A stretch of 64,000 bases of DNA from an uncultured Anaerolineales bacterium (GTDB lineage: Bacteria > Chloroflexota > Anaerolineae > Anaerolineales > UBA4823). Below are positions 1 to 64,000 of the stretch, piece by piece (within the stretch, counting starts at the first letter, position 1; the number at the start of each line of letters is the position of its first letter). Both the position numbers and the translations under genes were made by a program. A model generated the notes under the pieces. It did not search any database. It was not told where the DNA came from and saw nothing but the letters and a program-made list of their open reading frames with translations. Location of the stretch: NCBI GenBank assembly GCA_937928795.1, contig CALFWB010000073.1, positions 1,521 to 65,520 of the forward strand, given 5' to 3'.

Positions 1-948
1 GGCTCGAAGGAGCACAATGTGCGCCTGCGCGAGCTTGCCCTCAAACAGGGCTTATCGCTCTCGGAACATGCCCTCACCCGCAAAGACGGTCGTGAAATCC
101 TGTGCAGCACGGAGGAAGAGGTGTATGCCGCTTTAGGCTTGCCGTGCATCCCTCCCGAACTGCGCGAAGACCGCGGCGAGGTGCAAGCGGCTTTGGAAGG
201 CAGGCTGCCGCGCCTGATCGAAGTGAGTGACATTCGCAGCGAACTGCACGCCCATACCAACTGGAGCGATGGCAAACTGACCATTCGGGAACTGGCTGCA
301 GCCGCCCGCAAGCGAGGGTTAGCAGCGGTTGTCATCAGCGACCATTCTGCCAGCCTTGCCATCACCGGCGGCTTGACGGCCGAAGCAGCTCTGCAACAAA
401 GGCAAGAGATCCGCCAAGTCCAAGCGGAATTGGGCGATTCCATCCGTTTGTTGCAAGGCATTGAGGTTGAAATTCGCGCCGACGGCAGTTTGGATTTTCC
501 CGATGAAGTGTTGGCTGGCTTCGATATTGTCACCGCTTCGCTGCACACCAGCTTACGCCAACCGCGCCAGCAAATCACCGAGCGCTTGCTCAATGCCATC
601 CGCAACCCGCATGTCGATGTGATCGGTCATCCCACCGGGCGCATGTTCCCAAACCGCGAGGGGGCCGACTTGGACATGGAAGCCATCTTGAAGGCAGCAA
701 GGGAATACGGCGTAGCGTTGGAGATCAATGCCCATCCCTCGCGCCTGGATTTGGACGACCTCTACGCGCGGCGCTTCGTCGAAATGGGTGGTTTACTGGC
801 GATCAACACCGATGCCCATTCCGAAAACGACCTCGACTTGCTGCACTTCGGTGTCACCATTGCACGCCGCGCTTGGGTACAAGCCGAGGCAGTATTGAAC
901 ACTTGGCAATTGCCGCGCCTGCTGGATTGGCTAGCGGCGCGGCCATAA
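1..948 (+). CDS. polX: DNA polymerase/3'-5' exonuclease PolX, C-terminal PHP domain (5'-truncated by the window edge)
   Basis: The reading frame is open from base 1 (GSKEHNVRLRELA...). PHP phosphoesterase motifs are present: HTNWSDG, ISDHS, GHPTGR, NTDAHS. Confidence 0.85.
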   Translation, partial: GSKEHNVRLRELALKQGLSLSEHALTRKDGREILCSTEEEVYAALGLPCIPPELREDRGEVQAALEGRLPRLIEVSDIRSELHAHTNWSDGKLTIRELAAAARKRGLAAVVISDHSASLAITGGLTAEAALQQRQEIRQVQAELGDSIRLLQGIEVEIRADGSLDFPDEVLAGFDIVTASLHTSLRQPRQQITERLLNAIRNPHVDVIGHPTGRMFPNREGADLDMEAILKAAREYGVALEINAHPSRLDLDDLYARRFVEMGGLLAINTDAHSENDLDLLHFGVTIARRAWVQAEAVLNTWQLPRLLDWLAARP

Positions 949-959
949 CCAATCGCAAT

Positions 960-1628
960 TTACTTTTGCGCGCCAAACAGAGCGGCTAGTTGACCGATTT
1001 GCTGCGTGTGGGCGAGGGCAATCACTTCATCGTAGGGCTCAAAGACCGTATCCCCTTTGGGGATGACCAGTTGATCGTTGCGAAAGATGCCCACGAGCGT
1101 ACAGTCTCTAGGGAACTGGATTTCCTTAACCGCCTTCCCGACCACAAGAGCTTGCGCATCAACCCGCTCTTCGACAATCGAGTATTCGCCGCTGCGCAAG
1201 CGCACCAGAATCATCATGTCCCCAATCGACATCTCCTCCACGATCAATTTCGCCATGATGTCGGTTTGGTCCACCGCAATGTCCACCCCCATTTCTTGGT
1301 TGAACAACCAGGCGTTTTTGGGGTTGTTGACCCGTGCAATGGTGCGGGGCACGTGAAACTCAAAGCGCCCGAGGGTTGTGACGACCAGATTGGCTTCATC
1401 TTCGCCGGTAACCGCCGCCAGCACATCGGCTTCTCGGATGCCGGCTTGTTCGAGGACCGTTGGAGAACTGCCATCGCCGAGGAGGACAACCTCAGGGCTG
1501 ATTTCGCGCAGCAAACGCTCAACAATTTGGGGACGAATTTCGATCAACTTCACCCGATGGCCAAGTTGAAGCAAATGCCCCGCCAGAAACGAACCCGTCT
1601 TCCCGCCGCCAACAACGATCACAAACAT
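960..1628 (-). CDS. TrkA/KtrA-type RCK potassium-transport regulatory protein
   Basis: N-terminal Rossmann motif VVGGGKTG (TrkA-N) plus a C-terminal RCK_C-like half. The ATG at 1628 is preceded by GGAAGGAG. The GTG at 1634 in the ORF track overlaps the upstream stop. Confidence 0.85.
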   Translation of the reverse strand: MFVIVVGGGKTGSFLAGHLLQLGHRVKLIEIRPQIVERLLREISPEVVLLGDGSSPTVLEQAGIREADVLAAVTGEDEANLVVTTLGRFEFHVPRTIARVNNPKNAWLFNQEMGVDIAVDQTDIMAKLIVEEMSIGDMMILVRLRSGEYSIVEERVDAQALVVGKAVKEIQFPRDCTLVGIFRNDQLVIPKGDTVFEPYDEVIALAHTQQIGQLAALFGAQK

Positions 1629-1630
1629 CT

Positions 1631-2290
1631 TCACACTCCTTCCGCATAACCCACCAGGGCTTTCAAACGCTCTAGTGCCGAAGTGAGCACAGCGATATAG
1701 ATCAAATCCCCGCTGCGGATCATTGTGCCTAGCAGAGGCAAAATTGCCTGCCCCTGACGAGCGATTGTAATGACCTGAATCTCTCCGGGCACGGTCAGAT
1801 CGCGCACTTGTTTCCCTTCTAGGATCGGAGAGGCTTCGAGATTGACCAACGCCACCTCCCCACCGCCAAAGGTCATGATCGGTTCCAGCTCTTGGTAGGT
1901 CAATAATTCCCGCACCCGTTCCACTCCTAGAGCCGTGGAGGAGAAGGTCAACAAACCCAGGCGGCGATAAATCTCGGCGCGGCGCGGATCATAGAGGCTA
2001 GCGACCACTTTGGGTACGCGGAAGATATTGCGGGCAATGCGCGCCGCCACGATATTGGCATTATCGGAGTTGCTGGTGGCAGCAAAGGCTTCCGCGCGTT
2101 CGATCCCGGCTTGGATCAGAATTTGACGGTCAAAGCCCACGCCGACGATCACTTTGCCCCTAAATCCTTCTTTCATCTTCTCTAAGGCGGTTTCATCGGT
2201 ATCCACAATCGTAACCTCGTGTCCTTCGGCATCCATCAGGCGGGCAAATTGTTCACCCACCCGACCGCATCCCATGACAATAATTTTCAT
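1631..2290 (-). CDS. TrkA/KtrA-type RCK potassium-transport regulatory protein
   Basis: Starts MKIIVMGCGRVGEQ (dinucleotide-binding motif). I trimmed 86 codons from the ORF-track N-terminus. The ATG at 2290 has GAGGAGG 6 nt upstream, and the extension would overlap the ATPase gene. Confidence 0.85.
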   Translation of the reverse strand: MKIIVMGCGRVGEQFARLMDAEGHEVTIVDTDETALEKMKEGFRGKVIVGVGFDRQILIQAGIERAEAFAATSNSDNANIVAARIARNIFRVPKVVASLYDPRRAEIYRRLGLLTFSSTALGVERVRELLTYQELEPIMTFGGGEVALVNLEASPILEGKQVRDLTVPGEIQVITIARQGQAILPLLGTMIRSGDLIYIAVLTSALERLKALVGYAEGV

Positions 2291-2301
2291 CTCAATCCTC
2301 C

Positions 2302-5133
2302 TCAGATGGACAAATGATTCGCCGGGCTTTCCCGACTGGTCTTCAACCAATGGAAAAAGTGGATCAGTTGTTTGCGCACCCGATCCAAGCCATAAAGCAG
2401 TGGACCAAATAATATTAAGGGGAACCAGTTCTCTAATGGCAAAGCGATGTGATCGAACATTTCCGCCAGCGGTGGCACATAAATCAAAATTAATATTAAC
2501 GCAATTTCGCCTAAAATCCCCCACCAAATAAGCGGATTGGAGAACCAACCGATTTCACTGACGCGCAGCCGTTCCGAACGACAAGCGAGCACATTACCCA
2601 CCTGAGCCATCACCACCCCGGCGTGAAACATTGTCACTGCCAGCACATGCACGTGCGGCGGCACGGCATGAAGCAAAGCCGCAAGGTCGGTTGTGGAAGC
2701 CAAAAATTGGTCTAAGCGGATGTCATACGCCCGCGCGTAGACGTAGAAAAAGCCCAAATAACACAAAGCCGCTTCGATCACCCCCAGCCAAGCAAATGAT
2801 CGCATCAACAGGCGGCGGTCGATCAGCGGCTGACCGCGCTTTCTGGGCGGGCGCGTCATAATATCGGGTTCCGGCCTTTCCGCACCCAATGCCAAAGCCG
2901 GCAAGAGGTCGGTGCCCAAGTCAATTGCCAGAATTTGGCGCACGGTTAAAGCCAAAGGGATTTGGGCAATCGCCGAAAGCACAAAAGGCACCAATTCGGG
3001 CACATTGCTGGTGAAAATATAGGTGATGAACTTGCGGATATTGTCGTAAATCGCCCGCCCCTCTCGAATGGCATCCACAATGGTGCTGAAATTATCTTGG
3101 GTCAAAATGACATCGGCGGCTTCGCGGGCGACATCGGTGCCAATAATGCCCATCGCCACCCCGACATCGGCTTTGCGCAAGGCTGGGGTATCATTGACGC
3201 CATCCCCCGTTACGGCAACCACTTCGCCTTTGGCTTGCAACGCAGCCACCAAACGCAACTTGTGATCCGGCGCCATGCGGGCGAAAATGACCTCTTTCTC
3301 CAAGAGGTTCTGTAATTGCACCTCGTTCATCTCTTCAAACTCAACCCCGCTGATAATGATCGGATTGGGCGTCCGCAGCATCCCGATCCGCCGTGCAATG
3401 CTCTCGGCGGTCAAGCCGTAATCGCCGGTGACCATGATGATGCGGATGCCAGCTTCTCGGCAAATTTGCACCGATCGGGCGACTTCGGGACGTGGCGGGT
3501 CGTGCATTGCCATCAAGCCCAGAAAGGTCAAGTCCTGCTCCACGCTTTGCTCGGCATAACTGCTGCGCGGCGGCAGGTAACGATAAGCAAAAGCCAACAC
3601 GCGCAAGGCATTGCGGGCGTAGTCATCATTGGCGGCTAGGATTTGCGTCCGCATCTCTTCTTCGAGGGGCAACGCCGCATCCCCGCACTGCCAGGAACGA
3701 CAAAGTTGTAACACCTCGCGCGGGGCGCCCTTCACAAAGGCGATTTCTTCCTTGCCCCAGCGGTGGATGGTGGTCATCCGTTTGCGGCGCGCCTCGAAAG
3801 GGATCTCATGCAAACGCGGATAACTTCGCAAGGCAGCTTCTTCAGAGATGCCGCCTTTGCGGGCTGCTACCCGTAAGGCCGCCTCGGTCGTGTCGCCTAG
3901 GGCAGACCAAAGCGGGTGGTCGGTGCTTGGCGGGATCAAGCGCGCATTATTGCAGAGCGTTGCAGCCGTGAGTAGAAGATTCAAGCTGGATTGCAAGCCT
4001 AACGTATGCGGGGGAGGGGTAAACTCACCCTGCGGCTCATAGCCGATCCCACTCACACTGAGCCGCTCTCCGCTCACCCAAACTTCTCGCACGGTCATTT
4101 GATTCTGGGTGAGCGTGCCGCTCTTATCGGTGCAGATGACCGAGATATTGCCCAGCGTTTCGACCGTTGCCAGCTTTTTGACCAAAACGCCCTGCTGAGC
4201 CAACCTTTGCACGGCCATCGCTAAGGAAAGCGACAAGGTGGCCGGCAAGCCCTCCGGCACAACCGCTACCAGAATGCCCAAGGCAAAAACGAAGGCTTGG
4301 AAAATACGGTTTTCCGCATCAAACAATTGGACTTGCGGATCAAAAGCACCAACTGCGAAGACGAGCCCGCCGATCAGCAAACCGATCAACGATAAGCGGC
4401 GGGTAAGACGGATAATCTCTTTCTGAAGTGCCGAAGGTTCTTCTTCCACTGTGCCGCTAAGATAGGCAATGCGCCCAAATTGGGTCAACATGCCGGTAGC
4501 GTAGACAACCGCTTTTGCCGTTCCGCTGAACACCGAAGTGCCGGCGAAAATCAGGTTGGGCCTTTCTAGCTCACTGATGCCTTCCCGCAGAGATGCATCG
4601 GCTGTTTTGCGGACCGGCATGGCTTCGCCAGTCAGGGTGGCTTGGTTGACGCGTAAGCCGTACTCCTGCACCACGCGCGCATCGGCTGGAATATTATCAC
4701 CTTCGGCAAGCACCAGAATATCGCCCGGCACGATTTCGGGCGTGGGTACCAAGATTTCCTGACCCTCACGCAGAACGCGGCTGAAAGAGGGAAGGAGTTT
4801 TCTTAGCCCTTCTACAGCGATGTCAGCGCGATATTCGCGCCAATAAGAGAAGGCCGCATTGACGAGAATGACCGACCAAATCACCAATGCTAGGCTGAGC
4901 TCGCCGACAATCAAAGCCAATACGCCAGCAATCCACAAAAGGACTGCCATCGGATGAAGGGTGTGAACCAGCAGTTTGCTCCACCACGGCGGTGGAGTTG
5001 GTTCTCGGATCAGGTTCTTGCCATAAAGCGAAAGGCGCTCGGCTGCCTGCTCCACCGTTAGCCCCTGCGGAGAGGTTTCCAGAGCGCCATAGACCTCGGT
5101 GGCGCGTAAGCGATAAATCGGTTGGGAGATCAT
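2302..5133 (-). CDS. cation-translocating P-type ATPase (type II-like, Ca2+/Mg2+/Na+ class)
   Basis: DKSGTLT phosphorylation motif, LTGEA actuator motif, TGDGVNDTPALRKADVGVAMG hinge motif, about 10 TM segments, 943 aa. Confidence 0.9.
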   Translation of the reverse strand: MISQPIYRLRATEVYGALETSPQGLTVEQAAERLSLYGKNLIREPTPPPWWSKLLVHTLHPMAVLLWIAGVLALIVGELSLALVIWSVILVNAAFSYWREYRADIAVEGLRKLLPSFSRVLREGQEILVPTPEIVPGDILVLAEGDNIPADARVVQEYGLRVNQATLTGEAMPVRKTADASLREGISELERPNLIFAGTSVFSGTAKAVVYATGMLTQFGRIAYLSGTVEEEPSALQKEIIRLTRRLSLIGLLIGGLVFAVGAFDPQVQLFDAENRIFQAFVFALGILVAVVPEGLPATLSLSLAMAVQRLAQQGVLVKKLATVETLGNISVICTDKSGTLTQNQMTVREVWVSGERLSVSGIGYEPQGEFTPPPHTLGLQSSLNLLLTAATLCNNARLIPPSTDHPLWSALGDTTEAALRVAARKGGISEEAALRSYPRLHEIPFEARRKRMTTIHRWGKEEIAFVKGAPREVLQLCRSWQCGDAALPLEEEMRTQILAANDDYARNALRVLAFAYRYLPPRSSYAEQSVEQDLTFLGLMAMHDPPRPEVARSVQICREAGIRIIMVTGDYGLTAESIARRIGMLRTPNPIIISGVEFEEMNEVQLQNLLEKEVIFARMAPDHKLRLVAALQAKGEVVAVTGDGVNDTPALRKADVGVAMGIIGTDVAREAADVILTQDNFSTIVDAIREGRAIYDNIRKFITYIFTSNVPELVPFVLSAIAQIPLALTVRQILAIDLGTDLLPALALGAERPEPDIMTRPPRKRGQPLIDRRLLMRSFAWLGVIEAALCYLGFFYVYARAYDIRLDQFLASTTDLAALLHAVPPHVHVLAVTMFHAGVVMAQVGNVLACRSERLRVSEIGWFSNPLIWWGILGEIALILILIYVPPLAEMFDHIALPLENWFPLILFGPLLYGLDRVRKQLIHFFHWLKTSRESPANHLSI

Positions 5134-6944
5134 GCGGGAGGATTTGCGGACGGTTCTTCCTTCACTTGAGCGGCTTGACTTTGATCTTGGTTATTGTTCA
5201 AGTAAGGTTCCAAGTAAGAATGATGGGTGTGGCCGACTTCAATCGCCTCATCGAATTCACCGGCGATCACCGGTGGCTCAAAGCGCAAAGGACGGCGCAC
5301 GCCGAACCATTCCCAAAACCGAGTAATGGCGACCAGTAGCTTATACCGATATTCCTGCACTTTGAGCGATTGCCACTCGACAATCGCCCCCATCGGTCCC
5401 TCAACGCGCGATTTGACGCGCACAATGCGGTAAATTTGATCGGGATCGCGATAGCCAACCGGTGAAATCAAAATTGCATGAGCCATCAGAATCAACACAA
5501 TGAGTGAGATCAGCACCACCCAACCACCTTCTTCCCACTTTCCAACCACCTGTCCGATTAGGACGGTGACCGATAGAAAGATCGAAAAGTTTGTCCCAAT
5601 TAGACCCCATTGTCGCTTACGACCGCTGAAATTCTCAAGGACATGACGGCGCATGGCAAGCCCCATCGCTGTTATCGGTAAGAAAACTCCAATGCCATAG
5701 AAAGGTACCGCAACCGTCGTCCTTCCCCGTACTAGCAATTGAATGACAATCGCCGCAATAGCCGCTGCAGTAACCGGGCGGGTGAAGGTGCCTTTAGGAT
5801 TGCGATAGACAACAATTTCGGGGATCTCACCGATGGCAACGTTGCGCCACGTGATCGCTTGTAAATCCTGGTAGGCGGTCATCGAAGCCGCAGAAAGCAA
5901 GGCAACAGCCAGAAATTGATAAAACCAATACAAAATAATCCCCCCTGGAAATTGATCAAAACCAATATAGGCCAGATTGCCCACCAGCGTTCGCCCGAAG
6001 GTGCCATCAAAAACTTGAAATCGCAAGGAAAAAATCGTCAGAATCAGGGTCGTCAGCCCTCCATAAAACAGAAAAGCGGTTTGCACCGTGCGCCCAATCC
6101 CCGATTTGCCGCTGTAAAAATTCCACAGCCAGTTCAGACGAGGGAGATGTTTCTTTCCCCACTTGATCAAGGCATAATCTTCATCGATCACAAATTGCAC
6201 TCCATCTGCCATGGCCTCCAAACCCGTCAATGCAACCATTCCCTTCATGCTTGCCGTTAGCATGTGATACAAGGCTTGCCCTAAAGTGGTAGGCAAAGGC
6301 GGTTCACCCGGCGCAGGCGGAAGCCCGCGCAGATGAGCTAAGATTAAGCCGACAAACATCGTCAAGGTCAGTCCGGCAAACAGCCCCAGTAAAGTGAAGA
6401 CCACCTGCGCCGATTCACCTCGGCCGCGAATGGTCAAAAACCAAGTGACCGAAGCTAACGCAGCGCCAATGAGAAAATGCCAAATCCAATTGACGTAATA
6501 GGCGCCCATGATCGATAGCAGTTGATCGCTACCGGAAAGCGTAGAGACCACAATGGTCAGGACATAATCCTGAACCAACACGACCGCAACGATCAGGCTT
6601 AGCGAAGGCCCAAGGTAGCGCATCGAAGCGGTAAACGAACCTCCCCCTTCCTTGAATGCCCCCAAGAAGAACATGTAGAGGGCTCCAAAAACAAAGTTTG
6701 CCAATGCAATCAAGGCAACCGCAAAGTAAGCATATCTTTCTAAACCGTACGGATGCAGGGCGCTCATCATCTCGCCGGTGGCGTAATAGTACGAGGTGAA
6801 ATAATCGACGCCAAAAAGCGCTAGCGCAGCCAACATCCCCACTTGGCCGGCGCCATGCACCAAGGCATCCTCTTGGCGCTCGCGCGGGGCAAAGCGATAA
6901 GAGACAAAGAAAATGACAATTAACAAACCAATGGCAAACAACAT
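5130..6944 (-). CDS. polytopic membrane protein, APC-superfamily-like permease with a C-terminal soluble domain
   Basis: About 12 or more hydrophobic helices followed by a roughly 110-aa hydrophilic tail. It overlaps the ATPase start by 4 nt. The function call is by context only. Confidence 0.5.
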   Translation of the reverse strand: MLFAIGLLIVIFFVSYRFAPRERQEDALVHGAGQVGMLAALALFGVDYFTSYYYATGEMMSALHPYGLERYAYFAVALIALANFVFGALYMFFLGAFKEGGGSFTASMRYLGPSLSLIVAVVLVQDYVLTIVVSTLSGSDQLLSIMGAYYVNWIWHFLIGAALASVTWFLTIRGRGESAQVVFTLLGLFAGLTLTMFVGLILAHLRGLPPAPGEPPLPTTLGQALYHMLTASMKGMVALTGLEAMADGVQFVIDEDYALIKWGKKHLPRLNWLWNFYSGKSGIGRTVQTAFLFYGGLTTLILTIFSLRFQVFDGTFGRTLVGNLAYIGFDQFPGGIILYWFYQFLAVALLSAASMTAYQDLQAITWRNVAIGEIPEIVVYRNPKGTFTRPVTAAAIAAIVIQLLVRGRTTVAVPFYGIGVFLPITAMGLAMRRHVLENFSGRKRQWGLIGTNFSIFLSVTVLIGQVVGKWEEGGWVVLISLIVLILMAHAILISPVGYRDPDQIYRIVRVKSRVEGPMGAIVEWQSLKVQEYRYKLLVAITRFWEWFGVRRPLRFEPPVIAGEFDEAIEVGHTHHSYLEPYLNNNQDQSQAAQVKEEPSANPPA

Positions 6945-6973
6945 ATCAGCCTCGAATGGGATTGATTAGAGTT

Positions 6974-8128
6974 TTATGGACTTTGGAGGGAAAAGTTCAG
7001 GAAGGCTTGTTCAAGCAGCTTGAGCTGCTTGAGGATGTATTTACGGGTGGTGGCACTCAGGCGCGTGTCTTGGGCAACTTTAACTTCCTCTTCGCGCACC
7101 GCCCGCACCACAAAGGCCGGAACAAACATGATGCGTCCGGCCGGAATAACAACGAAAGGATAAATTTTCATGGTCAGGTCTTGATCGTCAAAGTAGGGCA
7201 AGCGGATCGTCAGACCGCGGTTGAGGTTTTGGGCGCGCGCCCGCCTCTTGATCGTTTCGATGATTTGCCGCGTCTGATAGACCGCCAAAGCGCGCCCTTG
7301 GTTGACCAGTTGTCCCAACATGCCATAACGTTTTTGTTGATAAATCTCGTCAGAAATCAAGCAGGGTGAGAAGGCAACCGCATAGTGGAGCAGACGTAGA
7401 TAGCGTTGCATCGAGGCAATGTGCGACTCGGCTTCTTGCACGTTCGAGAGCAGAAGATCGCCGTTCTCGTCAAAAGCGACCCATTGCGGCAAAAAGAAAC
7501 GGCGCGCATAAGGGACAAACGGAACGAGCAGTTCCCCGCGCTCTTGATCCTCAACCTTTTCTTCAGCAATAGCATCCGTGGTGGCGGTCAAAGCCGATTC
7601 GATCTGCTCCTCTTCGGCTGGGATACAGGGAATACTTTCTCCCTCTTCGGTAAGGTAACGAACTGAACGGCCAGCCGGAAGCAAGTTATAGACGATATGC
7701 ACAGCCGTGGCATGGCGTAACAAATGGGCTGCTTCTCGCACGGCTTGGTTTTCGCTTTGCTCTAGTTCCGTCAAACGTTGCTTGGCTAAAAGGCGCAGCT
7801 CCTTGCGGCGCAGACGGTTTGCCCACCCGCCTACTTGATATTCGCGTTGCTCTGGGGGGATAGTCAGCGTTTGAAAGCCGTCCCCTGGGGAGGGCACAAC
7901 CAGCCGATCCGGCAGGGTAAAGCGCACTTCGGCTGCATTGGCGATAATCGCATCAGCCAATTGCCCAGCTTGGGCTTCGATAAAACGCTGCACCAACAAC
8001 GGTTGAGCGGCAAACAGTTGGCGAATTTCATCCAACTCGCACTGCAGCGGTTCGGTCAGCTCCGCAGGTGGCTGGAGAAGACTTCCTGCTTCTTGGATCA
8101 AGAGGGATTTAGCTGTTTCAGGCATCAT
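6974..8128 (-). CDS. hypothetical soluble protein (384 aa), first gene of the cation operon
   Basis: Long ORF with coding-like composition and no motif I recognise. It ends 29 nt upstream of the next gene. Confidence 0.6.
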   Translation of the reverse strand: MMPETAKSLLIQEAGSLLQPPAELTEPLQCELDEIRQLFAAQPLLVQRFIEAQAGQLADAIIANAAEVRFTLPDRLVVPSPGDGFQTLTIPPEQREYQVGGWANRLRRKELRLLAKQRLTELEQSENQAVREAAHLLRHATAVHIVYNLLPAGRSVRYLTEEGESIPCIPAEEEQIESALTATTDAIAEEKVEDQERGELLVPFVPYARRFFLPQWVAFDENGDLLLSNVQEAESHIASMQRYLRLLHYAVAFSPCLISDEIYQQKRYGMLGQLVNQGRALAVYQTRQIIETIKRRARAQNLNRGLTIRLPYFDDQDLTMKIYPFVVIPAGRIMFVPAFVVRAVREEEVKVAQDTRLSATTRKYILKQLKLLEQAFLNFSLQSP

Positions 8129-8297
8129 CGATCCTTCGGGGGTAAAAACTAACTTGTAATTTTACCATAAATTCGTAACGTACACTCGTTTATCTCCGAA
8201 GCCCGAAGCGAATAGGGCTTTTCAAAAATTAAGTGAGGCTCTTTTCGGAACAGCAAGCTCCGCTTTCGAGTGAAGCGAGCAACGTGTCACTTCAAGC

Positions 8298-8375
8298 GTG
8301 TGCACTCAAAAGTGGTTGGCAACATTGCTTTGTAGGACAACTCAATGAGTTGTCCTACAACTTTTGCGTGGACAC
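8298..8375 (+). repeat. 78-bp MITE-like palindromic element, copy 1
   Basis: GTGTGCACTCAAAAG...TTGTAGGACAACTCA-A-TGAGTTGTCCTACAA...GCGTGGACAC. Near-identical copies lie at 17063-17140, 39847-39924 and, inverted, at 52442-52519. Confidence 0.85.
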
Positions 8376-8396
8376 CTTCAAGCGACATACCTGCGT

Positions 8397-8474
8397 GTGT
8401 CACTTCGAGCGAAGCGAGAAGTCAATCATACTAGTCTTCACAAGATTTCTCCTTGCTCCGTTCGTCGAAATGAC
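8397..8474. repeat. palindromic dispersed element, GTCAYTTCGA family
   Basis: GTCACTTCGAGCGAAGCGAGAAG ... AGATTTCTCCTTGCTCCGTTCGTCGAAATGAC form inverted arms. Related copies lie at 41811-41871 and 48636-48850, with a fragment near 15745-15790. Confidence 0.55.
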
Positions 8475-8749
8475 AAAAACTGAATTCAAAAATAAGAATT
8501 TTGAAAAGCCCTCCGAAGCGAAATCACAGCAATTCTAACTTTAGACCTGAAAACGTTGGCTTCAGGCATCCGATATGGGAAACTCATGCCAAGATAGCTT
8601 AAATCTCACCTGTGCAAGCCATAAACAGGCTGAAGCCGATGTCACGAATATCTGCTGGCGTCACAGCGTCACGTCGGGCTAGGGCTTTCTTTTTAATCCC
8701 TTTCTTGCGGGATCAGACTGTTGGGAAGGTGCCCTTACCGCTGGGAGGT

Positions 8750-8789
8750 TCTCCCGTCGCCCTTTGGGAGAAGGGTTGAGGATGAGGGA
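8750..8789. repeat. GGGAGA(A/G)GGG + GAGG(A/G)TGAGGG dispersed repeat unit
   Basis: TCTCCCGTCGCCCTTTGGGAGAAGGGTTGAGGATGAGGG. Same family as 17260-17294, 30381-30503, 36518-36752 and 39172-39297. Confidence 0.5.
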
Positions 8790-8846
8790 AAAGCCCCGAC
8801 GCTACGTAGCGCTCTCATGTCAAACGAGCGGTTATAATTAACCCAG

Positions 8847-9521
8847 ATGTCTTTCTCCTCCACACTCGCGCGCCTTCCCCATTTCGAGTCCCTCCCTGAG
8901 GAGGTGAAAATCTCGCTCGAGCAAATTGCCATCTGCCAGACCTTCTCTGAGGATCAGGTGATCTATCTGGAAGGTGAGCCAGCAAAATCGGTTTACCTAT
9001 TGGAGAAGGGCTGGGTTAAGGCAGTTCGCCTCTCTCGCAAAGGGCGCGAACAAGCGGTCTTGGTCCTCAGCGCGGTTGATCTCTTTGGGGATGTTGCCCT
9101 TTTCACGACCGGTTTCTATCCAGGCACCGTAATCGCTCTTGAAGATAGCCTTGTCTGGGCATTGCCATCTCTCCGGTTAATGGAGAGAATTGAACGTTAT
9201 CCACAATTAGCACAAGCCTTTCTCCGTCACCTAGCCTTTCGTATCTTGCACCATTTGCAACTGGTAGAAGACCTTTCCTTGCGCAGCGTTGAAGCCCGTT
9301 TGGCAAGAACCTTAGCGCGCTATGCCGAGAATGTTGATGAGCAATGGATTGTACCCCGCCGGCCGTGGGCGACCTATGATGCCATGGCGGTTCGGCTGGG
9401 CACTGTTCGGGATGTATTAAGTCGCGCTTTGAAAACCCTGGAAGGGAAGGGGCTACTCAGGGTAGAAAAGCACCAAATTGTTCTTCTCCAACCACAAGAA
9501 CTTGCCGAATACGAGGGTTAA
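8847..9521 (+). CDS. Crp/Fnr family transcriptional regulator
   Basis: N-terminal cNMP-binding-type beta-roll (YLEGEPAKSVYLLEKGWVK...LFGD) and a C-terminal HTH (MAVRLGTVRDVLSRALKTLEGKG). No N-terminal Cys cluster. TATAAT at 8833-8838 sits only 8 nt from the ATG, so the mRNA may be leaderless. Confidence 0.85.
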   Translation: MSFSSTLARLPHFESLPEEVKISLEQIAICQTFSEDQVIYLEGEPAKSVYLLEKGWVKAVRLSRKGREQAVLVLSAVDLFGDVALFTTGFYPGTVIALEDSLVWALPSLRLMERIERYPQLAQAFLRHLAFRILHHLQLVEDLSLRSVEARLARTLARYAENVDEQWIVPRRPWATYDAMAVRLGTVRDVLSRALKTLEGKGLLRVEKHQIVLLQPQELAEYEG

Positions 9522-9607
9522 GTTTTTCCCTAATCCGACAAAAGTCTTAGACAGCTTTTGAGTTCGGTTATAAACTCAGGGCAAATCCCAAGTGGAATTT
9601 TTGTCCA

Positions 9608-9952
9608 ATGCTGAACTCGGAGACAACCCTCTCAGATCAGGAATTACGCAAGCGAATTTATCAGGCCTTCGCTGCAGAGGAACAATTGCGGCGGTGTCAC
9701 CTACGGGTGGGTGTGGCAGGCGGTTTTGTCCATCTGGCCGGAAAGGTAAGCACTTTGAGCCTCTATACACTTGCAGAGAAGTTGGCAAAAAGCATTGCGG
9801 GGGTCAAGGGGGTGATCAACCGAATCGAAGCTCCAGGGGCTCCTTCTCCCTCCCGCGTCATTCATCTTGACGATAAAAACCAAACTTCACCCGCTTCGTC
9901 ACGTTCCCCAAGACAATCTCGTCCCCATAAACAAAAGGAGAACAAAAAATGA
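9608..9952 (+). CDS. BON domain-containing protein
   Basis: VGVAGGFVHLAGKVSTLSLYTLAEKLAKSIAGVKGVINRIE matches the BON pattern. The C-terminal tail is low-complexity. Confidence 0.75.
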   Translation: MLNSETTLSDQELRKRIYQAFAAEEQLRRCHLRVGVAGGFVHLAGKVSTLSLYTLAEKLAKSIAGVKGVINRIEAPGAPSPSRVIHLDDKNQTSPASSRSPRQSRPHKQKENKK

Positions 9953-10746
9953 AGGATAATCACAAACTTGGCATTCTGTTTTCCATCCTCGGTATCTTGA
10001 GTGGCATTTTAATCTTTTACCTTTTGGCTTCTCAATACAACCTGTTGATCGCTGTCAAAACCGCCGCTGGGCGGGCAGATGAAGCAGCTTCGGTGCGCAT
10101 CACCTATGCGCTGTTGGGTTGGATTGGCGCAAGCACCACGGCGATTTGGGCGGCCGTTTTGTATGGCTTTATTTACCACGAAAAATGGGCTTGGTTCTGG
10201 GGTGCCGTTGCAGCGACCATCCAATTATTGGCAGGGTTCTTTCCGGCGATTCCCGCTATGGATAGTCGCTTGCCCATGCCAACCTTGAGCGTTTTTGGGA
10301 TTGCCCTCATTCTGTGGTTCGGGATGCTGCTTATTGGAGGAGTGGAGAAAAGAACCATTGCGCTGACCTTTGTAGCCGGCTTAGCGTATGTACTCACATT
10401 TATCGATGGCGTTGCTCCGATTGCCAAATACACTACCTCTCACAATAACCCGTTTTGGAATGGAATGTACGTCATGTCGCAGCAAGTCTCTTGGTGGGGC
10501 GCTGCGGCTTGGGCGATCTTTATCTTCGCCGTGCTGCGCAAAAAATCTTGGGCACTGGCGGTGGGCATCTTTGCTGCGGTCATGTCTATGTTAGCCGGCT
10601 ATCCCCTGGGCCTCTATAACGCTCTGGTTGAAGTACACCGCTTTTCTATGTTCCTCCCTGCTCCTATTCTCAGTACGATCTTGCTGATCTACTTATTGCT
10701 GCCATCCACAAAGGGATTCTTGGATCGAGCAGCAACCGCTTCGTAA
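9949..10746 (+). CDS. hypothetical polytopic membrane protein (265 aa)
   Basis: About 7-8 hydrophobic helices. AAAGGAG lies upstream, and the start overlaps the BON stop (ATGA). Confidence 0.65.
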   Translation: MKDNHKLGILFSILGILSGILIFYLLASQYNLLIAVKTAAGRADEAASVRITYALLGWIGASTTAIWAAVLYGFIYHEKWAWFWGAVAATIQLLAGFFPAIPAMDSRLPMPTLSVFGIALILWFGMLLIGGVEKRTIALTFVAGLAYVLTFIDGVAPIAKYTTSHNNPFWNGMYVMSQQVSWWGAAAWAIFIFAVLRKKSWALAVGIFAAVMSMLAGYPLGLYNALVEVHRFSMFLPAPILSTILLIYLLLPSTKGFLDRAATAS

Positions 10747-10758
10747 ACGATCGATTTT

Positions 10759-10774
10759 TGTGACTTTTATCACA
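10759..10774. promoter_or_regulatory. CRP-type palindrome TGTGA-N6-TCACA
   Basis: TGTGACTTTTATCACA has perfect half-sites. It ends 74 nt upstream of the ATG at 10848, and TAATAGTAT (-10-like) lies about 25-30 nt downstream. Confidence 0.5.
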
Positions 10775-10847
10775 GATTCTCGAGAGGAACCGAGTAATAG
10801 TATGGAAAGAGCCGAACATTCATTTAGATTTAGAAAGGAGTTCTGGA

Positions 10848-11474
10848 ATGCACCCAACCCTTCTGGACCGGATCCTCTTGTTGGCTACCGGCTTGGTTGC
10901 CATTTACTTGTTGTGGCGGTTTTGGAGCCGCTATCGCCAAAGTAAACAGCTTTTCGATATCTACTATCTCATGGGCTTTGCTGTCCTGCTGGTATCGGGG
11001 CTTTTGCTCATCTTTCTGGACTATAGCATTTTAGCCTCGCCGCTTGTCCTCACAATAGCCAGCCTGATTCCTCTGGGGATTTCGCTCGGAATTGCTAATG
11101 AATACTTTCCCACGTGGAAGAAAGCCTTTGCTTGGTTTGCCTTAATTGGCTTCTTAGCCATTGCCATCACCAGCATTGCCGGTCTGGCAACCTTGAAGAA
11201 GATTGCCGTGCCACTCTTTCATGGAGTGGCTGGTTTGGTTATCTTTCTGGGACCTTTCCTGGCAAAGCATGCGCCCAAGGGATTTCAATGGGTGGGCGTT
11301 GGCGGCGCGTTGATCGGCATTGGTGGCATTGCCTTAGCCTTTTTGAGCGCCGGTCGACCCTTATTAGGCATTTTTACAGCAGAGCTGGTCTTTACCATTT
11401 TGGCACCGCTCTTGCTCTTAATGACCTTGGCCTTCGCTTGGGGTTTCGTCAAAGATATTCGGGCTGCTGGCTAA
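10848..11474 (+). CDS. hypothetical 6-TM membrane protein, paralog of 15009-15614
   Basis: Shares TLLDR, LLVSGLL, LIPL, EYxPxW, GFLAI, HGVAGLxIFL and GGALIGxxGxxLxFLxxGxPxLG with the 15009 product. AAAGGAG SD. Confidence 0.7.
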   Translation: MHPTLLDRILLLATGLVAIYLLWRFWSRYRQSKQLFDIYYLMGFAVLLVSGLLLIFLDYSILASPLVLTIASLIPLGISLGIANEYFPTWKKAFAWFALIGFLAIAITSIAGLATLKKIAVPLFHGVAGLVIFLGPFLAKHAPKGFQWVGVGGALIGIGGIALAFLSAGRPLLGIFTAELVFTILAPLLLLMTLAFAWGFVKDIRAAG

Positions 11475-11502
11475 ACATCTTGAAAGTTGACGAAGGATGA
11501 AT

Positions 11503-11516
11503 TTGACCAAAATCAA
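11503..11516. promoter_or_regulatory. FNR-type palindrome TTGAC-N4-ATCAA
   Basis: TTGACCAAAATCAA has one mismatch to TTGAT-N4-ATCAA. It ends 56 nt upstream of the ATG at 11572. Confidence 0.45.
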
Positions 11517-11571
11517 AAAAGGGAACAAGCAATAAGTTAGGATAGGATTTACAACAAGGAGGTTTTATAGG

Positions 11572-13107
11572 ATGCATACTTTGGCAAGACGATTGGATTT
11601 CCTCTTTCGTTCGACACGCGGCCTAACCCTCGTGGCAATTGCTGTTGTTTCGATCATCACTGCCTTGTTTGGGATGCTTTCCGGCCCGATGGCTGAATGG
11701 GGCGTGCGCGATTTTGTGGTGCGCGCCTTGGGAATGAAGTTAGTCCAAGCCGAGCGAGAAGGGCGGATCATTATGATTTATCACACCATTGCCAACACGG
11801 TTATTGCCATTGAAGTGTACTTTATCACCCAATTGGTGCGCATGAAACGGCATGAGCAAACCATCATCAACGGCACGGTGACGGCTGGTTACCTAACCGC
11901 AGCGATCTTTGGTTTGCTTTTCGCCTATTGGGGGCATCATTTTGTCTTTCATGGCTTATTCCTGCTCGGAGAATCGCTGATGTTTTTTGCAGGGATTTTG
12001 CTGGCCGTGGCGCTCTGGCCGTGGAAAAAAGAATATCGCTTGCCCGCCAACTCGCCCTACGCGCGCACGAAGCGGGGCGTGGATTTGGAACGGGTTGCCT
12101 TTTTTACCATGGCGGTTGCCACCCTGGTCTCGGCTGCCTTCGGAGCTGTCACTGGTTCCTACTGGGGCAACGGTCACGAAACCTTTTTAGCCGAAGACCT
12201 GATCCGAATTCCTCATAAGACCGATTTACAACGGGCGATTATCGGTCATTTGCACATCATGCTCACCCTCATCGCCATCGCCATCACCTTGATTGTCGGA
12301 CGCTGGAAGGATTTTAAGGGGCTGTTGCACCGAATTGCCATGCCCTTAATGATCAGCGGTACGATCGTCATTACGACTGGCGCGCTCTCGGTCGTCTGGC
12401 TGGAGTGGGCCCATACGATTATATATTTCGGTTCGGTGTTCGTCATGCTGGCGGCGCTCATGTATGTCATTTATGCCTGGGATATGCTCATTAAGGAAGG
12501 CACCCAGGGGGTGAAAAAACCCACCTTAGCACAGAAACTCAAAGCTTTGCTGCGCGATCCGCTGCGCTTTGGTCCCGGCTGGCAGATGGTCTTTATGAAT
12601 TTCACCGTCAGTGGTGTTGGGATTTTCATGGCGGTTAACCTCGGTGAAATTTTCCGCGTGTGGCCGCATCGTGAGGAACGTATCATCCTCACTGGTCACT
12701 GGCATATTCTCTCCGGCTTGATTGCCACAATTATTTTAATGTACTATGCTCATCTTTCCGGCTTGCAAGGCAAGGCTCGCCAGTGGTTCGGTTGGTTGCT
12801 AATCGTCCTTTCCGATCTGGCTTTTGGCGCAGTGACAGTTTTTTCTATGAAACGCCTCTTCGTCAGCGAAGCCAATCAGCAGAATTTGGTCAATTGGACG
12901 ATGCTCCTCGCCGATTTCGGCTTAGCAGCCGTACTTTTGATCTTGGCGCTCTTTTTGCTCTGGCGCCTATATGACCTTTTCCGCGAGCAGGGGATCTGGA
13001 AACATGAATATCAGGAGGAGAAGCGCCAAATTGCTGAGCAGGAGCTGCACGAACAGGAGCAAAGAGCAAAGGAATTGAAAGCTATTCTAAAGGAGGCGGC
13101 TAAATGA
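11572..13107 (+). CDS. uncharacterised 12-TM histidine-rich membrane protein with a C-terminal coiled-coil tail
   Basis: 12 hydrophobic helices. His motifs: IYHTIAN (TM2), GHLHIMLTLIAI (TM6), GHWHILSGLIAT (TM10) and GHHFVFHG before TM4. The tail is charged (EEKRQIAEQELHEQEQRAKELK). AAGGAGG SD. Confidence 0.75.
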   Translation: MHTLARRLDFLFRSTRGLTLVAIAVVSIITALFGMLSGPMAEWGVRDFVVRALGMKLVQAEREGRIIMIYHTIANTVIAIEVYFITQLVRMKRHEQTIINGTVTAGYLTAAIFGLLFAYWGHHFVFHGLFLLGESLMFFAGILLAVALWPWKKEYRLPANSPYARTKRGVDLERVAFFTMAVATLVSAAFGAVTGSYWGNGHETFLAEDLIRIPHKTDLQRAIIGHLHIMLTLIAIAITLIVGRWKDFKGLLHRIAMPLMISGTIVITTGALSVVWLEWAHTIIYFGSVFVMLAALMYVIYAWDMLIKEGTQGVKKPTLAQKLKALLRDPLRFGPGWQMVFMNFTVSGVGIFMAVNLGEIFRVWPHREERIILTGHWHILSGLIATIILMYYAHLSGLQGKARQWFGWLLIVLSDLAFGAVTVFSMKRLFVSEANQQNLVNWTMLLADFGLAAVLLILALFLLWRLYDLFREQGIWKHEYQEEKRQIAEQELHEQEQRAKELKAILKEAAK

Positions 13108-14066
13108 AGAACACCTTCTTGATCTTCATTGCCTTCTTGTCTTTTGCTTTGGGAGGATGCGCTACGGCGCCGGCGATTGGGGCGGTTACGCCACCGTTTA
13201 TAGACCCGGGCATCGATCCCGAAAGCTGGGCGTTGATCCCGGCTGGCACGTTTCCCTACGGCCAACATGATCACCTCACATCTGTTGATTACGATTACGA
13301 AATGATGGTTACCGATGTGACCAACGCCCAATTTGCCCGATTTTTGAACGCTGCCTTAGCGGAGGGCGTTTTGCGCATTGCAACCATCGAGGTCGAGATG
13401 GGCGGTAATGTGACAACCGTTGACGGGGTGAGTGTAGATTACCCCGGCGATGAGTTCCGCGGCCATAAACATGAAGAGGAAATCAAAGCCGGAGAGAAGT
13501 TGGTCATGCCCTTGGAAGAAGATGGCTTGCGCTTGCGTTGGAATGGCACAACCTTTGAGCCGATCGATGAGTATTCCAATCACCCTGCCACCATGGTCAC
13601 TTGGTTTGGGGCGAAGGCTTACTGCGAGTTCTACGGTTGGCGCCTGCCCAGTGAAGTGGAATGGGAAAAAGCGGCGCGTGGCACAGAACTGGTCGATGGC
13701 CGCGGCTTACCTTTCCCTTGGGGCACCGAAATCAAAGGCAACAATGCCAACTATTACTCCTCCTTCGACCTGTTCGAGAAGCTGTTCGGTAAATTGGGCA
13801 ACACCACGCCGGTCGGTTTCTATAATGGCAAGACGTACGATGGCTACCAGACCCTCGATTCACCCAGCCCATACGGCTTGTATGATATGGCCGGCAATGT
13901 TTGGCAATGGACGGGAGATGTTTACCCTGACCAACATTACCGCTATATGCGTGGGGGCAGTTTTTACTCCTACGAAGTCGATCTGCGGGTCTGGAAGCGC
14001 AATAGCGCTCACCCTTCGTATTACAGCCCGCAAGTGGGATTCCGCTGCGCCCGCCCGCTGCAGTGA
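13104..14066 (+). CDS. formylglycine-generating-enzyme (SUMF1/FGE-sulfatase) domain lipoprotein
   Basis: Lipobox FALGGC. FGE-fold motifs: HPATMVTWFGAKAYCEFYGWRLPSEVEWEKAARG, GNVWQWTGD, RGGSF, GFRCARP. The start overlaps the upstream stop (ATGA). Confidence 0.85.
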   Translation: MKNTFLIFIAFLSFALGGCATAPAIGAVTPPFIDPGIDPESWALIPAGTFPYGQHDHLTSVDYDYEMMVTDVTNAQFARFLNAALAEGVLRIATIEVEMGGNVTTVDGVSVDYPGDEFRGHKHEEEIKAGEKLVMPLEEDGLRLRWNGTTFEPIDEYSNHPATMVTWFGAKAYCEFYGWRLPSEVEWEKAARGTELVDGRGLPFPWGTEIKGNNANYYSSFDLFEKLFGKLGNTTPVGFYNGKTYDGYQTLDSPSPYGLYDMAGNVWQWTGDVYPDQHYRYMRGGSFYSYEVDLRVWKRNSAHPSYYSPQVGFRCARPLQ

Positions 14067-14097
14067 TGTATAATTTGGAGAACCTTAGGAAGGATAG

Positions 14098-15012
14098 ATG
14101 GCTAATTTCAAGCCTACTGGAGGAGTAAAAATGAATGGTGGCTCAAGCAGGTTGCAAACGGTGAAGCGTAAGATTCGCCTCTATTTGCCACTCATCAAGA
14201 GCTTACAGACGTTTCTCTTGCTGGCAACCGGGTTAGCTGGCTACATGAGCGCGCGTTGCCCGATCTTTCATTTTCCCACCTTGCTAGGATTAAGCGGCAG
14301 TCTTTTCTTAGCCATCAGTGGCTCAACTGTTTTGAACATGTGGTGGGATCGCGATATCGACGCCAAAATGGGACGCACCCAGAAGCGACCGTTACCTAGC
14401 GGCGAGCTCTCTGCTCAAGAGACTTTGCGTTTAGGGTTGGTTCTCTCGGTGATCGGCATGGCTTGGTCGGCCTTGCTCTCGCCGCTCTATGCCGTGGTCA
14501 TCTTTGCCGGTTGGTTCTTCGATGTGGTTGTCTATACCATTTGGCTCAAGCGGCGTACCTGCTGGAGTATTGTTTGGGGCGGTATTGCTGGGGGGATGCC
14601 AATTTTAGCCGGGCGTGCCTTAGGGACAGGATCAATTGATCTAATCGGCATCCTGCTAACTCTCTCGGTGCTGTTCTGGATCCCCACCCACATCCTCACC
14701 TTTGCCATGCGCTTCTACTCGGATTACCAGAATGCCGGCGTGCCCACTTTCCCTTCTTGTTATGGCTTTCCGGTCACGCGGGCGACCATCGCCGCTTCGA
14801 GTGTGCTAGCAGCCCTGACGATCGGCACAGCCAGCGTTCTGATCGGTGTCCAATGGGGCTTTGTGCGCCTGCTGGCGGTCCTCTCCAGTGGCTTATTGTT
14901 GCTGGCGATCGGGAGTCTGCTGCGCCCCAACGAACAGGTCAATTTTAGCTTGTTCAAATACGCATCTCTCTACATGCTGGCTTCGATGATTTTGTTGTCT
15001 ATTCAACAATGA
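14098..15012 (+). CDS. ctaB: protoheme IX farnesyltransferase (heme O synthase), UbiA family
   Basis: NMWWDRDIDAKMGRTQKRPLPSG is the UbiA/CtaB first Asp-rich motif. About 8-9 TM. An alternative ATG at 14128 has a stronger SD (GGAGGAG). Confidence 0.85.
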   Translation: MANFKPTGGVKMNGGSSRLQTVKRKIRLYLPLIKSLQTFLLLATGLAGYMSARCPIFHFPTLLGLSGSLFLAISGSTVLNMWWDRDIDAKMGRTQKRPLPSGELSAQETLRLGLVLSVIGMAWSALLSPLYAVVIFAGWFFDVVVYTIWLKRRTCWSIVWGGIAGGMPILAGRALGTGSIDLIGILLTLSVLFWIPTHILTFAMRFYSDYQNAGVPTFPSCYGFPVTRATIAASSVLAALTIGTASVLIGVQWGFVRLLAVLSSGLLLLAIGSLLRPNEQVNFSLFKYASLYMLASMILLSIQQ

Positions 15013-15614
15013 AACTCACTCTTCTTGATCGCTTGCTATTTCTTTCCACCGCTCTTCTGACTTCTTATCAGATTGCGGTTGGCATCGAAGGCTTAGGGAG
15101 CATCCCGATTTTTGTCTATACTCTCGGCTTCGGTGCCCTCCTGGTTTCGGGTTTGCTGATCTTGATCTTGGGTTTTGAGGTTTTGCGCAGCGCGTTGGTT
15201 GTGGTTGTTGCGACCCTGATCCCATTGAGCCTAGCCTGCGGCATGGTGTGGGAATATCTGCCGGCCTGGCGGGGAGTCTATGTTGTCTATGCAGTGGTTG
15301 GCTTCCTAGCAATTGGCTTGAGCCGCTTCGCCCGCATGTCGCCTCAGATTGCAACGCTAATTGTAGCTTTTGTCCATGGGGTGGCGGGCTTGACCATTTT
15401 CCTTTTACCGATCGGCGTGGTTGCAGCTCAACGGACGGCAGCCGGCTTCCTTTTGGTCAGCCTCGGAGGGGCATTGATCGGGCTGATGGGTTTACTACTT
15501 TCTTTTTTGCGCATGGGTTCACCCGTTCTGGGTCAAGAAAAGTTACTCAGGGCGTTTCCTTTGCTCTTTTTGATGATTACAGTGGCGTATGTATTGGGTT
15601 TCAATTGGCGGTGA
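15009..15614 (+). CDS. hypothetical 6-TM membrane protein, paralog of 10848-11474
   Basis: Motifs shared with the 10848 product are listed there. The start overlaps the ctaB stop (ATGA). Confidence 0.7.
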   Translation: MKLTLLDRLLFLSTALLTSYQIAVGIEGLGSIPIFVYTLGFGALLVSGLLILILGFEVLRSALVVVVATLIPLSLACGMVWEYLPAWRGVYVVYAVVGFLAIGLSRFARMSPQIATLIVAFVHGVAGLTIFLLPIGVVAAQRTAAGFLLVSLGGALIGLMGLLLSFLRMGSPVLGQEKLLRAFPLLFLMITVAYVLGFNWR

Positions 15615-15871
15615 AGCCGATTGACCATCTGCGGAACACAGGTGTTTGCCTCGTTAAGTATAGGGTGCGCAGTAGAGCGTGTCGGAACTCCCTGGGCAGG
15701 TCTTGCTGCGGCGGAGAGTATTTCCCTATTTTACCTGTGGCAGACTCAAGGCAAGATTTCTCCGCGCTGCGCTCATCGAAAGGAAAAACTTGCCGTGTTA
15801 CTGCGAGCAACGTGAGAAGTCTTGATGAGTCTAGGCAAAAAGTTTCTGTGTAAGTTAGAAAGGAGGTCACG

Positions 15872-16582
15872 ATGAATCCAATTCCTGGATGGGCAAAAGG
15901 ATTGCGCAATCTAGCTATAGTCCTCATGGGCATCACAACCTTTTTCACCCTTTCCAGCGGCGCTGGCACAGTTTGCGTCGCCCTAGCAGCCGAGCGCTTT
16001 GGGGAAGCCATGGCACCCCTTGTCCCTTACAAATGGGTCTATCTTCTCTTCGTCATCCTAACCCTTGTAGTGGGCGTGATGGGGGTACGCGCTATCGTGA
16101 TGTTGGTGCGCAGGCGAAAAGGCGCATTTCGCTTTACAATCTCAACCTTGATTGCCGGCATTCTGGTTGGGGGAATTCATATCATCGTTTCTCGCGCCCT
16201 GCGTGGTAAATCGATGCCCACTGATCCGGTGGTGTACACGACCTTACTGACATTGGTGCTCTTCCTAATCTTACGCTTGCCTCCGCTGCGAGAGAAGATC
16301 GATTTTGAGAAAGGAGAACAAGGAGCTCAGACAAATACCCTTGCTGCTGCGATCACTCTCCTCGCTTGCGGGATTCTAGCCCTAGCCATCCCCGTCTGGG
16401 CTGGGCCTTCCCATACCTTTGACTCCACTGGGATCAATTGGGCGAATGCATGGGCAACTTTCATAAATGCTTTTGGAGCGCTCCTATGTCTTGCAGGTCT
16501 GGTTATCTTGGTCGATCAAAAATACCGCTTAGGGCGATTCCGGAATAGAATCCAGTATCAAATTCGGGTACCCTTGCCCTAG
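15872..16582 (+). CDS. hypothetical polytopic membrane protein (236 aa)
   Basis: About 6 hydrophobic helices. GAAAGGAGG SD 6 nt upstream. Confidence 0.6.
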   Translation: MNPIPGWAKGLRNLAIVLMGITTFFTLSSGAGTVCVALAAERFGEAMAPLVPYKWVYLLFVILTLVVGVMGVRAIVMLVRRRKGAFRFTISTLIAGILVGGIHIIVSRALRGKSMPTDPVVYTTLLTLVLFLILRLPPLREKIDFEKGEQGAQTNTLAAAITLLACGILALAIPVWAGPSHTFDSTGINWANAWATFINAFGALLCLAGLVILVDQKYRLGRFRNRIQYQIRVPLP

Positions 16583-17010
16583 TCTGCCTCGTTCTGCCAA
16601 TCTCTCTTGCGGCGCAGCGCTTTGATCTGACTGCGCCGCCGCTTAGCGTTTAATCGCGCTTGGCGGGCGGCGGCGCTGGGTTGAGTAGGGTGGCGTGGTT
16701 TTGGCTTTTGAGCCGCCTTTTGCAGGAGCAGGATCAATTGCTCCAGTGCTTCGCGGCGGTTTTGTTCTTGGGTGCGATGGCGTTGAGCTTGGATGACCAA
16801 CTCACCCTGGAGATTGATCCGTTTGCCCGCCAAATTCAGCAAGCGCTCTTTCACCTCTGGGGGGATGTTTTCGTTTTGGAGGACATTAAGACGTAATTGA
16901 ACCGCGCTGGCAACCTTGTTGACGTTCTGTCCACCAGGACCTGCGGCGCGCACGAAATCCCATTGCAGATCTTCTTCATCAATTGAGAGATGGGGTGCTA
17001 TCCAGATCAT
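16579..17010 (-). CDS. arfB: alternative ribosome-rescue factor ArfB (peptidyl-tRNA hydrolase, class I RF domain)
   Basis: GPGGQNVNKV GGQ motif and a basic C-terminal tail (KPRHPT...RRRSQIKALRRKR). I trimmed the start to the ATG at 17010 (MIWIAPHLSIDE). Confidence 0.85.
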   Translation of the reverse strand: MIWIAPHLSIDEEDLQWDFVRAAGPGGQNVNKVASAVQLRLNVLQNENIPPEVKERLLNLAGKRINLQGELVIQAQRHRTQEQNRREALEQLILLLQKAAQKPKPRHPTQPSAAARQARLNAKRRRSQIKALRRKRDWQNEAD

Positions 17011-17062
17011 TGGGGCAAGTTTACCACCGATCTGGTTTTCCTTCCCCCTTTGAGCGTTTCCC

Positions 17063-17140
17063 GTGTGCACTCAAAAGTTGTTGGCAACATGGCTTTGTAG
17101 GACAACTCAATGAGTTGTCCTACAACTTTTGCGTGGACAT
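17063..17140 (+). repeat. 78-bp MITE-like palindromic element, copy 2
   Basis: Same sequence as copy 1 with a few substitutions. It lies 53 nt upstream of the arfB start. Confidence 0.85.
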
Positions 17141-17259
17141 GCGTTTCCCTTTCGGGGCATCCGCGGTCTCCTTTCTTAATCCCGTTTTGCCCTAGTTGTA
17201 TCGAGTGTGTTACCTATGTCTCCGTTCTATACACTCCCAGAGGGCGAAGGGAGCAAAGC

Positions 17260-17294
17260 CCCCCTCTCCCTTCGTGGGAGAGGGACCGCGGGCG
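17260..17294. repeat. CCCCTCTCCC-N-GGGAGAGGG dispersed repeat unit
   Basis: CCCCTCTCCCTTCGTGGGAGAGGGACCGCGGGCG. Confidence 0.5.
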
Positions 17295-17439
17295 TTGCCC
17301 TGATCTGGTCGAAGAGTTAGTGAAACGTTCAAGCAGGCTGAATGCCACAAGAAGGGGGTCAAAGATTAAGAATTGAAAAGCCCAGGTGCGCCCTTGCATC
17401 CCCTTGTCAGTCAGGAACGGATAGGGTATGCTTAAGGGC

Positions 17440-17533
17440 GGGAGTGGTTGAGTCCCGGTGGGTTCCCCGGTCTTCAAAACCGGTGGCGGGTCGCGTTGCG
17501 GGCCGCGGTGGGTTCGACTCCCATCCACTCCCG
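17440..17533 (+). tRNA. selC: tRNA-Sec (anticodon UCA)
   Basis: Folded by hand. 8-bp acceptor stem GGGAGTGG/CCACTCCC. 6-bp D stem GAGTCC/GGGTTC with 4-nt loop CGGT. Anticodon stem CCGGT/ACCGG with loop CTTCAAA. Long variable arm of about 24 nt. T arm GTGGG-TTCGACT-CCCAT. Discriminator G. No encoded CCA. The D loop, anticodon loop and T loop match E. coli selC. Confidence 0.88.
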
Positions 17534-17547
17534 CTGGAGGTCTTTTG

Positions 17548-18759
17548 ATGTTTGCGACAGAATACGATCCACTGACTTCGGTGGTTGCGCGCTATTTGCG
17601 CATCCAAGACATCACGCAAGGCGATGCAAAACAGCCCTATGCGGTGCGCTATCGCGGCCAGTTGTACGGCGATTCCGCCCAAGCCTACGAACAGCTCGCT
17701 GCAGCGCTTAAACCGCTGGGCTACATGCCGCTGTTCCGCCCGGAGAACGGTCAACATGCCGTTTACTTGGTGACAGCTTTGCCGGATGCCAAACCGTCCA
17801 AGACGATTCTGAATGTGATCCTCTTCGCCTTAACGGTGCTGAGTGTGATCCTCGCCGGGGTGATCTACTCCTTAGCCGGTCAAGAACTGCCCGTCAATCC
17901 GCGCGGCTTGGCGGATTGGCTGCCTGCCATTCGCGCCAGCCTGAGCAATGGCATTGCTTTCGCCGCTAGCTTGTTGGCTATTCTGCTTGCCCATGAGTTC
18001 GGCCACTACCTCGTGGGACGCGCCCACGGCGAACAGGTTACTTTGCCCTACTTTTTGCCCTTTCCCTTTAGCGCTTTTGGCACTTTAGGGGCTTTTATTA
18101 ACATGAAGGCACCTCCCAAGAACAAGCGGGCCTTGCTAGATATTAGCCTAGCTGGACCCCTAGCTGGCTTGGCGGTTGCCTTTCCCATCCTGATCCTTGG
18201 TCTATCTCTCTCCAAGATTAGTCCTCTACCTAGCAGCCCAAACAGCGGGGTGGGCATCCAGATTGAAGGCAATTCGATCCTTTACCTTCTGGCAAAATGG
18301 GTTGTATATGGCAAATTGCTGCCACAACCGATCAGCTATGGCGACGTACCACCGTGGTTGTATTGGCTGCGCTATATCTTTACCGGTCGCCCGTTCCCGT
18401 ATGGGGGCATCGATGTCCTGCTCCATCCGGTCGCTTGGGCAGGCTGGGCGGGGTTGTTGGTGACCTCTCTTAACTTAATCCCCGCTGGCCAATTGGATGG
18501 CGGGCATGTCACCTACGTTTTGTTGGGCAGAAAAGCGCCGCGCCTCCTCCCTGTGGTCTTGGGCGCTTTAGTGTTGCTGGGTCTTTTCTGGAACGGATGG
18601 TGGATTTGGGCGCTTTTGGTTTTTACCCTTGGTCGCCAATACGCTGAGCCATTAGACCAGATTACCGAGCTGGACCCAATCCGCCGCATGGTTGCTTGGT
18701 TTGCCATCCTCTTGTTTATTTTGGTCTTTATCCCGGTTCCATTGTTGAGCATTAGTTGA
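17548..18759 (+). CDS. site-2 protease family (peptidase M50) zinc metalloprotease
   Basis: HEFGHY (HExxH) inside a TM helix, multiple TM segments, and NLIPAGQLDGGH as the second M50 motif. I moved the start to the ATG at 17548 (GGAGG SD) because the ORF-track N-terminus overlaps the tRNA. Confidence 0.85.
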   Translation: MFATEYDPLTSVVARYLRIQDITQGDAKQPYAVRYRGQLYGDSAQAYEQLAAALKPLGYMPLFRPENGQHAVYLVTALPDAKPSKTILNVILFALTVLSVILAGVIYSLAGQELPVNPRGLADWLPAIRASLSNGIAFAASLLAILLAHEFGHYLVGRAHGEQVTLPYFLPFPFSAFGTLGAFINMKAPPKNKRALLDISLAGPLAGLAVAFPILILGLSLSKISPLPSSPNSGVGIQIEGNSILYLLAKWVVYGKLLPQPISYGDVPPWLYWLRYIFTGRPFPYGGIDVLLHPVAWAGWAGLLVTSLNLIPAGQLDGGHVTYVLLGRKAPRLLPVVLGALVLLGLFWNGWWIWALLVFTLGRQYAEPLDQITELDPIRRMVAWFAILLFILVFIPVPLLSIS

Positions 18760-18767
18760 GTCGTGAA

Positions 18768-20645
18768 ATGGCCGATGAGCCATTATTGCAGGATGCGATT
18801 GAGGCGATCCGTCAGGAAAAATTTGAACGCGCCCGCGATATCTTAACCCGTCTGCTGCGCGCCGACCAGAAAAATCCCACCTACTGGCTGTGGATGAGCG
18901 CCGCCGTTCAAACGCCCAAGGAGAAACGCTACTGTCTCGAAACCGTCCTGCGTCTAGACCCCGATCATGAGCTGGCAAAGCAAGGGTTGGCTCTGATGGG
19001 CATCGGCAACTTCGCAGACGATACGCCTCCCCTTTCATTGCCGCGTCGCAAATGGAAGGTGGATGATCGCATCTCTCTGCCGCCGATTGAAGCAGCCAAC
19101 CGCAAAAAGCAACGCCTGCGCCAATTGATTGGCGTTTTCGCCCTGTTGATCTTGATTGTCCTTGGCGGCATTGGCTATTTCCTTTTTACGCCGCGTAAGG
19201 CTATCCCGACCTATGTTCCCCCCACCCGCACGCCGGGTCCCCCACCCACGTTTACCCCTACCCCGACTTATATCGGTTTTGTTGCCCTGCCAACGCCTGC
19301 GGGCGAGAGCGCAGCTCAACCAACGCCGCTTTGGATGTTGCTCGAGGCAACCTATACGCCCACACCTTTATACGTCAACACGCCTCATCCCATCTCCGAA
19401 GCTTTTCGGGCCGGCTTACTCGCTTATCAGCGCGAGGAATGGGAAGCCGCCATCCTTTACTTCCAACAGGCGCAACAACTGGAAGGCAACGCCGCAGATA
19501 TTCCTTATTATCTGGGGGAAACCTACCGTAAAGTCAACGATCCCCGCCGCGCTTTAGAAGCTTATGGACAAGCCTTGCGCATCGACCCAAACTTTGCCCC
19601 GGCGCTCTTAGGGCGGGCACGGGCAAACTTATCCATCAACCCCAAAAACGATGTCCTTCCCGACCTGAATCGAGCCTTGCAAATCGATCCTAATCTAGCC
19701 GAAGCCTATCTGGAACGAGCGTCACTCTACCTTAAGCAAGCCGAATGGCAGAAGGCTTTGCGGGATGTTGAACAAGCGGAAAAACTTTTGCCCTCCTCCC
19801 CCTTGCCCCCCTTGATGCGGGCAAAAATCTTGCTCCAGCAAGATCAAATCGAAAAAGCCTATCAAGAAGCGCAGATAGCCTATGACCGCGACCGCACGCT
19901 TTTAGAAGCCTATCGTCTGCTGGGTGAACTTGCGCTGCTGAACGGTGAAAGTGAGCAAGCCCAAGAGGTTTTGCAAATTTATCTGAGTTTTGAAAAGAAG
20001 GATAGCCGCGCTCAAGTTTTATATGGTAGGGCATTGGTAGGTTTGGCTACCCAAGAGGACCTCATCTCCGCTATGCTTGTCCGTCTTCCTATGCCTGAAA
20101 AGTCAACCGAAGCCCTGCAAGCCTTGGAGCGTGCCCTCGTGCTGGAGAAAGACAACGCTGAGGCGCATTTGGTGCGCAGTTGTCTCTATTTGGAACTGGA
20201 CGAAGGTCAAAAGGCAGTTAACGATTTGAGCGAAGCGCGCGCCGCCCTGTTCCGAACGGCAAACGCCCAGCGCGATCCGCTTTGGTTTGCCTATCACCTC
20301 GCCTTGAGCCGGGCCCTGTTGCAGGCTGGTCGCCTAGAGTCGGCTGAAAAACAATTCAACTACGCAGCCGAGTTTGCCAAAAGCAACCGCGAAAAAGCTG
20401 CGTTGCACTATTGGCGCGGGCAAGCCTATCTGGCTCTCGACCGCAAGAGCCTTGTTCAACGAGATTGGACAGCCTTGCTCCAATTGCCGACCCAGGATGT
20501 GCCGCTGGAGTGGCGCCGTATAGCCCAAAACTTTCTGGCTACGCCGACCCCGCTTTCCACAACCCCCACCCCATCCTCTCCACCTCAACGCACGCCCTCG
20601 CCATCTGCCCCTACGCCCACCTCGGCAAAAACGGCTACTCCCTGA
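18768..20645 (+). CDS. TPR-repeat protein with one TM segment and Pro/Thr-rich linkers
   Basis: Repeated TPR-like helices (AYLERASLYLKQAEWQKALRDVEQA and others), TM segment LIGVFALLILIVLGGIGYFLF, PT-rich tail. I prefer the ATG at 18768 over the TTG at 18756. Confidence 0.8.
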   Translation: MADEPLLQDAIEAIRQEKFERARDILTRLLRADQKNPTYWLWMSAAVQTPKEKRYCLETVLRLDPDHELAKQGLALMGIGNFADDTPPLSLPRRKWKVDDRISLPPIEAANRKKQRLRQLIGVFALLILIVLGGIGYFLFTPRKAIPTYVPPTRTPGPPPTFTPTPTYIGFVALPTPAGESAAQPTPLWMLLEATYTPTPLYVNTPHPISEAFRAGLLAYQREEWEAAILYFQQAQQLEGNAADIPYYLGETYRKVNDPRRALEAYGQALRIDPNFAPALLGRARANLSINPKNDVLPDLNRALQIDPNLAEAYLERASLYLKQAEWQKALRDVEQAEKLLPSSPLPPLMRAKILLQQDQIEKAYQEAQIAYDRDRTLLEAYRLLGELALLNGESEQAQEVLQIYLSFEKKDSRAQVLYGRALVGLATQEDLISAMLVRLPMPEKSTEALQALERALVLEKDNAEAHLVRSCLYLELDEGQKAVNDLSEARAALFRTANAQRDPLWFAYHLALSRALLQAGRLESAEKQFNYAAEFAKSNREKAALHYWRGQAYLALDRKSLVQRDWTALLQLPTQDVPLEWRRIAQNFLATPTPLSTTPTPSSPPQRTPSPSAPTPTSAKTATP

Positions 20646-20654
20646 AACGCCCTG

Positions 20655-22175
20655 ATGTCGAAATCCTCTTCCCCCGAAACTGCTCTCCCGAACCCCGCCG
20701 AGCCGCAACAAAAGGTCTTGGATGGGTCTCCTCTCCTGCGGCGTATTCTGTTGGCTGCTTTCTTGATTTTAGTGCTCTTTATCTTTTTACTCTCTCAGCG
20801 TCCAGACCGCTACTGGCTCAGCGCCATGGCGTTGCTCTTTGTCTTGCTTGCCGAGACGACCCTTAGCCTACGTGATTTGCGAGGAAAAGCGCATCAACAA
20901 AACCGACAGCTTTCCACGCTGAGCGCCATCAGCCAAGCCATGCAAAACGCCGCCCAACTCGATGAAATTCTGGCAGCCATCCAGCAACGCGTGCGCCAGC
21001 AGCTCGGCGTGGATAACTTTTATGTTGCCCTGTATGATGAACCCAACCGCCAAATTTGGTACCCGATGGCGGTCAAAGATGGACAAGTTGTTTATTGGGC
21101 GGTGCGTCCCTTGGCAAATCGGCTGACCGATCGCGTCATCCTAGAACGGCGCGCCATCCTCTTGCCAGCGCAAGCCCATCAGGAACTAAAGCGGACCGGT
21201 TTGCCCTTAGGCGAAGAGCCACTTTCGGCTTGGATGGGTGTCCCTTTGCAGGTTGCCGAACGCGTCCTGGGATGCTTGGCGGTTTTTTCTTATTCCCCTT
21301 TTACTTCCTTTTGCAGCGAAGACCTTGAGTTTCTGCAAACCCTAGCCGGCCAGGTTGCAGTTGCCGTGCAGAACTTCTTGCTGAGCGAACAAATCCGCCA
21401 AAGCGAACAGCGCATTCAGCACATGACTCTGCAAAGCCACCAACGCGAATTGCTGACCGAAACCCTGGTACACGATTTAAGGTCACCGATCGGAACCGTG
21501 CTGAGCGCCTTAGAAGTGATTGCGACAGCAGTGGAGAAAGAGGACATCTCACCTAAAGACACCCTTCGTCGCGCCGTTACAATTGCTCAGCAAGGCGCCG
21601 AGCGGTTGCTCAAGTTGACCGACCGCGTCTTAGAAATCACCCGTATGGAAGAGAGCGGCGTAAAGTTGGAAAAGCAGCCGATCAAGGTCTCCGAATGGAT
21701 ACTTTCCATGTTTCAAGAGTATCAGCCCCGTTGTGCAGCCGAACAATTGGCTTTTCATCTTCATCTTGAACCGAACCTGCCTACCCTTATCGCCGATGAA
21801 GAGAAGATGCGCCGCGTCCTGCACAACCTGTTGGACAATGCGATCAACTTCACGCCGCACGGTGGGGAGATTCGCTTGCTGGCTTCTGCCCCCCAGGCAG
21901 GTTGGTTGATCTTACAAGTGGAGGATAGCGGTCCAGGCATCCCGCCTGCAGACCGTGAGAAAGTCTTTGAGCGGTTTTATCAGGTTGCCGGGCAAGAAGC
22001 CAAACAGCGCGGCTCCGGTTTGGGATTAACCTTTTGTAGATTAGTGGTGCAAGCCCATGGGGGCGATATTTGGGTAGAGGATTCGCCACAAGGGGGTTGC
22101 CGCATGGTGATCAGGATGCCCGTTCAACCCCTTGAGGCTGCTTCTCTCCCGCCAGAATCCTCAGCCGCAGATTGA
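20655..22175 (+). CDS. sensor histidine kinase (TM-GAF-HisKA-HATPase)
   Basis: H-box HDLRSPIGTV, N-box LHNLLDNAINFT, G-boxes DSGPGIPP and GSGLGLTF. Confidence 0.85.
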   Translation: MSKSSSPETALPNPAEPQQKVLDGSPLLRRILLAAFLILVLFIFLLSQRPDRYWLSAMALLFVLLAETTLSLRDLRGKAHQQNRQLSTLSAISQAMQNAAQLDEILAAIQQRVRQQLGVDNFYVALYDEPNRQIWYPMAVKDGQVVYWAVRPLANRLTDRVILERRAILLPAQAHQELKRTGLPLGEEPLSAWMGVPLQVAERVLGCLAVFSYSPFTSFCSEDLEFLQTLAGQVAVAVQNFLLSEQIRQSEQRIQHMTLQSHQRELLTETLVHDLRSPIGTVLSALEVIATAVEKEDISPKDTLRRAVTIAQQGAERLLKLTDRVLEITRMEESGVKLEKQPIKVSEWILSMFQEYQPRCAAEQLAFHLHLEPNLPTLIADEEKMRRVLHNLLDNAINFTPHGGEIRLLASAPQAGWLILQVEDSGPGIPPADREKVFERFYQVAGQEAKQRGSGLGLTFCRLVVQAHGGDIWVEDSPQGGCRMVIRMPVQPLEAASLPPESSAAD

Positions 22176-25100
22176 GGTTGGCGGATGGGCAGGGAGATAT
22201 AAAACGTAGAACCGCGGCCGAGTTGGCTTTCCACCCATGCGCGGCCGTGATGCCGTTCGGCAACCGATTTGACGATCGCCAAGCCCAAGCCCGAACCGCT
22301 GCCCTTTGCGCCCGGACGTTTCACGCGGAAGAACTTGTCGAACAGACGCGGCTGATCAAGCGGGGCGATCCCAATGCCGGTATCACGCACGGCAAAGATC
22401 AAGTGTTCGTCTTTGACCCACGCTCCGATTTGCACCTTGCCACCGGCTTCGGTGAATTTAATGGCGTTATCCAACAGATTGTACAAAGCTTGATTGACCA
22501 GAGCCGCATCGGCTTCGATCAGGGGCAGTCCTTCGCTCGGCAGATCGGCAGAAAGTTGAATGCGTTTTTGCGTGGCATGAGGTTTGATATCGATAATGAC
22601 TTTTTCGACAAGGTTTTGGGGAGCGACTAGTTCCAGTTGCAAGCCGAGTCCGGCTTCAATCCGTCCCAAATCGAGCAAGTTGTTAACCAAGCGGTTCATA
22701 TTTTCGACCGCCGAGATAATTTTCTGCACGTAACCCGCTTGGTGTTCGTTCAACGAACCAGCCATCTCTAACATAGTGGCGTAGCCACGCATCAAGGTTA
22801 GCGGAGAACGCAAGTCGTGCGAAACGTTGGCAACAAACTCAGATTTGAGGGCATCTAACTCTTTGAAATGGGTAATATCACGCAGCAAGCAGACGCGGCT
22901 TACCGGGCGTCTTTCGGCATAGACCGTAGAGGCGATAGCTGAGTAGATTTTCCCATTGGGCAAGGTAAGCTCAATCGTTTGTGGGCTTTCCTCACTGCCT
23001 TGCATCAGTTTGCTCAGTTCCTCCGGGAGGCGAATTTGCTCCGGGGAAGTGAGCTGTTCTTTAGGCGCAGAAAAAGCCCTTAGGGCAGCCGGGTTTGCCA
23101 GCGAGACCTGTCCTTTGGTGTCGGTGACAAGGATGGGGTCAGAGGTAGAGGTCAGGATCGCCTCGAGTCGTTTACGCCCGATTTCGGCGGTCAAAAAGTG
23201 ACGCGCATTTGCCACCGCCAATGCGGCTTGACCGGCTAAAGTGGTGACGAAACGTATCTCTTCCTCGTTGAAGGAATGGGGTAAATCGAATGCAAGCCAA
23301 AAACTGCCAACGACCTCGTTTTCGATCCTAAGGGCGATCGCGATCAACGCTTCGGGGATCGGCGCATTCGGCGGGTAGGTCAACAGGCGCGGGCGAAAGG
23401 GATGGGAGAGGACAATGCGTTCTTGCTGGCGACAGACAGTCAGAATCTGTTCGTCTAAATCGGCGTAAAGCTGAGCAGCATGACCATCGGCAAATACGGT
23501 CAGGCGGTTTTCCTCGCTGCTTAATACTGGCAGTGCCCCTGGCGTCAGGGTTAGCCGCACCGAGGCTGCTCCCAACGAAAGAGCAGCTTCGAGCACCGGG
23601 CGGATCGCCTGCCCTAAATCCAAGCTGGAGGCGACTCCTTGGCTAACCCACAGCAATCGGTTGAGTTCATCTAACCTTGCCTTTAGGCTCAAACGCATCG
23701 ACTCAAAGGCTGCCCTCAGACGCCCTTCTTCGTCTTCCCCTCTGACTTCCACCACTTTATCCAAACGCCCTTCAGCAATGCTGGTAGCTTGTTCGGCTAA
23801 AAGTTGCAAAGAAGAGGTGATCTTGGTGAGGTTATAGCTAAAGTACAGGAGAGCACTGCCACCCAGCAGAAACATAGCAATCAGGATTGGGGCCGCAATA
23901 TTGATAGCAAGCTGTTGGGCTTGACGGGCGGGCAAGCTGAGAATCACCATCCAAGGGCGGCCGCGGGCAGGCTTTACGTAGACCAAACGGCGCGTGCCGT
24001 CAGAAGCGGTTTCGTCAAACAGGGTCTCACGCAGATCCGTACGACCACTGTAAGGCTCCATCAGGTAGGTAGGTTGGGGATGAAACAAGATCAAACCGTT
24101 TTCATCGAGCAAGATTCCCTCACCCTGGTAGGCTGTCATGCCGCGTAGGATACTCAACAGGGATTGGGTCATCGGGTTGATACTTAACGAGGTACGCCCG
24201 ATCAATATTCGCTTTGGGGTGCCTTGTTCATCCGAAAGGGCGGCGATGAAGGAGATTTGGGCAGCATTCTCGCCGTTCTGCGGCGGGGCGGAATACGTCT
24301 GGAAAGGCACACCCCCCAACGTCAGCCGAATGCCCATTTGCTCGGCGACAAGGGCGCCGGCGCGGTGGTAGTCGCTTTGAGGATAGCCGGCGATGCTTTC
24401 TCCCTGTTGGTTCAATACGTATAACTGGGTAAAGAATGGAACTGTGCGTAGGTGTTCTTGCAAATAGCCATCGATTTCGGTCGGTGAGCCGTTGATCAAG
24501 CGTTGGTCCTGCGCAATTTGCTGAATCATATTCTGCCCGGCTTCTAAAAAGTAGGGGATGCTATCGGTTGTGAGCTGCGCCATCCCCCGTAAGCGCTCGG
24601 TGATCATCTGGCGGGCTGCCCTTTCGGCAACTCGCCAAACGATGCCTACCAGAAAAACCGTCAAGAACAAAACCAGTGGCAAGAAGAGATAGATAAAGCG
24701 GGCAGATAAACTTCGCTCAGCGGGAGAGGGTATCAGTGGCATTGGCGTTCCCCAGCGCTTAGGGGCAAGCAGATAAACGGCTTCAGCAGCCGCACCGCCG
24801 ATCAAGAGCATTCCCGCTTTTGCCAGAGTAGAGTGGGGCAGGTTGGTCAGGACATAGTCAAGGCGAACCGCTGCAGAGCCGTCCACCAGCCAGATGTGAG
24901 TGAGCAGAAAAGCTAGCGGCGTCACTGCGGAGACCAAAGCCGCCGCTACGATTGGATGCCGTAGCCAACGATAGAAGAAGGTGCGATAGCGTTGATGGAC
25001 CATGGCGCTAAAAAAAGCGGCGTAGAACAGGTATTCCAGCGGCGTAAAAACGCTGTGGGTTGCCCAAACCATCAAAGGCAAACTGCTGATCGCAGCTACA

Positions 25101-25462
25101 ATCAGGGCAGGGAAGATGCCATAAATGCCAGCAACGATCATCCAGGGTAAAGCGGAAAAAATCATCAGTGCTGCAGAAGCGGCTTGGATGGGTAAACCCG
25201 GTGGCGGGAGAGCATTGGAGGCCGTCAGACGAAGGCCGACAAACAGGGTCATTAGAACAGAAGCTAAGCCTGCTAACAACACCATTCCTAAGGCTTCCCA
25301 TCTCCAACGGCTGGCGTGATGCCGCCAACCATAGATCGCCCAGCCCACTCCAAAGGCGATCAGCAACCAAACCAAAAAGAGGGCAAAACGTCCCAGCCAA
25401 CTGGAAGGGAAGGCTAAATAGGCCGGCAATTGTGTTAGAGAAAGGATCCAATCGATTTGCAT
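22124..25462 (-). CDS. large sensor histidine kinase (multi-TM N-terminus, extracytoplasmic domain, HAMP, GAF, PAS, HisKA, HATPase)
   Basis: SHDLRSPLT H-box, LYNLLDNAIKFT, DTGIGIAP, GSGLGLAIV. HAMP-like segment AEGRLDKVVEVRGEDEEGRL. 1112 aa. Confidence 0.85.
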   Translation of the reverse strand: MQIDWILSLTQLPAYLAFPSSWLGRFALFLVWLLIAFGVGWAIYGWRHHASRWRWEALGMVLLAGLASVLMTLFVGLRLTASNALPPPGLPIQAASAALMIFSALPWMIVAGIYGIFPALIVAAISSLPLMVWATHSVFTPLEYLFYAAFFSAMVHQRYRTFFYRWLRHPIVAAALVSAVTPLAFLLTHIWLVDGSAAVRLDYVLTNLPHSTLAKAGMLLIGGAAAEAVYLLAPKRWGTPMPLIPSPAERSLSARFIYLFLPLVLFLTVFLVGIVWRVAERAARQMITERLRGMAQLTTDSIPYFLEAGQNMIQQIAQDQRLINGSPTEIDGYLQEHLRTVPFFTQLYVLNQQGESIAGYPQSDYHRAGALVAEQMGIRLTLGGVPFQTYSAPPQNGENAAQISFIAALSDEQGTPKRILIGRTSLSINPMTQSLLSILRGMTAYQGEGILLDENGLILFHPQPTYLMEPYSGRTDLRETLFDETASDGTRRLVYVKPARGRPWMVILSLPARQAQQLAINIAAPILIAMFLLGGSALLYFSYNLTKITSSLQLLAEQATSIAEGRLDKVVEVRGEDEEGRLRAAFESMRLSLKARLDELNRLLWVSQGVASSLDLGQAIRPVLEAALSLGAASVRLTLTPGALPVLSSEENRLTVFADGHAAQLYADLDEQILTVCRQQERIVLSHPFRPRLLTYPPNAPIPEALIAIALRIENEVVGSFWLAFDLPHSFNEEEIRFVTTLAGQAALAVANARHFLTAEIGRKRLEAILTSTSDPILVTDTKGQVSLANPAALRAFSAPKEQLTSPEQIRLPEELSKLMQGSEESPQTIELTLPNGKIYSAIASTVYAERRPVSRVCLLRDITHFKELDALKSEFVANVSHDLRSPLTLMRGYATMLEMAGSLNEHQAGYVQKIISAVENMNRLVNNLLDLGRIEAGLGLQLELVAPQNLVEKVIIDIKPHATQKRIQLSADLPSEGLPLIEADAALVNQALYNLLDNAIKFTEAGGKVQIGAWVKDEHLIFAVRDTGIGIAPLDQPRLFDKFFRVKRPGAKGSGSGLGLAIVKSVAERHHGRAWVESQLGRGSTFYISLPIRQPQSAAEDSGGREAASRG

Positions 25463-25478
25463 CTGTCGCTACATTCTC

Positions 25479-26222
25479 CTAGAGCCACTCGATCGTGGAT
25501 TGCGTGGCTTTTCCCAAATCGCTATAGGCCCCGCGCAGTTCGGGGGGCAACAGGGCAGCCAAGATGTACATGGCTTCATCGGTCATCAAGCGTAATTGCT
25601 CCTTAGAAGGACGCTTCAGATGGGACTGATAGCGGAACGGCTCGCCGAATCGCACCTGAGCGCCGGGTTGTTTCCAACGCGGAGCGCCACGAAGGGCAGG
25701 GAAGCCAACCGTCCCCCAAATTGCGGTGGGGATCAACGGTACACCGCTGCGGGCTGCCAAATAGGCTATCCCCTCTTTTGCCTGAGAGAGGGCTGGCCGC
25801 CGCGTGCCTTCGGGCGCAACCAGGACAATCTCCCCGGCGTGCAACACTTCGAGGATTTGTTGCACTGCACGGCGGTCAACCTCTTCGCGGCGCACGGGAA
25901 TGACGCCCCACAGGCGCGGAATGATCCCAACAAGCGGATAATCATAAACTTCGATTTTGGCAAGCGGGACAATGTTGCGCGGGATGATATGCACAACCAC
26001 AATGGGGTCGACAAAAGCGATATGGTTGATGTAAAGGATTGCCGGGCCAGTCTTTGGGATGTTTTCAACTCCTTCTACTCGATCAAGTTTAACCAACAAG
26101 GTCATCCCAATAGTGCGCAAGAGGAAGCGTAAAAAGCGCCGTTGGGTTTCCCAGCGCGCATGGTTATAACGCTGTGAGGCTGTCTGAGGGAGTGAAACGT
26201 TCAGCGCATTTTGACTTTGCAT
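25479..26222 (-). CDS. plsC: 1-acyl-sn-glycerol-3-phosphate acyltransferase family protein
   Basis: NHIAFVDP (HX4D) and VAPEGTR motifs. Confidence 0.8.
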   Translation of the reverse strand: MQSQNALNVSLPQTASQRYNHARWETQRRFLRFLLRTIGMTLLVKLDRVEGVENIPKTGPAILYINHIAFVDPIVVVHIIPRNIVPLAKIEVYDYPLVGIIPRLWGVIPVRREEVDRRAVQQILEVLHAGEIVLVAPEGTRRPALSQAKEGIAYLAARSGVPLIPTAIWGTVGFPALRGAPRWKQPGAQVRFGEPFRYQSHLKRPSKEQLRLMTDEAMYILAALLPPELRGAYSDLGKATQSTIEWL

Positions 26223-26224
26223 GG

Positions 26225-26935
26225 TTAGAGTCCTTCCTCGGCTGGAAGCGAAAAATCGGCATAGACACCGCGATAATCGGGGGGTAAGAGCGCAGCAATT
26301 GCCAGCATCACTCGGTCGGCATTGTGCTGGCGAGCTTGGCGGCGGGCTTCACCTTTGGCAAGGATGGGCGGTAACTGAAGCGGTTTCCCAATGTTCATCT
26401 CCAGTTTAGGCCGCTTGAGGTGCAAGGCGCGTTGTAAGAAATCATCGGTAGAACCGATAACTCCCACCGGTACGACGGGGACCTTTGCCCTCTCAACCAA
26501 ATAGGCGATGCCGGGAAAGGCGCGCCGTAAGCCAGGGCGGTGTGTGCGTCCCCCTTCCGGAGCGATCAGCAGCGGCTTGCCGCTGGCGAGAATGCTAAGC
26601 GCTTGTTCCATCACTTGCCGGTCATATCGGCCGCGGTGAACCTGAATACCGTGATACAGACGGGCTAAAATGTTTTGTCCTTTGCGACGCCATACTTCCA
26701 CCGCTCCCATCGCCTCTAATTCGGTCGGCCAAAAGGCTACCACGAAAGGCGCCTCAAACAACGAGATATGGTTGATGGCAACCAAGTACGCTCCACTTTT
26801 TGGGACATTTTCTAAGCCGCGAATGCGAGCCGAACTGAGCAAGTGAAACAAACCGCGAAAGATCGGGCGCAAGACCTTGCGGGCAATGCGATTAAACAAG
26901 GGAACACGATACGGAGCGAGGGTTTCCACTTGCAT
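26225..26935 (-). CDS. lysophospholipid acyltransferase family protein (HX4E variant)
   Basis: NHISLFEAP and IAPEGGRT motifs. It ends 2 nt upstream of the next acyltransferase gene. Confidence 0.8.
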   Translation of the reverse strand: MQVETLAPYRVPLFNRIARKVLRPIFRGLFHLLSSARIRGLENVPKSGAYLVAINHISLFEAPFVVAFWPTELEAMGAVEVWRRKGQNILARLYHGIQVHRGRYDRQVMEQALSILASGKPLLIAPEGGRTHRPGLRRAFPGIAYLVERAKVPVVPVGVIGSTDDFLQRALHLKRPKLEMNIGKPLQLPPILAKGEARRQARQHNADRVMLAIAALLPPDYRGVYADFSLPAEEGL

Positions 26936-26938
26936 AGA

Positions 26939-27679
26939 TCAGGTGAATTGCTGCTGTCTTGAACGAACGATTTGCATCACCATCTCGAAAACTTGATCGC
27001 TGTCTTTGCCATCTGAATCGATGCAGACGGCATCGGCGGCCGGGCGCAAGGGAGCAATCGCGCGGCTCGAATCAATCCGATCGCGCTCGCGGATAGACTG
27101 AAGGACTTCCTCATAAGCGACCTTTTGACCACGCCCTTGCATCTCCAAAAGGCGCCGCCGAGCACGCTCTTCCAAAGAGGCGTCTAAATAGATCTTAACC
27201 CCAGCTTCTGGCAAAACAACCGTGCCGATGTCCCTTCCGACCATCACAACCCTGCCACGCAAACCGATGCGGCGCTGTTGGGAACTTAGAGCCTGCCGCA
27301 CGCCCGGATAAAGGGATACGATGGAGACATGGGCATCAACTTGCGGCTGGCGTATCTCCCAGGTCACATCCTGATCGCCAATCCAGACGTCATAAGCTCT
27401 GCCATCCGCTTTAGAAGGCTGGGTGACTTCAATGGGCACTTTCTCGGCAAGCGCAGTCAGTACCTCTTCGTCATTCATTGAGATTCCCTGTTGCAATGCC
27501 AGCCAGGTCAAAGCCCGATACATCACGCCGGTGTCGAAGTATAAATACCCTAGTGCCTGCGCTAGCCGTTGGCCAAGCGTGGACTTTCCCGAAGCGGCCG
27601 GCCCGTCAATGGTAATGATCTGCGAGGTATCTAAGTCTTTTGGTAGTTCAAGGTTGGTCAAGCGGTAACTCCTCTTCAA
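26939..27679 (-). CDS. cmk: cytidylate kinase
   Basis: ITIDGPAASGKST P-loop, FDTGVMYRA, GRDIGTVV. Confidence 0.9.
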   Translation of the reverse strand: MKRSYRLTNLELPKDLDTSQIITIDGPAASGKSTLGQRLAQALGYLYFDTGVMYRALTWLALQQGISMNDEEVLTALAEKVPIEVTQPSKADGRAYDVWIGDQDVTWEIRQPQVDAHVSIVSLYPGVRQALSSQQRRIGLRGRVVMVGRDIGTVVLPEAGVKIYLDASLEERARRRLLEMQGRGQKVAYEEVLQSIRERDRIDSSRAIAPLRPAADAVCIDSDGKDSDQVFEMVMQIVRSRQQQFT

Positions 27680-29483
27680 ACGGGATATCTAGGGGTGCTC
27701 CTCCTTGTCCAATGTTGAGCGATTGGCTGTCCGGGAAAAGGTCTGTCCGCGCCCAGAGGATAATCGGTTGGATTTCCCACGATCCTTGACGAAAGAGCAA
27801 CCAGTTAAGGGGAAAAGGTGGGATGCCCTGCCAATTGGGTTGATACCGCCAGTTGAAATCCTGCCCGCGATAGGTTGCTGCCAGGGCGGGATTTTCGATA
27901 GATGCGGGGGTGATCAGGAGGGCTGGCAGTTGCCCCCTTTGAGGAACCGACAATTGAACCAGGGCTTGATCTTCAGGTAAAACGGTCACCTGAGCTTGAT
28001 GGCGAAGTAGCCAGCGCAGGGCAGACGAATCGACAGCGATGACGATATCCAAATGATCGGCTCGACCACTCTTCCACCGCGCCAGATCTTGGACGGTTTT
28101 CAAGAGCAGGTCAGCATCGCCAATCTGAGGATAGGGCTTCCATAACTCTTGCCGAAAGACCTGACTCCACGGGTGCGAAAAAGACACACCCCAAACTGCT
28201 GAAACCGTAGAGAGGATAAAAGCGATCAAAACGCCGAGGATTAATCCTTGCCAAGCCAGTCGAGCAGACCAAGCCATCTCTGCCAACCACACGAAAAGGG
28301 CAATAACGGCCAAGCTGGAAAACAGAGAAGCAAAACGTAGCCAATCGGTAATCCCGTAGGCTACCAAAGAGCTATAGGCAGCAAGTTGTAACCAAAAAAG
28401 GGCGAGGAAAACGCAAGTAACTCCAGCTAAAAGGAAGTTCGCCCAAACCGGTTGCTCTAAGCTTTCAACCCAGCGGGCGATCTCCTGAGCCGCCAAGATC
28501 CATAAGGGTAAGATCACCCAAATCAAGTTCGTCAATTGGCGTGCGGGGTAGAGGATAGCCAACAAAAAGGCGAGACCAAACCAGAGAGCGAGGAAGCCTT
28601 GCCAGCGCTGTTCGGAGGCAAGGGCATTTTGCCAGCGGGCGATCAAGCTACGCACCATGCAAATACCGCCAAAGAGGAGCACCACGGCTTGATAGACCCC
28701 CAGAGATAGCCCTAGGTGCAGGATTGAAACAGAAGCAGGTCCTGTCCAACCCTTCAGGTAGCCCAGCAAGGGCACAAGCGTTGCTCCTAGCCCGCGCGGG
28801 TATAAGAAAAAGAGCGTGCTGCCGAAAAGAAGCGTCAGCAGCGTTGCGCCTCCAGCCGTTCTGAGAGCTTCCCTGGGCGGCAGCATTTCTTCCCACAGAG
28901 CTGCTGAGAAGGTGGGGGCAGAGGATAGGCTTTTCTCCAGCCAGGTGAATGCCCCAGCCGCCAGAAGCAGCAGCAGCCCGCCGTACCAAAAGGGCGCCCC
29001 ACTCAACAGCCCGAAACCAAGAGCAAGACCCACCAAGCTCCAACGCGCTTGGCTGGCAAAAAGGCAAATTCCGCCGAGAGCAGCCACAGCCGGCATGACC
29101 GAACCCATCTGGCGCGATTGCGCCACGAAAGCGGGGTCGAGCGCCAAGGCAAAAGCTAGGATTAGGGTCAAAGGTGTGCCTAGACGGCGACGGAGGGAGA
29201 TGACCGCAAGGATCAACAACGTCCCGCTGGTAGCTGCCAAGAAGCGAGCTAAAAAATTGCTGCTGCCAAATAGGAAGAAAAGCCCAGCGGAGACCAACAC
29301 TTCCAAAGGGTAAGCTTGGATGGTGGTCGCTTTGCCCTGCGTAATTTGCAAGGCTTGCAAAGCAAGTTCAGCTTCGCCATCTGTTAGGGGCGTGCTTCCC
29401 AGTGCGCTGAAACGGATCAAGGCGCCGATGACGAAAGCAGACCAAACGAGAGCAGTTTGTAAGGAAAAGGATGTTTGCTTCAT
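27648..29483 (-). CDS. polytopic membrane protein, possible GT-C-fold glycosyltransferase-like
   Basis: About 14 TM helices plus a C-terminal soluble domain of roughly 170 aa. There is an acidic first-loop segment (PLTDGEAELA). I took the ATG at 29483 rather than the TTG at 29504. It overlaps the cmk start by 32 nt. Confidence 0.55.
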   Translation of the reverse strand: MKQTSFSLQTALVWSAFVIGALIRFSALGSTPLTDGEAELALQALQITQGKATTIQAYPLEVLVSAGLFFLFGSSNFLARFLAATSGTLLILAVISLRRRLGTPLTLILAFALALDPAFVAQSRQMGSVMPAVAALGGICLFASQARWSLVGLALGFGLLSGAPFWYGGLLLLLAAGAFTWLEKSLSSAPTFSAALWEEMLPPREALRTAGGATLLTLLFGSTLFFLYPRGLGATLVPLLGYLKGWTGPASVSILHLGLSLGVYQAVVLLFGGICMVRSLIARWQNALASEQRWQGFLALWFGLAFLLAILYPARQLTNLIWVILPLWILAAQEIARWVESLEQPVWANFLLAGVTCVFLALFWLQLAAYSSLVAYGITDWLRFASLFSSLAVIALFVWLAEMAWSARLAWQGLILGVLIAFILSTVSAVWGVSFSHPWSQVFRQELWKPYPQIGDADLLLKTVQDLARWKSGRADHLDIVIAVDSSALRWLLRHQAQVTVLPEDQALVQLSVPQRGQLPALLITPASIENPALAATYRGQDFNWRYQPNWQGIPPFPLNWLLFRQGSWEIQPIILWARTDLFPDSQSLNIGQGGAPLDIPFEEELPLDQP

Positions 29484-29520
29484 TTGTACATGAATTATAC
29501 CCAATCAGCCAGCAACCCTT

Positions 29521-32169
29521 TCAGGGGCTCTGATAGATGGTGACTTGCCCAGATTGATAAAGCGGTATAAAAGCGCGCTGGAATTTCACCTCATACAATC
29601 CGCCAGGGCAGTTGCCGCTGCCAGGGCGATAGGTGTTGCGTTCCAAATCGCCAACAAAGATATAACGGATTTGATATTGCTCCACAATTTGCTGTGCCTC
29701 TTCGAGGTTACGGGAACAATACAGTCGTTCGAGATCGGCTTGACGGCTGCCCATCTCGCGCGCCCCACCGCGCCACTGACTTTCATGTCCAGTCCAGCCT
29801 AAAACGATCGGCTGACCAGAGAGCGTTCCCACGCGGGCGTATTGGGTATAGCTCCCGCCGCTAGGACTGACCGCTTCGGCGACAACCCCCAACGGCGCTT
29901 GGCTTAGCCAGGCGATGGCTCGCATCTCGTCCGGATTTTGCTGCCATAAGTAGGCGGTGCTGTCGAGAGTGTAGCCTTGCGGAGGACGGAAGTTGTTGGT
30001 TTTGCTCAACGTAGCTAAGATGGTATAAACCATCCCACTTAGGATCATCAGGACAGATAGACCCAAACTGATCCTTGCCCAACCGTTGAATGACTGGCTG
30101 GCAGGATCGTTCTCTTGGGCGATGCGTCGCTTGGCTGGCCGGCGTGCAGATGGAGCAGGGCGGGGGGACACAGGGGCTAATTCTTCCATCTCGCTTCCTC
30201 TGTCCGATGGGTTGCTGAACCAAGCCACTGCATAGGCAGCCGCAATGCCCCATAACAACCAAGCTTGATAGAAAAACTTGAACACCGTGTTCATGCGCCA
30301 ACCGAACTGGTCGCGCAGGTAGAAAAATTCGGGAAACAACACCAGCAAGGTGCCACCAATGATTAGGAGGGCAACAAAGCCCCTCACCCCTGGCCCCTCT
30401 CCCGCAGGGAGAGGGGAGTCAACTTCCCCTCTCCCTCTGGGAGAGGGGAAAGGGGTGAGGGCATCCTCCCCCTGCGCTTTGGGAGAGGGGAAAGGGGTGA
30501 GGGCCATCAACAAAGCCAACCCGCCACTCAAAAGGATTCCCAGTGTCAACCAACCACCCGCGTAAAAGAGGCGCCGGTAAATAGCCACCGGCAACCAATC
30601 GCTGACCGTTGTTGCTCCGATTGAACCCATGAACAAACCACCTAGAGCAGGTAAAGCGCTGATGATAAGCCCCATGGCAAGAGAAATCGCCCAGAGGGCA
30701 GTGAGCAAGCCTACCGTCCAGCCAATCGCCTGCCTAAGCTGGGGTTGAAACTTATGGTAATGCCATCCTAGCCAAGCAAGGATCGGTACAAATAAAGGGG
30801 CAAACATCACCCACAGGTGCGCCCCGCGCGTAGGATAGACGAGGTTGGGCAAGAAACCGCCGGCCTGAGAGGAGAAGCCCAAGTAAAAGGGCAGGTAAAA
30901 GACGCCCCCCAAAATGCCTGTCCAAATCCCAAAGCGCAAGAAGTCTGTGAGGGTGCCGGCTTTCCCTAAGGCATAAGCGGCGGCACATAAAGCGACATAA
31001 ATCGGAAAATCCCACGTATTGAGAAACGCCAGTCCGCCCAAGATCAGCGCTGCAATCAGGCTTTCACTCAAGGGAATAGCGAGCGGGTAACGCAGGACGA
31101 AACGGCCGCTACCCAGAACGACCTGATTAGTCGCTGCAGGCTCTGGACGGCTCTGCCAAGAGCGCCAAAGGTTGAGCGCCAGCCCGATCGCCAAGAGGGC
31201 AAAGGGCATAGCCAGTACGTGCGGGTGCAAATCGGCAAGGACATAGGAAAAAGCCGGAAATTCATCGATAATCTCACGCGGCGCACCGCTGACATCATAA
31301 TCCTGCACCACCCGCGAAGCCCGCCACCACCAATACCACCGCTTGGGTAATCCATCCAAGGGCAGTTGCGGTGGATCGCTCAGATCGGCCAAATCCAGCC
31401 ACTTCCAGAAACCCGAAACCCACACGCCGTTGCGTTGTTGCCAAAACAAGCCGGCTGCATGGAGAACTTCCAGCAGCCCGCCTAAATTGCCCATCAACAG
31501 CACCAGCAAAGGCGCTAATAAGGGTTTCCACAGAAAGCGTTTGGCAAATTCAAGGCTCAACAGATCGCTCAATAAGCCATAGGCGCCCAGCGCACTCAGG
31601 GCAAAAATCAAAGAGATACCCAAATTAAACGCCACCGCTCCGGCAGTGCCACAAAGCTTCGCCAGCATGGCAACCAGAACATAGCCAAAATAGTAATAAG
31701 AGATTGCATACCCAGAGAGCCACGGGTCGTGAGGAGGGAAGCTCTCTGAGCGTAAGATGGCATTGATAAAAGCCAATTCCATCGGCTTTTCGGTGCCTAG
31801 CGCCTCCGGGTTGGCGGCGCGCGTCACCGCCAGAGCAGCAAGGGCAAGGAAGAACAAACCTTCCATGACCCCCACCTGCGTGCGGTTTTCCTTCCACCAA
31901 CGGAGAAATTCTGCCTTGCCGGTTTTGAAGAAGAGGAAAAGACTAACCCCACCAACAACGGCTAGGGCAAAGAGAATCCCTTCAGTACGGTTTTCGGTGA
32001 GGTGTAAAGAGGTTAGCAGCCAGAAGGCATAACCCCACAAAAGCAACCCCAAAGTACGGCTGAAGGCATAGCCACGCTGCGGCAGGTGACGAAAGAGCCA
32101 AAAGGCGATCGGAAAAGTCAGCCAACCGACTAGCGTAATCGCCGCATACCAAAGGAGAAAATCTCTCAT
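29521..32169 (-). CDS. DUF2298 (Chlor_Arch_YYY) family membrane protein
   Basis: HLPQRGYAFSRTLGLLLWGY N-terminus and a YYY motif (SGYAISYYYFGYV). More than 15 TM helices and a C-terminal soluble domain. The family assignment is from memory of TIGR03662/DUF2298. Confidence 0.75.
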   Translation of the reverse strand: MRDFLLWYAAITLVGWLTFPIAFWLFRHLPQRGYAFSRTLGLLLWGYAFWLLTSLHLTENRTEGILFALAVVGGVSLFLFFKTGKAEFLRWWKENRTQVGVMEGLFFLALAALAVTRAANPEALGTEKPMELAFINAILRSESFPPHDPWLSGYAISYYYFGYVLVAMLAKLCGTAGAVAFNLGISLIFALSALGAYGLLSDLLSLEFAKRFLWKPLLAPLLVLLMGNLGGLLEVLHAAGLFWQQRNGVWVSGFWKWLDLADLSDPPQLPLDGLPKRWYWWWRASRVVQDYDVSGAPREIIDEFPAFSYVLADLHPHVLAMPFALLAIGLALNLWRSWQSRPEPAATNQVVLGSGRFVLRYPLAIPLSESLIAALILGGLAFLNTWDFPIYVALCAAAYALGKAGTLTDFLRFGIWTGILGGVFYLPFYLGFSSQAGGFLPNLVYPTRGAHLWVMFAPLFVPILAWLGWHYHKFQPQLRQAIGWTVGLLTALWAISLAMGLIISALPALGGLFMGSIGATTVSDWLPVAIYRRLFYAGGWLTLGILLSGGLALLMALTPFPSPKAQGEDALTPFPSPRGRGEVDSPLPAGEGPGVRGFVALLIIGGTLLVLFPEFFYLRDQFGWRMNTVFKFFYQAWLLWGIAAAYAVAWFSNPSDRGSEMEELAPVSPRPAPSARRPAKRRIAQENDPASQSFNGWARISLGLSVLMILSGMVYTILATLSKTNNFRPPQGYTLDSTAYLWQQNPDEMRAIAWLSQAPLGVVAEAVSPSGGSYTQYARVGTLSGQPIVLGWTGHESQWRGGAREMGSRQADLERLYCSRNLEEAQQIVEQYQIRYIFVGDLERNTYRPGSGNCPGGLYEVKFQRAFIPLYQSGQVTIYQSP
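30381..30503. repeat. three GGGAGAGGGG/GGGGTGAGGG repeat units inserted in frame in the DUF2298 gene
   Basis: CCCTCACCCCTGGCCCCTCTCCCGCAGGGAGAGGGG, followed by two copies of CCCCTCTCCC..GGGAGAGGGGAAAGGGGTGAGGG. It encodes LTPFPSPKAQGEDALTPFPSPRGRGEVDSPLPAGEGPGVRG. Confidence 0.75.
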
Positions 32170-35100
32170 GGCCGGTTCACCTCGTAAATCACCGTTTGCC
32201 CGTCACGATACACTGCCCGCCACAACAAGCCATTGGCAGCCTCGAATTTCTCTAGGCCGGGTCCAGCATATTTGCCGCGCTCTTGTTGACCAAGGATGAT
32301 ATAGCGCACCTGATATTTTTCCAAGAAATTCATGGCTTCTTGGAGGTCGAGCGTGCGGTAGAAGGCTTCGATCTCCTCGATGCGTTGCGTCACCCAGGTT
32401 GCCGGCAAGATGGTGCGTTGCTGTTGCTGGTGCCATTCCCACCCGACGACGCCGGGCAAGCCAGTGTAGATGCTGAAACGCGAACCCCAGCGGTAGAGAT
32501 CGCGCAGGTTCGCTTCGACAATGACCGGTGAGCCTTTGACGTTATCCTGCATCCACAAGATGGCGCGGTAGTCTTGGCTGAGGTCCATTTCCCCCCAACT
32601 ATCGGTGTATTTGGAAGATGCCATGAAAGCCATACCATCGAGGTTGTGCGGCGCTGCCTCGCTCATCCGATCCTTCACTTTAGCGGTTGTAGCGGTGATC
32701 GGATAGAGCGCAGCCGAGAGGACGAGGAACAGAAAAACGCTCTTCCAGAGGTTTCCCCACGTGCTTCGCCAAATCAGCAAACTAGGTAACAGCCAGCCCA
32801 ACGCCGCGCCAGCCACTACAGCAAACATCGTCCACACTTGCAGATAAAACTTGAAGACCGTGTTCATCCGCCCAATGTCGCCAGCGACGACCACCACTTC
32901 TACCATTAGGGTGACCATCAAACCCGTGCCAACGAGGAAGAGGGCAAAGCGTTTCTCATCAGGTTGATCGTGGCGCAAGATGAGCACTCCAGCCCAAGCT
33001 GCCAGAGGGAGGACGATCCAGGCGATGGCAACTTGCAGCCAAGCCATCAAGCCGATGATCACAGCAACGAGAACGAAGCCGGCATACCCGATCCACGGCA
33101 GGTAAGGTTTGAGTTTCTGCAGGGCAGAGAGCGGCGTCTTCGCCATCCAGTCAATCGTTTCCCAAATCAGCCAAGAAACGATCACGAACAGGAATAAGCC
33201 CCAATGAACGAGGTAAGAAAAGCTGGGCGTGTGCGTGCCTTTCCACAGGTTGATGTCGGAATATCCCCAACCTAGCCAGCGCGTGAAGGGATAGAACCAC
33301 AAGTTTGAGGTCAACACCAGAAGCCCCACGCCAAAGAGGGCACTTGCCGAGGCTCGCAGCCACGCCTTGCCTAGCTGAGCGATTGGCTCTCCCTCTGCGT
33401 CTTCGGCACGGAGGGCTGGGCGCAACAGGCGGTAAGCCACGATGGCGCTGACCAACGCAAGATAAGGATAATAATCGGAATAGTTGGTCGGGCGCAGAAC
33501 GCCGATCAGCAGGCCGCCGATCGCTAAGCGCGCCACTGTCTGAAGCTTGGGCTTTATTTGGGGCAGGAGCAGAAACGACAAGGCAAAGGCTAGGGTCAAC
33601 AAAGCCAGCGGCAAGGCAAATAAATGAGCGTGTGGGTCACCGTATAACACGGTAAAAAAGGGAAATTCGGTGATCGGTTCAACATCGTTGGGAGCCGGGA
33701 TAGCCCGACTGGGAATCCAATACCAATCCCCCAAACTGTAAGGCAGATTCATCCCTTTCAAGACCTCGATAAATCCTTGCACCGTCCAAACGGCGCGGAT
33801 TAGCAGGTTGGCGCCCTCAATGCTGCCGCCCGGCGCAGCTAATTTTTGATAGCCGTTCAGGATCATGCGTAAGGTGCCCAGATTGCCTAAAACCGCCATG
33901 CCTAACGCAGCCGCTAGCCCACTGACCCAGTTAAGGGTGAAGTTGGGTTTGTTGGTGACCGCAGCGGATGTGCGCCAACGCGCCACCAGATTCCATCCTA
34001 ACGAGAATGCCCCTAAAGCGATCAGACTGAAGGTGGTCGGCAGGATGAGATTATAGGCAATAGCTGGGACAATCCCCAACCACTTGACCGGCACCCCCAT
34101 CAGCACGAAGCCGTAGTAGTAATAATTCAAATAGCCGCCAGCATACCAGGGATCATAAGGCGGGAAGGAGGTGCTTTTGAGAATCGCATTGAAATAGGCG
34201 AAATCCATGGGCTTCTCGCCGCCCTTCCAGGGGTGCCATAGGTCTGGGTTGCCCAAGCGGATGAAGAGGTCGAAAATGAAAAAGGCGAGAAAAAGCATTT
34301 CCACCCACAGGAATTGCTTTTTGCGTTGGCGAATTTCTTGGCTAAGCCCTTGCCGATCGAGCAGGGCAACCGCAAACGAGACCAACAACAGCACTCCAAA
34401 GACGAGACTGATTGTTAGTCGTTCAAAGGGCACCCGCACGGAACCGAGCAGCCATACGAAATAGGAAAGCAGCAGCAAACCAAATATGCGCGATAGAGGA
34501 TAGCCGCGGTCATCCAAGCCGGCAAAGACCTGACGCGTTAGCGGATAAACGCCCCAACCCAGAAGGCTGAGAGTCAAATACCAGACCAGGATGGCAATAA
34601 GATGATCGCGATTCTGGAGGGCGTTGCGGTTGAACAGTTCTGACCAAGTGCCGCCGCTCTGCTGTTCGCGCAGGCGGTCAGGCGGTAAGAGCAACAAACC
34701 GGGAAATTGGGAGGCTTTGCGCGGGGTTAGATGAATAACTTTCGAGAGATCGACAGCGGTAAGCAGCCGCCGAACGCTCAAGGAGTCATAATCGACGCTT
34801 TTACGGAAGATCAGCACCTTAGGGTGATCGTACACGGTGAAGGCTTCCTCGGCAAATTGGTCATTGATGCGCCACTTTCCTAAGCTAGGGAACGACTCAA
34901 AAACTTGCACCAGCTCGAAGCCCAATTTCCCTTGAAATTGACCCGGTTGAGCCACGTTGTAACACCAGATCACATCCTTTTCTTCGGGGCAGCCGATCAG
35001 CAGGCGATAATAGGTCGTTGAAAGCGGATAGCGCTCGGGCACGCGCGGCACGGTGCCCCACTGGCGATTGGAGGAGATAAAGATGTAGTCTGCTTGGTCA

Positions 35101-37310
35101 AGGATGGAGAGAAAACGGCTGAGCTTTTCGGCGTTATCGTCCCAGTACATCTCGAAGACCAAATCGCGCTGGTAAATCCCGCCATAGCCATCGTAGCCAT
35201 CCATGCGCAAGGGTAAGCCGTCATCCCAGGAGCTTTCGTTGGCTGGGGCAGCCCCGGCAAGCGTAAGCGCTGCGGCGGTCTCTCCCTCAAGGAAAAGAGT
35301 AAGCTGATATTGTTGGTCTTTTGCCACCGCAATGGGTTGTTCGAATGCGAGCGTTACTTCCTCGCCGCGGCGGTCGTTGAAAGAGAGGAAATCGCGGCGC
35401 ACGAAGGCGCTCCAAACCATTTCGGGCTGGGCGGCTTTGGCAAGGCTGAGGGTTAGGGTTTTTTCGGCGCGCAAGTCGGTCACATCTCGCACATGGGCGA
35501 GGGTAATTTGCTCAAGGTTGCCGCTGACGGCGGCGTTGAAGAAGGTGCGATAAGGTGTCTCAGCCGTGATGAGATGGTCATAAGGAAAGGGCAAAGGCTG
35601 GCGATAGAGACTGCCATCTTCCTTTCGGATGCTGAGGTGGATCGGGGCCGGCACATTTTGATAAATCCAGCGCGAAGCCTCAACTCGCGTCACCGGACGG
35701 GTGTAGATGCGGGTGAACGCCCATGCCCATAGGAAAGTCAAACTCAGCACCAGCAAGCCAATGAGGAGCGCAACTGCCCGCCGCAAGGTCTGGCTTTGCC
35801 AAAAGGAGCGCAGATCCTTTACTTGCTGCCATTGCCACAGCGCCACGATCGCCCAAGCCGCCATGATCGCCAAGCCGGGATAAGAGGGCAACTGATAGCG
35901 CATGGTTGGGTTAGGCTGTAAGGATTGCCAAGTGAAATAAAAAGCCGTCCAAGCCCATAAGACCCCATGGAGAGCGACCTCTCCCTTGAGCAACCGCCAA
36001 CCCATCCATAAGAAGCCTGCCCAAGCCATTAGCCCTAGAGGCAAACCCAAGCCCCAGACGGTTAGGTTTTGCCAGGAGAACCAGCGCGGGCGGCGCGCCC
36101 ACTGGAGCGCCGGCGGAAAATCGACATCGCCGGCGCTTTGATTGCGTTGTTCACGGATGTTCGCCACCCAAGCTGGATTCGGTTTTACGCCGAAGAAGCC
36201 CGGGCCAGCAAAGGCATAAGGTTGAAAGAGGCGGAAAGTCAGGATGCTCACTGCACCAGCCGCAACCAAACAGAGAACAGCTTGATTCCAGAACGTAGTT
36301 GGCATTTGCTCCTGCCAGTCCGTTTGGTGGGCTTTCCAATAGCGCAGCGCAAAAGCCAGCGGGAGCAGAAAAGCTAAGGGATAAGCGGTCAATTTGGAAG
36401 CCATGGCACAACCAAAACTGACCCCAAACGCCAAGCTCGTCAGGAAAAGGGGAGAGCGCAGCTCTTGAATCCACCATCTCCCCTTGCTCTGTAGGAGAGA
36501 TGCCGAGAGTGAGGACTGCTCCTCTCTCGCCGTGGGAGAGGGGTCGGGGCGCCGCCCTGAGCTTGCCGAAGGGATGAGGGATGTCTCCTCTCGCTCCATG
36601 GGAGAGGGGTCGGGGCGCCGCCCTGAGCTTGCCGAAGGGGTGAGGGATGTCTCCTCTCGCTCCATGGGAGAGGGGTCGGGGCGCCGCCCTGAGCTTGCCG
36701 AAGGGGTGAGGGACAATTCCTCTCCCCGCGGGAGAGGGGTCAGGGGTGAGGGCTGACCAACCAACCTTACCGCCAAATACACTCCCAGAAAGATAAAGAA
36801 ATTAAGAAAGGTGTCTTCTTTGAAAAAGTGCGAAAGTTGAATCGGCAGAACAGCCAAGCCATAAAACGCAGCCGCCAATAAACTCACTCCCCTGCCATAC
36901 AAGCGCAGAGCGGTTGCAGCTACCAAATATAAGGTCAGTAGATCGAAAATCGCCGATAACGGGCGGCCAACGGTGAGCATCTCGCGAAACCCCGAATGTC
37001 CGTAGATGCTCTCGACCAAATAGCGCGCTAAGAACATGGGTAGCGTGCCATAGACGAAGAAGCCATGCCCGCGATTATGGGGGTTCAGCGATGAATTGGC
37101 TGTGTCAAAGTATTCGCTCAGGCTCTTAACCGGGGCAATATCCGAGCCGACCCAAACCAAAAAACGTTCATCGGGGTGCAGGTATTGCTCTTCACCCCAG
37201 TTGATTCCCACGAAGCGGAAATAAGTGGCTATCCCCAAGATCACCATCAGACCAAGCCAATAAAGCCATGCAGGAAGCGATTGGCGTCCGTGACGAGAAG
37301 TTTGCATCAT
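32166..37310 (-). CDS. 1714-aa fusion membrane protein: N-terminal GT-C-like module plus C-terminal DUF2298 (YYY) module
   Basis: The N-terminus has HPDERFL in the first loop, then TM helices and a large soluble domain. From about residue 870, DDRGYPLSRIFGLLLLSYFVW and GGYLNYYYYGFVL parallel the stand-alone DUF2298 gene. The stop overlaps the downstream start (ATGA). Confidence 0.75.
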   Translation of the reverse strand: MMQTSRHGRQSLPAWLYWLGLMVILGIATYFRFVGINWGEEQYLHPDERFLVWVGSDIAPVKSLSEYFDTANSSLNPHNRGHGFFVYGTLPMFLARYLVESIYGHSGFREMLTVGRPLSAIFDLLTLYLVAATALRLYGRGVSLLAAAFYGLAVLPIQLSHFFKEDTFLNFFIFLGVYLAVRLVGQPSPLTPLPRGEELSLTPSASSGRRPDPSPMEREETSLTPSASSGRRPDPSPMEREETSLIPSASSGRRPDPSPTAREEQSSLSASLLQSKGRWWIQELRSPLFLTSLAFGVSFGCAMASKLTAYPLAFLLPLAFALRYWKAHQTDWQEQMPTTFWNQAVLCLVAAGAVSILTFRLFQPYAFAGPGFFGVKPNPAWVANIREQRNQSAGDVDFPPALQWARRPRWFSWQNLTVWGLGLPLGLMAWAGFLWMGWRLLKGEVALHGVLWAWTAFYFTWQSLQPNPTMRYQLPSYPGLAIMAAWAIVALWQWQQVKDLRSFWQSQTLRRAVALLIGLLVLSLTFLWAWAFTRIYTRPVTRVEASRWIYQNVPAPIHLSIRKEDGSLYRQPLPFPYDHLITAETPYRTFFNAAVSGNLEQITLAHVRDVTDLRAEKTLTLSLAKAAQPEMVWSAFVRRDFLSFNDRRGEEVTLAFEQPIAVAKDQQYQLTLFLEGETAAALTLAGAAPANESSWDDGLPLRMDGYDGYGGIYQRDLVFEMYWDDNAEKLSRFLSILDQADYIFISSNRQWGTVPRVPERYPLSTTYYRLLIGCPEEKDVIWCYNVAQPGQFQGKLGFELVQVFESFPSLGKWRINDQFAEEAFTVYDHPKVLIFRKSVDYDSLSVRRLLTAVDLSKVIHLTPRKASQFPGLLLLPPDRLREQQSGGTWSELFNRNALQNRDHLIAILVWYLTLSLLGWGVYPLTRQVFAGLDDRGYPLSRIFGLLLLSYFVWLLGSVRVPFERLTISLVFGVLLLVSFAVALLDRQGLSQEIRQRKKQFLWVEMLFLAFFIFDLFIRLGNPDLWHPWKGGEKPMDFAYFNAILKSTSFPPYDPWYAGGYLNYYYYGFVLMGVPVKWLGIVPAIAYNLILPTTFSLIALGAFSLGWNLVARWRTSAAVTNKPNFTLNWVSGLAAALGMAVLGNLGTLRMILNGYQKLAAPGGSIEGANLLIRAVWTVQGFIEVLKGMNLPYSLGDWYWIPSRAIPAPNDVEPITEFPFFTVLYGDPHAHLFALPLALLTLAFALSFLLLPQIKPKLQTVARLAIGGLLIGVLRPTNYSDYYPYLALVSAIVAYRLLRPALRAEDAEGEPIAQLGKAWLRASASALFGVGLLVLTSNLWFYPFTRWLGWGYSDINLWKGTHTPSFSYLVHWGLFLFVIVSWLIWETIDWMAKTPLSALQKLKPYLPWIGYAGFVLVAVIIGLMAWLQVAIAWIVLPLAAWAGVLILRHDQPDEKRFALFLVGTGLMVTLMVEVVVVAGDIGRMNTVFKFYLQVWTMFAVVAGAALGWLLPSLLIWRSTWGNLWKSVFLFLVLSAALYPITATTAKVKDRMSEAAPHNLDGMAFMASSKYTDSWGEMDLSQDYRAILWMQDNVKGSPVIVEANLRDLYRWGSRFSIYTGLPGVVGWEWHQQQQRTILPATWVTQRIEEIEAFYRTLDLQEAMNFLEKYQVRYIILGQQERGKYAGPGLEKFEAANGLLWRAVYRDGQTVIYEVNRP
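36518..36752. repeat. tandem array: 3 x 66 bp plus a partial fourth unit, in frame within a CDS
   Basis: Units at 36518-36583, 36584-36649 and 36650-36715 are near-identical. The partial unit is 36716-36752. It encodes 22-aa repeats MEREETSLTPSASSGRRPDPSP. Confidence 0.9.
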
Positions 37311-37356
37311 AGCCCTATGATAACACTCCCTAGCAGGGTGAGATGAGCCATTGCGG

Positions 37357-39810
37357 TTAAGGACTTAACCCTTCGGGTATCAGCCCAGGGTTGGGCGGGA
37401 CGAAATACAGGTAGAAATTCTTGCCCTCCCACGGGGATCGCTGTTCCTGCCAACTACCCAATGGATAAACTCGTTGCAGGGCTTCAAGGCCGGCCGTGTC
37501 TTCGGGTTTGACGATAAACAGCTTTGGACCTTCAAAAGCTAAAGTTTCTTCGAGTTGATCTGGCCAAATGGCGTAGTCCTTGAGCGGAAAGCCGGCATTC
37601 ATTCCCACCAAGCGCGTGTCCACCCAATGTGGATAAGCAACCACCCAAGCCGTGTGCGGCGTGCCAATGGTAGTAGCAAATTCACGGATGATCTTGCCCA
37701 TCTGGCTAGTATTCCAAGCAGATTGGGCGTATTGTGTGTAATATTGACGGAAAACCAGATCGTAATCTTGCCACATGCCTAAACCGAGCAGAGAGAAAGC
37801 AAGCAGCCATCCTATGGAGCGCCGCCAACCACCTTGGAAGGCATTTTCAAAGGGGCGAATTAGCGCCTCTAAGCCCAAGGCAGCTAGGATAAAGACCGGA
37901 ACGATCGCCCCCGACGTGCGGTTCAGGATCGGATTCTCATCGGGGAAGGCAAGGGATAAGACAGAAGGCAACAATAATAACGGAATAGAAATCAGTAAGA
38001 AGAGGTCAAGCCACTCCAAGCGACGTACATAGCGCACCAGCACCAGCAGGCTGCCAATAAAGAACAACGCTGCCGAAACCACACTCAAGGCTGGCCGTCC
38101 GGGAATTGAGACAACCCACACATTGCCATTGTTCCAGAAAAACATGATCAGCGCCTTCCAAAGGTTGCTGAAGAAAATTTGGATAGCCGGCTGGTCAAGT
38201 GGCTTTTCGAGGTCGGTTAGGCGGGTGAGGCCGCGGTAGAAAAACATCTCGGGGTTTTGCACGGCGTAGCGCAGGAGAGGTAAAAAGACAATAAAGGAGA
38301 TCATCACGATCATCATCAGCCCAATGATCAGAGCGCGGCGGTGCTGCGGCTCGGCACGATGGAGAAGGGCTAAGCCAACGGCAGCCAATACGACCAGAGG
38401 AACGAGCCGAAAGGGGGAATAGCCGTGCAACCCCAGCCCTAGGAAAAGGCCGCAGAGAATGAAATCTCTCGCATTCGGGCGGCGCAGGGCACGGATGAGA
38501 TAATAAAGCGTCGGAGCAACAAAGAGCGGATAGAGACTGAAGCGCAATCCCACCCGTGTAATGACATTCAACCAATAGGAAACGCCCGCCAAGACCATGG
38601 CAAAAAGCCCAACGCGGCGGTTGGCAATTTCTTGCCCTAAAAGGTACAGATAGGCCAAGGCCAGCAGCCCGGCAATCGTAGTGCCGAGCTTCAAGCTCAT
38701 AAAGCTCAAGCCTGTGCCAAAGAGCTTTGCCACGGCAGCAGTGAGGAACATTTGAAATGCCTCGCGCCCGGTATTGCGGGGATAGAAGATTTGCCACTTG
38801 CCCTCCAGCACATCGGCAACGTCGAGCAGTTTCTCAGCGTGGTCGCTGACCATCTCAGGCGGCACCTCTGCTAAGCGGTAGAAACGAAAGAAGAGCAGGA
38901 CAAGCGCAGCCAAAAAGAGCAGCACTGTCCAGCGGGTGATACGCACTTGCCATTCCTGCGCCCGTAGCCACTGGGTGCTCCTCGTGATCCATTCAAAGGA
39001 AAGCCAGCGCAGAGGATAGAAGGCGCGCACCATAAACCCGATGGAGAGCGCCCATAGGATCAGGTTGAGCGGATTAAACGCCCCGCCACCAAAGGTAAGG
39101 AAAGCCAAAACAGCGCTGACCCAGGCGGCCGCAAAAGCGGGCAGGTGGAGGCGAAATTCCATCTCCTCCCTTGTCCCCTGAGCGAGGGGCTTGGGGCGTT
39201 GTACTGAGCTTGCCGAAGTACGTTGTACTGAGCTTTCCGAAGTACTTGTCGAAAGGTGAGAGTCTTTCTCATCCTCCTTTGGGAGAGGGGATGTGGGCAC
39301 TTCGAGAGCAAACTTTAGGCTGGCAACGATCAACACCAGCGCCGCCATTCCATAAAAGAGAGCTCCAAGAGTGGCATCCGGTCGAGGAGGTTCGAGCGAG
39401 ATTTGGGCAAACAAAGCCAAAGTCAAGACCGAGAGGCTACTGAGCATCCCCAATCGCTCTATTCGGGAGAGCCGCCGAGATGGCGTTTGGACTTGCGCAG
39501 CAGAGACCCCAGCAGAGAACGGCTCAGTAAGATGGTTTCCCGACTGCTCGGATGGGAGCGCAACAACCGTCTCGCCCAGATTTGACAAAGACCGGCGAGC
39601 TTCTTCGGCGGTCGTTTGGGCTGGCGTCTCTGCTTCTGCCGCGGCTTCAAAGGACCGGGCTGCTTGGATGGTCGGTTTTTGCCTCAATTCCCTGAAGTGA
39701 GCGGGCAAGTGCCGCCAGTCTTTCAACAGCGATTTGACGTAATCGAGAACGCTAGGCTCTTCCAAAGGACGATGATCCCAAACTAAGTGATGGATGCCCC
39801 AATGATACAT
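37357..39810 (-). CDS. GT-C-fold (family 39/ArnT-PMT-like) membrane glycosyltransferase-like protein
   Basis: Multi-TM core with an acidic first-loop segment (SDHAEKLLDVADV) and a C-terminal soluble domain. I trimmed the start to the ATG at 39810 because the ORF-track N-terminus (MSCPTKQCCQQ) is a translation of the MITE-like repeat. Confidence 0.7.
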   Translation of the reverse strand: MYHWGIHHLVWDHRPLEEPSVLDYVKSLLKDWRHLPAHFRELRQKPTIQAARSFEAAAEAETPAQTTAEEARRSLSNLGETVVALPSEQSGNHLTEPFSAGVSAAQVQTPSRRLSRIERLGMLSSLSVLTLALFAQISLEPPRPDATLGALFYGMAALVLIVASLKFALEVPTSPLPKEDEKDSHLSTSTSESSVQRTSASSVQRPKPLAQGTREEMEFRLHLPAFAAAWVSAVLAFLTFGGGAFNPLNLILWALSIGFMVRAFYPLRWLSFEWITRSTQWLRAQEWQVRITRWTVLLFLAALVLLFFRFYRLAEVPPEMVSDHAEKLLDVADVLEGKWQIFYPRNTGREAFQMFLTAAVAKLFGTGLSFMSLKLGTTIAGLLALAYLYLLGQEIANRRVGLFAMVLAGVSYWLNVITRVGLRFSLYPLFVAPTLYYLIRALRRPNARDFILCGLFLGLGLHGYSPFRLVPLVVLAAVGLALLHRAEPQHRRALIIGLMMIVMISFIVFLPLLRYAVQNPEMFFYRGLTRLTDLEKPLDQPAIQIFFSNLWKALIMFFWNNGNVWVVSIPGRPALSVVSAALFFIGSLLVLVRYVRRLEWLDLFLLISIPLLLLPSVLSLAFPDENPILNRTSGAIVPVFILAALGLEALIRPFENAFQGGWRRSIGWLLAFSLLGLGMWQDYDLVFRQYYTQYAQSAWNTSQMGKIIREFATTIGTPHTAWVVAYPHWVDTRLVGMNAGFPLKDYAIWPDQLEETLAFEGPKLFIVKPEDTAGLEALQRVYPLGSWQEQRSPWEGKNFYLYFVPPNPGLIPEGLSP
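39172..39297. repeat. repeat-derived in-frame insert including a 2 x 24-bp tandem
   Basis: GTTGTACTGAGCTTGCCGAAGTAC (39198-39221) and GTTGTACTGAGCTTTCCGAAGTAC (39222-39245) are flanked by CCCCTGAGCGAGGGG and GGGAGAGGGG. It shares CTGAGCTTGCCGAAG with the 66-bp array. Confidence 0.75.
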
Positions 39811-39846
39811 CAAGCTGGAAGAGCAGACAAGACAGGATTTAGGCGA

Positions 39847-39924
39847 GTGTGCACTCAAAAGTTGTTGGCAACATTGCTTTGTAGGACAACTCATTGAGTT
39901 GTCCTACAACTTCTGCGTGGACAC
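39847..39924 (+). repeat. 78-bp MITE-like palindromic element, copy 3
   Basis: Lies in the divergent intergenic region between 39810 (-) and 39969 (+). The central base of the palindrome is T instead of A. Confidence 0.85.
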
Positions 39925-39968
39925 TTTAGGCGAACATGGTAAAATGCTCTCAACACGGGAGAGGCAGA

Positions 39969-41744
39969 ATGGAGTTTCATCACCTATACCTTATCGCAGT
40001 TGTCATTGGCGCCGTCGTTTTATTTTCTCTAGAAATCTTTTCCGTTGATACCATCGCACTCGTGGTTCTTCTAAGCCTAATTGCGGGCGGGGTTTTGCCC
40101 TTAGACGAGGCATTTCTCGGCTTTGGCAGTGAAACGATCATCATTATTGTTGGCTTGTTGATCCTGACCGCTTCGTTGGTGCGCAATGGGGTGATTGAGT
40201 TGATCAACGCCCGTTTGCTGGCAAATGTGCGCGGCGACTCGACCCGCCTAACCCTGCTGCTGATGGCAGTTGTTTCGGCTATCAGCAGTTTTATCAGTAA
40301 TACGGCTGCCACAGCTTTGTTTATTCCGGTTGCTAGCAGTGTTGCTCGGCGCACAAACACTTCTCTGTCCAAGGTTTTGATGCCGGTTGCCTATGCAGCC
40401 ATCCTTGCTAGCTCGGTCTCCTTAATCGCTTCTTCCACCAATGTGGTGGTCAGCGGCTTTATGCTTCAGTATGATCTGCCGGCCTTGGGGGTATTTGAAT
40501 TGACCCCGGTCGGGCTGCCGATCGTTTTGATCGGACTCGTTTATATGGGATTTTTGGGCATTCGCCTGATCCCGCAGCGCGAAACGCCCCACCGTCTGAG
40601 TGATGAGTTCGGCTTGCGTTCTTATTTGACCGAGATCGTCGTGCTGCCCGATTCGCCTTTGGTGGGAAAGACATTTCGGGAAGCCAACATCGGTGCGCTG
40701 TTGGACATCAATGTCGTGGCTTTATTGCGCGGCGATCAGCAGATCACCAACCCTGATGCCTATCAGACGATTCATGCCAACGACGTTTTGCTGGTTGAAG
40801 CTACGCGCGATCAAATCCTCAATATAAAAGAAGTGACCGGTTTTGAATTAGCACCCCAAGCTGCCTTTTCTAACCACGATCTAGACCAATTAGAAAAGCG
40901 TTTGTACGAAGCAATTATCTTACCCCGCTCTTACTTAATCGGGCGGACCTTGCGCGGAGCAAACCTGCGTCGTCGTTTTGGGGTAAACGTTTTAGCCATT
41001 CATCGCCAAGAAGAGACTCTAACTCAGAAATTGAGCCATATTGTTCTGCGGTTGGGGGATGTCTTATTGGTGCAAGGCGACGCAGATGCAATAGCCGCAT
41101 TGGAGAACAACTTTTTCTTACGCATCCTCAACCCGGTTGAGGAGCGCCAGATCGACACGCGGCGTACCCGCTTGAGCGTCCTGATTTTTGCTGGCGTTTT
41201 GTTAGCGGCCGCTTTAGGGATCGTGCCGCTGGCGGTTGCAATTCTGACGGGTACAATATTGGTCTTCTTAACACGCTGTATCACCCCCGAAGAAGCCTAT
41301 CGCGAGGTGGAATGGAAAATTGTCATTCTCATCGGGAGTATGCTGGCTTTGGGGGTAGCCATGGAACGGAGTGGAACGGCCGCATTTCTAGCCCGACAAC
41401 TGGTTAGGTGGGTGGGAGATGCCAATCCTCTGTGGCTGCTCAGTGGTTTTTTCTTCCTTTCGATGATCTTAACTCAACCGATGTCCAATCAGGCTGCTGC
41501 AGCGGTTGTCTTGCCTCTGGCAATTCAGACTGCTTTGCAGTTGGATTTGAATCCGCGCCCCTTTGCCGTCATGATTGCCGTGGGTGCCAGCACGTCCTTT
41601 ATCACCCCTTTAGAGCCGGCTTGTTTGATGGTTTATGGTCTGGGACACTATCGCTTCTTTGATTTCGTCAAGGTGGGCTTCTTGCTCACGCTGTTTATCT
41701 TTGCCATAGCGATTTTGCTCGTGCCGTTGATCTGGCCGCTCTAG
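39969..41744 (+). CDS. SLC13/DASS-family permease with two central TrkA_C (RCK_C) domains
   Basis: Two RCK_C-like segments (LTEIVVLPDSPLVGKTFREANI... and YEAIILPRSYLIGRTLRGANL...) sit between two multi-TM halves. ATG at 39969 after GGGAGAGG. Confidence 0.85.
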   Translation: MEFHHLYLIAVVIGAVVLFSLEIFSVDTIALVVLLSLIAGGVLPLDEAFLGFGSETIIIIVGLLILTASLVRNGVIELINARLLANVRGDSTRLTLLLMAVVSAISSFISNTAATALFIPVASSVARRTNTSLSKVLMPVAYAAILASSVSLIASSTNVVVSGFMLQYDLPALGVFELTPVGLPIVLIGLVYMGFLGIRLIPQRETPHRLSDEFGLRSYLTEIVVLPDSPLVGKTFREANIGALLDINVVALLRGDQQITNPDAYQTIHANDVLLVEATRDQILNIKEVTGFELAPQAAFSNHDLDQLEKRLYEAIILPRSYLIGRTLRGANLRRRFGVNVLAIHRQEETLTQKLSHIVLRLGDVLLVQGDADAIAALENNFFLRILNPVEERQIDTRRTRLSVLIFAGVLLAAALGIVPLAVAILTGTILVFLTRCITPEEAYREVEWKIVILIGSMLALGVAMERSGTAAFLARQLVRWVGDANPLWLLSGFFFLSMILTQPMSNQAAAAVVLPLAIQTALQLDLNPRPFAVMIAVGASTSFITPLEPACLMVYGLGHYRFFDFVKVGFLLTLFIFAIAILLVPLIWPL

Positions 41745-41810
41745 GAATAGATTCGCTGGCTGATGGCAAGGCTTCTCAAAATTTTAATCCTTTGGGAGAA
41801 AACAGCTTGA

Positions 41811-41871
41811 CGAGCGCAGCGAGGATTTCGCACTTGTCACTTCGACCAGCGCAGCGAGGAGAAATCTTAAG
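41811..41871. repeat. GTCAYTTCGA-family dispersed repeat fragment
   Basis: CGAGCGCAGCGAGGATTTCGCACTTGTCACTTCGACCAGCGCAGCGAGGAGAAATCTTAAG, between convergent genes. Confidence 0.45.
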
Positions 41872-41872
41872 A

Positions 41873-43801
41873 CTAGGATTTGGATGCTTCCTCAAGCTCC
41901 GCAGCAGGGATTACGATCGTAAAGGTTGTCCCTTGGCCAGGCGTCGACTCGACCCAAATCCGTCCTTGATGATCTTCCACAATGGTCTTGACGATGGTGA
42001 GCCCCAATCCTGTGCCACCCACATCCTCTGGAAGATTGCTGGCGCGATAGAATTTATCGAAGATATACGGTTGTTCGGCGGGGGGAATGCCCACGCCCGT
42101 ATCCCAAACCTGTAAGATCAACTGCCCATCTTCCTGCCAAGCGCGGACACCGATTCGTCCTCCCTTTGGGGTGTACTTAATCGCATTGCTAACTAAGTTG
42201 GCAATCATTTGTTGAATGCGCACCGCATTGCCCCAAATGCGAGGGGTAGTCGGGGAAATCTCTACTTCGAGTTTTTGGTCTTTTTCGCTTAGCGAATTAT
42301 TAAAATTTTCAAGACTCTGCCGGATCAGCGGGCGTAAATCAATCAATTCTTTGCGTGCGTCCAGCCCGGCTTCGATGCGCCCCAAATCTAAAAGATCGCT
42401 AATGAGGGCAGTGATCCCTTGTACACTGGCTTGGACGCGTCTAACGAATTCTTGCTGACGCTCATTAAGCGGCCCAACCCGCCCGATCAATTCCGTGTAT
42501 CCCAAAATGGCCGTCAATGGCGAGCGCAGATCATGGGAAACAGCGCTGACAAATTCTGACTTAACCCGATCCAGCTCCTTAAGGTGAGTAATATCATGCA
42601 TCGTCACGGCTAGGCCGACCTCTGCAATCGGCGTCAATTGACAATTCCAAATTCGTCCGTCTTCTAAGCGAATTTCACCTCCTTTTAGCCACTGCGCTGG
42701 AGGTTGTTTGAGCATAAAAAGCAGATCTTGGTTTGAGACCACCTGATCGATGGGTTTACCCACGCAGCTCTGTCCCTGAAGCTCAAAGGCTTGCAAACAA
42801 GCTTGATTAATCAGGAGAATGTTCAGATCTTTGTCTAACACCAACACGCCATCGCGCACATGGGTCAGAATTGTCTGCAGTTTTTGGCGTTCGTGCTCGG
42901 TGGTGGTGTAATAATGGGCGTTTTGAATAGCAATGGCAGCATAATCCGCCAACGCTTCAAGCAGGCGCTGATGATATTCTGAAAAGATTTGCTCACGCTG
43001 CCGGTTGTAAACCCCTAGGACGCCGATGGATTGCTCTCCTAGGATCAGAGGGACGTAAGTCAAGGATCGCACCAAGAACGCAGTTTGAATTTTGGTCAGT
43101 TCCTTGCTGCTTAGGATGACAGCCTTTTGAGAGCGGACAACTTCGCCTAGTAAGGTGTCGTAAATCGGCACCCGCAGGATGTTGGTTTTTTGCTCGCCCT
43201 TTGTGTGAGCAGCCCGCAAAATCAAGTTCCCGCTCTCTTCGTCCAAGAGCATCAGATTGCCTTCTTCGGCGTCAGTCAACTCGACTGCGGCTGTCACAAC
43301 CTCGCTAAGGACTTGATCGAGGTTCAAAGAAGCCGAGATTTTTCCTCCAATGCGATGCAAACGTTCGAGGTCTTCCACGCGTTTCTCGAGAGATTGGGTG
43401 TGGCGCTTTTGCTCGTGTTGCAGCCATTTCTGCCAATCCTCTTGATGTTGCACAGCACGGTTAATGGTTAAGAGGGCTTGTACTTGGTCATCTTGCTCGG
43501 TCAGCACAGCTTGAAATCCCTTTTGAACTTGTTGAAGGATTTCCTCACTGTTAATTTGGGAGGTGTAATAAATGAGCGGTAAGGTGGGAAAATCCTTGAG
43601 AATCGAATGGACTGTCTTGGAAGAAAGGGATGCATCGACAATCAAGGCATGGGGTAACTGGTTCTGCAAACGGCGGATGAGTTCGGCTTCTTCGTTCAGC
43701 CGCTCTACTTGGTAGCCGGCAGGGTGTAGGACTTGTGCCGTCAAGCGATTGGCTGCGGCATCGTTCTCGACAAACAAGAGAATGGATTTCGATCGAACCA
43801 T
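41873..43801 (-). CDS. hybrid signalling protein REC-GAF-PAS-HisKA-HATPase
   Basis: N-terminal receiver (LLFVENDAA...ALIVDASL), SHDLRSPLTAI H-box, NLVSNAIKYT, DTGVGIPP, GTGLGLTIV. Confidence 0.85.
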   Translation of the reverse strand: MVRSKSILLFVENDAAANRLTAQVLHPAGYQVERLNEEAELIRRLQNQLPHALIVDASLSSKTVHSILKDFPTLPLIYYTSQINSEEILQQVQKGFQAVLTEQDDQVQALLTINRAVQHQEDWQKWLQHEQKRHTQSLEKRVEDLERLHRIGGKISASLNLDQVLSEVVTAAVELTDAEEGNLMLLDEESGNLILRAAHTKGEQKTNILRVPIYDTLLGEVVRSQKAVILSSKELTKIQTAFLVRSLTYVPLILGEQSIGVLGVYNRQREQIFSEYHQRLLEALADYAAIAIQNAHYYTTTEHERQKLQTILTHVRDGVLVLDKDLNILLINQACLQAFELQGQSCVGKPIDQVVSNQDLLFMLKQPPAQWLKGGEIRLEDGRIWNCQLTPIAEVGLAVTMHDITHLKELDRVKSEFVSAVSHDLRSPLTAILGYTELIGRVGPLNERQQEFVRRVQASVQGITALISDLLDLGRIEAGLDARKELIDLRPLIRQSLENFNNSLSEKDQKLEVEISPTTPRIWGNAVRIQQMIANLVSNAIKYTPKGGRIGVRAWQEDGQLILQVWDTGVGIPPAEQPYIFDKFYRASNLPEDVGGTGLGLTIVKTIVEDHQGRIWVESTPGQGTTFTIVIPAAELEEASKS

Positions 43802-43847
43802 GAGTTTTTCACCAATGCAAGCGATGTTTCAGTAATGAGGGAAAGGT

Positions 43848-44990
43848 CTAAGGAGGTTCAAGGCTTCGGTGAACCTCTTGAATTTGCAGCAGATAAGTGC
43901 GAATATCCAGCAGCCCTTGTCTTTGACGAGTGGTCAGTAGCGGCCCTTCTTCGGCAAGAAGGTCGCTCAGAGCCGTTTGGGCGAGCTTAAGTTTCTCTTC
44001 GATCGAGAGCAATTGCGACTTAAGCTTTTGGGCTTGTTGGCTTTGGTAGGATTGAAGAAAGCGCTTCTCAACGGTGTGGATCAGTTGCAGATTTACCAAA
44101 GCAATCGCCGTGTAGTCAACAATTGCTTCAGCGAGAGATTGAGAATGGGTATCAAACGGCTGAGCTTGTTTCCGTAACAGGATGAACATCCCCAGTATTT
44201 CATTTTTGACTTTGAGGGGCAGGATCAAAGCTGCTTGTCCGTACTTCGATAAGACGAACGGCTTTAGGGGCTCGCCGTGAATGGAGAGTGGTTCGCCCGA
44301 TTCGGCGACTAGGGTGGAAATGCCATCATCCCAGGCTTTGTTCAGCATGGGTTTAATATCCTCCGGAAAGTGGAGAGCAGCACGCAAAAAATAGGTTTGC
44401 CCCCTCTCAGCGCGCAAGATGACCATCCCCCGCTGAGCATTGCTGAGAAGGACGCAATTCTCCAGTGCTGTTTGGATCAACTGCTTTGGATCGGTTAAGG
44501 AGGTGATTGCTTTGCCGGCGTTGATCAGCGTGGTCAGGTCGTTAATCTGTTTCTCCAGCGCTTGATTGAGGTGCGAAAGTTGATTGATCAGCGCTTGACG
44601 TTCCTGACGGACGCGCACCTGTTTCAGGACGCGTTCTACCGCAGCCACAATTTCCGTCTCTTGGGCAGGCCAACTCAGGAAATCGGCTGCACCGAGGCGG
44701 AAGGCTTGGAGGATATCGCCTTCTTTGGTCTCTGCAGCCAGAACAATAAAGGGGATTTCATATCCTTGCGATTGCACGGCAACCAATAGGTCTTTGCCCG
44801 AAAGACCGGGCAAATTCAGGTCAGCGATCACTAAATCGGGTTGAAGGCGGCCGATCTCTTGCAGCGCTGCAGAGGCATGGAGGACGATATCAACTTGATA
44901 ACCCAGAGGGCGGAGGGCTTGTCGCGCAATGCGATCGCTGATCGCAGCGTTATTCTCTACCAAAAGAATATGCTCTCGGCGCGATTTCAT
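43848..44990 (-). CDS. response regulator with a GAF output domain (REC-coiled coil-GAF)
   Basis: ILLVENNAA...DLVIADLNLPGLSGKDLL receiver. No HTH or enzymatic output recognised. Confidence 0.8.
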   Translation of the reverse strand: MKSRREHILLVENNAAISDRIARQALRPLGYQVDIVLHASAALQEIGRLQPDLVIADLNLPGLSGKDLLVAVQSQGYEIPFIVLAAETKEGDILQAFRLGAADFLSWPAQETEIVAAVERVLKQVRVRQERQALINQLSHLNQALEKQINDLTTLINAGKAITSLTDPKQLIQTALENCVLLSNAQRGMVILRAERGQTYFLRAALHFPEDIKPMLNKAWDDGISTLVAESGEPLSIHGEPLKPFVLSKYGQAALILPLKVKNEILGMFILLRKQAQPFDTHSQSLAEAIVDYTAIALVNLQLIHTVEKRFLQSYQSQQAQKLKSQLLSIEEKLKLAQTALSDLLAEEGPLLTTRQRQGLLDIRTYLLQIQEVHRSLEPP

Positions 44991-45105
44991 ACTATAATCA
45001 TAGCATGGAAATATTCAAAAACGGGAACGAAGTTCAGCAAAAGGGGGAGTTTGCTTGGCAGCAGCCCTTCGCTCCCGCAAAACCCATAACGGAGAGGAGG
45101 ATGGT

Positions 45106-46206
45106 ATGTTAACCGACCGCGATTTGCGCGAGCTTCTCGATTTTCAAGCTCCAAATGCCGTAGTCAGTTTATATCTCAACACGGATCCATCCGCAGGCAA
45201 CAAAGAAACCCATCGACGGCATCTGCGCGCTCTTCTGCGTCAAGTTGACTCGGCGGCCGATGCGGAAGTTATTGAGCGTTATTTTGAGCATCAATTCGAT
45301 TGGACAGGGCGCAGCGTTGCCGTATTTTCTTGCGCGGCGCAAGATTGGTTACGCTCTTTTCCTCTATCAATCCCCTTACGCAGTCGGGTACGGGTCAGTG
45401 ATCGCCCGCATGTCAAACCCTTAGCCGATTTATTGGATTCCTACGGAGGTTATGGTGTGGCGCTGGTAGATAAACAAGGCGCACGCTTCTTTTACTTTCA
45501 TCTTGGAGAATTGATCGAACAGGAAGGCGTTTTGGGTGAAGCGGTTCGCCACACCAAGCGCGGCGGCGGCTCCCAAGCGGCTGGTCGGCGCGGTGGCATT
45601 GCCGGGCAAACCAATTACACGGAAGAAGTCGCTGAACGCAATTTGCGCGAAGCGGCTGAATTTGCGGCGCGCTTTTTCTCGGAAAACAACGTGCGCCGAG
45701 TTTTGCTCGGCGGTACCGAGGAAAACGTCAACTTGTTCCGCAGTCTGTTGCCAAAAGCTTGGCAAAGTCTGGTGGTCGGCACTTTTCCCATGAGTATGGC
45801 TGCCAGCCATACCGAAGTTTTAGAGCGCGCTATGCAGATTGGCGAAGAAGCCGAGCGGCGCCAAGAAGCCCATTGGGTTGAATCGCTGATTACTGCGGCG
45901 GCAAAAGGTAAAAACGCCGTGTTGGGGCTAGAGGACACCCTCAAAGCCTTGAATGACGGTCGTATTCAAACCCTCTTCATCCTCGAAGGAGACCGCCAAC
46001 CGGGTTTCCAATGCACACAGTGCGGCCATTTGACTTCAGTGGAAGTGCTCACTTGTCCTTACTGCGGTGGCGAGGTTAAGAGCATTCCCGATGCAGTCGA
46101 ACTGGCTGTTCGTCAGGTGATGCAAAATGGTGGAGAAGTGGAAGTGCTCCGTCAGAATGAGGCGCTAGCCGCAAAAGGGAGAATTGGCGCTTTGCTGAGA
46201 TATTGA
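45106..46206 (+). CDS. bacterial archaeo-eukaryotic release-factor-like protein (Vms1/VLRF1- or baeRF-type) with a C-terminal zinc ribbon
   Basis: Loop VRHTKRGGGSQAAGRRGG (GGQ-like GSQ), eRF1-like three-part length and C-terminal CTQCGH...CPYCGG. ATG at 45106 after GGAGAGGAGG. Confidence 0.65.
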   Translation: MLTDRDLRELLDFQAPNAVVSLYLNTDPSAGNKETHRRHLRALLRQVDSAADAEVIERYFEHQFDWTGRSVAVFSCAAQDWLRSFPLSIPLRSRVRVSDRPHVKPLADLLDSYGGYGVALVDKQGARFFYFHLGELIEQEGVLGEAVRHTKRGGGSQAAGRRGGIAGQTNYTEEVAERNLREAAEFAARFFSENNVRRVLLGGTEENVNLFRSLLPKAWQSLVVGTFPMSMAASHTEVLERAMQIGEEAERRQEAHWVESLITAAAKGKNAVLGLEDTLKALNDGRIQTLFILEGDRQPGFQCTQCGHLTSVEVLTCPYCGGEVKSIPDAVELAVRQVMQNGGEVEVLRQNEALAAKGRIGALLRY

Positions 46207-46221
46207 TACTGTATCTCAGTT

Positions 46222-46260
46222 ATGAAACACAGCCGCCAAACTTTGGCGGCTGTGTTTCAT
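46222..46260. terminator. perfect 17-bp hairpin between convergent genes (possible bidirectional terminator)
   Basis: ATGAAACACAGCCGCCA-AACTT-TGGCGGCTGTGTTTCAT. There is no clear U tract on either side. Confidence 0.55.
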
Positions 46261-46268
46261 AAGCAGAG

Positions 46269-46736
46269 TTAATGGGTCTGTTCACCCAGATAGACCTGGA
46301 TGCCCATCTGGTCGATCTGGTCAAGTTGGGCTTCAAGCCAGTCGAGGTGAGTCTCTTCGTCTTCGAGGATATCCTCCAGCAATTCGCGCGTGCCGTTATC
46401 GTGTAATTCCGTGGCTAGGCGGATGGCATCGTTGTACATTTTGACGGCCTCGGTCTCGGCGCCTTTGTCACTTTTTAGTTGCTCTTCCACAGTTGCCCCG
46501 ATGTGGATCTTGGCAAGTTGGTTGACAATCGGCCGGCCTTCCAAGAAGATAATGCGCGCAATCAGTTTCTCGGCATGGCGCATCTCGTCCATGGCGCGTT
46601 TCTCGTTGGCTTCGTGGAGCTTCTCATACCCCCAATCGGCGCACATTTCCGAATGCACCATATATTGGTTAATCGCTGCCAGTTCTTCGGACAGCAAGGC
46701 ATTTAGGGTTTCAATGACTTTTTCGTTTCCTTTCAT
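46269..46736 (-). CDS. bfr: bacterioferritin
   Basis: MKGNEKVIETLNALLSEELAAINQYMVH and DEMRHAEKLIARIIFLEG closely parallel E. coli Bfr, including the heme-ligand Met context. Confidence 0.9.
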   Translation of the reverse strand: MKGNEKVIETLNALLSEELAAINQYMVHSEMCADWGYEKLHEANEKRAMDEMRHAEKLIARIIFLEGRPIVNQLAKIHIGATVEEQLKSDKGAETEAVKMYNDAIRLATELHDNGTRELLEDILEDEETHLDWLEAQLDQIDQMGIQVYLGEQTH

Positions 46737-47008
46737 TATCATCCTCCATAAAAAATCCTAGGCCGCTCGCCATGCAGAAAGCAGGATCGCCTTGAATTTG
46801 TGAACGGTCTTTGCTTACTTAATAATACCCGATTTTCTTTGAAGTGAAGGGTGATTAAGTGATTAAGGCGACCCTTGGGCAGGCGGAAGTGGTTAGCGAA
46901 TTGACGGTGGAGCATCTTTCCACATCATCGGGCAAAAGCAAGCCAATTTGGAGCGCTGAAGCCATGCTTAAGCGGCGCGCAAGTAAGGCTTTCACCATCC
47001 GATCTCGC

Positions 47009-47042
47009 CCAAAAAAAAGCGGGCAACCTTTTGGCTGCCCGC
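47009..47042 (-). terminator. intrinsic terminator downstream of hsp20
   Basis: On the minus strand: AGCGGGCAGCC-AAAA-GGTTGCCCGCT followed by T8. Confidence 0.8.
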
Positions 47043-47064
47043 TGCTGGTGAAAGCAGTACCGCT

Positions 47065-47553
47065 TTAGTTCTTGCTCTTAATGTCGGAAACCTTGCCTTC
47101 GATCATCTTGGTCGCTTCGCTTTTGACGGCGATGCGCTTTGGCTTGGCTTCCTCGGCTTTGGGCAGGTGCAGCTTCAAAATACCGGCTTCGTAAGTAGCT
47201 TCGATGTTGTCCGCCTTGACCGTGCTGGGCAGGGTAATGCTGCGGCAGAAGCTGCCATAGCGTCGCTCGCGCAGGTGATAGCGGCCCTTCTTGCTTTCTT
47301 CCTCGGACTTGATTTCGCCCTTGATGGTTAGGGTATTGCCGCTGTAGGTGATCTCCAAGTCATCCGGGTTCATGCCGGGCAAGGAGGCTTCAACCACATA
47401 TTCATCATCGTTTTCCACCACATCCAAAGGCAGCTCCCAATCGAAGCTGGTGTCCAAATCCCAGCCGGCAAAAGCGGAGTCAAAGAGACGATCCATCATG
47501 CTGCGGATGTTCATCAGTTCACGGAATGGGTCTCGGCGCATAATTTGGAACAT
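47065..47553 (-). CDS. Hsp20/alpha-crystallin family small heat-shock protein
   Basis: Alpha-crystallin domain (DVVENDDEYVVEASLPGMNPDDLEITYSGNTLTIKGE ... ATYEAGILKLHLPK). I chose the ATG at 47553 for its 8-nt spacing from AAGGAGG. The ORF track starts at the GTG at 47562. Confidence 0.9.
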   Translation of the reverse strand: MFQIMRRDPFRELMNIRSMMDRLFDSAFAGWDLDTSFDWELPLDVVENDDEYVVEASLPGMNPDDLEITYSGNTLTIKGEIKSEEESKKGRYHLRERRYGSFCRSITLPSTVKADNIEATYEAGILKLHLPKAEEAKPKRIAVKSEATKMIEGKVSDIKSKN

Positions 47554-47658
47554 AGCCATCACCTCCTTTGAACAAAATTTTTCTTTTCATCTGCCCGTTA
47601 ATTTATGGCGGGAATGTTAGAAGAAAATTGGAGGGATGTTAGTAAAGCGTAAAAAATT

Positions 47659-48522
47659 TCAGTCGATTCCCTCAAACAGATCGGACTCTAGTCGATCGGC
47701 CTGCGAGGGTGGATAAGCCCGCAAATATGCATCGGAGCTGGCAAACAGGCGGTTGATCCAGCGAGCGACGGGGTTCGACATCAGGGCGCCATCCAGTTGG
47801 CTTTCGTGACAGCGGGAAGCAAGCTGTTTCCTTTCGAAGACAGACCCATAGCGAATGCGGGCATGGATGGGAAAATCGCCTTCTTCGACAAGGGCAACCA
47901 GGTCGATATCGCCGTTTTTTCCGAAGCGGCGCGGGTCCTTGCCAAACAGACGTAAGACGCGGATGGCGGTCTTCAGGAAGCCTTTGGGGATCAAATGAAA
48001 ATAGAGTTTGGCAGGCTGATAGGGGAGCAGGCCATCTACAAAGCGTTCATCGGCGGCCAAATAGAAAGCTTCTACGGTGGCACGGTGAATGGCAATGTGA
48101 TCAGGGTGCTTGTAGCCGCCAATAGGATCAAAAGTGATGATCACCTGCGGTTGGATTTGACGGATGAGATGAGCAATTTTCTCAGCCACCTCGCCTTGCG
48201 GGGCGTTGATCAGCGCCTGAGGATGCTGGTTGTCGGGCGAGCCGGGCATCCCTGAATCGCGGTAATCTAGAAAGTAAAGTTCTTGGATACCCAAGATGCC
48301 GACGGCGCAGCGCAGTTCACTCTCGCGCCGTGCGGCAACCGAGTCGAAGCCCTCTAAACAGTCTTCGTCCATCCCACCGGCTTCGCCGCGCGTAGCACAG
48401 ATGAGGTATGTTTGTACGCCGCGTTTGGCATAGTAGGCTAATGTGCCACCAATTCCAAAGGTTTCGTCGTCCGGATGAGCTAAAACGGCTAGCAGTCTTT
48501 TGGGGGTTGCAGGGTGTGTCAT
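47659..48522 (-). CDS. PIG-L/LmbE family N-acetylglucosaminyl deacetylase
   Basis: LAHPDDETFGIGG and HPDH motifs. Confidence 0.85.
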   Translation of the reverse strand: MTHPATPKRLLAVLAHPDDETFGIGGTLAYYAKRGVQTYLICATRGEAGGMDEDCLEGFDSVAARRESELRCAVGILGIQELYFLDYRDSGMPGSPDNQHPQALINAPQGEVAEKIAHLIRQIQPQVIITFDPIGGYKHPDHIAIHRATVEAFYLAADERFVDGLLPYQPAKLYFHLIPKGFLKTAIRVLRLFGKDPRRFGKNGDIDLVALVEEGDFPIHARIRYGSVFERKQLASRCHESQLDGALMSNPVARWINRLFASSDAYLRAYPPSQADRLESDLFEGID

Positions 48523-48635
48523 GTCTGTTTTCTATAACCAAAAGTTCAGAATAGAGCCGAAGAGTGCCATGTCATAAGGAACAGACTGACGTTCTGTCAT
48601 TTCAACCGACTTGATATTTTATCATTTCGAGTGAT

Positions 48636-48850
48636 CTAATACATTGTCACTTCGACCGATGACCGATGACGACCGATCGGTCACTTTTTTGTTTCGACGC
48701 TCCTCCACTGTGTCATTTCGACCGCAGGGAGAAATCTTAGGATTCCTCAGTCGCTGCGCTCCTTCGGAATGACGCGGGAGTGCTGCGCGCTTTCGGAAGG
48801 ACATGGGCGCGCTGCGCTCTTTCAAGAATGTCATCGTCCTGCTCATGCCC
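48636..48850. repeat. cluster of GTCAYTTCGA-family repeats with three degenerate ~29-bp tandem modules
   Basis: A palindromic unit lies at 48712-48773 (GTCATTTCGACCGCAGGGAGAAATCT...CTCCTTCGGAATGAC). CTGCGCKCYTTCRRRAATGAC-like modules lie at 48754-48773, 48783-48802 and 48812-48832. Confidence 0.6.
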
Positions 48851-48900
48851 TGCAAGTTTAGACGAGCCTCGGAAAGATGGGTCTCACCTTACGAAGAGCA

Positions 48901-50055
48901 CTAATAGATCGGCAGGGATGGATCCACCTCGCGCGCCCAGGCGTTGATGCCGCCTTTGAGGTTTTTCACCTTACGAAAGCCGGCGCTTAGGAGTAGTTCT
49001 AAAGCCCGTGCCGAGCGGGTGCCGGCTTTGCAAAACAGGACAATTTCCTCGGCGCTATCCAGCTCGGAGAGCCTCGCAGCCAGTTGACCCAAAGGAATCA
49101 GTTGAGCGCCCGGCAGCCGAGAGATTTCCAGCTCATGCGGTTCGCGCACGTCAATCAAGCGCAAGGGCGTGCCGTTTTTCAGTCTTTCAGCCAAATCGCG
49201 GGCGGTGATGTCCCATTCTTTGCCGGCTGAACCCTCTTCGTGGTCATGCCCCGGTACGCCGCAGAAGGCTTCGTAATCGATCAATTCGGTGATTTCGGGT
49301 TCGGGCGAACAGACCTTACACTTGGGGTTCTTCTTGAGGTTGACGAAGTCAAAGGACATGTCTAAGGCGTTATACAGGAGGAGCCGCCCAATTAAGGGTT
49401 CGCCAATACCGAGCACCAATTTCAAGGCTTCGGTAGCTTGAATGGTGCCAATCGTGCCGGGCAGAACACCCAGTACACCGCCTTCCGCGCAAGAAGGCAC
49501 TAGTCCGGGTGGTGGCGGTTCAGGGAACAGGCAGCGATAACAAGGCCCACGACGAGCATCGAAGACACTGGCTTGCCCTTCAAACCGAAAGATCGAGCCG
49601 TAAACGTTGGGCTTGCCCAACAGCACGCACACATCATTGCTCAGATAGCGGGTTGGGAAGTTATCTGTGCCATCAACGATCACGTCATAATCGGAGGCGA
49701 TGCGCATTGCGTTGGCAGAGGTAAACGGTTCATTATAGACTTCAACTTCAATGCCCGGGTTGAGATCGAGCATACGCCGTCGCGCCGATTCGACCTTGAG
49801 CTCACCAACCGAAGCTGTGCCATGGATCACTTGGCGCTGTAAGTTGGAAGAGTCGACCACATCGTAATCAACCAAACCAATATGCCCAACGCCAGCCGCA
49901 GCCAGATAAAGCGCAACCGGAGAACCCAACCCGCCGGTGCCGATTACTAAAATCGAAGCTGCCTTGAGCTTTCGCTGTCCCTCTAAACCCACTTCAGGGA
50001 TGAGCAAGTGGCGCGAATAGCGCAAAATTTCTTCATGGGACAAAATCGGCAACAT
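48901..50055 (-). CDS. moeZ: MoeB/ThiF-type adenylyltransferase with a C-terminal rhodanese domain (MoeZ-like sulfur-carrier activating enzyme)
   Basis: GTGGLGSPVALYLAAAGVG nucleotide loop, CYRC and CKVC zinc pairs, rhodanese loop FCKAGTRS. ATG at 50055, with GGAGG supplied by the cysO GG codons. Confidence 0.85.
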   Translation of the reverse strand: MLPILSHEEILRYSRHLLIPEVGLEGQRKLKAASILVIGTGGLGSPVALYLAAAGVGHIGLVDYDVVDSSNLQRQVIHGTASVGELKVESARRRMLDLNPGIEVEVYNEPFTSANAMRIASDYDVIVDGTDNFPTRYLSNDVCVLLGKPNVYGSIFRFEGQASVFDARRGPCYRCLFPEPPPPGLVPSCAEGGVLGVLPGTIGTIQATEALKLVLGIGEPLIGRLLLYNALDMSFDFVNLKKNPKCKVCSPEPEITELIDYEAFCGVPGHDHEEGSAGKEWDITARDLAERLKNGTPLRLIDVREPHELEISRLPGAQLIPLGQLAARLSELDSAEEIVLFCKAGTRSARALELLLSAGFRKVKNLKGGINAWAREVDPSLPIY

Positions 50056-50335
50056 TTGGATATTCACCTCCAGCAATACTAGGAATCAGCAAAATCCGAT
50101 CTCCATCTTGAACAGGGGTCGAGATGCCCTGTAGATCGTTGATGTTCTCTTCGCCAATAAAAAGATTGACGAAGGGACGTAGCCCGCCATCCTCGTTGAA
50201 AATGTGGGTGCGCAGGGCCGGGTATTGTTGCACTAAATTGTCGAGCACTTGCCCAACCGTCTCACCGGAGATGGAGAGATCGCTTTGCCCATTGGTATAG
50301 GGTCGCAGCGGTGTAGGAATGCGAATCGTTGCCAT
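50033..50335 (-). CDS. cysO: ThiS/MoaD-fold sulfur carrier protein CysO-like, with a 10-residue extension after the GG motif
   Basis: MATIRIPTPLRPYTNGQ...GDRILLIPSIAGG closely parallels M. tuberculosis CysO as I recall it, then continues EYPNVADFVP before the stop. It overlaps the moeZ start by 23 nt. Confidence 0.8.
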   Translation of the reverse strand: MATIRIPTPLRPYTNGQSDLSISGETVGQVLDNLVQQYPALRTHIFNEDGGLRPFVNLFIGEENINDLQGISTPVQDGDRILLIPSIAGGEYPNVADFVP

Positions 50336-50357
50336 ACCGTTCACCTCAGCCCCTATT

Positions 50358-50648
50358 TTAACACCCTTGTCGCTCGACAACCCTTTCGCAGGGCGAAGCC
50401 GCAAAGATCTCAACCACACCCGCTTGCTGGAAGGGCTGCAGGTATTCTTCTACCTTCTCTTGGTTTTCTGCCTCTAGGATCAAGACCAGCGTATGCGCTC
50501 CATCGAGGACGGCATCGCCGTGAATTTGGATGCCGAAGCGTTGAGCTTGGGCTGGGCTGAGATGCTGCAAGAGCATTGAACCCATTTGCGGGTCTTTGGC
50601 AGGGCAATGATCGGGAGCATGTTGATGGCGAACAAAATAGAGTGACAT
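50358..50648 (-). CDS. hypothetical small protein (96 aa) inside the cysteine cluster
   Basis: ATG at 50648 with GGAGG 8 nt upstream. Cys residues at HAPDHCPAKD and at the C-terminal SPCERVVERQGC. No family recognised. Confidence 0.5.
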   Translation of the reverse strand: MSLYFVRHQHAPDHCPAKDPQMGSMLLQHLSPAQAQRFGIQIHGDAVLDGAHTLVLILEAENQEKVEEYLQPFQQAGVVEIFAASPCERVVERQGC

Positions 50649-50675
50649 GGAAAACCTCCTTAACAAAAAATGGGT

Positions 50676-51164
50676 TTAGGGTGCATTGGCTGCAGACTGT
50701 GTGAAAGGCTCGACCGAGGAAGGAGATGACACTCTGGGGAGAATCTCCAGGGCAATTTCATCGAATGCCGATCGGTCTGAGCGCAACAGCCACACGCGAT
50801 GATGGTCAGCTTTACCTCGCTTGACAGTTGTAATCAGATAGACAAAATAGGGCAAAGCCCATTGACGGTCGAACTCGGAAGGGCAGTTCGGCGAGTCGGG
50901 ATGCGAATGGAAAACGCCCAGCACGTCCAATCCTGCCTGGACAGCCTGACGTTCAGCTTGTGCGTAATCCTCAGGGGTGATCAGGAAGCGATTGTGGCGC
51001 GCTTCAGCTTCGCGGGCGTTGGGGAGTGGGAGAACTTTCCGCACCCAGCGCCGCTCGCCTTGAATCTCCCCGATGAGAAAACCAGCTCCTTCATCAGGGT
51101 AGGCGGTTTCGAGATGAAGGGATAACTCTTCCAATAATTCAGTAGGTAATAAAAGGGCGGTCAT
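50676..51164 (-). CDS. mec: JAMM/MPN+ metalloprotease (Mec-like)
   Basis: HSHPDSPNCPSEFD JAMM motif with an upstream Glu (YPDEGAGFLIG). I prefer the ATG at 51164 over the GTG at 51173. Confidence 0.85.
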   Translation of the reverse strand: MTALLLPTELLEELSLHLETAYPDEGAGFLIGEIQGERRWVRKVLPLPNAREAEARHNRFLITPEDYAQAERQAVQAGLDVLGVFHSHPDSPNCPSEFDRQWALPYFVYLITTVKRGKADHHRVWLLRSDRSAFDEIALEILPRVSSPSSVEPFTQSAANAP

Positions 51165-51202
51165 CGGTTGCACCTCTGCAGTTCAATGTTCGACGGCAGA
51201 AC

Positions 51203-52168
51203 TCAACTGGCCCATAGGGCTTTATCGCTCAAGTACTTATAGCCCGCGTCAGGAAATATCGTTACGACTTGACCACCTTCCAGTTGCTCAGCAACGCGGA
51301 TGGCAGCCACGGCGGCTGCGCCCGCTGAGATGCCCACAAACAACCCCTCTTCACGGGCAAGACGGCGCACCATCTGATAAGCCTCTTCCGTTTCAATCGG
51401 GATCGTCTGGTCAATGAGGGAGTCATCAAAGATGCCCGGACGGATAGCGGTGGGCATGTGCTTTAGACCTTCAAGCCCATGGAAAGGGCTGCTGGGTTGA
51501 ACCGCAATCAGTTGAATGCCTGATGAAACCTCACGCAGATAGCGCCCGGCGCCGATTAAGGTGCCGCTGGTGCCAAGGCCGGCAACCAAATGGGTGACAC
51601 AACCTTGGGTCTGGTGGAAGATTTCTGGACCCGTGGTGCAATAGTGCGCTTGCCAGTTAGCCGGGTTATCATATTGGTTGGCATAATAGTATCTTTCCGG
51701 ATGCTGAGCAGCCATTTGTCGAGCAATGCGGATAGCGCCATCGGAGCCTTCAGAAGGATCTGAGAGGATCAACTCGGCTCCCAAAGCTTTGAGGATTGCA
51801 ATCCGTTCGGGGCTGGCATTGGCAGGCACGATCAGGGTCACCGGGATGCCCAGAGCTGCGCCGAAGGTGGCATAGGCAATGCCCATATTCCCAGAAGTCG
51901 AATCCAATAATCTCTTGCCACCGCCGAGTTTCCCCTCAGCTAGTGCCATGCGCAGGATATTCAAGGCTGGGCGATCTTTGATTGATCCGCCAGGGTTGAA
52001 CCATTCGGCTTTGGCAAGCACCTGAACAGTGGCGGGCAGGTGAGTTGTCACACGACGCAAGGGAATCAAAGGGGTATTGCCAACGAGGGTTTCTAAGCTC
52101 CGCACCGTTGGCAGCGATGAAAGCGTCACACTTGCTTGAAAAAGGTTTTGCGAAGTCTGGATGTCCAT
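51203..52168 (-). CDS. cysM: PLP-dependent cysteine synthase (CysM/CysK family)
   Basis: NPGGSIKDRPA, TSGNMGIA and GLGTSGTLIG motifs. Confidence 0.85.
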   Translation of the reverse strand: MDIQTSQNLFQASVTLSSLPTVRSLETLVGNTPLIPLRRVTTHLPATVQVLAKAEWFNPGGSIKDRPALNILRMALAEGKLGGGKRLLDSTSGNMGIAYATFGAALGIPVTLIVPANASPERIAILKALGAELILSDPSEGSDGAIRIARQMAAQHPERYYYANQYDNPANWQAHYCTTGPEIFHQTQGCVTHLVAGLGTSGTLIGAGRYLREVSSGIQLIAVQPSSPFHGLEGLKHMPTAIRPGIFDDSLIDQTIPIETEEAYQMVRRLAREEGLFVGISAGAAAVAAIRVAEQLEGGQVVTIFPDAGYKYLSDKALWAS

Positions 52169-52441
52169 TTTACTGCTCCTTTAGGGCGATCCATTAAACA
52201 AAATTGCCAACAAAAAAGAAACGCTGATTACCAGTTCCCGAATTTTGGATGCGGGGTGGTAACCACCGCTTCGATTTTGTTGGCAATGGATGATCGAAAA
52301 GGCCAGCCGCGCGGTGGTTACTTCCCCCGCCGGCTACACATGCAGTTTATTAGAAGAGCGCCTTCGACCATTTTGATTTCCGATAATATTTGTATTAATT
52401 ATAGGGGATAAGTGCGACTTGTCAAGGGTGAAATGGTTTCT
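52169..52441 (-). promoter_or_regulatory. candidate structured 5' leader of cysM with mutually exclusive pairings
   Basis: In plus-strand coordinates, GCGGGGTGGT (52251-52260), AACCACCGC (52261-52269) and GCGGTGGTTA (52311-52320) can pair alternatively. A 12-bp long-range pair joins TTGCCAACAAAA (52204-) and TTTTGTTGGCAA (52275-). Confidence 0.3.
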
Positions 52442-52519
52442 GTGTCCACGCAAAAGTTGTAGGACAACTCAATGAGTTATCCTACAAAGCAATGTTGCCA
52501 ACAATTTTTGAGTGCACAC
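52442..52519 (-). repeat. 78-bp MITE-like palindromic element, copy 4 (inverted orientation)
   Basis: GTGTCCACGCAAAAGTTGTAGGACAACTCAATGAGTTATCCTACAAAGCAATGTTGCCAACAATTTTTGAGTGCACAC. Confidence 0.85.
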
Positions 52520-52707
52520 TTGTTTCGGGATTGCCCACATCTTGGCACAGCCCGATCCGGCGGACTAAAAAGTCAGATCAATTCGCCTCGGGGCGCCAGC
52601 CCAAAGGGCTTCTATCTGTTGAACAAGCGGACCTTAGCCCCGCGATTCTGCGGGTGTCTCTATTGCACAATCTGCGGATAAGAACAGCCGCTCTGTCAAT
52701 GCTTATT

Positions 52708-53304
52708 TTATCCCTCTGCCCGCAAAATGGCTAAGGTTGCCAATAGGGCAACTAATTGTAAAAGATCGACGTCTTCTTGCTTAAAAGGTTCGCCGCTGAT
52801 GGTATTTACGACCTCAATGGCGCCCAGCGTCCGATCTCGATAAATCAGCGGCACACAAATCAGCGAAAGGGTCATGAACCCGGTCATCTTATCCACTAAA
52901 GGGGAGAAAAGCGGCTCGGCGCGGGCATCTAAGACCAACTTTGGGGTACGGCTGGCGACCACCCAACTGGCAATTCCCTCTCCAGGCGGCAGGCGGTAAT
53001 TGGTCAATGTCTTCTGGGCAGCCCCCAAGACCAAAACAAAGACCAGTTCGTTGGTCTCTTCATCGAGCAACATCAGAGAACCGTCTTTGGAGTTAACCGC
53101 TTCCAACGCAGTGCTCAGGATGAGATGGATGAGGTCAAAGGGGTTGGATTGCGGGGTGATCATTTCGATCTTGTTTTGCAAACGCACCAAAGAGCGCATA
53201 GCCTGGCGCAGGCGGCTAATTTCCTCGCGTAATTCTTGGTTCTCTTGTTTCAAGCGCGTATATTGGCTAACCAGCTCCCGCAGAGCATCATTGGGCAGCG
53301 TCAT
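52708..53304 (-). CDS. GAF domain protein with an N-terminal coiled coil
   Basis: An N-terminal heptad-like segment (LKQENQELREEISRLRQAMRSL) is followed by a GAF-like fold (DGSLMLLDEETNELVF...CVPLIYRDRTLGAIEV). Confidence 0.75.
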   Translation of the reverse strand: MTLPNDALRELVSQYTRLKQENQELREEISRLRQAMRSLVRLQNKIEMITPQSNPFDLIHLILSTALEAVNSKDGSLMLLDEETNELVFVLVLGAAQKTLTNYRLPPGEGIASWVVASRTPKLVLDARAEPLFSPLVDKMTGFMTLSLICVPLIYRDRTLGAIEVVNTISGEPFKQEDVDLLQLVALLATLAILRAEG

Positions 53305-53903
53305 CCATCCCTCCTTCTATCGTTAGCATAGAAACCAATCTTTTGGATAGCCTTATTGGTTTGCGGCTATCTAAATTCATCGATTTCCTCCTTTTTTCAA
53401 CCTTATCCTACAAACGGATCAGGTCAGCAGGGCTCAAGCCACCTGCTCAGCGCATGAAAGCCCTTCAGGCTTGGCGCTAAGTCGGATGGCTCCGACTTTC
53501 ATGTACTGAGGCAGGACTTCAGTCCAACAAACCGGTGAGCAAAGCACCGCGGCTGAACAGTTATCTTAAATTTTTATTATACCAGATAATCGAAAACAGA
53601 TGTTCGTTTTTGGGCAAGGGGCAGGCTGGAACAGCTTCCCGCAACGCAGGCTTCAGCCTACTTCTCGTTCGCACAAGCTGAAACTTATGTTACAGTAGCC
53701 GTGCTTTAGGCTCGCAAAAGATAGCCTTTGCGCTCCCAATCTTAGCATCCCTCCCCGACATCAACTACCCCTTTTTGTGTCGAGACGCATCTTTGGCTGG
53801 AAGCACACCGAGAAATGCCCTAGCTTCTTTGCCTATCCCGCCTTCAAACGGTGCTACCGTGGGATTTTCGACAAAAAATGAGGTATGCTCTGCAAAAGAA
53901 GGA

Positions 53904-54848
53904 CTAGCCTAAGCGGATGCGCGGGTCTAGGATGGCGTATAAAATATCGGCGATCAAGTTGGATAAGGCAAATCCCAAAACAGCTACCATCGTCACGGCT
54001 TGCAATAAGGGCAAGTCGCGGCGGTCGATGGCAAAGACCATTAGGCGCCCCAAGCCCGGATAGTTAAAGACGTTTTCGATCACAATTAAGCCACTAATGA
54101 GCCACCCCATGCTAATTGCCACGACCGTAATGGTCGGGATCAGCGCATTACGCAGCACATGTTTGTAGATCACCGTCCGATATGGCAAGCCCTTCAGGTC
54201 CGCAGTGCGCACGTATTGTTGTTTGAGTTCTTCGATCACCCCGGCGCGCGTCAGGCGGGCGATGTAAGCAAGTAAGACAAGCGTCGCCGTCAGGGCCGGC
54301 AGGATCAACATCGGCAATGCTTCGACAAAAGAGGTTGTGGGGCGGATCGAGGAATTAGCTGGGAATAACCGCAGACGAAAGGAAAAGATTTGGATCAACA
54401 CTAACCCCGTGACAAACTCGGGCAAGCCGACCACAGCCAAAGAGGCAATGCTAATTGCATTGTCAATGGGTTTATTTTCATTTAAGCCTGCTACGACTCC
54501 GAGAAAAATCGCCAACGGCACAGAGATGACCAAAATAAACCCCGCCAACATCAGAGAATTACGCAGGCGTCCCATAACGAGGGGACGAATTTCCGTTTTT
54601 GTGCTGTAGGACTTGCCCCACTCGCCTTTGACAAAATTTGTCAACCAACGGGTATATTGAACGGGTAAAGGATCATTAAGGCCGAGTTCTTCGCGGAGGG
54701 CTTGCAAGGCAGCTTCTCCTGCCTCGCGGCCGAGGATCACCCGCGCCACATCGCCGGGCAACAACTGCGTCACCACGAACACAACCATAGACGTGATGAG
54801 TAAGGTCAAAATGAGGAAGCCGAATCGGCGCAGTAAATACTTCAACAT
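53904..54848 (-). CDS. ABC transporter permease (DppB/OppB-like)
   Basis: MLKYLLRRFGFLILTLLITSMVVFV N-terminus and the conserved YVRTADLKGLPYRTVIYKHVLRNALIP loop. Confidence 0.9.
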   Translation of the reverse strand: MLKYLLRRFGFLILTLLITSMVVFVVTQLLPGDVARVILGREAGEAALQALREELGLNDPLPVQYTRWLTNFVKGEWGKSYSTKTEIRPLVMGRLRNSLMLAGFILVISVPLAIFLGVVAGLNENKPIDNAISIASLAVVGLPEFVTGLVLIQIFSFRLRLFPANSSIRPTTSFVEALPMLILPALTATLVLLAYIARLTRAGVIEELKQQYVRTADLKGLPYRTVIYKHVLRNALIPTITVVAISMGWLISGLIVIENVFNYPGLGRLMVFAIDRRDLPLLQAVTMVAVLGFALSNLIADILYAILDPRIRLG

Positions 54849-54853
54849 CTTGT

Positions 54854-56950
54854 TTACAGTCCTGAGTAGCGGGTCTTAGATTGAAGTTGACTCAACTCTT
54901 CCAGCGTGTAATGGCAATAGATGCGCTTTTGGGTGCTTTCGTCAATCCGCCAGGGAGGCGCTTGCTGTTCGCAAATCTGGCCGATTTTACGCGGGCAGCG
55001 GGAATGGAAAGGACAGCCTTCGATGGTTTCACTCGGGCTGGGTAAGTCGCCTTCCAAGCGGATAGCTTCAACTTTACGGCCTAGCTCCACCGACGGTACC
55101 GCCGAGAGTAACGCTTCGGTATAAGGGTGAAAGGGTGGCTGAAACAGGTCCGCTGCCCGACAAAGTTGCATCAGTGCCCCTAAATAGATCACCGCAATTT
55201 GGTCAGCTAGGTAGCCCACAACCGCCAAGTCATGGGAGATGAACAGCAACCCATTATGAAAAGACCCCTGCAAGCGGTTGATCAGGTTGAGGATTGCCGC
55301 TTGAACTGAAACGTCTAAAGAGGAAACCGGCTCATCCGCAATGACAATATCGGGATTGGTGATAAAAGCGCGCGCAATAGCAATGCGCTGCTTTTCACCG
55401 CCGCTGAGCTGGTTCGGACGGCGGTTCAGCACCTCCACGGGCAGTTGCACAGCTTGCACCATCTCTTCTGCTTTGCGTTGAGCTTCCTCTCCGCGAATGC
55501 CTTGCAAAACGAACAATTGTCGCCGTAAGGACTCGCCCACTGTCATGAAAGGGTTCAAGGCTTCTTCGGGATTCTGAAACACCATTTGCAAGCGGCGCAG
55601 AACTTCACGGTTGCGCTGCGAGAGTTTTGGCGAGGCAGGCAAGCCATAAATGCGAATGCTTCCCGCTTCGGGCTCATTGAGCCCGCTGATGGCACGCGCA
55701 AGGCTGGTCTTGCCGCTGCCGCTCTCCCCCACCAAACCGAGGGTGTCCCCGGGTTGGATTTGAATACTAACATTCTTAACCGCCTTAACCTTGCGCGCCG
55801 GACGACGAGTGATGGACTCAAAGAAAGAACGCTGCCCTTCAAACTCCACCACTATCCCTTGAGCGTCCAAGGCAGAAGCTGTACCCTTTTCTGATGAGAT
55901 CGGCACAGCCATGCTCATTGCCTCACCTTCCGCTTCAAAAAGCGCCTCAAGGGCGATTTCGCCCTGCGCAATTTCTTGCCAACGATAGCAACGGGTTAAG
56001 TGTTGTTCGTTGACCTTCTCCAAAGGCGGGCGTTCGGAACAGATCTCTAAAGCAATTGGGCATCTTGCTTGGAAAATGCAACCTTGCCCACGCTGAGATA
56101 GGGCCGGAATCTGCCCTGGGATAGCGCTCAAGGCTTGTTCGCTCTTACTCTGACCGAGCTTAGGCACACTCATTAGCAGCCCATGCGTATAAGGATGCAT
56201 TGGTTGAGAGAAAAGCTCTTCGAGCGGTGCGTCTTCTACCAACTCGCCAGCGTATAAAACCGCCACACGATGGCAAAGCTCAACCACCACCCCTAAGTTG
56301 TGGGTCACATAGAGCACTGCCATCTCTCGACCCTGGATCAATTCCTTGATCAGGTCAAGAATTGAGGCTTGCGTGGTCACGTCTAAGCTCGTTGTCGGCT
56401 CATCGAGGATCAGCAAACGCGGGGAAGTTGCCAAAGCCATAGCGATCATCACCCGCTGTTGCATTCCACCGCTAATTTGATGCGGGTACGCACGCGCTAC
56501 CCGCTCGGGTTCGGCAAGCCGCACGCGCTCAAAAAGCTCCAACACTTTTTGTTGAGCTTCTATATTGGTCATCTTCAAGTGCAGACGCAGAACTTCGCGC
56601 ACTTGTTCTCCAACTGTTAGCGTTGGGTTTAGAGAGGAGAGCGGATTTTGAGGCACTAAAGCGATTTTACTGCCCCAATAAGCGCGCATTTTTTCTCGAG
56701 GATAGCGGCTAATCTCCTCTCCGTCAAAAACGATCGAGCCTTTGAGGATTTTGCCGTTCTCCCCCAAATAATTTAAGATTGACATGGCTAAGGTCGTCTT
56801 GCCAGAGCCGCTTTCTCCCACCAAACCATAAATCTGGCGGCTCTGAATCGCTAAGTTGATGTCGCGAATCGCCTCTAGCCAACGATCACCAATGCGATAG
56901 GCAACCGTCAGATCGTTTACCTCTAAAACTGGTTGTTCATTGCTCGTCAT
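54854..56950 (-). CDS. fused double ATPase of a peptide/nickel-type ABC transporter (DppD-DppF fusion)
   Basis: Two Walker A motifs (GESGSGKT twice) and two signatures (ISGGMQQR, LSGGEKQR). Each half is followed by a Cys-rich oligopeptide-transporter C-terminal segment. Confidence 0.9.
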   Translation of the reverse strand: MTSNEQPVLEVNDLTVAYRIGDRWLEAIRDINLAIQSRQIYGLVGESGSGKTTLAMSILNYLGENGKILKGSIVFDGEEISRYPREKMRAYWGSKIALVPQNPLSSLNPTLTVGEQVREVLRLHLKMTNIEAQQKVLELFERVRLAEPERVARAYPHQISGGMQQRVMIAMALATSPRLLILDEPTTSLDVTTQASILDLIKELIQGREMAVLYVTHNLGVVVELCHRVAVLYAGELVEDAPLEELFSQPMHPYTHGLLMSVPKLGQSKSEQALSAIPGQIPALSQRGQGCIFQARCPIALEICSERPPLEKVNEQHLTRCYRWQEIAQGEIALEALFEAEGEAMSMAVPISSEKGTASALDAQGIVVEFEGQRSFFESITRRPARKVKAVKNVSIQIQPGDTLGLVGESGSGKTSLARAISGLNEPEAGSIRIYGLPASPKLSQRNREVLRRLQMVFQNPEEALNPFMTVGESLRRQLFVLQGIRGEEAQRKAEEMVQAVQLPVEVLNRRPNQLSGGEKQRIAIARAFITNPDIVIADEPVSSLDVSVQAAILNLINRLQGSFHNGLLFISHDLAVVGYLADQIAVIYLGALMQLCRAADLFQPPFHPYTEALLSAVPSVELGRKVEAIRLEGDLPSPSETIEGCPFHSRCPRKIGQICEQQAPPWRIDESTQKRIYCHYTLEELSQLQSKTRYSGL

Positions 56951-56952
56951 GG

Positions 56953-57870
56953 CTACTTAGACTCCAACAAAACTCGCTTGACTCCATCCGCTAGAAGGTT
57001 AATCCCAATCACCACGATGGCGATCGCCGCAGCCGGGTAATACATCGTCCAGGGCATTTGATTGACATTGTTGCGCGCCTCGCGCACCATCAGACCCCAG
57101 TCGGGGCTAGGTGGCTGAACGCCGACTCCTAGAAAGCCGAGAGAAGCGACCAAGAAGATCGCATAGGAAAAGCGCAAGGCAGCTTCGACCGCTAAGGCCG
57201 GCAAGACCGACGGCAGAATCTCCCGAAAAAGGATATAAGCCAAATTCTCACCTCTCAACCGAGCCGCTTCGATGAAGCCGCGCTGCCGCACCGAGAGCAC
57301 CACACTGCGCACCACCCGCGCAACAATCGGAGTATAAACAATGATGATGACCAATAAAACACTGTTTTTTGAAGGCCCTAAGGTGCCAAGCAGCAATAAA
57401 GCCAATAAAAGTAAGGGCATGGCCAGCAAGCCATCGAAGATGCGCATTAGAACCTCATCAAACCAGCCGCCGATGTAGCCACTTGCTAAACCGATGGTGG
57501 TGCCAAAAAAGACAGCCACCAGCGTGCCGAAACCGGCTAAGGTGAGAATCTCGCGTGCCCCGAAGACAACACGGCTGAAAACATCGCGCCCCAAATTATC
57601 CGTGCCAAACCAATGCTTTGGAGATGGAGGCTGCCCAGCGTCGCTAACGATTTGCTCGTTAATGCCATAGGGAGCAATGAGCGGCCCAAAAATGGCTAAG
57701 AATAGAAAGAAGATGAAAATAAAGAGCCCCAAGGCGGAAGCCGGCTTGGAGGTCAGGGCGATGAAAAAGTTCTTAATACCAACAAGAGATGCACTGATCT
57801 CTTGGTTGGGGGCAGGACGAGACCGTCCTGCCCCTTCGATTTTCTCTGAAACCGTGATGCCCTCCTTCAT
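56953..57870 (-). CDS. ABC transporter permease (DppC/OppC-like)
   Basis: FIEAARLRGENLAYILFREILPSVLP conserved loop, 6 TM. Confidence 0.9.
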   Translation of the reverse strand: MKEGITVSEKIEGAGRSRPAPNQEISASLVGIKNFFIALTSKPASALGLFIFIFFLFLAIFGPLIAPYGINEQIVSDAGQPPSPKHWFGTDNLGRDVFSRVVFGAREILTLAGFGTLVAVFFGTTIGLASGYIGGWFDEVLMRIFDGLLAMPLLLLALLLLGTLGPSKNSVLLVIIIVYTPIVARVVRSVVLSVRQRGFIEAARLRGENLAYILFREILPSVLPALAVEAALRFSYAIFLVASLGFLGVGVQPPSPDWGLMVREARNNVNQMPWTMYYPAAAIAIVVIGINLLADGVKRVLLESK

Positions 57871-57884
57871 ATTGATTTCTTAAG

Positions 57885-59522
57885 CTATTCCTGAAGGAAG
57901 ACTGTCCTTAGGTCTGATCTGCCTGGGAAGGACTTCAGCACAAAGCCTTGGAAGTTGGAGCGAATGGCAGCCAGTTGCGTATAGAAGTAAGGCACAATAA
58001 TCGGGCCGCGTTCGATTAAAATTCGTTGAATATCTTTGTACGCTTGCACCCGCTCTTCTTCGTTCAGGGTGCTGCCGGCTAAGGTTGCCAAGCGGTCGAA
58101 CTCTTCGTCACAAAAGCGCGATTCGTTCCAAACTGCGCCACATTTCAGCATCACATCCAAATAGAATTGCGGATAAGGGCGCGAACCCCAGCTTGTAATC
58201 CCCAGATCGACCTCTAACCAGCCGTTCTCACCATAATAGACGCTTTCGGGTTCAATGAAGGTATTTACATCGACCCCAATTTCTGCCCATTGGTTCTTTA
58301 GGACGACTGCCAACTCAGGTCGATCGCGGGTATCGGGTGTATGCAAATCGATCGAGAAGCCATTGGGATAACCCGCTTCGGCGAGGAGTTTCTTGGCTGC
58401 TTCCACGTCCTTCTTGGGCAGTGGAAATTCCTCACTGTAGTAATTGGTGAACATTGGCCCAATCGGACTATCGCGGCCGATGCGGCCAAAACCTTCCATC
58501 ACCAGTTGGTAAATGGCATCGCGATCCAAGCCCAGTTTCAGCGCTTGAATGACGCGCACATCGTTGCCCGGCGCCCGATCCGATCGAATGCGAATGACAT
58601 CGAACTCATTTGTCGCTGCGTCGATCAAGGTGATGCCCGCTTCACCCTGTAGGCTCTTATATAAGTCGGTCGACAAGTTGAGTACCAGATCAACCTGCCC
58701 ACCGCGCAGAGCGGCTACCATGGCTGTCAGGTCGGAGAAGAAGATGACTTCTACGCCTTCCAGTTTGGGCTGACCCTCAACAAAGTAGTTTTCATTCGCT
58801 TGCAGGACCAAGCGATCTTCTGGGCTGTATTCGACAACCTTGAAGGGACCGGTACCATTGAAATTGGTTGGCTCTTGGGTGTTGGCTTTGAGAATGCCGG
58901 CGTGATTATCGCTCAGGTCGAACAGGAAGAAGGGATTCGATTGTTTGAGTTTGAAGGTAACTTCCAAATCCCCTGTCGCCTCAATGGTGTCGATATTAGC
59001 ATATAGGTTCGCTGTGGGATAGCCTGAGTCGGGATTGCGCAAGCGATCGAATGTCCAAACCACATCGGCTGCAGTGAGGGGAGAACCATCGTGGAAGGTA
59101 ACCCCTTCTTCTAGTTGAAAGACATAGGTCAATCCATCCTCACTGACCGTCCAGCTCTTGGCAAGTCGCTGAACGATTCTGTTTTCGGGAGTGACATCGA
59201 CCAGATAATCGAAGATATGGTTTAAGGCAAAAATCTCCGGATCGGACTGCATTAAGGCTGGATCGGTCTGATAAAGGGGCTGCATGGCAACGCGCAGCAC
59301 ACCGCGCCGTTCCATTCCTGCAGATGGCTCTTGCGGAACTGTTGTTTCAGCAGGTTGCGCAGGTTGAGCGGGAGCTTCGGTTGCCGGGGCAGATGGGGGT
59401 TGAGTGGCTGGCGGTGCAGCCGTGGGTTGCCCTCCACAGGCTTGTAAGAGAAGGACGCCTAAAAGGGCGATGGTCAGGATGGCTTTTAAGGTCTTTTGAG
59501 TTGGCATAAGACTTCTCCTCAA
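57885..59522 (-). CDS. ABC transporter substrate-binding lipoprotein, family 5 (peptide/nickel)
   Basis: Lipobox LLLQAC, a Pro/Ala/Thr-rich linker, then a family-5 SBP length and pattern. Confidence 0.85.
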   Translation of the reverse strand: MRRSLMPTQKTLKAILTIALLGVLLLQACGGQPTAAPPATQPPSAPATEAPAQPAQPAETTVPQEPSAGMERRGVLRVAMQPLYQTDPALMQSDPEIFALNHIFDYLVDVTPENRIVQRLAKSWTVSEDGLTYVFQLEEGVTFHDGSPLTAADVVWTFDRLRNPDSGYPTANLYANIDTIEATGDLEVTFKLKQSNPFFLFDLSDNHAGILKANTQEPTNFNGTGPFKVVEYSPEDRLVLQANENYFVEGQPKLEGVEVIFFSDLTAMVAALRGGQVDLVLNLSTDLYKSLQGEAGITLIDAATNEFDVIRIRSDRAPGNDVRVIQALKLGLDRDAIYQLVMEGFGRIGRDSPIGPMFTNYYSEEFPLPKKDVEAAKKLLAEAGYPNGFSIDLHTPDTRDRPELAVVLKNQWAEIGVDVNTFIEPESVYYGENGWLEVDLGITSWGSRPYPQFYLDVMLKCGAVWNESRFCDEEFDRLATLAGSTLNEEERVQAYKDIQRILIERGPIIVPYFYTQLAAIRSNFQGFVLKSFPGRSDLRTVFLQE

Positions 59523-59838
59523 AGATGTATGATGATTTGGATCGCTGGCAAGGGATTTGGTTTAAGGCTCTTTTCTGTTTTTCACCTCCTTATGCATCAA
59601 AAGATCATAGATTGTTTAGGGATCGATTTTTCCATAGACCCACCCGCATGATTTCACCTCAACGCCACAATGGTCTATACGGCTTCACGATGGTATGCAG
59701 CTAAACACCATTCCAAACGGATCTCTCGCTAAAAAAGAGAGATCTATAACAATTGGTGGTTTGGTCTTTTCCGAAATTATACTATAATTTAGGATGGATT
59801 TCGCCCTACAGCAAGGTTAAGATTTTAGGAGAGGCTCG

Positions 59839-62109
59839 ATGAATCCAACAACCAAAATCATTGGCGGGAATTTGCTGCGGACCGACTCAATCGCCAAAGT
59901 TACCGGACAAGCCAAATATGTCGAAGACATCTCTCAGAAAGAGATATGGAGCCTGCTTGTCGGGCGTAGTCCGTTTTTTCACGCTCGCTTGCTCAAGTTG
60001 GAACCTCATCGGGCTGAACAAGCCCCCGGCGTGCGCAAAATCCTGACCTGGCGGGATATTCCGGGCGTAAACGGCTTTGAACATTATAGCCTAGAGGAGC
60101 CTGTTTTGCCTGCCGTTGGCGAAACTTTGCGCATGAAAGGAGCACCTATTTTCCTTTTAGTTGCCGAGACAGCCGAACAAGGGCAACAAGCCCTTTCGTT
60201 GGTTGATGTGGAGTTAGAACCCTTGCCGCATCTGCTTTCCGTTGAGCAAGCTCTTGCCCCAGATGCCGTTCAAATTGCGGGCAAGAAAAATGTGCTTGCC
60301 TCTACCGAAATCCACTACGGCGAGATTGAGGCTGCCTTTGCTGAAGCAGACGTTGTGGTTGACTCCCACTATGCGACGGTCTTCTTAGAACATGCCTATC
60401 TGGAACGGGAGAGCTTATTAGGGTATGTTGACGAGCAGGGGCGGATTACGGTCGTGGGGGGCAATCATCAACCTCATAATCAACAACGCTATATTGCCGA
60501 GGTGCTGGGGTTGCCTTTAGAGCAGGTGCGGGTGATCACTCCCCCGACCGGGGGGTCGTTCGGTGGTAAACAAGATCCCTGGCCCTTTGTGGCTGTTGCC
60601 CTAGCGGTTTACCATGTGCGTCACCCGTTGCGCCTCAGCTACAGCCGCAGCGAGTCCTTTGAAGCTACGCCCAAGCGGCATCCCTACCAGATGCACTATC
60701 GCATCGGAGCGACCAGCAAAGGTGACCTAAAAGCCTTATCCATGCGTATCCTAGCCGATACCGGTGGATACGATAGTGGTGGACAATATATCCCTAATTA
60801 CGCCTTGACAGCCGGAGGAGGTTGCTACCGCTGGCAAGCTGTTGATGGATTGGCTCAAACGATTTATACCAATGGCCCAAAATCCGGTCAGTATCGTGGC
60901 TTTGGCACCTCTCAGGCGACTTTTGGCATCGAGTGCGCTTTGGATGAACTTGCCGAAAAATTGGAGATGGACCCGCTCGAATTGCGCCTGCGCAATTGCC
61001 TTCACGACGGCGATATGACCTTTCTCGGATACCCTTCCCCTGAGACCATCGGTTACCAAGAGGTCTTAGAAGCTGTGCGCCCTTACTATCAGCAGATGTT
61101 AGCCGAAGTGCAACAGTTTCAATCGGGCAATCCCTTGTCCTCCGTTCGGCGTGGGGTTGGTCTGGCGGGAATGTGGTATCGCTTTGGCAAAGCCGGCACC
61201 CTCTGTATCGAAGCGCATGCTGAACTGGCGCAGGATGGTCACTTTGTGGTCTATTGTTCTGCGCCGGATTATGGCCAAGGCACCAATACGGTTATGTCCC
61301 AAATTGCAGCCGAGAGCATGGGAGCCAGCCGCGATCAGATTCAAATCGTCAACGCAGATACGGCGCTTGTGCCAAACAGCGACATCCAAGGCGCCTCGCG
61401 GGCGACCTATTTTGTGGGCGGCGCGGTGCGTCAAGCGATGCAAACCCTGCGCCAAGAGATTTTTGGCGTAGCCGCCGAAATGCTGGATACCCCCCTGCAA
61501 TACCTCACCCTGCAAGAAGATGCCATTGTTGACAGTGAGAGACCGCATCAGCGCATTGGCTTAGCCGAGGTTGCCAAGGAGTTCGATCGCATTGGTAAAA
61601 CACGGCGGGTCGTGGGTAAATTTGACCTCAGCAACGCCTTTCCGCGCCATCCCGATGCCGAATATGTGCCCTTTTTTGTCACCGGAGCCCATGTCGCTCA
61701 AGTTCAAGTGGATTTGGAAACCGGCTTTGTTCATGTGCTCAAGATCGTTGCAGCGCATGATGTAGGCAAAGCTGTTAATCCCCTCGATGCGCGCGGGCAA
61801 ATTGAAGGGGCAATTATGATGGGGATTGGGGCTGCCCTCTCAGAGATGTATATCCCCAGTTTGACCACCGGCTTTAGCACTTATCTGTTGCCAATGATTG
61901 ACCGAATGCCGCAAATTGAGGTTCTTCTGATTGAGCGAGAAAGCCGTTTTGGACCTTATGGCGTCAAAGGGCTTGGGGAAGCAGCCATGTTGCCTTCTAC
62001 CCCGGCGATCATCAATGCCATCAGCCGCGCTATTGGCGTTCGTATCCGCTCAATACCAGCCACACCCGAAAGGATTTTCTTCGCCCTGCATGGCAAAAAG
62101 CCAGGGTAG
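59839..62109 (+). CDS. molybdopterin-dependent oxidoreductase, xanthine dehydrogenase/aldehyde oxidase large-subunit family
   Basis: GGSFGGKQ, YRGFGTSQ and VKGLGEAAMLPSTPAIINA motifs. TATAAT at 59783-59788 upstream. Confidence 0.85.
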   Translation: MNPTTKIIGGNLLRTDSIAKVTGQAKYVEDISQKEIWSLLVGRSPFFHARLLKLEPHRAEQAPGVRKILTWRDIPGVNGFEHYSLEEPVLPAVGETLRMKGAPIFLLVAETAEQGQQALSLVDVELEPLPHLLSVEQALAPDAVQIAGKKNVLASTEIHYGEIEAAFAEADVVVDSHYATVFLEHAYLERESLLGYVDEQGRITVVGGNHQPHNQQRYIAEVLGLPLEQVRVITPPTGGSFGGKQDPWPFVAVALAVYHVRHPLRLSYSRSESFEATPKRHPYQMHYRIGATSKGDLKALSMRILADTGGYDSGGQYIPNYALTAGGGCYRWQAVDGLAQTIYTNGPKSGQYRGFGTSQATFGIECALDELAEKLEMDPLELRLRNCLHDGDMTFLGYPSPETIGYQEVLEAVRPYYQQMLAEVQQFQSGNPLSSVRRGVGLAGMWYRFGKAGTLCIEAHAELAQDGHFVVYCSAPDYGQGTNTVMSQIAAESMGASRDQIQIVNADTALVPNSDIQGASRATYFVGGAVRQAMQTLRQEIFGVAAEMLDTPLQYLTLQEDAIVDSERPHQRIGLAEVAKEFDRIGKTRRVVGKFDLSNAFPRHPDAEYVPFFVTGAHVAQVQVDLETGFVHVLKIVAAHDVGKAVNPLDARGQIEGAIMMGIGAALSEMYIPSLTTGFSTYLLPMIDRMPQIEVLLIERESRFGPYGVKGLGEAAMLPSTPAIINAISRAIGVRIRSIPATPERIFFALHGKKPG

Positions 62110-62165
62110 GACAAGACTTGATCCCTTGTAAAAAACGTAAGAAATCTTAATTAGGAGACCCAAGC

Positions 62166-63605
62166 ATGACTCTACAAAGCAACTACACTATGATCCAAGC
62201 CCCCCTGTTCCGCAAACTTTCGGATGCTCAAATTGAAAAAATTCATTATGCCAGCCTTGAAATCTTGGAACGCACCGGAGTGCGCCTCTACGAACCGCGC
62301 GCCATCGAACTGCTCAAGAAAAAAGGCGTGACTGTCGAAGAGGGTAACCGCGTGCGCATTCCGCCCGGCTTGGTCGAGTGGGCGCTCTCGATTGCCCCAA
62401 AGCGCACCACCTTGTATGATCGTCATGGCCGCCGTGCCATGCCTCTGGAAGGGTACAACACCTTTTTCGGGCCCGGTTCCGATTGCCCGAATGTGATCGA
62501 TTTGCGCACAGGCGAACGTCGTCCAGGCACCTTACAGGATATTGTTGAAGCCGTGACGGTCTGCGATGCGTTGCCGAATATCGACTTTCTCATGTCGTTC
62601 TGCATTGCCAACGACCTGCCAGCCGAGATTTACGATCGTCATCAGATGCGGGCCATGCTCATGTATAGCACCAAACCCATTCTCTTTGTCACCCTGGATT
62701 TCCCCGGTTGTGTGGACGCTGTGCGCATGGCAGAGGCTGTGGTTGGCGGGGAAGAAATTCTGCGCCGTCAGCCGATTTGCGCCCTCTATATCAACGTGAG
62801 CCATCCCCTGCGCCATAATCAAGAAGCTCTCGAGAAGCTGCTCTTCATGGCTGAAAAGGGCTTGCCCACTACTTATACACCGGTCGTCCTGCGCGGCGCT
62901 ACGGGCCCGGTCACTGCTGCAGGGGCAATTGCTTTGGCAAACGCCGGGGAGTTAGCCGGCTTGGTGATCGCCCAGCTTCAGCGCGAAGGCGCCCCCGTGA
63001 TCCTCACGGGCGGGGTGAACGATATGTTCGACATGCGCTCAACCATCGATTGCTATGCCGACCCTACCAATCGGGTGATGCTGGTTGAAGTGGCTCACCG
63101 CTATGGTTTACCCATCTTTGGACTGACCGGCTGCAGCGACTCGAAGCTGCCCGATGAACAAGCTGCCGCCGAGGCTGCCTTTTCAATCTTACTGGAGACC
63201 CTCGCCGGGGCGCAACTTGCCCACGATGTCGGCTACTTAGACAGCGGCATGACCAATTCCATTGAACAGATCGTCATTTGTGATGAACTGATTGCTTATG
63301 TCAAACAATTCATGAAAGGCTTAGAGGTCAACGAGGAAACGCTTGCTCTAGATGTGATCGAGAAAATTGGTCCGGATGGCGATTTCCTCGGCAACCCACA
63401 CACCCGCAAACATTTCAAAGAGGATTGGTATCCGACGCTGTTTGATCGACACAATTACGATGGCTGGGTGGCAGCAGGCTCGAAGACGTTGCGCCAGCGC
63501 GCTCGGGAGAAAGCCTTGCACATCTTAGAGACTCACCACCCTGAACCTTTGCCTGCTGATATACAAAAGCACCTCGATCAAATCGTTGCCGAAGCTCACA
63601 ACTGA
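62166..63605 (+). CDS. trimethylamine methyltransferase (MttB) superfamily protein, non-pyrrolysine type
   Basis: 479-aa uninterrupted ORF with MttB-family length and pattern as recalled (IHYASLEILERTGV..., FGPGSDC..., DSGMTNSIEQIVICDE). No in-frame TAG. Confidence 0.8.
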   Translation: MTLQSNYTMIQAPLFRKLSDAQIEKIHYASLEILERTGVRLYEPRAIELLKKKGVTVEEGNRVRIPPGLVEWALSIAPKRTTLYDRHGRRAMPLEGYNTFFGPGSDCPNVIDLRTGERRPGTLQDIVEAVTVCDALPNIDFLMSFCIANDLPAEIYDRHQMRAMLMYSTKPILFVTLDFPGCVDAVRMAEAVVGGEEILRRQPICALYINVSHPLRHNQEALEKLLFMAEKGLPTTYTPVVLRGATGPVTAAGAIALANAGELAGLVIAQLQREGAPVILTGGVNDMFDMRSTIDCYADPTNRVMLVEVAHRYGLPIFGLTGCSDSKLPDEQAAAEAAFSILLETLAGAQLAHDVGYLDSGMTNSIEQIVICDELIAYVKQFMKGLEVNEETLALDVIEKIGPDGDFLGNPHTRKHFKEDWYPTLFDRHNYDGWVAAGSKTLRQRAREKALHILETHHPEPLPADIQKHLDQIVAEAHN

Positions 63606-63642
63606 ACCGAGGAAGTTCCTACAGTTCTGGCAGCACAAGGCA

Positions 63643-64000
63643 ATGCACCTGCTGTTTGGCAGCACGGCCCGCCAAGGCTATCTGGCTGCCGCCGATCAAG
63701 CTTTCATCAGCCTGACCAATTTCCTCGCCACGGTAATGGTGGCGCGTTACGCCACTCCCACCGATTTGGGCGTCTATGCGGTCGGCTTTTCGGCTCTCAC
63801 CTTCGTCCGCAATACGATTGAGGGTTTGGTCATCCAACCGCTGAATGTCTATGGAGCGGGGATGACAGAGGATGAATTCCGTGGCTATGCCTCCAGCACG
63901 GCGGTGATCCAACTTGCTTTAGCCAGCTTGACGGCTCTCGTTAGCGCTTTGGGAGGATGGCTCTTGATCCACAGCGGCAACAATGTTGCCGGGCCGGCGC
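63643..64000 (+). CDS. polysaccharide/oligosaccharide flippase (MOP/Wzx-like), 3'-truncated by the window edge
   Basis: Open frame from the ATG at 63643 to the window end. MHLLFGSTARQGYLAAADQAFISLTNFLATVMVARYATPTDLGVYAVGFS resembles flippase N-termini. It is absent from the ORF track because it has no stop. Confidence 0.55.
   Translation, partial: MHLLFGSTARQGYLAAADQAFISLTNFLATVMVARYATPTDLGVYAVGFSALTFVRNTIEGLVIQPLNVYGAGMTEDEFRGYASSTAVIQLALASLTALVSALGGWLLIHSGNNVAGPA

Follow-up and report, generated by a model that had tools for sequence, protein, structure and literature searches.

Anaerolineae bacteria share a conserved gene cluster that is judged, with a confidence a little above even, to encode a previously unannotated, heme O-dependent, oxidase-like membrane oxidoreductase, with a 511-aa protein (H511) as its catalytic subunit. 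The cluster lies in a window of 64 kb, which is the whole stretch of DNA analysed and to which all open reading frame coordinates refer, and consists of a Crp/Fnr-family regulator gene (224 aa, 8847..9521) followed by eight co-directional genes at 9608-16582, all on the plus strand. The preliminary description had placed nine co-directional genes within this latter span; the common direction stands, with eight genes inside the span and the regulator, as the ninth, outside it. A 114-aa BON-domain protein (9608..9952; BON, 3.9e-12), regarded as a peripheral, non-core member, is followed by M265, a 265-aa polytopic membrane protein (9949..10746), and by a 208-aa paralog of the T20x family, a small seven-helix membrane protein with an invariant His125 (10848..11474). 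The dyad TTTGACCAAAATCAAA (11502..11517), a candidate Crp/Fnr-type operator, precedes by 55 bp the gene of H511, a His-rich protein with 12 transmembrane helices (12-TM; 11572..13107). Downstream are encoded a 320-aa probable lipoprotein with an FGE-sulfatase fold (13104..14066; PF03781, 4.7e-39), the 304-aa heme O synthase CtaB (14098..15012), a 201-aa seven-helix T20x paralog with an invariant His123 (15009..15614) and M236, a 236-aa membrane protein and the least conserved member (15872..16582). The ATGA start/stop overlaps reported earlier are real at all three positions: at 9949 the BON stop overlaps the M265 start, at 13104 the FGE-like start overlaps the H511 stop, and at 15009 the overlap joins ctaB and the 201-aa paralog, coupling the two translationally.

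Family searches have borne out much of what had been read from this cluster. The assignment of CtaB as a heme O synthase is confirmed by TIGR01473 (221.1 bits, cut-off 210.3), while Pfam and NCBIfam gave no match for the 265-, 208-, 511-, 201- and 236-aa proteins and detected no COX1, COX2, CtaA, CtaG, DUF420 or NnrS among the cluster products. A CxxCH motif occurs in none of the nine products (the eight genes and the regulator). These negative results agree with the earlier statement that CuA-type subunit II, CtaA and cytochrome c motifs are absent. Canonical oxidase subunits I, II, III and IV are likewise absent from the window and from within 10 kb in 81 related loci. With no confident match to the COX1, CtaG, DUF420 or NnrS families and a ctaB linkage that is nearly universal in related genomes (63/64), the proposal of a previously undescribed ctaB-linked membrane module holds. 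The claims that the cluster has no recognisable oxidase subunits and no classical subunit I signature hold for sequence models only, since fold and profile-profile comparisons show a resemblance of the 12-TM protein to subunit I.

H511 contains 18 His and no Cys, and has no Pfam, NCBIfam or PDB sequence match; sequence models fail to recognise it even at an E value of 10. The best Foldseek match of its AlphaFold2 model (pLDDT 74.7, pTM 0.81) is subunit I of the Thermus ba3 oxidase (probability 1.00, TM 0.53/0.49, 529 columns), followed by a mitochondrial-type subunit I (probability 0.95), with all non-oxidase matches at TM 0.2 or below; the likeness to oxidase subunit I is one of TM ~0.5 and 8 Å rmsd, from a medium-confidence model. 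In hhalign comparisons, a query profile built from divergent relatives of H511 aligned over its whole length with a superfamily-wide profile of 15 oxidase/NOR sequences, giving E 8.7e-5 over 369 columns in local mode and E 5.2e-7 over 458 columns in global mode, with probabilities of 60-87%, below 95%. P stayed at 0.04 or above in all controls, for which the query or the target was reversed, or three further membrane families encoded in the cluster or three unrelated polytopic proteins were used. The single H511 sequence gave no signal, a profile restricted to the B family or to NORs gave no significant match, and one restricted to the A family reached only P 3.7e-3, indicating that the similarity rests on superfamily-invariant columns and on the medium-confidence model. 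For comparison with the 8.7e-5 of H511, hhalign gives 1.6e-30 between the A and B families and 1e-10 between the A family and NORs. On these profiles and this model, the most plausible reading of H511 is that of a very distant relation to subunit I of the heme-copper oxidases, which makes an unrecognised oxidase-like enzyme the likelier product of the cluster.

The conserved residues of H511 are distributed in a manner consistent with this kinship. H511 is the most conserved protein of the cluster (median 73% identity), with Y70, H71, Y119, H127, E208, H226, H228, H281, R362, E369, H376, W377 and H378 invariant in its family and the seven His invariant in relatives down to 22% identity. In every profile run H226 falls on the helix-6 CuB His, H376/H378 on the helix-10 H-x-H, and K427/R428 on an RR pair that includes the heme-propionate arginine; in oxidases, the helix-10 H-x-H pair ligates the high-spin and low-spin hemes. 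H71, the helix-2 His, is six residues off its canonical position, while three runs matched H281 to the helix-7 HH and the best-scoring one put it 9-10 residues away. The ctaB-linked subgroup carries an H281-x3-Y285 motif, and about a third of representative H511 sequences have Asn, not Tyr, at position 285. E208 and E369 are found in outer-face loops beside the metal-site helices, and the loops holding E208 and R362/E369 have pLDDT below 50 in the model.

Gene order has been compared in those 64 related loci that extend 3.3 kb or more downstream of H511. The FGE-like gene is found there in 64/64, ctaB in 63/64 and the small paralog in 56/64; in 56 of these loci the three genes stand in exactly the order FGE-ctaB-paralog, an arrangement that is not due to chance. 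Downstream of distant H511 homologs there are again CtaB-like genes (204 and 177 bits), the linkage being kept in Hodarchaeales and another MAG, and some distant homologs occur without ctaB. T20x-like genes lie directly upstream of distant H511 homologs in Infirmifilum lucidum and Hodarchaeales (hhalign probability 99.0-99.4).

The closest solved relative of the FGE-like protein is the catalytically inactive SUMF2/pFGE (1y4j, 1.7e-18), which has the same fold. The FGE-like protein has no catalytic Cys pair, both proteins are without the Cu-binding Cys pair, and a conserved Cys19 stands in an LGGC lipobox-like context; a probable-lipoprotein nature is shared with PorK/GldK. It differs from these proteins in its translational coupling to an oxidase-like membrane protein, with which it forms a single chain in some organisms, an association that was not found described in the literature searched. 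The fusion is natural: the 785-aa protein P0122, recorded on 7 contigs and belonging to a protein cluster of 8 members, joins H511 to the FGE-like domain via an extra hydrophobic segment. The FGE-like lipoprotein is proposed to be an outer-face partner subunit.

The 201- and 208-aa proteins are true paralogs, as first described, with 33-40% identity and one invariant His; the AlphaFold2 model of the 201-aa protein (pLDDT 91.1) has seven helices instead of the six first assigned, and its Foldseek matches are generic 7-TM bundles only. The 208-aa paralog is present in 49/81 loci, M236 in 45/81 (median 40% identity, with C35, H181 and R111 conserved) and the BON protein in only 10/81. M265 is present in 46/81, often in two to four copies, and shows no conserved His or Cys; a 294-aa neighbour family is homologous to it (hhalign probability 97.9), indicating a locally expanded paralog family. 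Recurrent neighbours are NapH-like (27 loci), cytochrome c (10), CopD-like (7) and NnrS-like (6) genes.

The earlier suggestion of Crp/Fnr control is strengthened to some extent: 38/81 loci have a Crp/Fnr gene no more than 10 kb from the 12-TM gene, and a TTTG-N8-CAAA dyad occurs 70-180 bp upstream of that gene in 23/80 (0.34 expected from shuffles; 0/81 coding controls). The regulator in the window (cNMP_binding 4.9e-20, HTH_Crp_2 5.3e-09) has a single Cys and is thus not an FNR-type Fe-S sensor; a regulator of this type probably turns the cluster on in low-oxygen or nitrosative conditions.

In the enzyme proposed here, H511 would keep the helix-10 H-x-H heme pair, the helix-6 metal His and the heme-propionate Arg, whereas the metal site would be rebuilt from H226-x-H228 of helix 6 and H281, where oxidases use a single helix-6 His and the helix-7 HH. 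Heme O for H511 would come from the dedicated CtaB, the FGE-fold lipoprotein may occupy the outer face instead of a subunit II of the cupredoxin or cytochrome c kind, and the T20x proteins, with one invariant His each, would be membrane partners. The quinol pool would be the probable source of electrons, with the NapH-like iron-sulfur protein as an intermediary in some genomes; no redox subunit for electron entry is obvious in the cluster. The reaction would be the terminal reduction of a small oxidant, with O2 scavenging or micro-oxic respiration slightly favoured, on account of the heme O dependence and the H281-x3-Y285 motif of the ctaB-linked subgroup, and NO reduction a close second. Counted against the oxidase reading is the H511 homolog of Infirmifilum lucidum, an anaerobe.

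Comparison with known systems places these features in context. Subunit I of Thermus thermophilus ba3 (3s8f chain A) shares with H511 a twelve-helix core and similar length, and the helix-10 H-x-H, helix-6 metal His and Arg after helix 11 correspond in B-family subunit I, as judged from aligned proteobacterial and archaeal B-family sequences and not from the ba3 sequence itself. However, identity to ba3 is ~15%, Pfam COX1 does not match, and no cupredoxin/CuA subunit II accompanies H511. In H511 one His stands where ba3 has the helix-7 HH, helix 6 has gained a second His, the helix-2 His lies off its usual position, and two additional features are the invariant His127 of helix 4 and a C-terminal helix that is long and charged. 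In Escherichia coli cytochrome bo3 (cyoABCDE) a heme O synthase gene lies within the structural operon, as here, and the enzyme, like the one proposed here, is quinol-type, without CuA or cytochrome c, with heme O the likely high-spin cofactor; homologs of CyoA, CyoC and CyoD are absent here (hhalign P at least 0.025), and the divergence of H511 exceeds any inter-family distance inside the superfamily. The NOR-type families (cNOR/qNOR, eNOR, sNOR, gNOR, nNOR) offer precedent for re-modelled active sites, including one replaced active-site His in gNOR, as well as for a missing cross-linked Tyr and for function under anaerobic or micro-oxic conditions (PMC11214002). eNOR, sNOR, gNOR and nNOR lie near the B family and have retained a second subunit of cupredoxin type (PMC11214002), whereas H511 has none and is accompanied by an FGE-fold partner and an almost obligatory ctaB linkage. 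A Crp/Fnr-type regulatory context is common to these families and the cluster, which nirS occasionally adjoins. NnrS (PF05940) is a 12-TM protein that contains heme and copper and belongs to the NO response; it resembles H511 in being polytopic and His-bearing and in its nitrosative-stress contexts, but H511 has no PF05940 match, and its family gave no significant hhalign similarity to the neighbouring NnrS-like family (P 0.054, 82 columns).

An unlikely but substantial alternative retains the same architecture with NO as substrate, the cluster being the missing NO reductase of NirS- or NirK-bearing Anaerolineae, with a three-His non-heme metal, nearby outer-face glutamates and protons taken from the outer side as in cNOR. 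The invariant E208 and E369, the adjacent regulator that is not an O2-sensing FNR, the NnrS-like genes at 6 loci and the Asn that part of the family has at position 285 favour it, as do the arguments that a superfamily member lacking the active-site Tyr does not reduce O2 and that NO reduction is compatible with several layouts of the active site (Murali et al., 2024; PMC11214002). Levilinea saccharolytica has NirS with no NOR reported (PMC4653796), and the cluster of the complete genome CP129480.1 has a cd1 nitrite reductase and three Crp/Fnr genes as its immediate neighbours, with a cytochrome d1 gene at one further locus. Denitrification genes nonetheless adjoin only 2/81 loci, the ctaB-linked subgroup has the H-x3-Y motif, the NOR-only profile is not significant, and the almost obligatory ctaB linkage contrasts with a farnesylated heme described for eNOR only among the NORs treated in PMC11214002.

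The earlier suggestion of a heme-dependent complex or its assembly machinery is narrowed by these data, the oxidase-like enzyme being more likely and mere assembly machinery less so. It is improbable that the cluster serves the assembly or maturation of a canonical oxidase encoded elsewhere, handling heme O and perhaps copper with H511 as a heme O chaperone or insertase, even though ctaB is central and translationally linked with the gene of a small membrane protein, some FGE-fold proteins handle metals, CopD-like and NapH/CcoG-like genes recur nearby and A-family oxidases have been reported elsewhere in some Anaerolineae genomes (PMC4653796). H511 is the best conserved product, its seven invariant His are laid out like those of a catalytic subunit I, it is dissimilar to the CtaA, CtaG, Surf1 and DUF420 families, its distant homologs can occur without ctaB, and no oxidase structural genes lie in the window or, in 81 loci, within 10 kb. 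A superficial resemblance, with H511 a transporter or sensor of heme, metal or another ligand and the FGE-like protein its extracytoplasmic binding partner, is very improbable. A twelve-helix protein paired with a lipoprotein is what uptake systems typically show, sequence models recognise no oxidase, and the TM and hhalign values are modest; however, none of the Foldseek matches above TM 0.2 was a transporter, genuine transporters encoded in the window gave no hhalign signal as controls, the ligand-His and Arg-pair matches recur in every alignment, and the ctaB linkage would be left without explanation. The linkage of ctaB to a subunit I-like protein across Anaerolineae indicates that the product of the cluster is probably a terminal oxygen or nitric oxide reductase of an undescribed type.

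The cluster that contains H511, a 511-aa, twelve-TM, His-rich protein, is encoded entirely on the + strand. It begins with a regulator carrying Crp/Fnr domains (8847-9521), followed by a BON protein identified by a curated model (9608-9952), the 265-aa membrane protein M265 (9949-10746), the 208-aa membrane protein T208 (10848-11474) and the polytopic H511 itself (11572-13107), which has 18 His and no Cys. Downstream lie a protein of FGE-sulfatase fold that bears a lipobox-like LGGC (13104-14066; PF03781), referred to here as FGE-like, a UbiA-family protein, the heme O synthase CtaB (14098-15012; TIGR01473), T201, a 201-aa paralog of T208 (15009-15614), and the 236-aa membrane protein M236 (15872-16582). 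A preliminary description had counted nine co-directional genes from position 9608, and the count of nine stands, with the regulator falling outside that starting point. The start/stop ATGA overlaps it placed at 9949, 13104 and 15009 are present, CxxCH is indeed lacking from all nine products, and searches against Pfam and NCBIfam bear out the reported absence of oxidase and assembly signatures, with no COX1, COX2, CtaA, CtaG, DUF420 or NnrS match among the nine. Its assignment of a heme O synthase was also upheld, the protein scoring 221.1 bits against TIGR01473, above the curated equivalog cut-off of 210.3, and 1.4e-49 against UbiA PF01040. M265, T208, H511, T201 and M236 matched no Pfam or NCBIfam model. 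Elsewhere the 64-kb window encodes transporters, sensor kinases, DUF2298 proteins and the like, without any respiratory genes, and tblastn located no A-, B- or C-type oxidase or NorB subunits in it. Taken together, the ORFs, overlaps, curated models and absence of respiratory genes elsewhere in the window confirm the observation of a heme O synthase gene set among uncharacterised membrane proteins. Even this recognisable member is divergent, since E. coli CyoE does not detect the window ctaB at E 0.1 by tblastn, yet the HMM score lies above its cut-off and 70 orthologs in related loci are matched by blastp.

Several other features of the window deserve mention. An RF-1-domain protein (163 aa, ArfB/peptidyl-tRNA hydrolase-like) is encoded on the - strand at 16579-17070, convergent with the cluster, and the 3' end of its gene overlaps the M236 stop by 4 bases. 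A near-perfect 31-nt palindrome, TTGTAGGACAACTCAATGAGTTGTCCTACAA, occurs in four intergenic copies (8330-8360, 17095-17125, 39879-39909 and 52457-52487) against none expected, and forms the core of a longer nested, REP- or MITE-like hairpin that spans roughly 80-95 nt; a pair of equally oriented copies, spaced 8.7 kb apart, flanks the entire cluster. Adjacent genes at 29521-39894 (- strand) encode very large membrane proteins, namely two DUF2298 proteins (882 and 1714 aa) and a PMT_2 glycosyltransferase-like protein (845 aa), a trio that may constitute a cell-envelope glycosylation module. At 59839-63605, a gene for a molybdopterin (xanthine dehydrogenase-family) large subunit precedes a homolog of the MttB-family trimethylamine methyltransferase, and these genes are unconnected with the oxidase-like cluster.

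Relatives of H511 are numerous, with more than 3,000 (counted as protein clusters) in databases. The best 120 of these are 73-92% identical, derive from Anaerolineales/Chloroflexota MAGs and, if named at all, appear as ‘hypothetical protein’, save for a few JGI records that wrongly bear the name ‘large-conductance mechanosensitive channel’. A scan of about 185,000 species-level genomes, one per species, detected relatives in at least 451, and the best 80 of the 451 are nearly all labelled Chloroflexota, mostly Anaerolineae, with one Bacteroidota and one unclassified. These 80 together with one complete genome provided 81 related loci, which show that the cluster arrangement is conserved and no accident. 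Using tblastn, H511 was found in 81 loci, FGE-like in 80, CtaB in 72, T201 in 60, T208 in 49, M265 in 46, M236 in 45, Crp/Fnr in 38 and BON in 10. In 64 of the loci the downstream DNA extends for 3.3 kb or more; among these, FGE-like is present in all 64, a small membrane protein of the T208/T201 family (T20x) in 56, and the exact order FGE-ctaB-T201 follows H511 in 56. Linkage to ctaB, whose absence from related genomes would have spoken against the preliminary description, is present in 63 of the 64. Median identity to the window protein is highest for H511 (73%), followed by FGE-like (69%), T208 (68%), CtaB (64%), M265 (58%), T201 (50%) and M236 (40%).

Outside this core, the neighbourhood is heterogeneous, as seen when 105 families of non-core neighbours were surveyed with Pfam, and no homologs of CyoA, CyoB, CyoC, CyoD, B-type or cbb3 oxidases or NorB occur across the loci. 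The repeated neighbours are chiefly NapH-like, M265-like and Crp/Fnr genes: a NapH/MauN-like membrane ferredoxin occurs in 27 loci and extra M265-like paralogs (homology probability 97.9) are found in 32. Monoheme cytochrome c (10 loci), a DUF4405 protein (9), CopD-like (7) and NnrS-like (6) proteins also recur. In the complete genome CP129480.1 the cluster is flanked by a cd1 nitrite reductase and three Crp/Fnr genes, and only one other locus has a cytochrome d1 gene; a conserved denitrification neighbourhood was rejected in view of the single cytochrome d1 match in the non-core census and the heterogeneous context. One locus with the full core and an H511 72% identical (CAUJDD010000049.1) comes from a MAG labelled Bacteroidota, which is probably a binning error, with transfer being less likely. 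A lipoprotein-like protein of about 510-525 aa is encoded upstream of the cluster in nine loci (L001, 3867-5396, and 8 others, e.g., L033, 4692-6272); its two halves, each of some 250 aa, are arranged in tandem and share near-identical motifs, and its only match is a weak FmdE-like one (5.7e-4).

The nature of H511 was approached through both its predicted structure and profile comparisons. Neither the window protein nor 31 family members match COX1 (PF00115) or any other Pfam model even at E 10, NCBIfam likewise yields no match for H511, including the 31 members at E 10, and no match to PDB sequences was obtained with the single sequence or two profiles. An AlphaFold2 model built on 31 sequences (pLDDT 74.7, medium confidence; pTM 0.81) displays twelve long helices and a charged C-terminal helix. 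When compared to the PDB with Foldseek, the two top matches were to Thermus thermophilus ba3 oxidase subunit I (probability 1.00, TM 0.53/0.49, 529 columns), followed by subunit I of a respiratory supercomplex (probability 0.95), while GPCRs, MATE, MurJ and MFS proteins all gave a TM of 0.2 or less. H511 is thus predicted to adopt the twelve-helix subunit I fold, in a model of medium confidence. A profile-profile comparison points in the same direction. An alignment of 18 divergent H511 relatives (22-74% identity) was compared by hhalign with an oxidase profile of 15 sequences from annotated records, comprising E. coli CyoB, QoxB and three CtaD (A family), three B-family members, three cNOR NorB, three qNOR and one FixN. 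Local alignment gave 369 columns at E 8.7e-5 (probability 60%) and global alignment 458 columns at E 5.2e-7 (probability 87%), whereas controls with reversed query or target, with M265, T201 and M236, and with three unrelated polytopic window proteins gave short alignments at P of at least 0.04. Family-specific profiles were weak, with A alone reaching P 3.7e-3 over 366 columns and B-only and NOR-only profiles not being significant, and smaller oxidase profiles, one of which included a wrongly chosen ORF, gave P between 2.6e-4 and 5.8e-3. By the same measure the A family matches B at 1.6e-30 and NOR at 1e-10, and H511 therefore lies well beyond the known inter-family range. These comparisons suggest a remote homology between H511 and heme-copper subunit I that is detectable by profile-profile methods and hangs on the superfamily-wide profile. 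A single H511 sequence gives no hhalign signal against the oxidase profile, which is why annotation misses the protein. A relationship with NnrS (PF05940) is ruled out, with no Pfam match and a P of 0.054 by hhalign against the NnrS-like neighbours.

Canonical subunit I carries six invariant His, located on helix 2 (low-spin heme), helix 6 (CuB/FeB), helix 7 (an HH pair for CuB/FeB) and helix 10 (H-x-H, serving both hemes). In all hhalign alignments, H226 of H511 is aligned with the helix-6 CuB/FeB ligand, H376 and H378 with the helix-10 high-spin and low-spin heme ligands, and K427/R428 with the heme-propionate-binding RR motif. Where oxidases carry the helix-7 HH, H511 has a single His, H281, which aligns with that pair in three runs but, in the run with the best score, sits 9-10 residues downstream of it, and H71 is on helix 2, six residues off the canonical heme-ligand position. 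H127 and H228 are invariant His beyond the canonical set, and across representatives of the whole family the invariant residues are Y70, H71, Y119, H127, E208, H226, H228, H281, R362, E369, H376, W377 and H378; the loops bearing E208 and R362/E369 are of low confidence in the model. The His-bearing helices are all even-numbered in the model, with the His close to their N-terminal ends, and these features, along with an Arg-rich N-terminus, suggest that all H511 His would face the outer side, as in oxidases. The metal site of oxidases is composed of one His on helix 6 and HH on helix 7, whereas the predicted site in H511 would comprise H-x-H on helix 6 and one His after helix 7, so that the three metal-site His appear to be kept in number and redistributed. 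Position 285, four residues after H281, carries Tyr in no fewer than 95% of the 82 Anaerolineae sequences; among representatives of the family, 25 have Tyr and 15 have Asn there. An active-site Tyr cross-linked to a metal-ligand His is a feature of O2 reductases only, and H281-x3-Y285 has the spacing of the cross-linked His-Tyr pair in A- and B-type oxidases, where it is found on helix 6. Considering its oxidase-like fold, its profile similarity and its conserved candidate ligands, at least three of the six ligand His being in register, H511 probably works like the heme-copper oxidoreductases and is likely to be very distantly related to them, outside every described family; the failure of the COX1 model and the lack of a canonical subunit II are likewise taken into account in this classification.

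The FGE-like lipoprotein, whose start overlaps the H511 stop, contains a full PF03781 domain (4.7e-39) and three Cys only (lipobox C19, C174 and C315). Among solved structures, the inactive paralog SUMF2/pFGE comes closest to it (1y4j, 1.7e-18). Judged by eye and without alignment, the stretch RGGSFYSYEVDLRVW contains no Cys in the region where FGE has its catalytic Cys pair; by this inspection the protein lacks, towards its C-terminus, the two Cys with which FGE binds Cu(I), and it was not classed as a true formylglycine-generating enzyme. A natural fusion of 785 aa, P0122, joins an H511 module (56% identical), an additional hydrophobic segment and an FGE-like domain (44% identical); its protein cluster has 8 members and P0122 itself is recorded on 7 contigs. 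The extra segment is what topology demands for the domain to be exported from an otherwise cytoplasmic C-terminus, and the fusion thus constitutes strong evidence that H511 and the FGE-like protein work jointly and that the FGE-like domain lies at the outer face. In known enzymes that face is occupied by subunit II or NorC, whereas in the H511 system it would be the FGE-like domain. Neither a cupredoxin-type (CuA or quinol) nor a cytochrome c-type second subunit was detected, there being no COX2, cupredoxin or CxxCH in the cluster and no CyoA-like protein by hhalign, and the FGE-fold lipoprotein holds the second-subunit place in the cluster. In a comparison with NirV-like proteins, the examined stretch of S. 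meliloti pSymA gave no FGE-like match.

The paralogs T208 and T201 share one invariant His. A confident T201 model (pLDDT 91.1) has seven helices and matches only generic seven-helix (7-TM) bundles. The possibility that T208, T201, M265 and M236 are oxidase subunits II, III and IV was rejected, no likeness to CyoA, CyoC or CyoD being found by hhalign. Linkage of T20x to H511 extends across domains of life: in Infirmifilum lucidum (Thermofilaceae) a T20x-like gene lies directly 5' of the H511 homolog, and Candidatus Hodarchaeales has a T20x-like gene, then the H511 homolog, then a CtaB-like gene (TIGR01473, 204 bits). In an unassigned MAG, a Crp/Fnr gene is followed by an H511 homolog and an overlapping CtaB-like gene (177 bits), and two Asn-285 homologs are solitary genes. 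These gene orders around distant relatives identify H511 and T20x, usually with ctaB, as the evolutionarily stable core, the FGE-like subunit being an elaboration within Anaerolineae. The Infirmifilum pair (CP062310.1, locus positions 10349-15420) adjoins a BREX-type defence locus with BrxL and a large methyltransferase, an adjacency that is probably coincidental.

With regard to regulation, the protein encoded at 8847-9521 scores far under all NCBIfam equivalog cut-offs, and an FNR-type O2 sensor is ruled out because its single Cys leaves no N-terminal Cys cluster for a [4Fe-4S] centre. A strict FNR box, TTGA-N6-TCAA (11503-11516, 55 bp 5' of H511), was likewise discarded, occurring in only 1 of 79 other loci. 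A TTTG-N8-CAAA dyad, present in the window as TTTGACCAAAATCAAA (11502-11517) and elsewhere most commonly as ATTTGTCTTTTGTCAAAGAC, is found 70-180 bp 5' of H511 in 23 of 80 loci, a count inflated by shared ancestry; shuffled sequences would yield 0.34, and coding controls contain no copy. Such intergenic conservation at about 70% protein identity is unusual, and the dyad is a likely operator of the Crp/Fnr family.

In the enzyme proposed from these computational results, H378 together with H71 or another His would hold a low-spin heme, and a high-spin heme O, supplied by CtaB, would sit at H376 beside a three-His metal site formed by H226, H228 and H281. The FGE-like lipoprotein would cap the outer face and T20x proteins would be membrane partners, with a further heme being conceivable, more speculatively, through their invariant His and H127. 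Electrons would enter from quinol, in some genomes via the NapH-like protein. As substrate, O2 is slightly favoured, taking into account that the need for a farnesylated heme resembles the bo3 cyoE arrangement, that H-x3-Y is present in the ctaB-linked subgroup and that, among the NORs treated by Murali et al. (PMC11214002), such a heme is described for eNOR alone. Reduction of NO is a close rival. In its favour are nirS, which occasionally adjoins the cluster, NnrS-like genes nearby, the non-FNR type of the regulator, invariant glutamates on the outer face, the existence of Asn-285 forms, the occurrence of the cluster in anoxic habitats and Levilinea, which is reported to have NirS but no NOR (PMC4653796). 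An assembly-factor role for a cluster in which no CtaA, CtaG or DUF420/CtaM match was found among the nine products (Pfam, NCBIfam) is less likely, as is a non-redox role. Beyond the slight preference for O2, a far-reaching proposal, which we regard as improbable, is that H511, T20x and the FGE-like protein would represent a new class of respiratory or detoxifying enzyme outside the described heme-copper families, with heme O and a rearranged three-His site; this enzyme would fill the place of the NO reductase not yet found in Anaerolineae, or perform other small-oxidant chemistry there, and its Hodarchaeales (Asgard) and Thermofilaceae relatives would suggest ancient roots that predate the diversification of the known oxidase families.

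Both aerobic respiration and NO reduction depend centrally on heme-copper oxidoreductases, whose family tree serves as a basis for reasoning about how oxygen and nitrogen cycling developed. H511 is at the far edge of this kind, its nearest structural relative being B-family subunit I, the nearest operon logic that of cyoABCDE and the nearest conceptual precedent the re-modelled NOR families of Murali et al. (2024; PMC11214002), which by that account are near the B family and retain cupredoxin subunits. No earlier description of the H511 family was found in the literature searched, and a preprint on Asgard terminal oxidases describes canonical cyoABCD only. The family is invisible to Pfam, NCBIfam and routine annotation, yet widespread, with most members coming from Anaerolineae. 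These bacteria are abundant in wastewater, anammox and sediment communities. The fusion protein and the compact four-gene core leave the hypothesis open to a direct expression test. If H511 is an active reductase, the range of active-site and subunit architectures would be wider, with an FGE-fold partner replacing the cupredoxin or cytochrome c, and ctaB would no longer mark canonical oxidases alone. Metabolic reconstructions of Anaerolineae would, in that case, currently lack a terminal sink for O2 or NO.

Follow-up and report, generated by a model that had tools for sequence, protein, structure and literature searches.

A 12-helix membrane protein of Anaerolineales and Asgard archaea with a predicted heme-copper oxidase fold, a threefold internal repeat and a linked heme O synthase

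In a 64,000-nucleotide stretch of DNA from an uncultured Anaerolineales bacterium (contig CALFWB010000073.1; the window in what follows), one gene encodes a protein with 12 transmembrane (TM) helices whose predicted fold is that of subunit I of the heme-copper oxidases (HCOs). Sequence comparison still reveals a relationship among its three 4-helix units, and the linkage of its gene to that of a heme O synthase is kept in both Bacteria and Archaea. It is somewhat probable that the protein is the core subunit of an undescribed, deeply divergent HCO-like membrane redox enzyme that depends on heme O. The features discussed here are collected in Table 1.

An earlier note, made from the letters of the window, had described the open reading frame as a 12-TM protein followed by a charged tail. 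Both Kyte-Doolittle hydropathy and DSSP on an AlphaFold2 model give 12 TM helices, and DSSP assigns a helix at residues 475-510 at the C-terminus, which corresponds to the charged tail. In the alignment, this tail is restricted to the Anaerolineales clade and missing from the Asgard homologs. All the motifs quoted in the note are present in the reading frame: IYHTIANTVIAIEV (residues 69-82), AIIGHLHIMLTLIAIAITL (222-240) and ILTGHWHILSGLIATIILM (372-390), together with GHHFVFHG (121-128), WAHT (279-282) and YYAH (391-394). The loops obey the positive-inside rule, and the N- and C-termini are cytoplasmic. This orientation puts every conserved histidine within the outer third of the membrane, towards the P side. 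Searches of Pfam, NCBIfam and PDB sequences with the protein, singly and as profiles, gave no match above noise; hits to OAD_gamma, DUF5654, dynein LC8 and Bcl-x were dismissed as such.

The AlphaFold model, which the note had proposed as a check, is confident (pLDDT 91.9, pTM 0.92) and retrieves HCO subunit I. In a Foldseek search of the PDB, HCO subunit I was the sole consistent match among the matches listed (TM-score 0.41-0.56, probability 0.97-1.00), and all listed matches with a probability of about 1 were HCO subunit I. The ba3, aa3, bo3, cbb3 and cNOR families were all matched over ~520 alignment columns, with a modest best E-value of 2e-3. The closest structures are those of Thermus thermophilus ba3 (3S3B, 1XME and 3S8F; TM-score 0.55/0.52), followed by aa3, bo3, cbb3 and cNOR (0.41-0.51). 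By AlphaFold2 and Foldseek, the predicted fold of the 12-TM core is thus the pseudo-threefold HCO fold. A 12-TM architecture is also common in transporters, and the conserved charged residues E208, E369, R65 and R362 at the outer helix ends would fit a transporter or channel for a metal, heme or small molecule, with the histidines lining a permeation path rather than serving a redox enzyme. We regard this as very improbable: the Foldseek matches listed include no transporter fold, be it MFS, APC or another, the best non-HCO polytopic match has a TM-score of at most 0.26 (the bound also for complex I antiporter-like subunits and GPCRs), and neither HxH motifs paired on central helices nor an obligatory link to the synthase of a heme cofactor is characteristic of transporters.

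The internal repeat of three 4-helix units proposed in the note now has statistical support. We compared slices of an alignment of 77 diverse family members, down to ~22% identity (alignment A5), using hhalign. Unit R2 (residues 161-325) matched R3 (326-475) with E=1.7e-9 (Prob 96%, 107 columns), R1 (1-160) matched R3 with E=8.6e-6 (Prob 83%), and R1 matched R2 with E=5.3e-4, while controls with reversed sequences stayed at E=0.03-0.15. An alignment of 43 close homologs carried far less signal, with only the R2-R3 pair at E=3.6e-4, and it took the diverse alignment to make the support convincing.

Unlike this family, the HCO alignment that we used shows no trace of the triplication (E≥0.03). 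Together with the marginal sequence similarity to HCOs, the different histidine set (seven versus six, none in TM7) and the wholly different partner proteins, this would favour a convergent scaffold that arose from a 4-helix triplication of its own. Its function might then be unrelated to that of HCOs, for instance to pass electrons across the membrane and, through the FGE-fold lipoprotein encoded next to it, on to an acceptor outside the cell. Such convergence seems quite unlikely to us, since all HCO families match by TM-score (0.5-0.56) over ~520 columns and nothing else does among the Foldseek matches listed, since the HxH motif has the spacing and helix position of that in helix X, and since the only use of heme O, to our knowledge, is in HCOs. 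The note had left both alternatives standing. The modelled fold and the alignment of the HxH motifs favour a very divergent HCO relative over an independent scaffold, and the sequence signal to HCOs is weak.

HCO subunit I consists of 12 helices with pseudo-threefold symmetry, and its metal-ligand histidines lie in helices II, VI, VII and X. The HxH motif of helix X provides ligands to both hemes, high-spin and low-spin, the helix-II histidine is the second ligand of the low-spin heme, and the CuB/FeB site has one histidine in helix VI plus the HH of helix VII. In the 12-TM family, seven histidines are invariant in 77 members across Bacteria and Archaea (H71, H127, H226, H228, H281, H376 and H378), and the His and HxH motifs that the note had placed in helices 2, 6 and 10 are among them. 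The complete set of invariant residues is Y70, H71, G106, H127, E208, H226, H228, G263, H281, G287, G350, E369, H376, W377, H378 and L380. The further histidines singled out in the note fared unevenly: H127 of GHHFVFHG and H281 of WAHT are invariant, but H122/H123 and H394 of YYAH are not conserved family-wide, and neither are H202, H215, H253 and H366.

Like HCO subunit I, the protein has both termini inside, histidines near the P side on the putative central helices 2, 6 and 10, and an HxH in helix 10, which sequence alignment shows to be invariant in the 77 members. Unlike HCOs, the family has seven rather than six invariant histidines, with single ones at the TM3/4 and TM7/8 turns and a second HxH in TM6. 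TM7 (residues 251-275) contains no conserved histidine in the family, H281 standing alone at the TM7/8 turn, nor does TM12 in the 77-member alignment. As the helix-VII HH is absent, a three-His CuB site as in HCOs cannot form. The GHPEVY/Tyr cross-link motif of HCOs does not occur in the 12-TM protein.

At the sequence level, PF00115 matched neither the 12-TM protein at E≤1 nor any of the 77 members at E≤10, and whole-profile hhalign against an HCO profile of only 10 sequences, mostly of the A-family, gave Prob 15-32%. In this whole-length comparison, HCO helices IX-XII were matched by TM5-8 at least as well as by TM9-12. Because the internal repeat confounds the whole-length register, it is not trustworthy, and we therefore used slice comparisons with reversed controls. 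R2 matched helices IX-XII with E=6.7e-5 and R3 did so with E=2.8e-3, against reversed controls of E≥0.09. In the profile comparison, the HxH motifs of TM6 and of TM10 both line up with H419/H421, the HxH of helix X in E. coli CyoB: GHWHIL of TM10 aligns with AHFHNV, which places H376-W377-H378 on H419-F-H421, and H226/H228 of the second unit align on the same H419/H421 pair. A non-significant profile alignment leaves H71 ~6 residues away from CyoB H106. The register of H71 against the HxH motifs of the protein itself is ambiguous (on H376 ungapped, on H378 gapped), and the heme assignments given below are therefore guesses.

Among the neighbours scanned with Pfam and NCBIfam, there is no subunit II (COX2), cupredoxin, NorC or cytochrome c, and the same holds for the Asgard loci. 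The protein is not a standard HCO, as the note had concluded: it lacks the helix-VII HH and a PF00115 match, and no subunit II accompanies it. We identified neither a quinol site nor a cupredoxin or cytochrome c partner that could feed electrons to the 12-TM protein. We also considered NnrS (PF05940), a 12-TM protein with a proposed content of heme and copper that is tied to nitrosative stress regulons. It shares the number of helices and the proposed heme/metal content, but in a comparison by profile only, PF05940 matched 0 of the 77 members at E≤10.

The heme O synthase to which the note had referred is confirmed by its match to TIGR01473, at a position two genes downstream and not immediately adjacent. 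A heme O synthase gene lies within 6 kb of the 12-TM gene in 65 of the 67 GTDB bacterial loci with enough downstream sequence, and adjoins it in 4/5 Asgard loci (Hod-, Thor- and Heimdallarchaeota). The Asgard synthases score 204-219 bits, at or just under the TIGR01473 cut-off and far above other UbiA subfamilies. Some members, namely L009, L019, P0342, P0174 and L104, have no adjoining heme O synthase. The arrangement resembles that of cyoABCDE, in which cyoE lies within the oxidase operon.

The same linkage would also be expected of a protein that handles or processes heme O, either as a non-canonical heme modifier like CtaA/Cox15 or as a chaperone or insertase to which CtaB would pass its heme O. 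CtaA and Cox15 are heme proteins that are likewise polytopic, with repeated 4-helix units and histidines near the outer face, and the ctaA gene is typically found beside the heme O synthase gene. B. subtilis CtaA has its histidines in TM2, 4, 6 and 8, which the positions of H71/H127 and H226-228/H281 on the second and fourth helix of each unit resemble. Two Asgard loci have cytochrome c maturation genes near the 12-TM gene, and PMC12808453 reports that, for several types of HAS, HOS-HAS synteny is seen in 75-92% of cases. We nevertheless consider a heme-handling role unlikely. CtaA has eight TM helices (2 x 4) versus 12 here, with no sequence or profile similarity: PF02628 matched 0/77 members, and hhalign of A5 against CtaA, using a comparison sequence validated by Pfam at 147 bits, gave E=0.17 over 17 columns. 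No CtaA structure is found among the 50 Foldseek matches listed, which HCO subunit I dominates. Moreover, no canonical HCO subunit I, the client of such a protein, is encoded in the window or in ~1.2 Mb of flanks (~85 loci). A CtaA-like identity is thus supported by neither profile, hhalign nor fold.

Table 1 Features of the 12-TM gene cluster in the window
Feature	Position	Strand	Evidence and occurrence
Crp/Fnr-family regulator	8847-9521	+	Pfam cNMP_binding + HTH_Crp_2; Crp-like in 33/84 loci
BON-domain protein	9608-9952	+	Pfam BON; in 10/84 loci
265-aa membrane protein, no family match, variable upstream gene	9949..10746	+	Pfam/NCBIfam; in 41/84 loci
7-TM partner TM208, invariant His125	10848..11474	+	Alignments A4 and A6
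12-TM HCO-subunit-I-like protein, 511 aa	11572..13107	+	ORF call; hydropathy; AF2/Foldseek
Repeat unit 1, aa 1-160, TM1-4; invariant Y70-H71 in TM2, H127 at TM3/4 turn	11572..12051	+	hhalign; A5 invariance
H71 codon	11782-11784	+	
H127 codon	11950-11952	+	
Repeat unit 2, aa 161-325, TM5-8; invariant E208 (FLAED loop), GH226-L-H228 in TM6, H281 at TM7/8 turn	12052..12546	+	hhalign; A5 invariance
H226 codon	12247-12249	+	
H228 codon	12253-12255	+	
H281 codon	12412-12414	+	
Repeat unit 3, aa 326-475, TM9-12; invariant E369, GH376-W377-H378 in TM10	12547..12996	+	hhalign; A5 invariance
H376 codon (TM10)	12697-12699	+	
H378 codon (TM10)	12703-12705	+	
Cytoplasmic charged helical tail, aa 476-511	12997..13107	+	DSSP; alignment
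FGE-sulfatase-fold lipoprotein, lipobox LGGC19	13104..14066	+	PF03781 E=4.7e-39
Heme O synthase (CtaB/CyoE)	14098..15012	+	TIGR01473 221.1 bits vs cut-off 210.3
TM201, paralog of TM208 (38-40% identity)	15009..15614	+	Alignment; in 67/84 loci
236-aa membrane protein, no family match, often the last gene of the cluster	15872..16582	+	Pfam/NCBIfam; in 47/84 loci

Instead of the usual HCO subunits, the putative partners of the 12-TM protein are a 7-TM protein, which we call TM208, and, in bacteria, an FGE-fold lipoprotein. TM208 has the same phyletic spread as the 12-TM family (3328 hits) and is present in 65/84 loci. The two genes are neighbours in both domains, with a TM208 homolog immediately before the 12-TM gene in Asgard archaea. 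Its AlphaFold2 model has seven helices and a pLDDT of 94. Foldseek returned only generic GPCR/rhodopsin 7-TM matches for it (E ~0.1) and was uninformative with regard to an HCO subunit II- or III-like fold.

The FGE-fold lipoprotein gene directly follows the 12-TM gene in 79/80 GTDB loci with a median gap of 90 nt, and in the window its start overlaps the 12-TM stop and the two genes are translationally coupled. In P0122 (7 contigs), the FGE domain is fused to the 12-TM protein via an extra TM helix. This fusion leaves the C-terminus of the 12-TM part on the inner side, in agreement with HCO topology, and the FGE domain on the outer side. The lipoprotein has the fold of PF03781, but its only conserved cysteines in 77 orthologs are C19 of the lipobox and C315 (GFRC); the Cu-binding Cys pair is missing, so it is not a catalytic FGE. 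It shares the fold and the lipoprotein signal with known FGE-fold lipoproteins (PF03781; GldJ/GldK/PorK and NirV-type). What sets it apart from those accessory lipoproteins is its coupling to a 12-TM protein, a fusion in the case of P0122, and for this association we found no precedent in the literature searched.

We propose a working model for the enzyme. TM2, TM6 and TM10 would be the central helices that carry the histidines near the outer face, in the manner of HCO helices II, VI and X. On this analogy, H71 of TM2 and H378 of TM10 may sandwich a low-spin heme, and the high-spin heme could be a farnesylated heme O from the co-encoded synthase, with H376 as its proximal ligand. A distal pocket or a non-heme metal site might replace the three-His CuB; H228 of TM6 and H281 of the TM7/8 turn would build it, perhaps together with E208. 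In the third "pore", which HCOs leave empty, H226 and H127 would add one more histidine pair related by the symmetry, perhaps as the site of a further heme or metal. The 7-TM partner with its one invariant histidine probably belongs to the complex, and the bacterial complex would also include the extracytoplasmic FGE-fold lipoprotein at the place that subunit II occupies in HCOs. HCOs are the enzymes of aerobic respiration and NO reduction. The most likely activity of the 12-TM enzyme would be the reduction and scavenging of O2 or NO, in mostly anaerobic organisms.

It is tempting to go further and to regard the family as a sister lineage or early offshoot of HCOs that kept the ancestral triplication of a His-bearing 4-helix unit, and at the same time as a new heme-O-dependent terminal O2 or NO reductase without CuA, cupredoxin or three-His CuB. 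We put this forward only tentatively, as a possible but rather doubtful extension of the model. If true, it would explain the presence of heme O synthase in presumed-anaerobic Asgard archaea and Anaerolineae. The origin of the 12-helix pseudo-threefold HCO subunit and the priority of O2 or NO reduction are still debated questions, for which a family with the same predicted fold, a readable threefold repeat and a different putative ligand set would offer a concrete outgroup or intermediate.

The 12-TM family comprises more than 3,200 protein clusters and is present in at least 528 GTDB species genomes, among them Anaerolineales and Asgard archaea. Every member is labelled "hypothetical", and this large family is wholly unannotated. 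The literature searched held nothing relevant on a description of the family, an FGE-HCO link or an HCO triplication. Asgard carriers that encode both the 12-TM gene and a heme O synthase of their own are Hod-, Kari-, Heimdall-, Thor- and Odinarchaeota MAGs. According to one preprint, all Heimdallarchaeia lineages encode heme O biosynthesis. The 12-TM family is a candidate user of this heme O. Asgard oxygen metabolism is at present under debate with regard to eukaryogenesis. The cluster defines a module of 4-6 genes that could be tested by heterologous expression.

Several genes around the module suggest a stress and redox context, which counts in favour of a redox enzyme. The Crp/Fnr and BON genes upstream of the cluster are kept only in the closest relatives, and HxlR regulators lie upstream in 4/5 Asgard loci. 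The 78-nt repeats that bracket the cluster in the window belong to a dispersed palindromic element and are not cluster-specific. A stand-alone subfamily member of the 12-TM family has genes for Hcp, hemerythrin and AhpC nearby.

The window 12-transmembrane (12-TM) protein is predicted to cross the membrane 12 times, as hydropathy and the secondary structure of an AlphaFold2 model (mean pLDDT 91.9, pTM 0.92) concur, and the motifs quoted from it in the earlier note were all found in place. Its Lys/Arg-rich loops alternate between the membrane sides, a sequence pattern consistent with cytoplasmic N- and C-termini.

Coordinates of the features (nucleotide positions in the window or the named locus; aa, residues of the 12-TM protein)
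Feature	Position	Remark
12-TM gene	11572-13107 (+)	511 aa
TM1	aa 15-35	
TM2	aa 59-88	
TM3	aa 93-119	
TM4	aa 124-147	
TM5	aa 172-198	
TM6	aa 218-245	
TM7	aa 251-275	
TM8	aa 280-310	
TM9	aa 330-355	
TM10	aa 366-395	
TM11	aa 400-425	
TM12	aa 433-470	
Long charged helix after TM12	aa 475-510	
Repeat unit 1	aa 1-160	as used in hhalign
Repeat unit 2	aa 161-325	as used in hhalign
Repeat unit 3	aa 326-475	as used in hhalign
7-TM partner, first	10848-11474	type in 65/84 loci
7-TM partner, second	15009-15614	type in 67/84 loci
FGE-fold lipoprotein	13104-14066	
Heme O synthase	14098-15012	
236-aa membrane protein	15872-16582	in 47/84 loci
RF-1-domain protein	16579-17070 (-)	ArfB-like
Selenocysteine tRNA	17440-17532 (+)	Rfam RF01852
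78-nt direct repeat	8297-8374; 17062-17139	
Palindrome, other sites	39879-39909; 52457-52487	intergenic
Asgard HxlR genes	L086 6600-6902; L087 6660-7079; L103 4136-4591; L104 4263-4742	
12-TM/FGE fusion (P0122)	L101 6001-8358; L102 4023-6380	785 aa
Stand-alone member (P0342)	L099 8001-9338	445 aa

A protein search with the 12-TM protein as query yielded over 3,233 clusters; all carry the label "hypothetical", and most come from Anaerolineales MAGs. Scanning the species genomes of GTDB confirmed 528 or more loci. Clustering at 50% gave 336 representatives, among them several full-length divergent branches. Used as queries, the divergent branches traced largely to Asgard archaea (labels Hodarchaeales, Kariarchaeaceae, Heimdall-, Thor- and Odinarchaeota, and "Promethearchaeota"), together with a shorter subfamily from Anaerolineae. 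Near-identical clusters, with proteins 67-72% identical, also turn up in MAGs that bear Bacteroidota, Spirochaetales, Calditrichaceae and Melioribacteraceae labels (loci L027, L068, L071, L077, L078, L080 and L081); either horizontal transfer or faulty binning could explain them.

The 3 x 4-helix internal repeat claimed in the earlier note is statistically supported. In an alignment of 77 members with identity down to about 22%, hhalign matched unit 2 to unit 3 over 107 columns (E=1.7e-9, probability 96%), unit 1 to unit 3 over 84 columns (E=8.6e-6, 83%) and unit 1 to unit 2 over 77 columns (E=5.3e-4, 31%), against E=0.03-0.15 for reversed-sequence controls. With 43 close homologs only, units 2 and 3 were the sole detectable pair (E=3.6e-4). 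The unit alignments superpose the His residues of TM2, TM6 and TM10, and H127 falls on H281. Together, these significant alignments and matched His indicate, at the sequence level, that a 4-helix module has been triplicated in this protein. Applied to ten aligned canonical oxidase subunits I, the hhalign test detected no internal similarity (E=0.03-0.69).

Residues invariant in the 77 members are Y70, H71, G106, H127, E208, H226, H228, G263, H281, G287, G350, E369, H376, W377, H378 and L380. The seven invariant His comprise one in TM2, an HxH pair in each of TM6 and TM10, and one at each of the outer TM3/4 and TM7/8 turns, and by the predicted topology all lie within the outer third of the membrane. 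Hence the TM2, TM6 and TM10 His listed earlier, together with H127 and H281, stand as family-wide features, whereas H122/H123 and H394 are clade-specific, as are H202, H215, H253 and H366.

No Pfam or NCBIfam family matched the window protein, and no PDB sequence was found with either a single-sequence or a profile query. Even at E≤10, none of the 77 members matched COX1 (PF00115) or NnrS (PF05940), the comparisons suggested in the earlier note, or COX15-CtaA (PF02628). In Foldseek searches of the PDB with the model, every match with a probability near 1 was a heme-copper oxidase (HCO) subunit I. The best was Thermus ba3, with a modest E=2e-3 and TM-scores of 0.55/0.52, followed at 0.41-0.51 by aa3 oxidases (Rhodobacter, Paracoccus, bovine, yeast), E. 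coli bo3, a cbb3 oxidase and Pseudomonas cNOR, while other large helical membrane proteins scored only 0.1-0.26. The modelled fold is HCO-like, and these matches make a transporter unlikely. Profile slices against ten HCO subunits I, drawn from E. coli and from plasmid records, a small and A-family-biased set, aligned HCO helices IX-XII with unit 2 (E=6.7e-5) and unit 3 (E=2.8e-3; reversed controls ≥0.09). The HxH of both units falls exactly on H419/H421 of E. coli bo3 subunit I (CyoB), the ligands of the two hemes. The whole-length comparison was weak (15-32% probability) and confounded by the internal repeat. Homology to HCOs is thus plausible but not proven by sequence, and with so weak a signal the resemblance may also be of convergent origin.

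The family has a predicted HCO fold, yet several defining features of the superfamily fail. TM7 carries no conserved His in the 77 members, so that the helix-VII HH pair, which gives two of the three CuB ligands in HCOs, is missing. The GHPEVY-type motif is also absent, and a Pfam/NCBIfam scan of the neighbouring genes found no subunit II, whether a cupredoxin, a cytochrome c or another type, bearing out the earlier view that this is not a standard oxidase. Conversely, H226 and H127 are extra invariant His at the symmetry-related position of a "pore" that HCOs leave empty. In linear order the His, at 71, 226/228, 281 and 376/378, lie close to the Thermus ba3 ligand positions (72, 233, 282/283 and 384/386); by this analogy, H281 at the TM7/8 turn could take the place of one helix-VII His. 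In the literature searched, we found no account of the 12-TM family, an FGE-HCO association or sequence-level triplication in HCO-like proteins.

An FGE-sulfatase-fold gene lies directly 3' of the 12-TM gene in 79/80 GTDB bacterial loci (median gap 90 nt); the window copy encodes a lipoprotein without the catalytic Cys pair. Of the 67 bacterial loci that extend far enough downstream, 65 have a heme O synthase within 6 kb, and the window enzyme scores 221 bits on TIGR01473 (cut-off 210). The core genes are flanked by two paralogous 7-TM partners of ~200 aa (38-40% identity, invariant His125). This partner family (3,328 hits) has the same Asgard and Anaerolineales distribution as the 12-TM protein but no Pfam, NCBIfam or PDB relatives, and its modelled 7-TM bundle gave only generic structural matches. 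In Asgard archaea, heme O synthase (204-219 bits) directly follows the 12-TM gene in 4/5 loci, three of which have a ~200-aa partner homolog directly before it (30-34% identity, invariant His kept). The remaining two Asgard loci have a 225-235-aa gene of unchecked family farther upstream, past an HxlR gene. Cytochrome c maturation genes (CcmF-like, CcmB, CcmA-like) lie near the module in L103 and L104. P0122 is a natural fusion in which a single additional TM helix links the 12-TM protein to an FGE-sulfatase-fold domain. It occurs on seven contigs from an organism of Gram-negative type; a UbiA gene precedes it at a distance of 4.5 kb, and genes of the DUF423 and Fer4-like families lie downstream. 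This architecture is consistent with an FGE domain outside the cytoplasm and a 12-TM C-terminus within it.

Heme O has no known role other than as a cofactor, or cofactor precursor, of heme-copper oxidases, and in E. coli its synthase gene belongs to an oxidase operon. A search of the window and of about 1.2 Mb of flanks from the loci turned up no canonical HCO gene. For a 12-TM protein with a predicted HCO fold, His on three central helices and a heme O synthase of its own, the simplest reading is a redox enzyme that contains heme O, its cofactors, ligands, donor and substrate being inference. A heme-O-processing enzyme or chaperone following CtaA (heme A synthase) logic is possible from the ctaA-ctaB-like adjacency and the pattern of His on helices 2 and 4, but sequence and fold lend it no support. 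In the proposed redox enzyme, H71 and H378 would hold a low-spin heme and H376 a high-spin heme O that faces H228, H281 and perhaps E208. H226/H127 may form a further symmetric site, and the FGE-fold lipoprotein and 7-TM protein would act as accessory subunits.

Neighbouring genes hint at responsiveness to O2, NO or oxidants. A Crp/Fnr regulator lies upstream in the window (conserved, like a BON protein, among close relatives only), and an HxlR-family regulator lies upstream on the opposite strand in 4/5 Asgard loci. P0342, a stand-alone Anaerolineae subfamily member retaining all seven His, lacks a heme O synthase next to it; nearby genes encode hemerythrin, ferredoxins, AhpC/peroxiredoxin, nitroreductase and hybrid-cluster protein (Hcp, Prismane).

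Two 78-nt direct repeats (97% identical) bracket the whole gene cluster, each holding the 31-nt perfect-stem palindrome TTGTAGGACAACTCAATGAGTTGTCCTACAA. Since the palindrome recurs at two other window sites (0 expected by chance), we rejected the repeat as a cluster boundary and regard it as a dispersed REP-like element. A peptidyl-tRNA hydrolase gene with an RF-1 domain converges on the cluster end and is syntenic in related contigs (143-aa product there), and a selenocysteine tRNA (75.5 bits, gathering score 47) lies just downstream.

Follow-up and report, generated by a model that had tools for sequence, protein, structure and literature searches.

A block of eight genes on one strand of the 64,000-nucleotide window, the whole stretch of DNA that was analysed, probably encodes a GT-C multi-enzyme glycosylation machine acting at the membrane outer face, where it would build or decorate an envelope sugar polymer (probability roughly 0.68). 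The GT-C envelope glycosylation or glycopolymer system proposed in the first-pass annotation is borne out by five GT-C modules, a conserved gene neighbourhood and further glycan genes in relatives. The features are as follows.

37357 to 39810, minus strand: gene A, PMT_2/GT39-like GT-C membrane protein, 817 aa (Pfam PMT_2, synteny)
34641 to 37310, minus strand: gene B N-half (residues ~1-890), PMT_2/PMT-like GT-C plus soluble domain (hhalign, orthologue Pfam)
32166 to 34640, minus strand: gene B C-half (residues ~891-1714), DUF2298/Chlor_Arch_YYY module (Pfam, TIGR03662)
29521 to 32169, minus strand: gene C, stand-alone DUF2298/Chlor_Arch_YYY protein, 882 aa (Pfam, TIGR03662, predicted structure)
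27648 to 29504, minus strand: gene D, ArnT-like GT-C-fold protein without a Pfam model (AF2 and Foldseek)
26939 to 27679, minus strand: cmk, (d)CMP kinase, 246 aa (TIGR00017, Pfam Cytidylate_kin)
26225 to 26935, minus strand: AT1, PlsC-like acyltransferase with a variant HX4E motif, 236 aa (PF01553)
25479 to 26222, minus strand: AT2, PlsC-like acyltransferase with the canonical HX4D motif, 247 aa (PF01553)
22124 to 25462, minus strand: sensor histidine kinase, 1112 aa (Pfam domains)
39847 to 39927, no strand: dispersed palindromic repeat, 81 nt, between gene A and a divergent CitMHS transporter gene

Seven minus-strand ORFs between 25479 and 39810 follow one another at successive spacings of +46, -4, +16, -32, +3 and +2 nt, and these coordinates agree with the seven minus-strand genes at -32 to +46 nt that had been described before. 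The start of gene C overlaps the stop codon of gene B by 4 nt, and cmk begins 32 nt before D ends. Those seven genes stand but their count does not, because the histidine kinase gene starts 16 nt past AT2 and is co-conserved in 42 of the 55 loci with enough flank, making the block one of eight genes. Promoter and terminator scans of the block gave results at chance level. Operon status is based on spacing and synteny, which suggest that the same-strand block is likely to form one co-transcribed envelope-biogenesis unit.

Five modules with a GT-C fold (A, both halves of B, C and D) were recognized by Pfam, profile-profile comparison or predicted fold. The pairing of a PMT_2/GT39-like module with DUF2298 occurs twice, split between A and C and fused within one polypeptide in B, with D as the fifth module. 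Acidic residues of the first loop are kept in all five modules (53-84 orthologues per module), and this first external loop is the site of the catalytic base in GT-C enzymes. Enzymes of the GT-C family take sugar from a polyprenyl-phosphate-linked donor at the outer face of the cytoplasmic membrane. Profile searches placed PMT_2 in A and DUF2298/TIGR03662 in B and C, with D falling under the TIGR03663 cutoff; none of the membrane modules matched a characterised family of known substrate. For gene A the PMT_2 match has an E-value of 2.5e-11 (44.5 bits, cutoff 26.1), its first-loop acids D351/E354 are kept in 53 orthologues, and comparison of the A and D families by hhalign gave a probability of 78%.

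Gene B (32166-37310, minus strand, 1714 aa) joins both kinds of module. Its N-half in this protein gave no Pfam hit at E<=0.01, and is assigned as GT-C because precomputed PF13231 and/or PF02366 (PMT_2/PMT) hits exist for this half in most orthologues and because hhalign links it to the A family (92% probability, E 6e-7). The motif H45-P-D47-E48 is conserved across orthologues, as is the soluble domain of the N-half, with a conserved cysteine pair (C774, C783). The C-half matches Pfam DUF2298 at E 4.9e-109 and TIGR03662 at 513 bits over residues 904-1711 (cutoff 300), and hhalign relates it to the C family with 100% probability. The fusion would imply that the PMT_2-like and DUF2298 proteins are physical partners, comparable to the Pmt1-Pmt2 or EmbA-EmbB complexes.

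Gene C matches the same models (DUF2298 E 1.2e-102; TIGR03662 457 bits, cutoff 300). The YYY motif that had been noticed in both DUF2298 modules was found in each, as AISYYYFGY at residues 155-163 of C and as YLNYYYYGF at residues 1061-1069 of B (the LNYYYYGF core at 1062-1069). Profile comparison by hhalign gave no link between DUF2298 and the PMT_2-like group, and a literature search for DUF2298 function returned nothing functional and no experiment on any member. In the structure comparison that the first-pass annotation proposed, with ArnT, PglB and PMT as references, the models of C and D both match GT-C enzymes by Foldseek. For the C model (AF2, pLDDT 84, pTM 0.89) these matches include DPY19 (E 5.7e-6), the AglB C-terminal domain (probability 1.0) and ArnT (probability 0.95). 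In Brevefilum, a solo DUF2298 gene adjoins an LCP ligase and an L,D-transpeptidase, a wall context.

Gene D, which had been listed as a 611-aa polytopic protein, has that size when read from the ATG at M8 (618 aa from the TTG), and its predicted structure adds that it is itself of GT-C fold. Pfam returned no hit for it, and only its N-terminal ~115 residues match TIGR03663/Agl23, weakly and below cutoff (33.9 bits against 126, E 1.7e-8). According to the NCBIfam name and description, TIGR03663 genes presumably accompany TIGR03662 (DUF2298) genes. The AF2 model of D (pLDDT 85.9, pTM 0.86) retrieved ArnT 5f15 first (E 1.1e-8, TM 0.53/0.60; 0.53-0.61 for ArnT overall), followed by ALG9/12, PglB, STT3, Pmt4 and EmbB. 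The D family comprises 1,878 50%-identity clusters at E<=1e-30. Conservation covers 29 positions with a single first-loop acid, E44, which together with R31, R87 and R131 fits the positions of a GT-C active site.

Among known systems, ArnT and the PMT_2 enzymes (GT83/GT39-type) resemble the block in that A hits PMT_2, the orthologues of the B N-half hit PMT_2/PMT, the fold of D is nearest ArnT, and an acidic first-loop motif follows TM1 in all. Unlike true PMTs, the block proteins carry no MIR domain by Pfam; D is without Pfam or NCBIfam membership, and one copy is fused to DUF2298. Lipid A is excluded as the acceptor, since the organisms belong to the Chloroflexota and the block showed no LPS genes.

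The neighbourhood itself is strongly conserved. The order A-B-C-D-cmk is kept in ~90% of ~60-70 species-level Anaerolineae loci, a recurrence that places the arrangement far beyond chance, with median gaps of 20-36 nt, all block genes on one strand and frequent overlaps; all of the relatives retrieved were from Chloroflexota. Synteny was counted for B-C in 61/69 loci and for the B N-half in 57/65, with A upstream of B in 53/58, D downstream of C in 66/71 and cmk after D in 61/66. The flanks are not kept: the genes on either side of the block in the window are syntenic in just the one or two closest relatives. The least conserved part is the acyltransferases, which number 0-3 per locus and are missing from 13 of 59; where they are absent, the kinase lies directly behind cmk. 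Of the cmk-plsC linkage that had been singled out for checking, the cmk side is kept and the acyltransferase side is variable. Upstream of A, a GT4 gene and a methyltransferase gene are present in ~45 loci, preceded in most relatives by an LPG_synthase_TM gene. One locus (L085) holds NTP_transferase, SIS and GHMP kinase genes inside the block, a nucleotide-sugar module, and in another (L084) cmk is followed by two additional GT4-type genes.

Because the blocks of most relatives start with LPG_synthase_TM, GT4 and methyltransferase genes, a pathway of priming, translocation and elongation is likely. GT4 would prime a lipid-linked intermediate in the cytoplasm, the intermediate would cross the membrane with LPG_synthase_TM as the flippase-like protein, and the GT-C modules would elongate or transfer it outside, each moving sugar from a polyprenyl-phosphate-linked donor to an envelope acceptor beyond the cytoplasmic membrane. 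The resulting glycan would be methylated in part and sit on a polymer, lipid or protein of the envelope. The block in this window has no GT4, methyltransferase or flippase-like gene, so we infer the full pathway from the relatives; likewise no polyprenyl-phosphate-sugar synthase (GT2) was identified within the block, and the donor is therefore assumed.

The cmk product scores 232 bits against the equivalog model TIGR00017 (cutoff 135.6) and matches Pfam Cytidylate_kin at E 1.5e-70. AT1 (PF01553 E 8e-19; motif NHISLFE, with HX4E in 27/46 orthologues) and AT2 (PF01553 E 7.7e-24; motif NHIAFVD) both have Thermotoga maritima PlsC 5kym as best PDB match, at E 1.3e-9 and E 4.2e-12 respectively. The sensor kinase has a polytopic N-terminus followed by dCache_1, HAMP, GAF, PAS, HisKA and HATPase domains, and probably makes expression or activity depend on the state of the envelope. 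In the proposed pathway, cmk and the PlsC-like enzymes would supply CDP/CTP and phosphatidic acid as co-regulated membrane-lipid housekeeping, which would be no proof of a lipid anchor. The earlier suggestion that these genes hint at a lipid-anchored product is possible but weak, since cmk is of housekeeping type, the acyltransferases are PlsC-like and variable, and all may be housekeeping passengers.

A composite operon, in which A to D alone form the glycosylation system and share their transcript with functionally unrelated housekeeping genes (cmk, the PlsC-like acyltransferases and possibly the kinase), is a serious contender that we rate somewhat short of even odds. The bona fide equivalog score of cmk and the variable presence of PlsC-like genes between loci are consistent with it, as is the general mixing of housekeeping genes into bacterial operons; cmk-plsC adjacency without GT-C genes may also occur in other Gram-positive-type phyla. 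However, cmk directly follows D, often overlapping it, even though D itself is just 27-36% identical; moreover, genuine flanking genes are not conserved, and the kinase comes directly after cmk even in loci without acyltransferases.

It is unlikely that the block makes a membrane-anchored lipoglycan like actinobacterial PIM/LM/LAM, a scheme in which PlsC-like enzymes and cmk would provide a CDP-diacylglycerol-derived anchor and acylation, GT4 would glycosylate the anchor in the cytoplasm, LPG_synthase_TM would flip it and the GT-C modules would lengthen its glycan outside. The mycobacterial PIM/LM/LAM and arabinogalactan enzymes (EmbA/B/C, AftD, PimE, Mpt) are similar in that genes for several large GT-C enzymes lie together and their products work outside the membrane on an envelope glycan as it grows, and EmbB and AftD are among D's structural matches. 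The mycobacterial pathway combines cytoplasmic GT4 priming and acyltransferases, and the gene logic here parallels PimA/PatA with GT-C mannosyl-/arabinosyltransferases. The tight, often overlapping linkage of cmk to D, the 1-3 PlsC-like paralogues in 46/59 loci, which exceed housekeeping need, the variant motif of AT1 and the upstream GT4 and flippase-like genes of most relatives all point the same way. Against this, the loci without acyltransferases retain A-D, cmk and the kinase, AT1 and AT2 resemble ordinary PlsC rather than the PatA-type family, neither a CDP-alcohol phosphatidyltransferase nor CdsA was seen in the block, and cmk passes a housekeeping model. Furthermore, there is no sequence-level membership in the mycobacterial families, DUF2298 is missing from that system, and searchable literature reports no lipoglycan for Anaerolineae.

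Protein glycosylation, with DUF2298 proteins as distant OST/DPY19/PMT-type relatives acting with PMT_2-like co-enzymes on surface or secreted (S-layer, sheath) proteins, is likewise improbable. The best structural neighbours of DUF2298 do take peptide acceptors. DPY19 (7zlh/7zlg) is the best full-length match of the DUF2298 model (probability 1.0) and shares with it the GT-C fold and a first-loop Glu, external and conserved, which in DPY19 is the catalytic base (PMC10154233). In fold, the C-terminal soluble domain of DUF2298 resembles the globular C-terminal domain of AglB-S (probability 1.0, TMt 0.52); the profile match is weak, with 3vu0 (AglB-S2) on top at E 0.004. As in AglB/PglB/STT3, a GT-C membrane domain precedes a C-terminal external domain. 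In addition, A and the B N-half match PMT_2/PMT, families of protein O-mannosyltransferases, and the NCBIfam name shares DUF2298 with Archaea, heavy glycosylators of surface proteins. However, the DPY19 match is loose (TM 0.33/0.41, rmsd ~14 Å, 11% identity), DPY19 is a eukaryotic ER tryptophan C-mannosyltransferase, and DUF2298 adds the OST-like C-terminal domain and the motifs EKPM[ED]...DPW...YYY and DLHPH. Neither DUF2298 module has a WWDYG/WWD motif, the membrane domain has no STT3 profile match, and there is no evidence of an N-glycosylation sequon acceptor. The MIR domain hit is also absent, ArnT, a lipid-acceptor enzyme, matches too, and the block contains no co-conserved gene for an acceptor protein.

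Archaeal Agl23 translocates lipid-linked oligosaccharide in proteoliposomes and is a reported flippase, not a transferase (PMC11182771). As this is the nearest named family of D, which has one loop acid and few conserved positions, D may be non-catalytic. That D, possibly with A, is an Agl23-like translocator or scramblase of polyprenyl-phosphate-linked sugars feeding the DUF2298 enzymes is nevertheless quite doubtful: Agl23 is D's sole named-family signal and this window's block has no dedicated flippase gene, but the match is far under cutoff, the nearest fold is that of a bona fide transferase, the active-site-like residues are conserved, and relatives already have LPG_synthase_TM as a candidate flippase.

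For gene A, the longest ORF (37357-39894, minus strand) would encode 845 aa; the 817-aa reading of the first-pass annotation, starting at 39810, is preferred because the ATG at 39894 falls in the loop of a repeat hairpin. This hairpin (-36.6 kcal/mol, z -5.9) is formed by the 81-nt repeat, which occurs four times in the window (93-96% identity) and here falls in the block's leader or promoter region.

A block of eight minus-strand genes in the window (22124-39810) is probably, in general terms, an envelope glycosylation machine of the GT-C type; we put the probability at roughly 0.68. The components are:

37357-39894, minus: A, PMT_2-like membrane protein, 845 aa as the longest ORF
32166-37310, minus: B, 1714 aa, a PMT_2-like N-terminal half (B-N) and a DUF2298 C-terminal half (B-C)
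29521-32169, minus: C, DUF2298 protein, 882 aa
27648-29504, minus: D, ArnT-like membrane protein, 618 aa
26939-27679, minus: cmk, (d)CMP kinase, 246 aa
26225-26935, minus: AT1, PlsC-like acyltransferase, 236 aa
25479-26222, minus: AT2, PlsC-like acyltransferase, 247 aa
22124-25462, minus: sensor histidine kinase, 1112 aa, with a polytopic N-terminus and dCache_1, HAMP, GAF, PAS, HisKA and HATPase domains

In the ORF listing the intergenic gaps from A to AT2 are +46, -4, +16, -32, +3 and +2 nt, in exact agreement with the range of -32 to 46 nt given for seven genes in a first-pass annotation made by a model from sequence alone. Those seven genes stand, but an eighth had been missed: the 1112-aa kinase starts 16 nt past AT2 on the same strand. 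The earlier call for the start of A at 39810 (817 aa) is better than 39894, because the ATG at 39894 falls within the hairpin loop of a palindromic 81-nt repeat and the conserved residues of A orthologues start only at E46 (845-aa numbering). The shared strand, the gaps of -32 to +46 nt and a gene order kept with short gaps in relatives indirectly support the eight genes as a candidate single operon; promoter and terminator scans returned counts equal to the shuffled expectation, speaking neither for nor against it. The 3′ end of the kinase gene overlaps a convergent plus-strand gene for a 506-aa GAF histidine kinase (20655-22175) by 52 nt (window 22124-22175).

Profile scans bore out the initial assignments, giving PMT_2 for A, DUF2298/TIGR03662 for B and C, a bona fide (d)CMP kinase for cmk and PF01553 for the two acyltransferases. 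The Pfam PMT_2 match of A is above cutoff. B-N had no Pfam match in the window protein (E<=0.01); most of its orthologues carry a precomputed match to PMT_2, sometimes to PMT, and some are annotated 'glycosyltransferase family 39'. B and C scored 513.4 and 457.4 bits to TIGR03662 ('chlor_Arch_YYY', cutoff 300.25), and matched Pfam DUF2298 (PF10060) with E-values of 4.9e-109 (B, residues 904-1711) and 1.2e-102 (C). The YYY motif that had been reported in both DUF2298 modules was recovered as YYYxG (SYYYFGY in C, NYYYYGF in B), with Y158/Y159 and Y1064-1066 conserved. When orthologue alignments from 53-84 related loci were compared by hhalign, A was linked to B-N at 92% probability and to D at 78%, and B-C to C at 100%, so that the five membrane modules fall into two profile groups, one of A, B-N and (more weakly) D, the other of B-C and C. 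No hhalign link was found between DUF2298 and the PMT_2-like families (probability <6%); their common GT-C ancestry is supported by fold only.

D had no Pfam match and reached 33.9 bits to TIGR03663/Agl23 (cutoff 126.25) over its N-terminal 114 residues only; this score below the curated cutoff rules out membership of that family, and A and B gave no match to TIGR03663. Among the matches listed when the D profile was run against a representative library there were only strong full-length relatives and no bridge to Agl23. In a 50%-identity library the D family takes in 7,872 representatives with a cutoff of E<=1e-3 and at least 1,878 with one of E<=1e-30; it has neither a Pfam nor an NCBIfam model, and its members are named only 'hypothetical protein' in the sources.

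Since PDB sequence searches with C and A returned no match, structures were predicted, a check that the first-pass annotation had named and that came out in favour of its GT-C proposal. The AlphaFold2 model of D (pLDDT 85.9, pTM 0.86) was closest to ArnT (E 1.1e-8, TM 0.53/0.60), followed by ALG9/ALG12, PglB, STT3, Pmt4 and EmbB, with a probability of 1.0 in each case. The model of C (pLDDT 84, pTM 0.89) matched DPY19, a C-mannosyltransferase of tryptophan, at E 5.7e-6 and a probability of 1.0, though loosely, with a TM of only 0.33/0.41, and ArnT at a probability of 0.95. Its soluble C-terminal domain matched the C-terminal globular domain of archaeal AglB-S2 (probability 1.0, TMt 0.52), and in a PDB search with the sequence profile of this domain AglB-S2 came first (E 0.004), with a second AglB domain also listed. 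All five modules thus have the GT-C fold, A by Pfam, B-N by hhalign to A, and C and D by their models, and the most fitting description of the cluster is two pairs of a PMT_2-like and a DUF2298 module, one split (A and C) and one fused (B), together with the ArnT-like D.

ArnT, PMT, mycobacterial Emb/Aft/Mpt and oligosaccharyltransferase (OST) are known systems of GT-C envelope glycosylation to which the block bears a likeness; its GT-C modules belong to none of the characterised families. A and B-N share the PMT/PMT_2 membrane domain and the DE motif of loop 1 with protein O-mannosyltransferases (PMT, GT39). True PMT proteins contain a MIR domain, whereas a Pfam scan (E<=0.01) found no such beta-trefoil domain in A or B, and GT39 membership of A and B-N was rejected. 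The block resembles AglB only in the fold of the DUF2298 C-terminal domain; the OST-defining WWDYG is absent, neither WWD nor WW.[YWF]G occurring at any point of A-D, and OST membership of DUF2298 was likewise rejected. DUF2298/TIGR03662 has no known function, and no functional study of DUF2298, TIGR03662/TIGR03663 or Chloroflexi GT-C proteins was found in the searchable literature.

In all five modules, conserved acids follow the first membrane helix of the GT-C core, in the predicted first extracytoplasmic loop: D351 and E354 in A, with two residues between them; the adjacent D47 and E48 in B-N (H45-P-D47-E48); E1033 and D1037 in B-C; E127 and E131 in C; and E44 in D. Each is at least 93% conserved in 53-84 orthologues, and its loop position was taken from models and sequence. 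These loop acids are candidate catalytic residues for the DUF2298 and D families; the catalytic base of DPY19 is a first-loop Glu (PMC10154233). Further conserved DUF2298 motifs are DPW, YYY, EFP, D-L-H-P-H and a C-terminal GW.GHE.QWRG. Constraint on D is far looser (29 positions are conserved), and its nearest named family, Agl23, has been reported as a lipid-linked-sugar translocator (PMC11182771), so D may be non-catalytic or flippase-like.

Homologues of C occur in Anaerolineales and other Chloroflexota (a single search took in more than 6,900 scored DUF2298 relatives), and a one-genome-per-species scan yielded the 80 closest loci, all Anaerolineae-type. The carriers include the cultured organisms Anaerolinea thermolimosa (IMO-1) and Ornatilinea apprima (P3M-1). 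The block is a solid, class-wide lead open to experiment. Searches by tblastn with each window protein showed the block genes to be co-stranded and ordered as in the window. Counting loci with enough flank only, A was present in 53/58, B-N in 57/65, the DUF2298 half of B in 61/69, D in 66/71, cmk in 61/66 and the kinase in 42/55. No component of the block is less stable than the acyltransferases (n=59): 13 loci have none, 23 have one, 14 have two and 9 have three, and in loci without them the kinase often directly follows cmk (L018, L024, L050). Median gaps between successive genes in relatives are 20-36 nt, with frequent overlaps. As a control, the flank genes of the window (CitMHS transporter, other kinases, TPR protein, M50 peptidase, baeRF protein) were adjacent in the one or two closest relatives only. 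Conservation of the neighbourhood, another check named at the outset, was therefore found for the order A-B-C-D-cmk-kinase and not for the flanks; the identity of D is no higher than 27-36% at most loci, and the block is therefore held by selection rather than by recent common ancestry, DUF2298 and D travelling as one selected unit across the class. An apparently truncated cmk in one locus (L084) was rejected: the sequence record has a stretch of masked Ns there.

Relatives extend the cluster with glycan genes. Immediately upstream of A, some 45 loci carry genes for a GT4 glycosyltransferase and for a class-I methyltransferase, preceded by a gene for a flippase-like LPG_synthase_TM protein and, before that, by lepA. 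One locus (L085, 3722-7317) carries NTP_transferase, SIS isomerase, GHMP kinase and two methyltransferase genes between GT4 and A, a combination that we take to resemble nucleotide-activated heptose synthesis, and in another (L084, 20132-22276) two extra GT4-type genes after cmk replace the acyltransferases and the kinase. Since these inserts all consist of glycan-biosynthesis genes, they support a glycoconjugate product. This upstream extension has been lost from the locus in the window and in its closest relatives (L001, L004-L007), and a divergent CitMHS/TrkA_C transporter gene takes its place; the whole 64-kb window is devoid of homologues of the GT4 and methyltransferase genes.

Taken together, the GT-C folds, the loop acids, the kept block and the glycan genes in relatives agree with the initial proposal of an uncharacterised glycosylation or glycopolymer system. 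By established GT-C biology, the modules would work at the outer membrane face with sugars carried on polyprenyl phosphate; a gene for a donor synthase was not identified within the block. The fusion in B suggests that the PMT_2-like and DUF2298 modules would act as a physical pair, and a GT4-primed lipid-linked intermediate may be flipped and then elongated or transferred outside. Nothing shows the block to be more than one uncharacterised glycan cluster among many, or to embody a new principle.

Whether cmk and the acyltransferases belong to this system is less certain, and that they are housekeeping passengers is a serious possibility, if somewhat short of even odds. The cmk product scores as a standard equivalog (TIGR00017, 232.1 bits against a cutoff of 135.55, full length), and both acyltransferases, which passed PF01553, are PlsC-like, with T. 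maritima PlsC as the closest structure; against TIGR00530 (1-acyl-sn-glycerol-3-phosphate acyltransferase) they reach 73 and 42 bits, short of the cutoff of 103. AT2 has the canonical catalytic motif HX4D, and AT1 has HX4E, a variant shared with 27/46 orthologues. Against passengers speak the very tight linkage of cmk to D and the several PlsC paralogues. The linkage first noted between the membrane proteins, cmk and the acyltransferases thus held for cmk but broke down for the acyltransferases at the 13 of 59 loci without a copy. The accompanying hint at a lipid-anchored product draws on the same cmk linkage and PlsC paralogues, but holds weakly because of that loss, because no CDP-alcohol transferase was found in the block, and because cmk and plsC may be adjacent in other phyla as well; no functional study of cmk-plsC operons was found in the searchable literature.

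Within the GT-C glycosylation reading, each possible acceptor is unlikely when taken singly. A lipid acceptor, giving a lipoglycan, and a protein acceptor, giving protein glycosylation, deserve the same low credence, and a wall or sheath polysaccharide carries a low weight roughly equal to theirs. No functional report on Anaerolinea glycolipids was found in the searchable literature. A C-like DUF2298 gene, 42-45% identical, stands alone, unaccompanied by A, B, D and cmk, at a Brevefilum locus (L052, 3664-12382) and at three others (L077, L078, L083). It is divergent from neighbouring genes for a YkuD L,D-transpeptidase with LysM, a histidine kinase of ~700 aa and a LytR_cpsA_psr (LytR-CpsA-Psr) ligase, neighbours that form a cell-wall or wall-glycopolymer context.

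A more specific joint reading is doubtful as a whole. DUF2298 would be an unrecognised GT-C branch with an OST-like C-terminal domain and an obligate PMT_2-like partner (fused in B, split as A and C); the pairs and D would assemble the major undescribed Anaerolineae envelope glycoconjugate (a methylated lipoglycan, a wall or sheath glycan, or a new protein glycosylation), coupled to phospholipid and CTP supply through cmk and the PlsC paralogues, and to a dCache sensor kinase of its own.

The block places the DUF2298 and D families in the GT-C fold, and, the Chloroflexota envelope being poorly understood, its five GT-C modules are a class-wide candidate machine for the main surface glycoconjugate. 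If DUF2298 turned out to act as a transferase on proteins or lipids, common to these bacteria and Archaea, it would form a new enzyme class among the few GT-C families with known acceptors.

Two kinds of repeat are dispersed through the window. The first, 81 nt long, is intergenic, with four copies of 93-96% identity:

8298-8378: 81-nt repeat
17063-17143: 81-nt repeat
39847-39927: 81-nt repeat, in the leader or promoter region of the GT-C block
52442-52520: 81-nt repeat

It contains a perfect 31-nt palindrome, TTGTAGGACAACTCAATGAGTTGTCCTACAA, forms a very stable hairpin (-36.6 kcal/mol, z -5.9), and had no Rfam match at the gathering threshold. The second consists of GC-rich, hairpin-forming units (…CCCCTCTCCC…GGGAGAGGGG…GGGGTGAGGG):

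8747-8788: GC-rich units
17244-17314: GC-rich units
30381-30503: GC-rich units in C
36474-36752: GC-rich units in B
39187-39291: GC-rich units in A

Inside A, B and C these units are in frame, including a 66-nt tandem array of 3.5 copies in B, and encode low-complexity loops (SLTPSASSGRRPDPSPMEREET x3; …SPLPAGEGPGVRG). The insert in C coincides with the sole long low-confidence stretch of its model (pLDDT<50 at 562-588).

Elsewhere in the window, a selenocysteine tRNA gene (17440-17534, plus; Rfam tRNA-Sec 75.5 bits; ARAGORN tRNA-SeC, anticodon tca) either overlaps the M50 peptidase ORF or directly precedes it, and adjoins an RF-1-domain (ArfB-like) gene (16579-17070). A release-factor-like baeRF_family10 gene (45055-46206, plus) adjoins genes for a GAF response regulator (43848-44990, minus) and a GAF-PAS histidine kinase (41873-43801). 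On the plus strand (11572-15614), genes for an FGE-sulfatase-like protein (13104-14066) and a UbiA prenyltransferase (14098-15012) are flanked by ORFs without a Pfam match (11572-13107 and 15009-15614) and show no synteny with the GT-C block. Positions 47659-48522 encode a PIG-L family deacetylase, and a minus-strand row of ThiF/rhodanese (MoeB-like), Prok-JAB and PALP (cysteine synthase-like) genes (48901-52168) suggests sulfur-carrier-protein-dependent cysteine synthesis.
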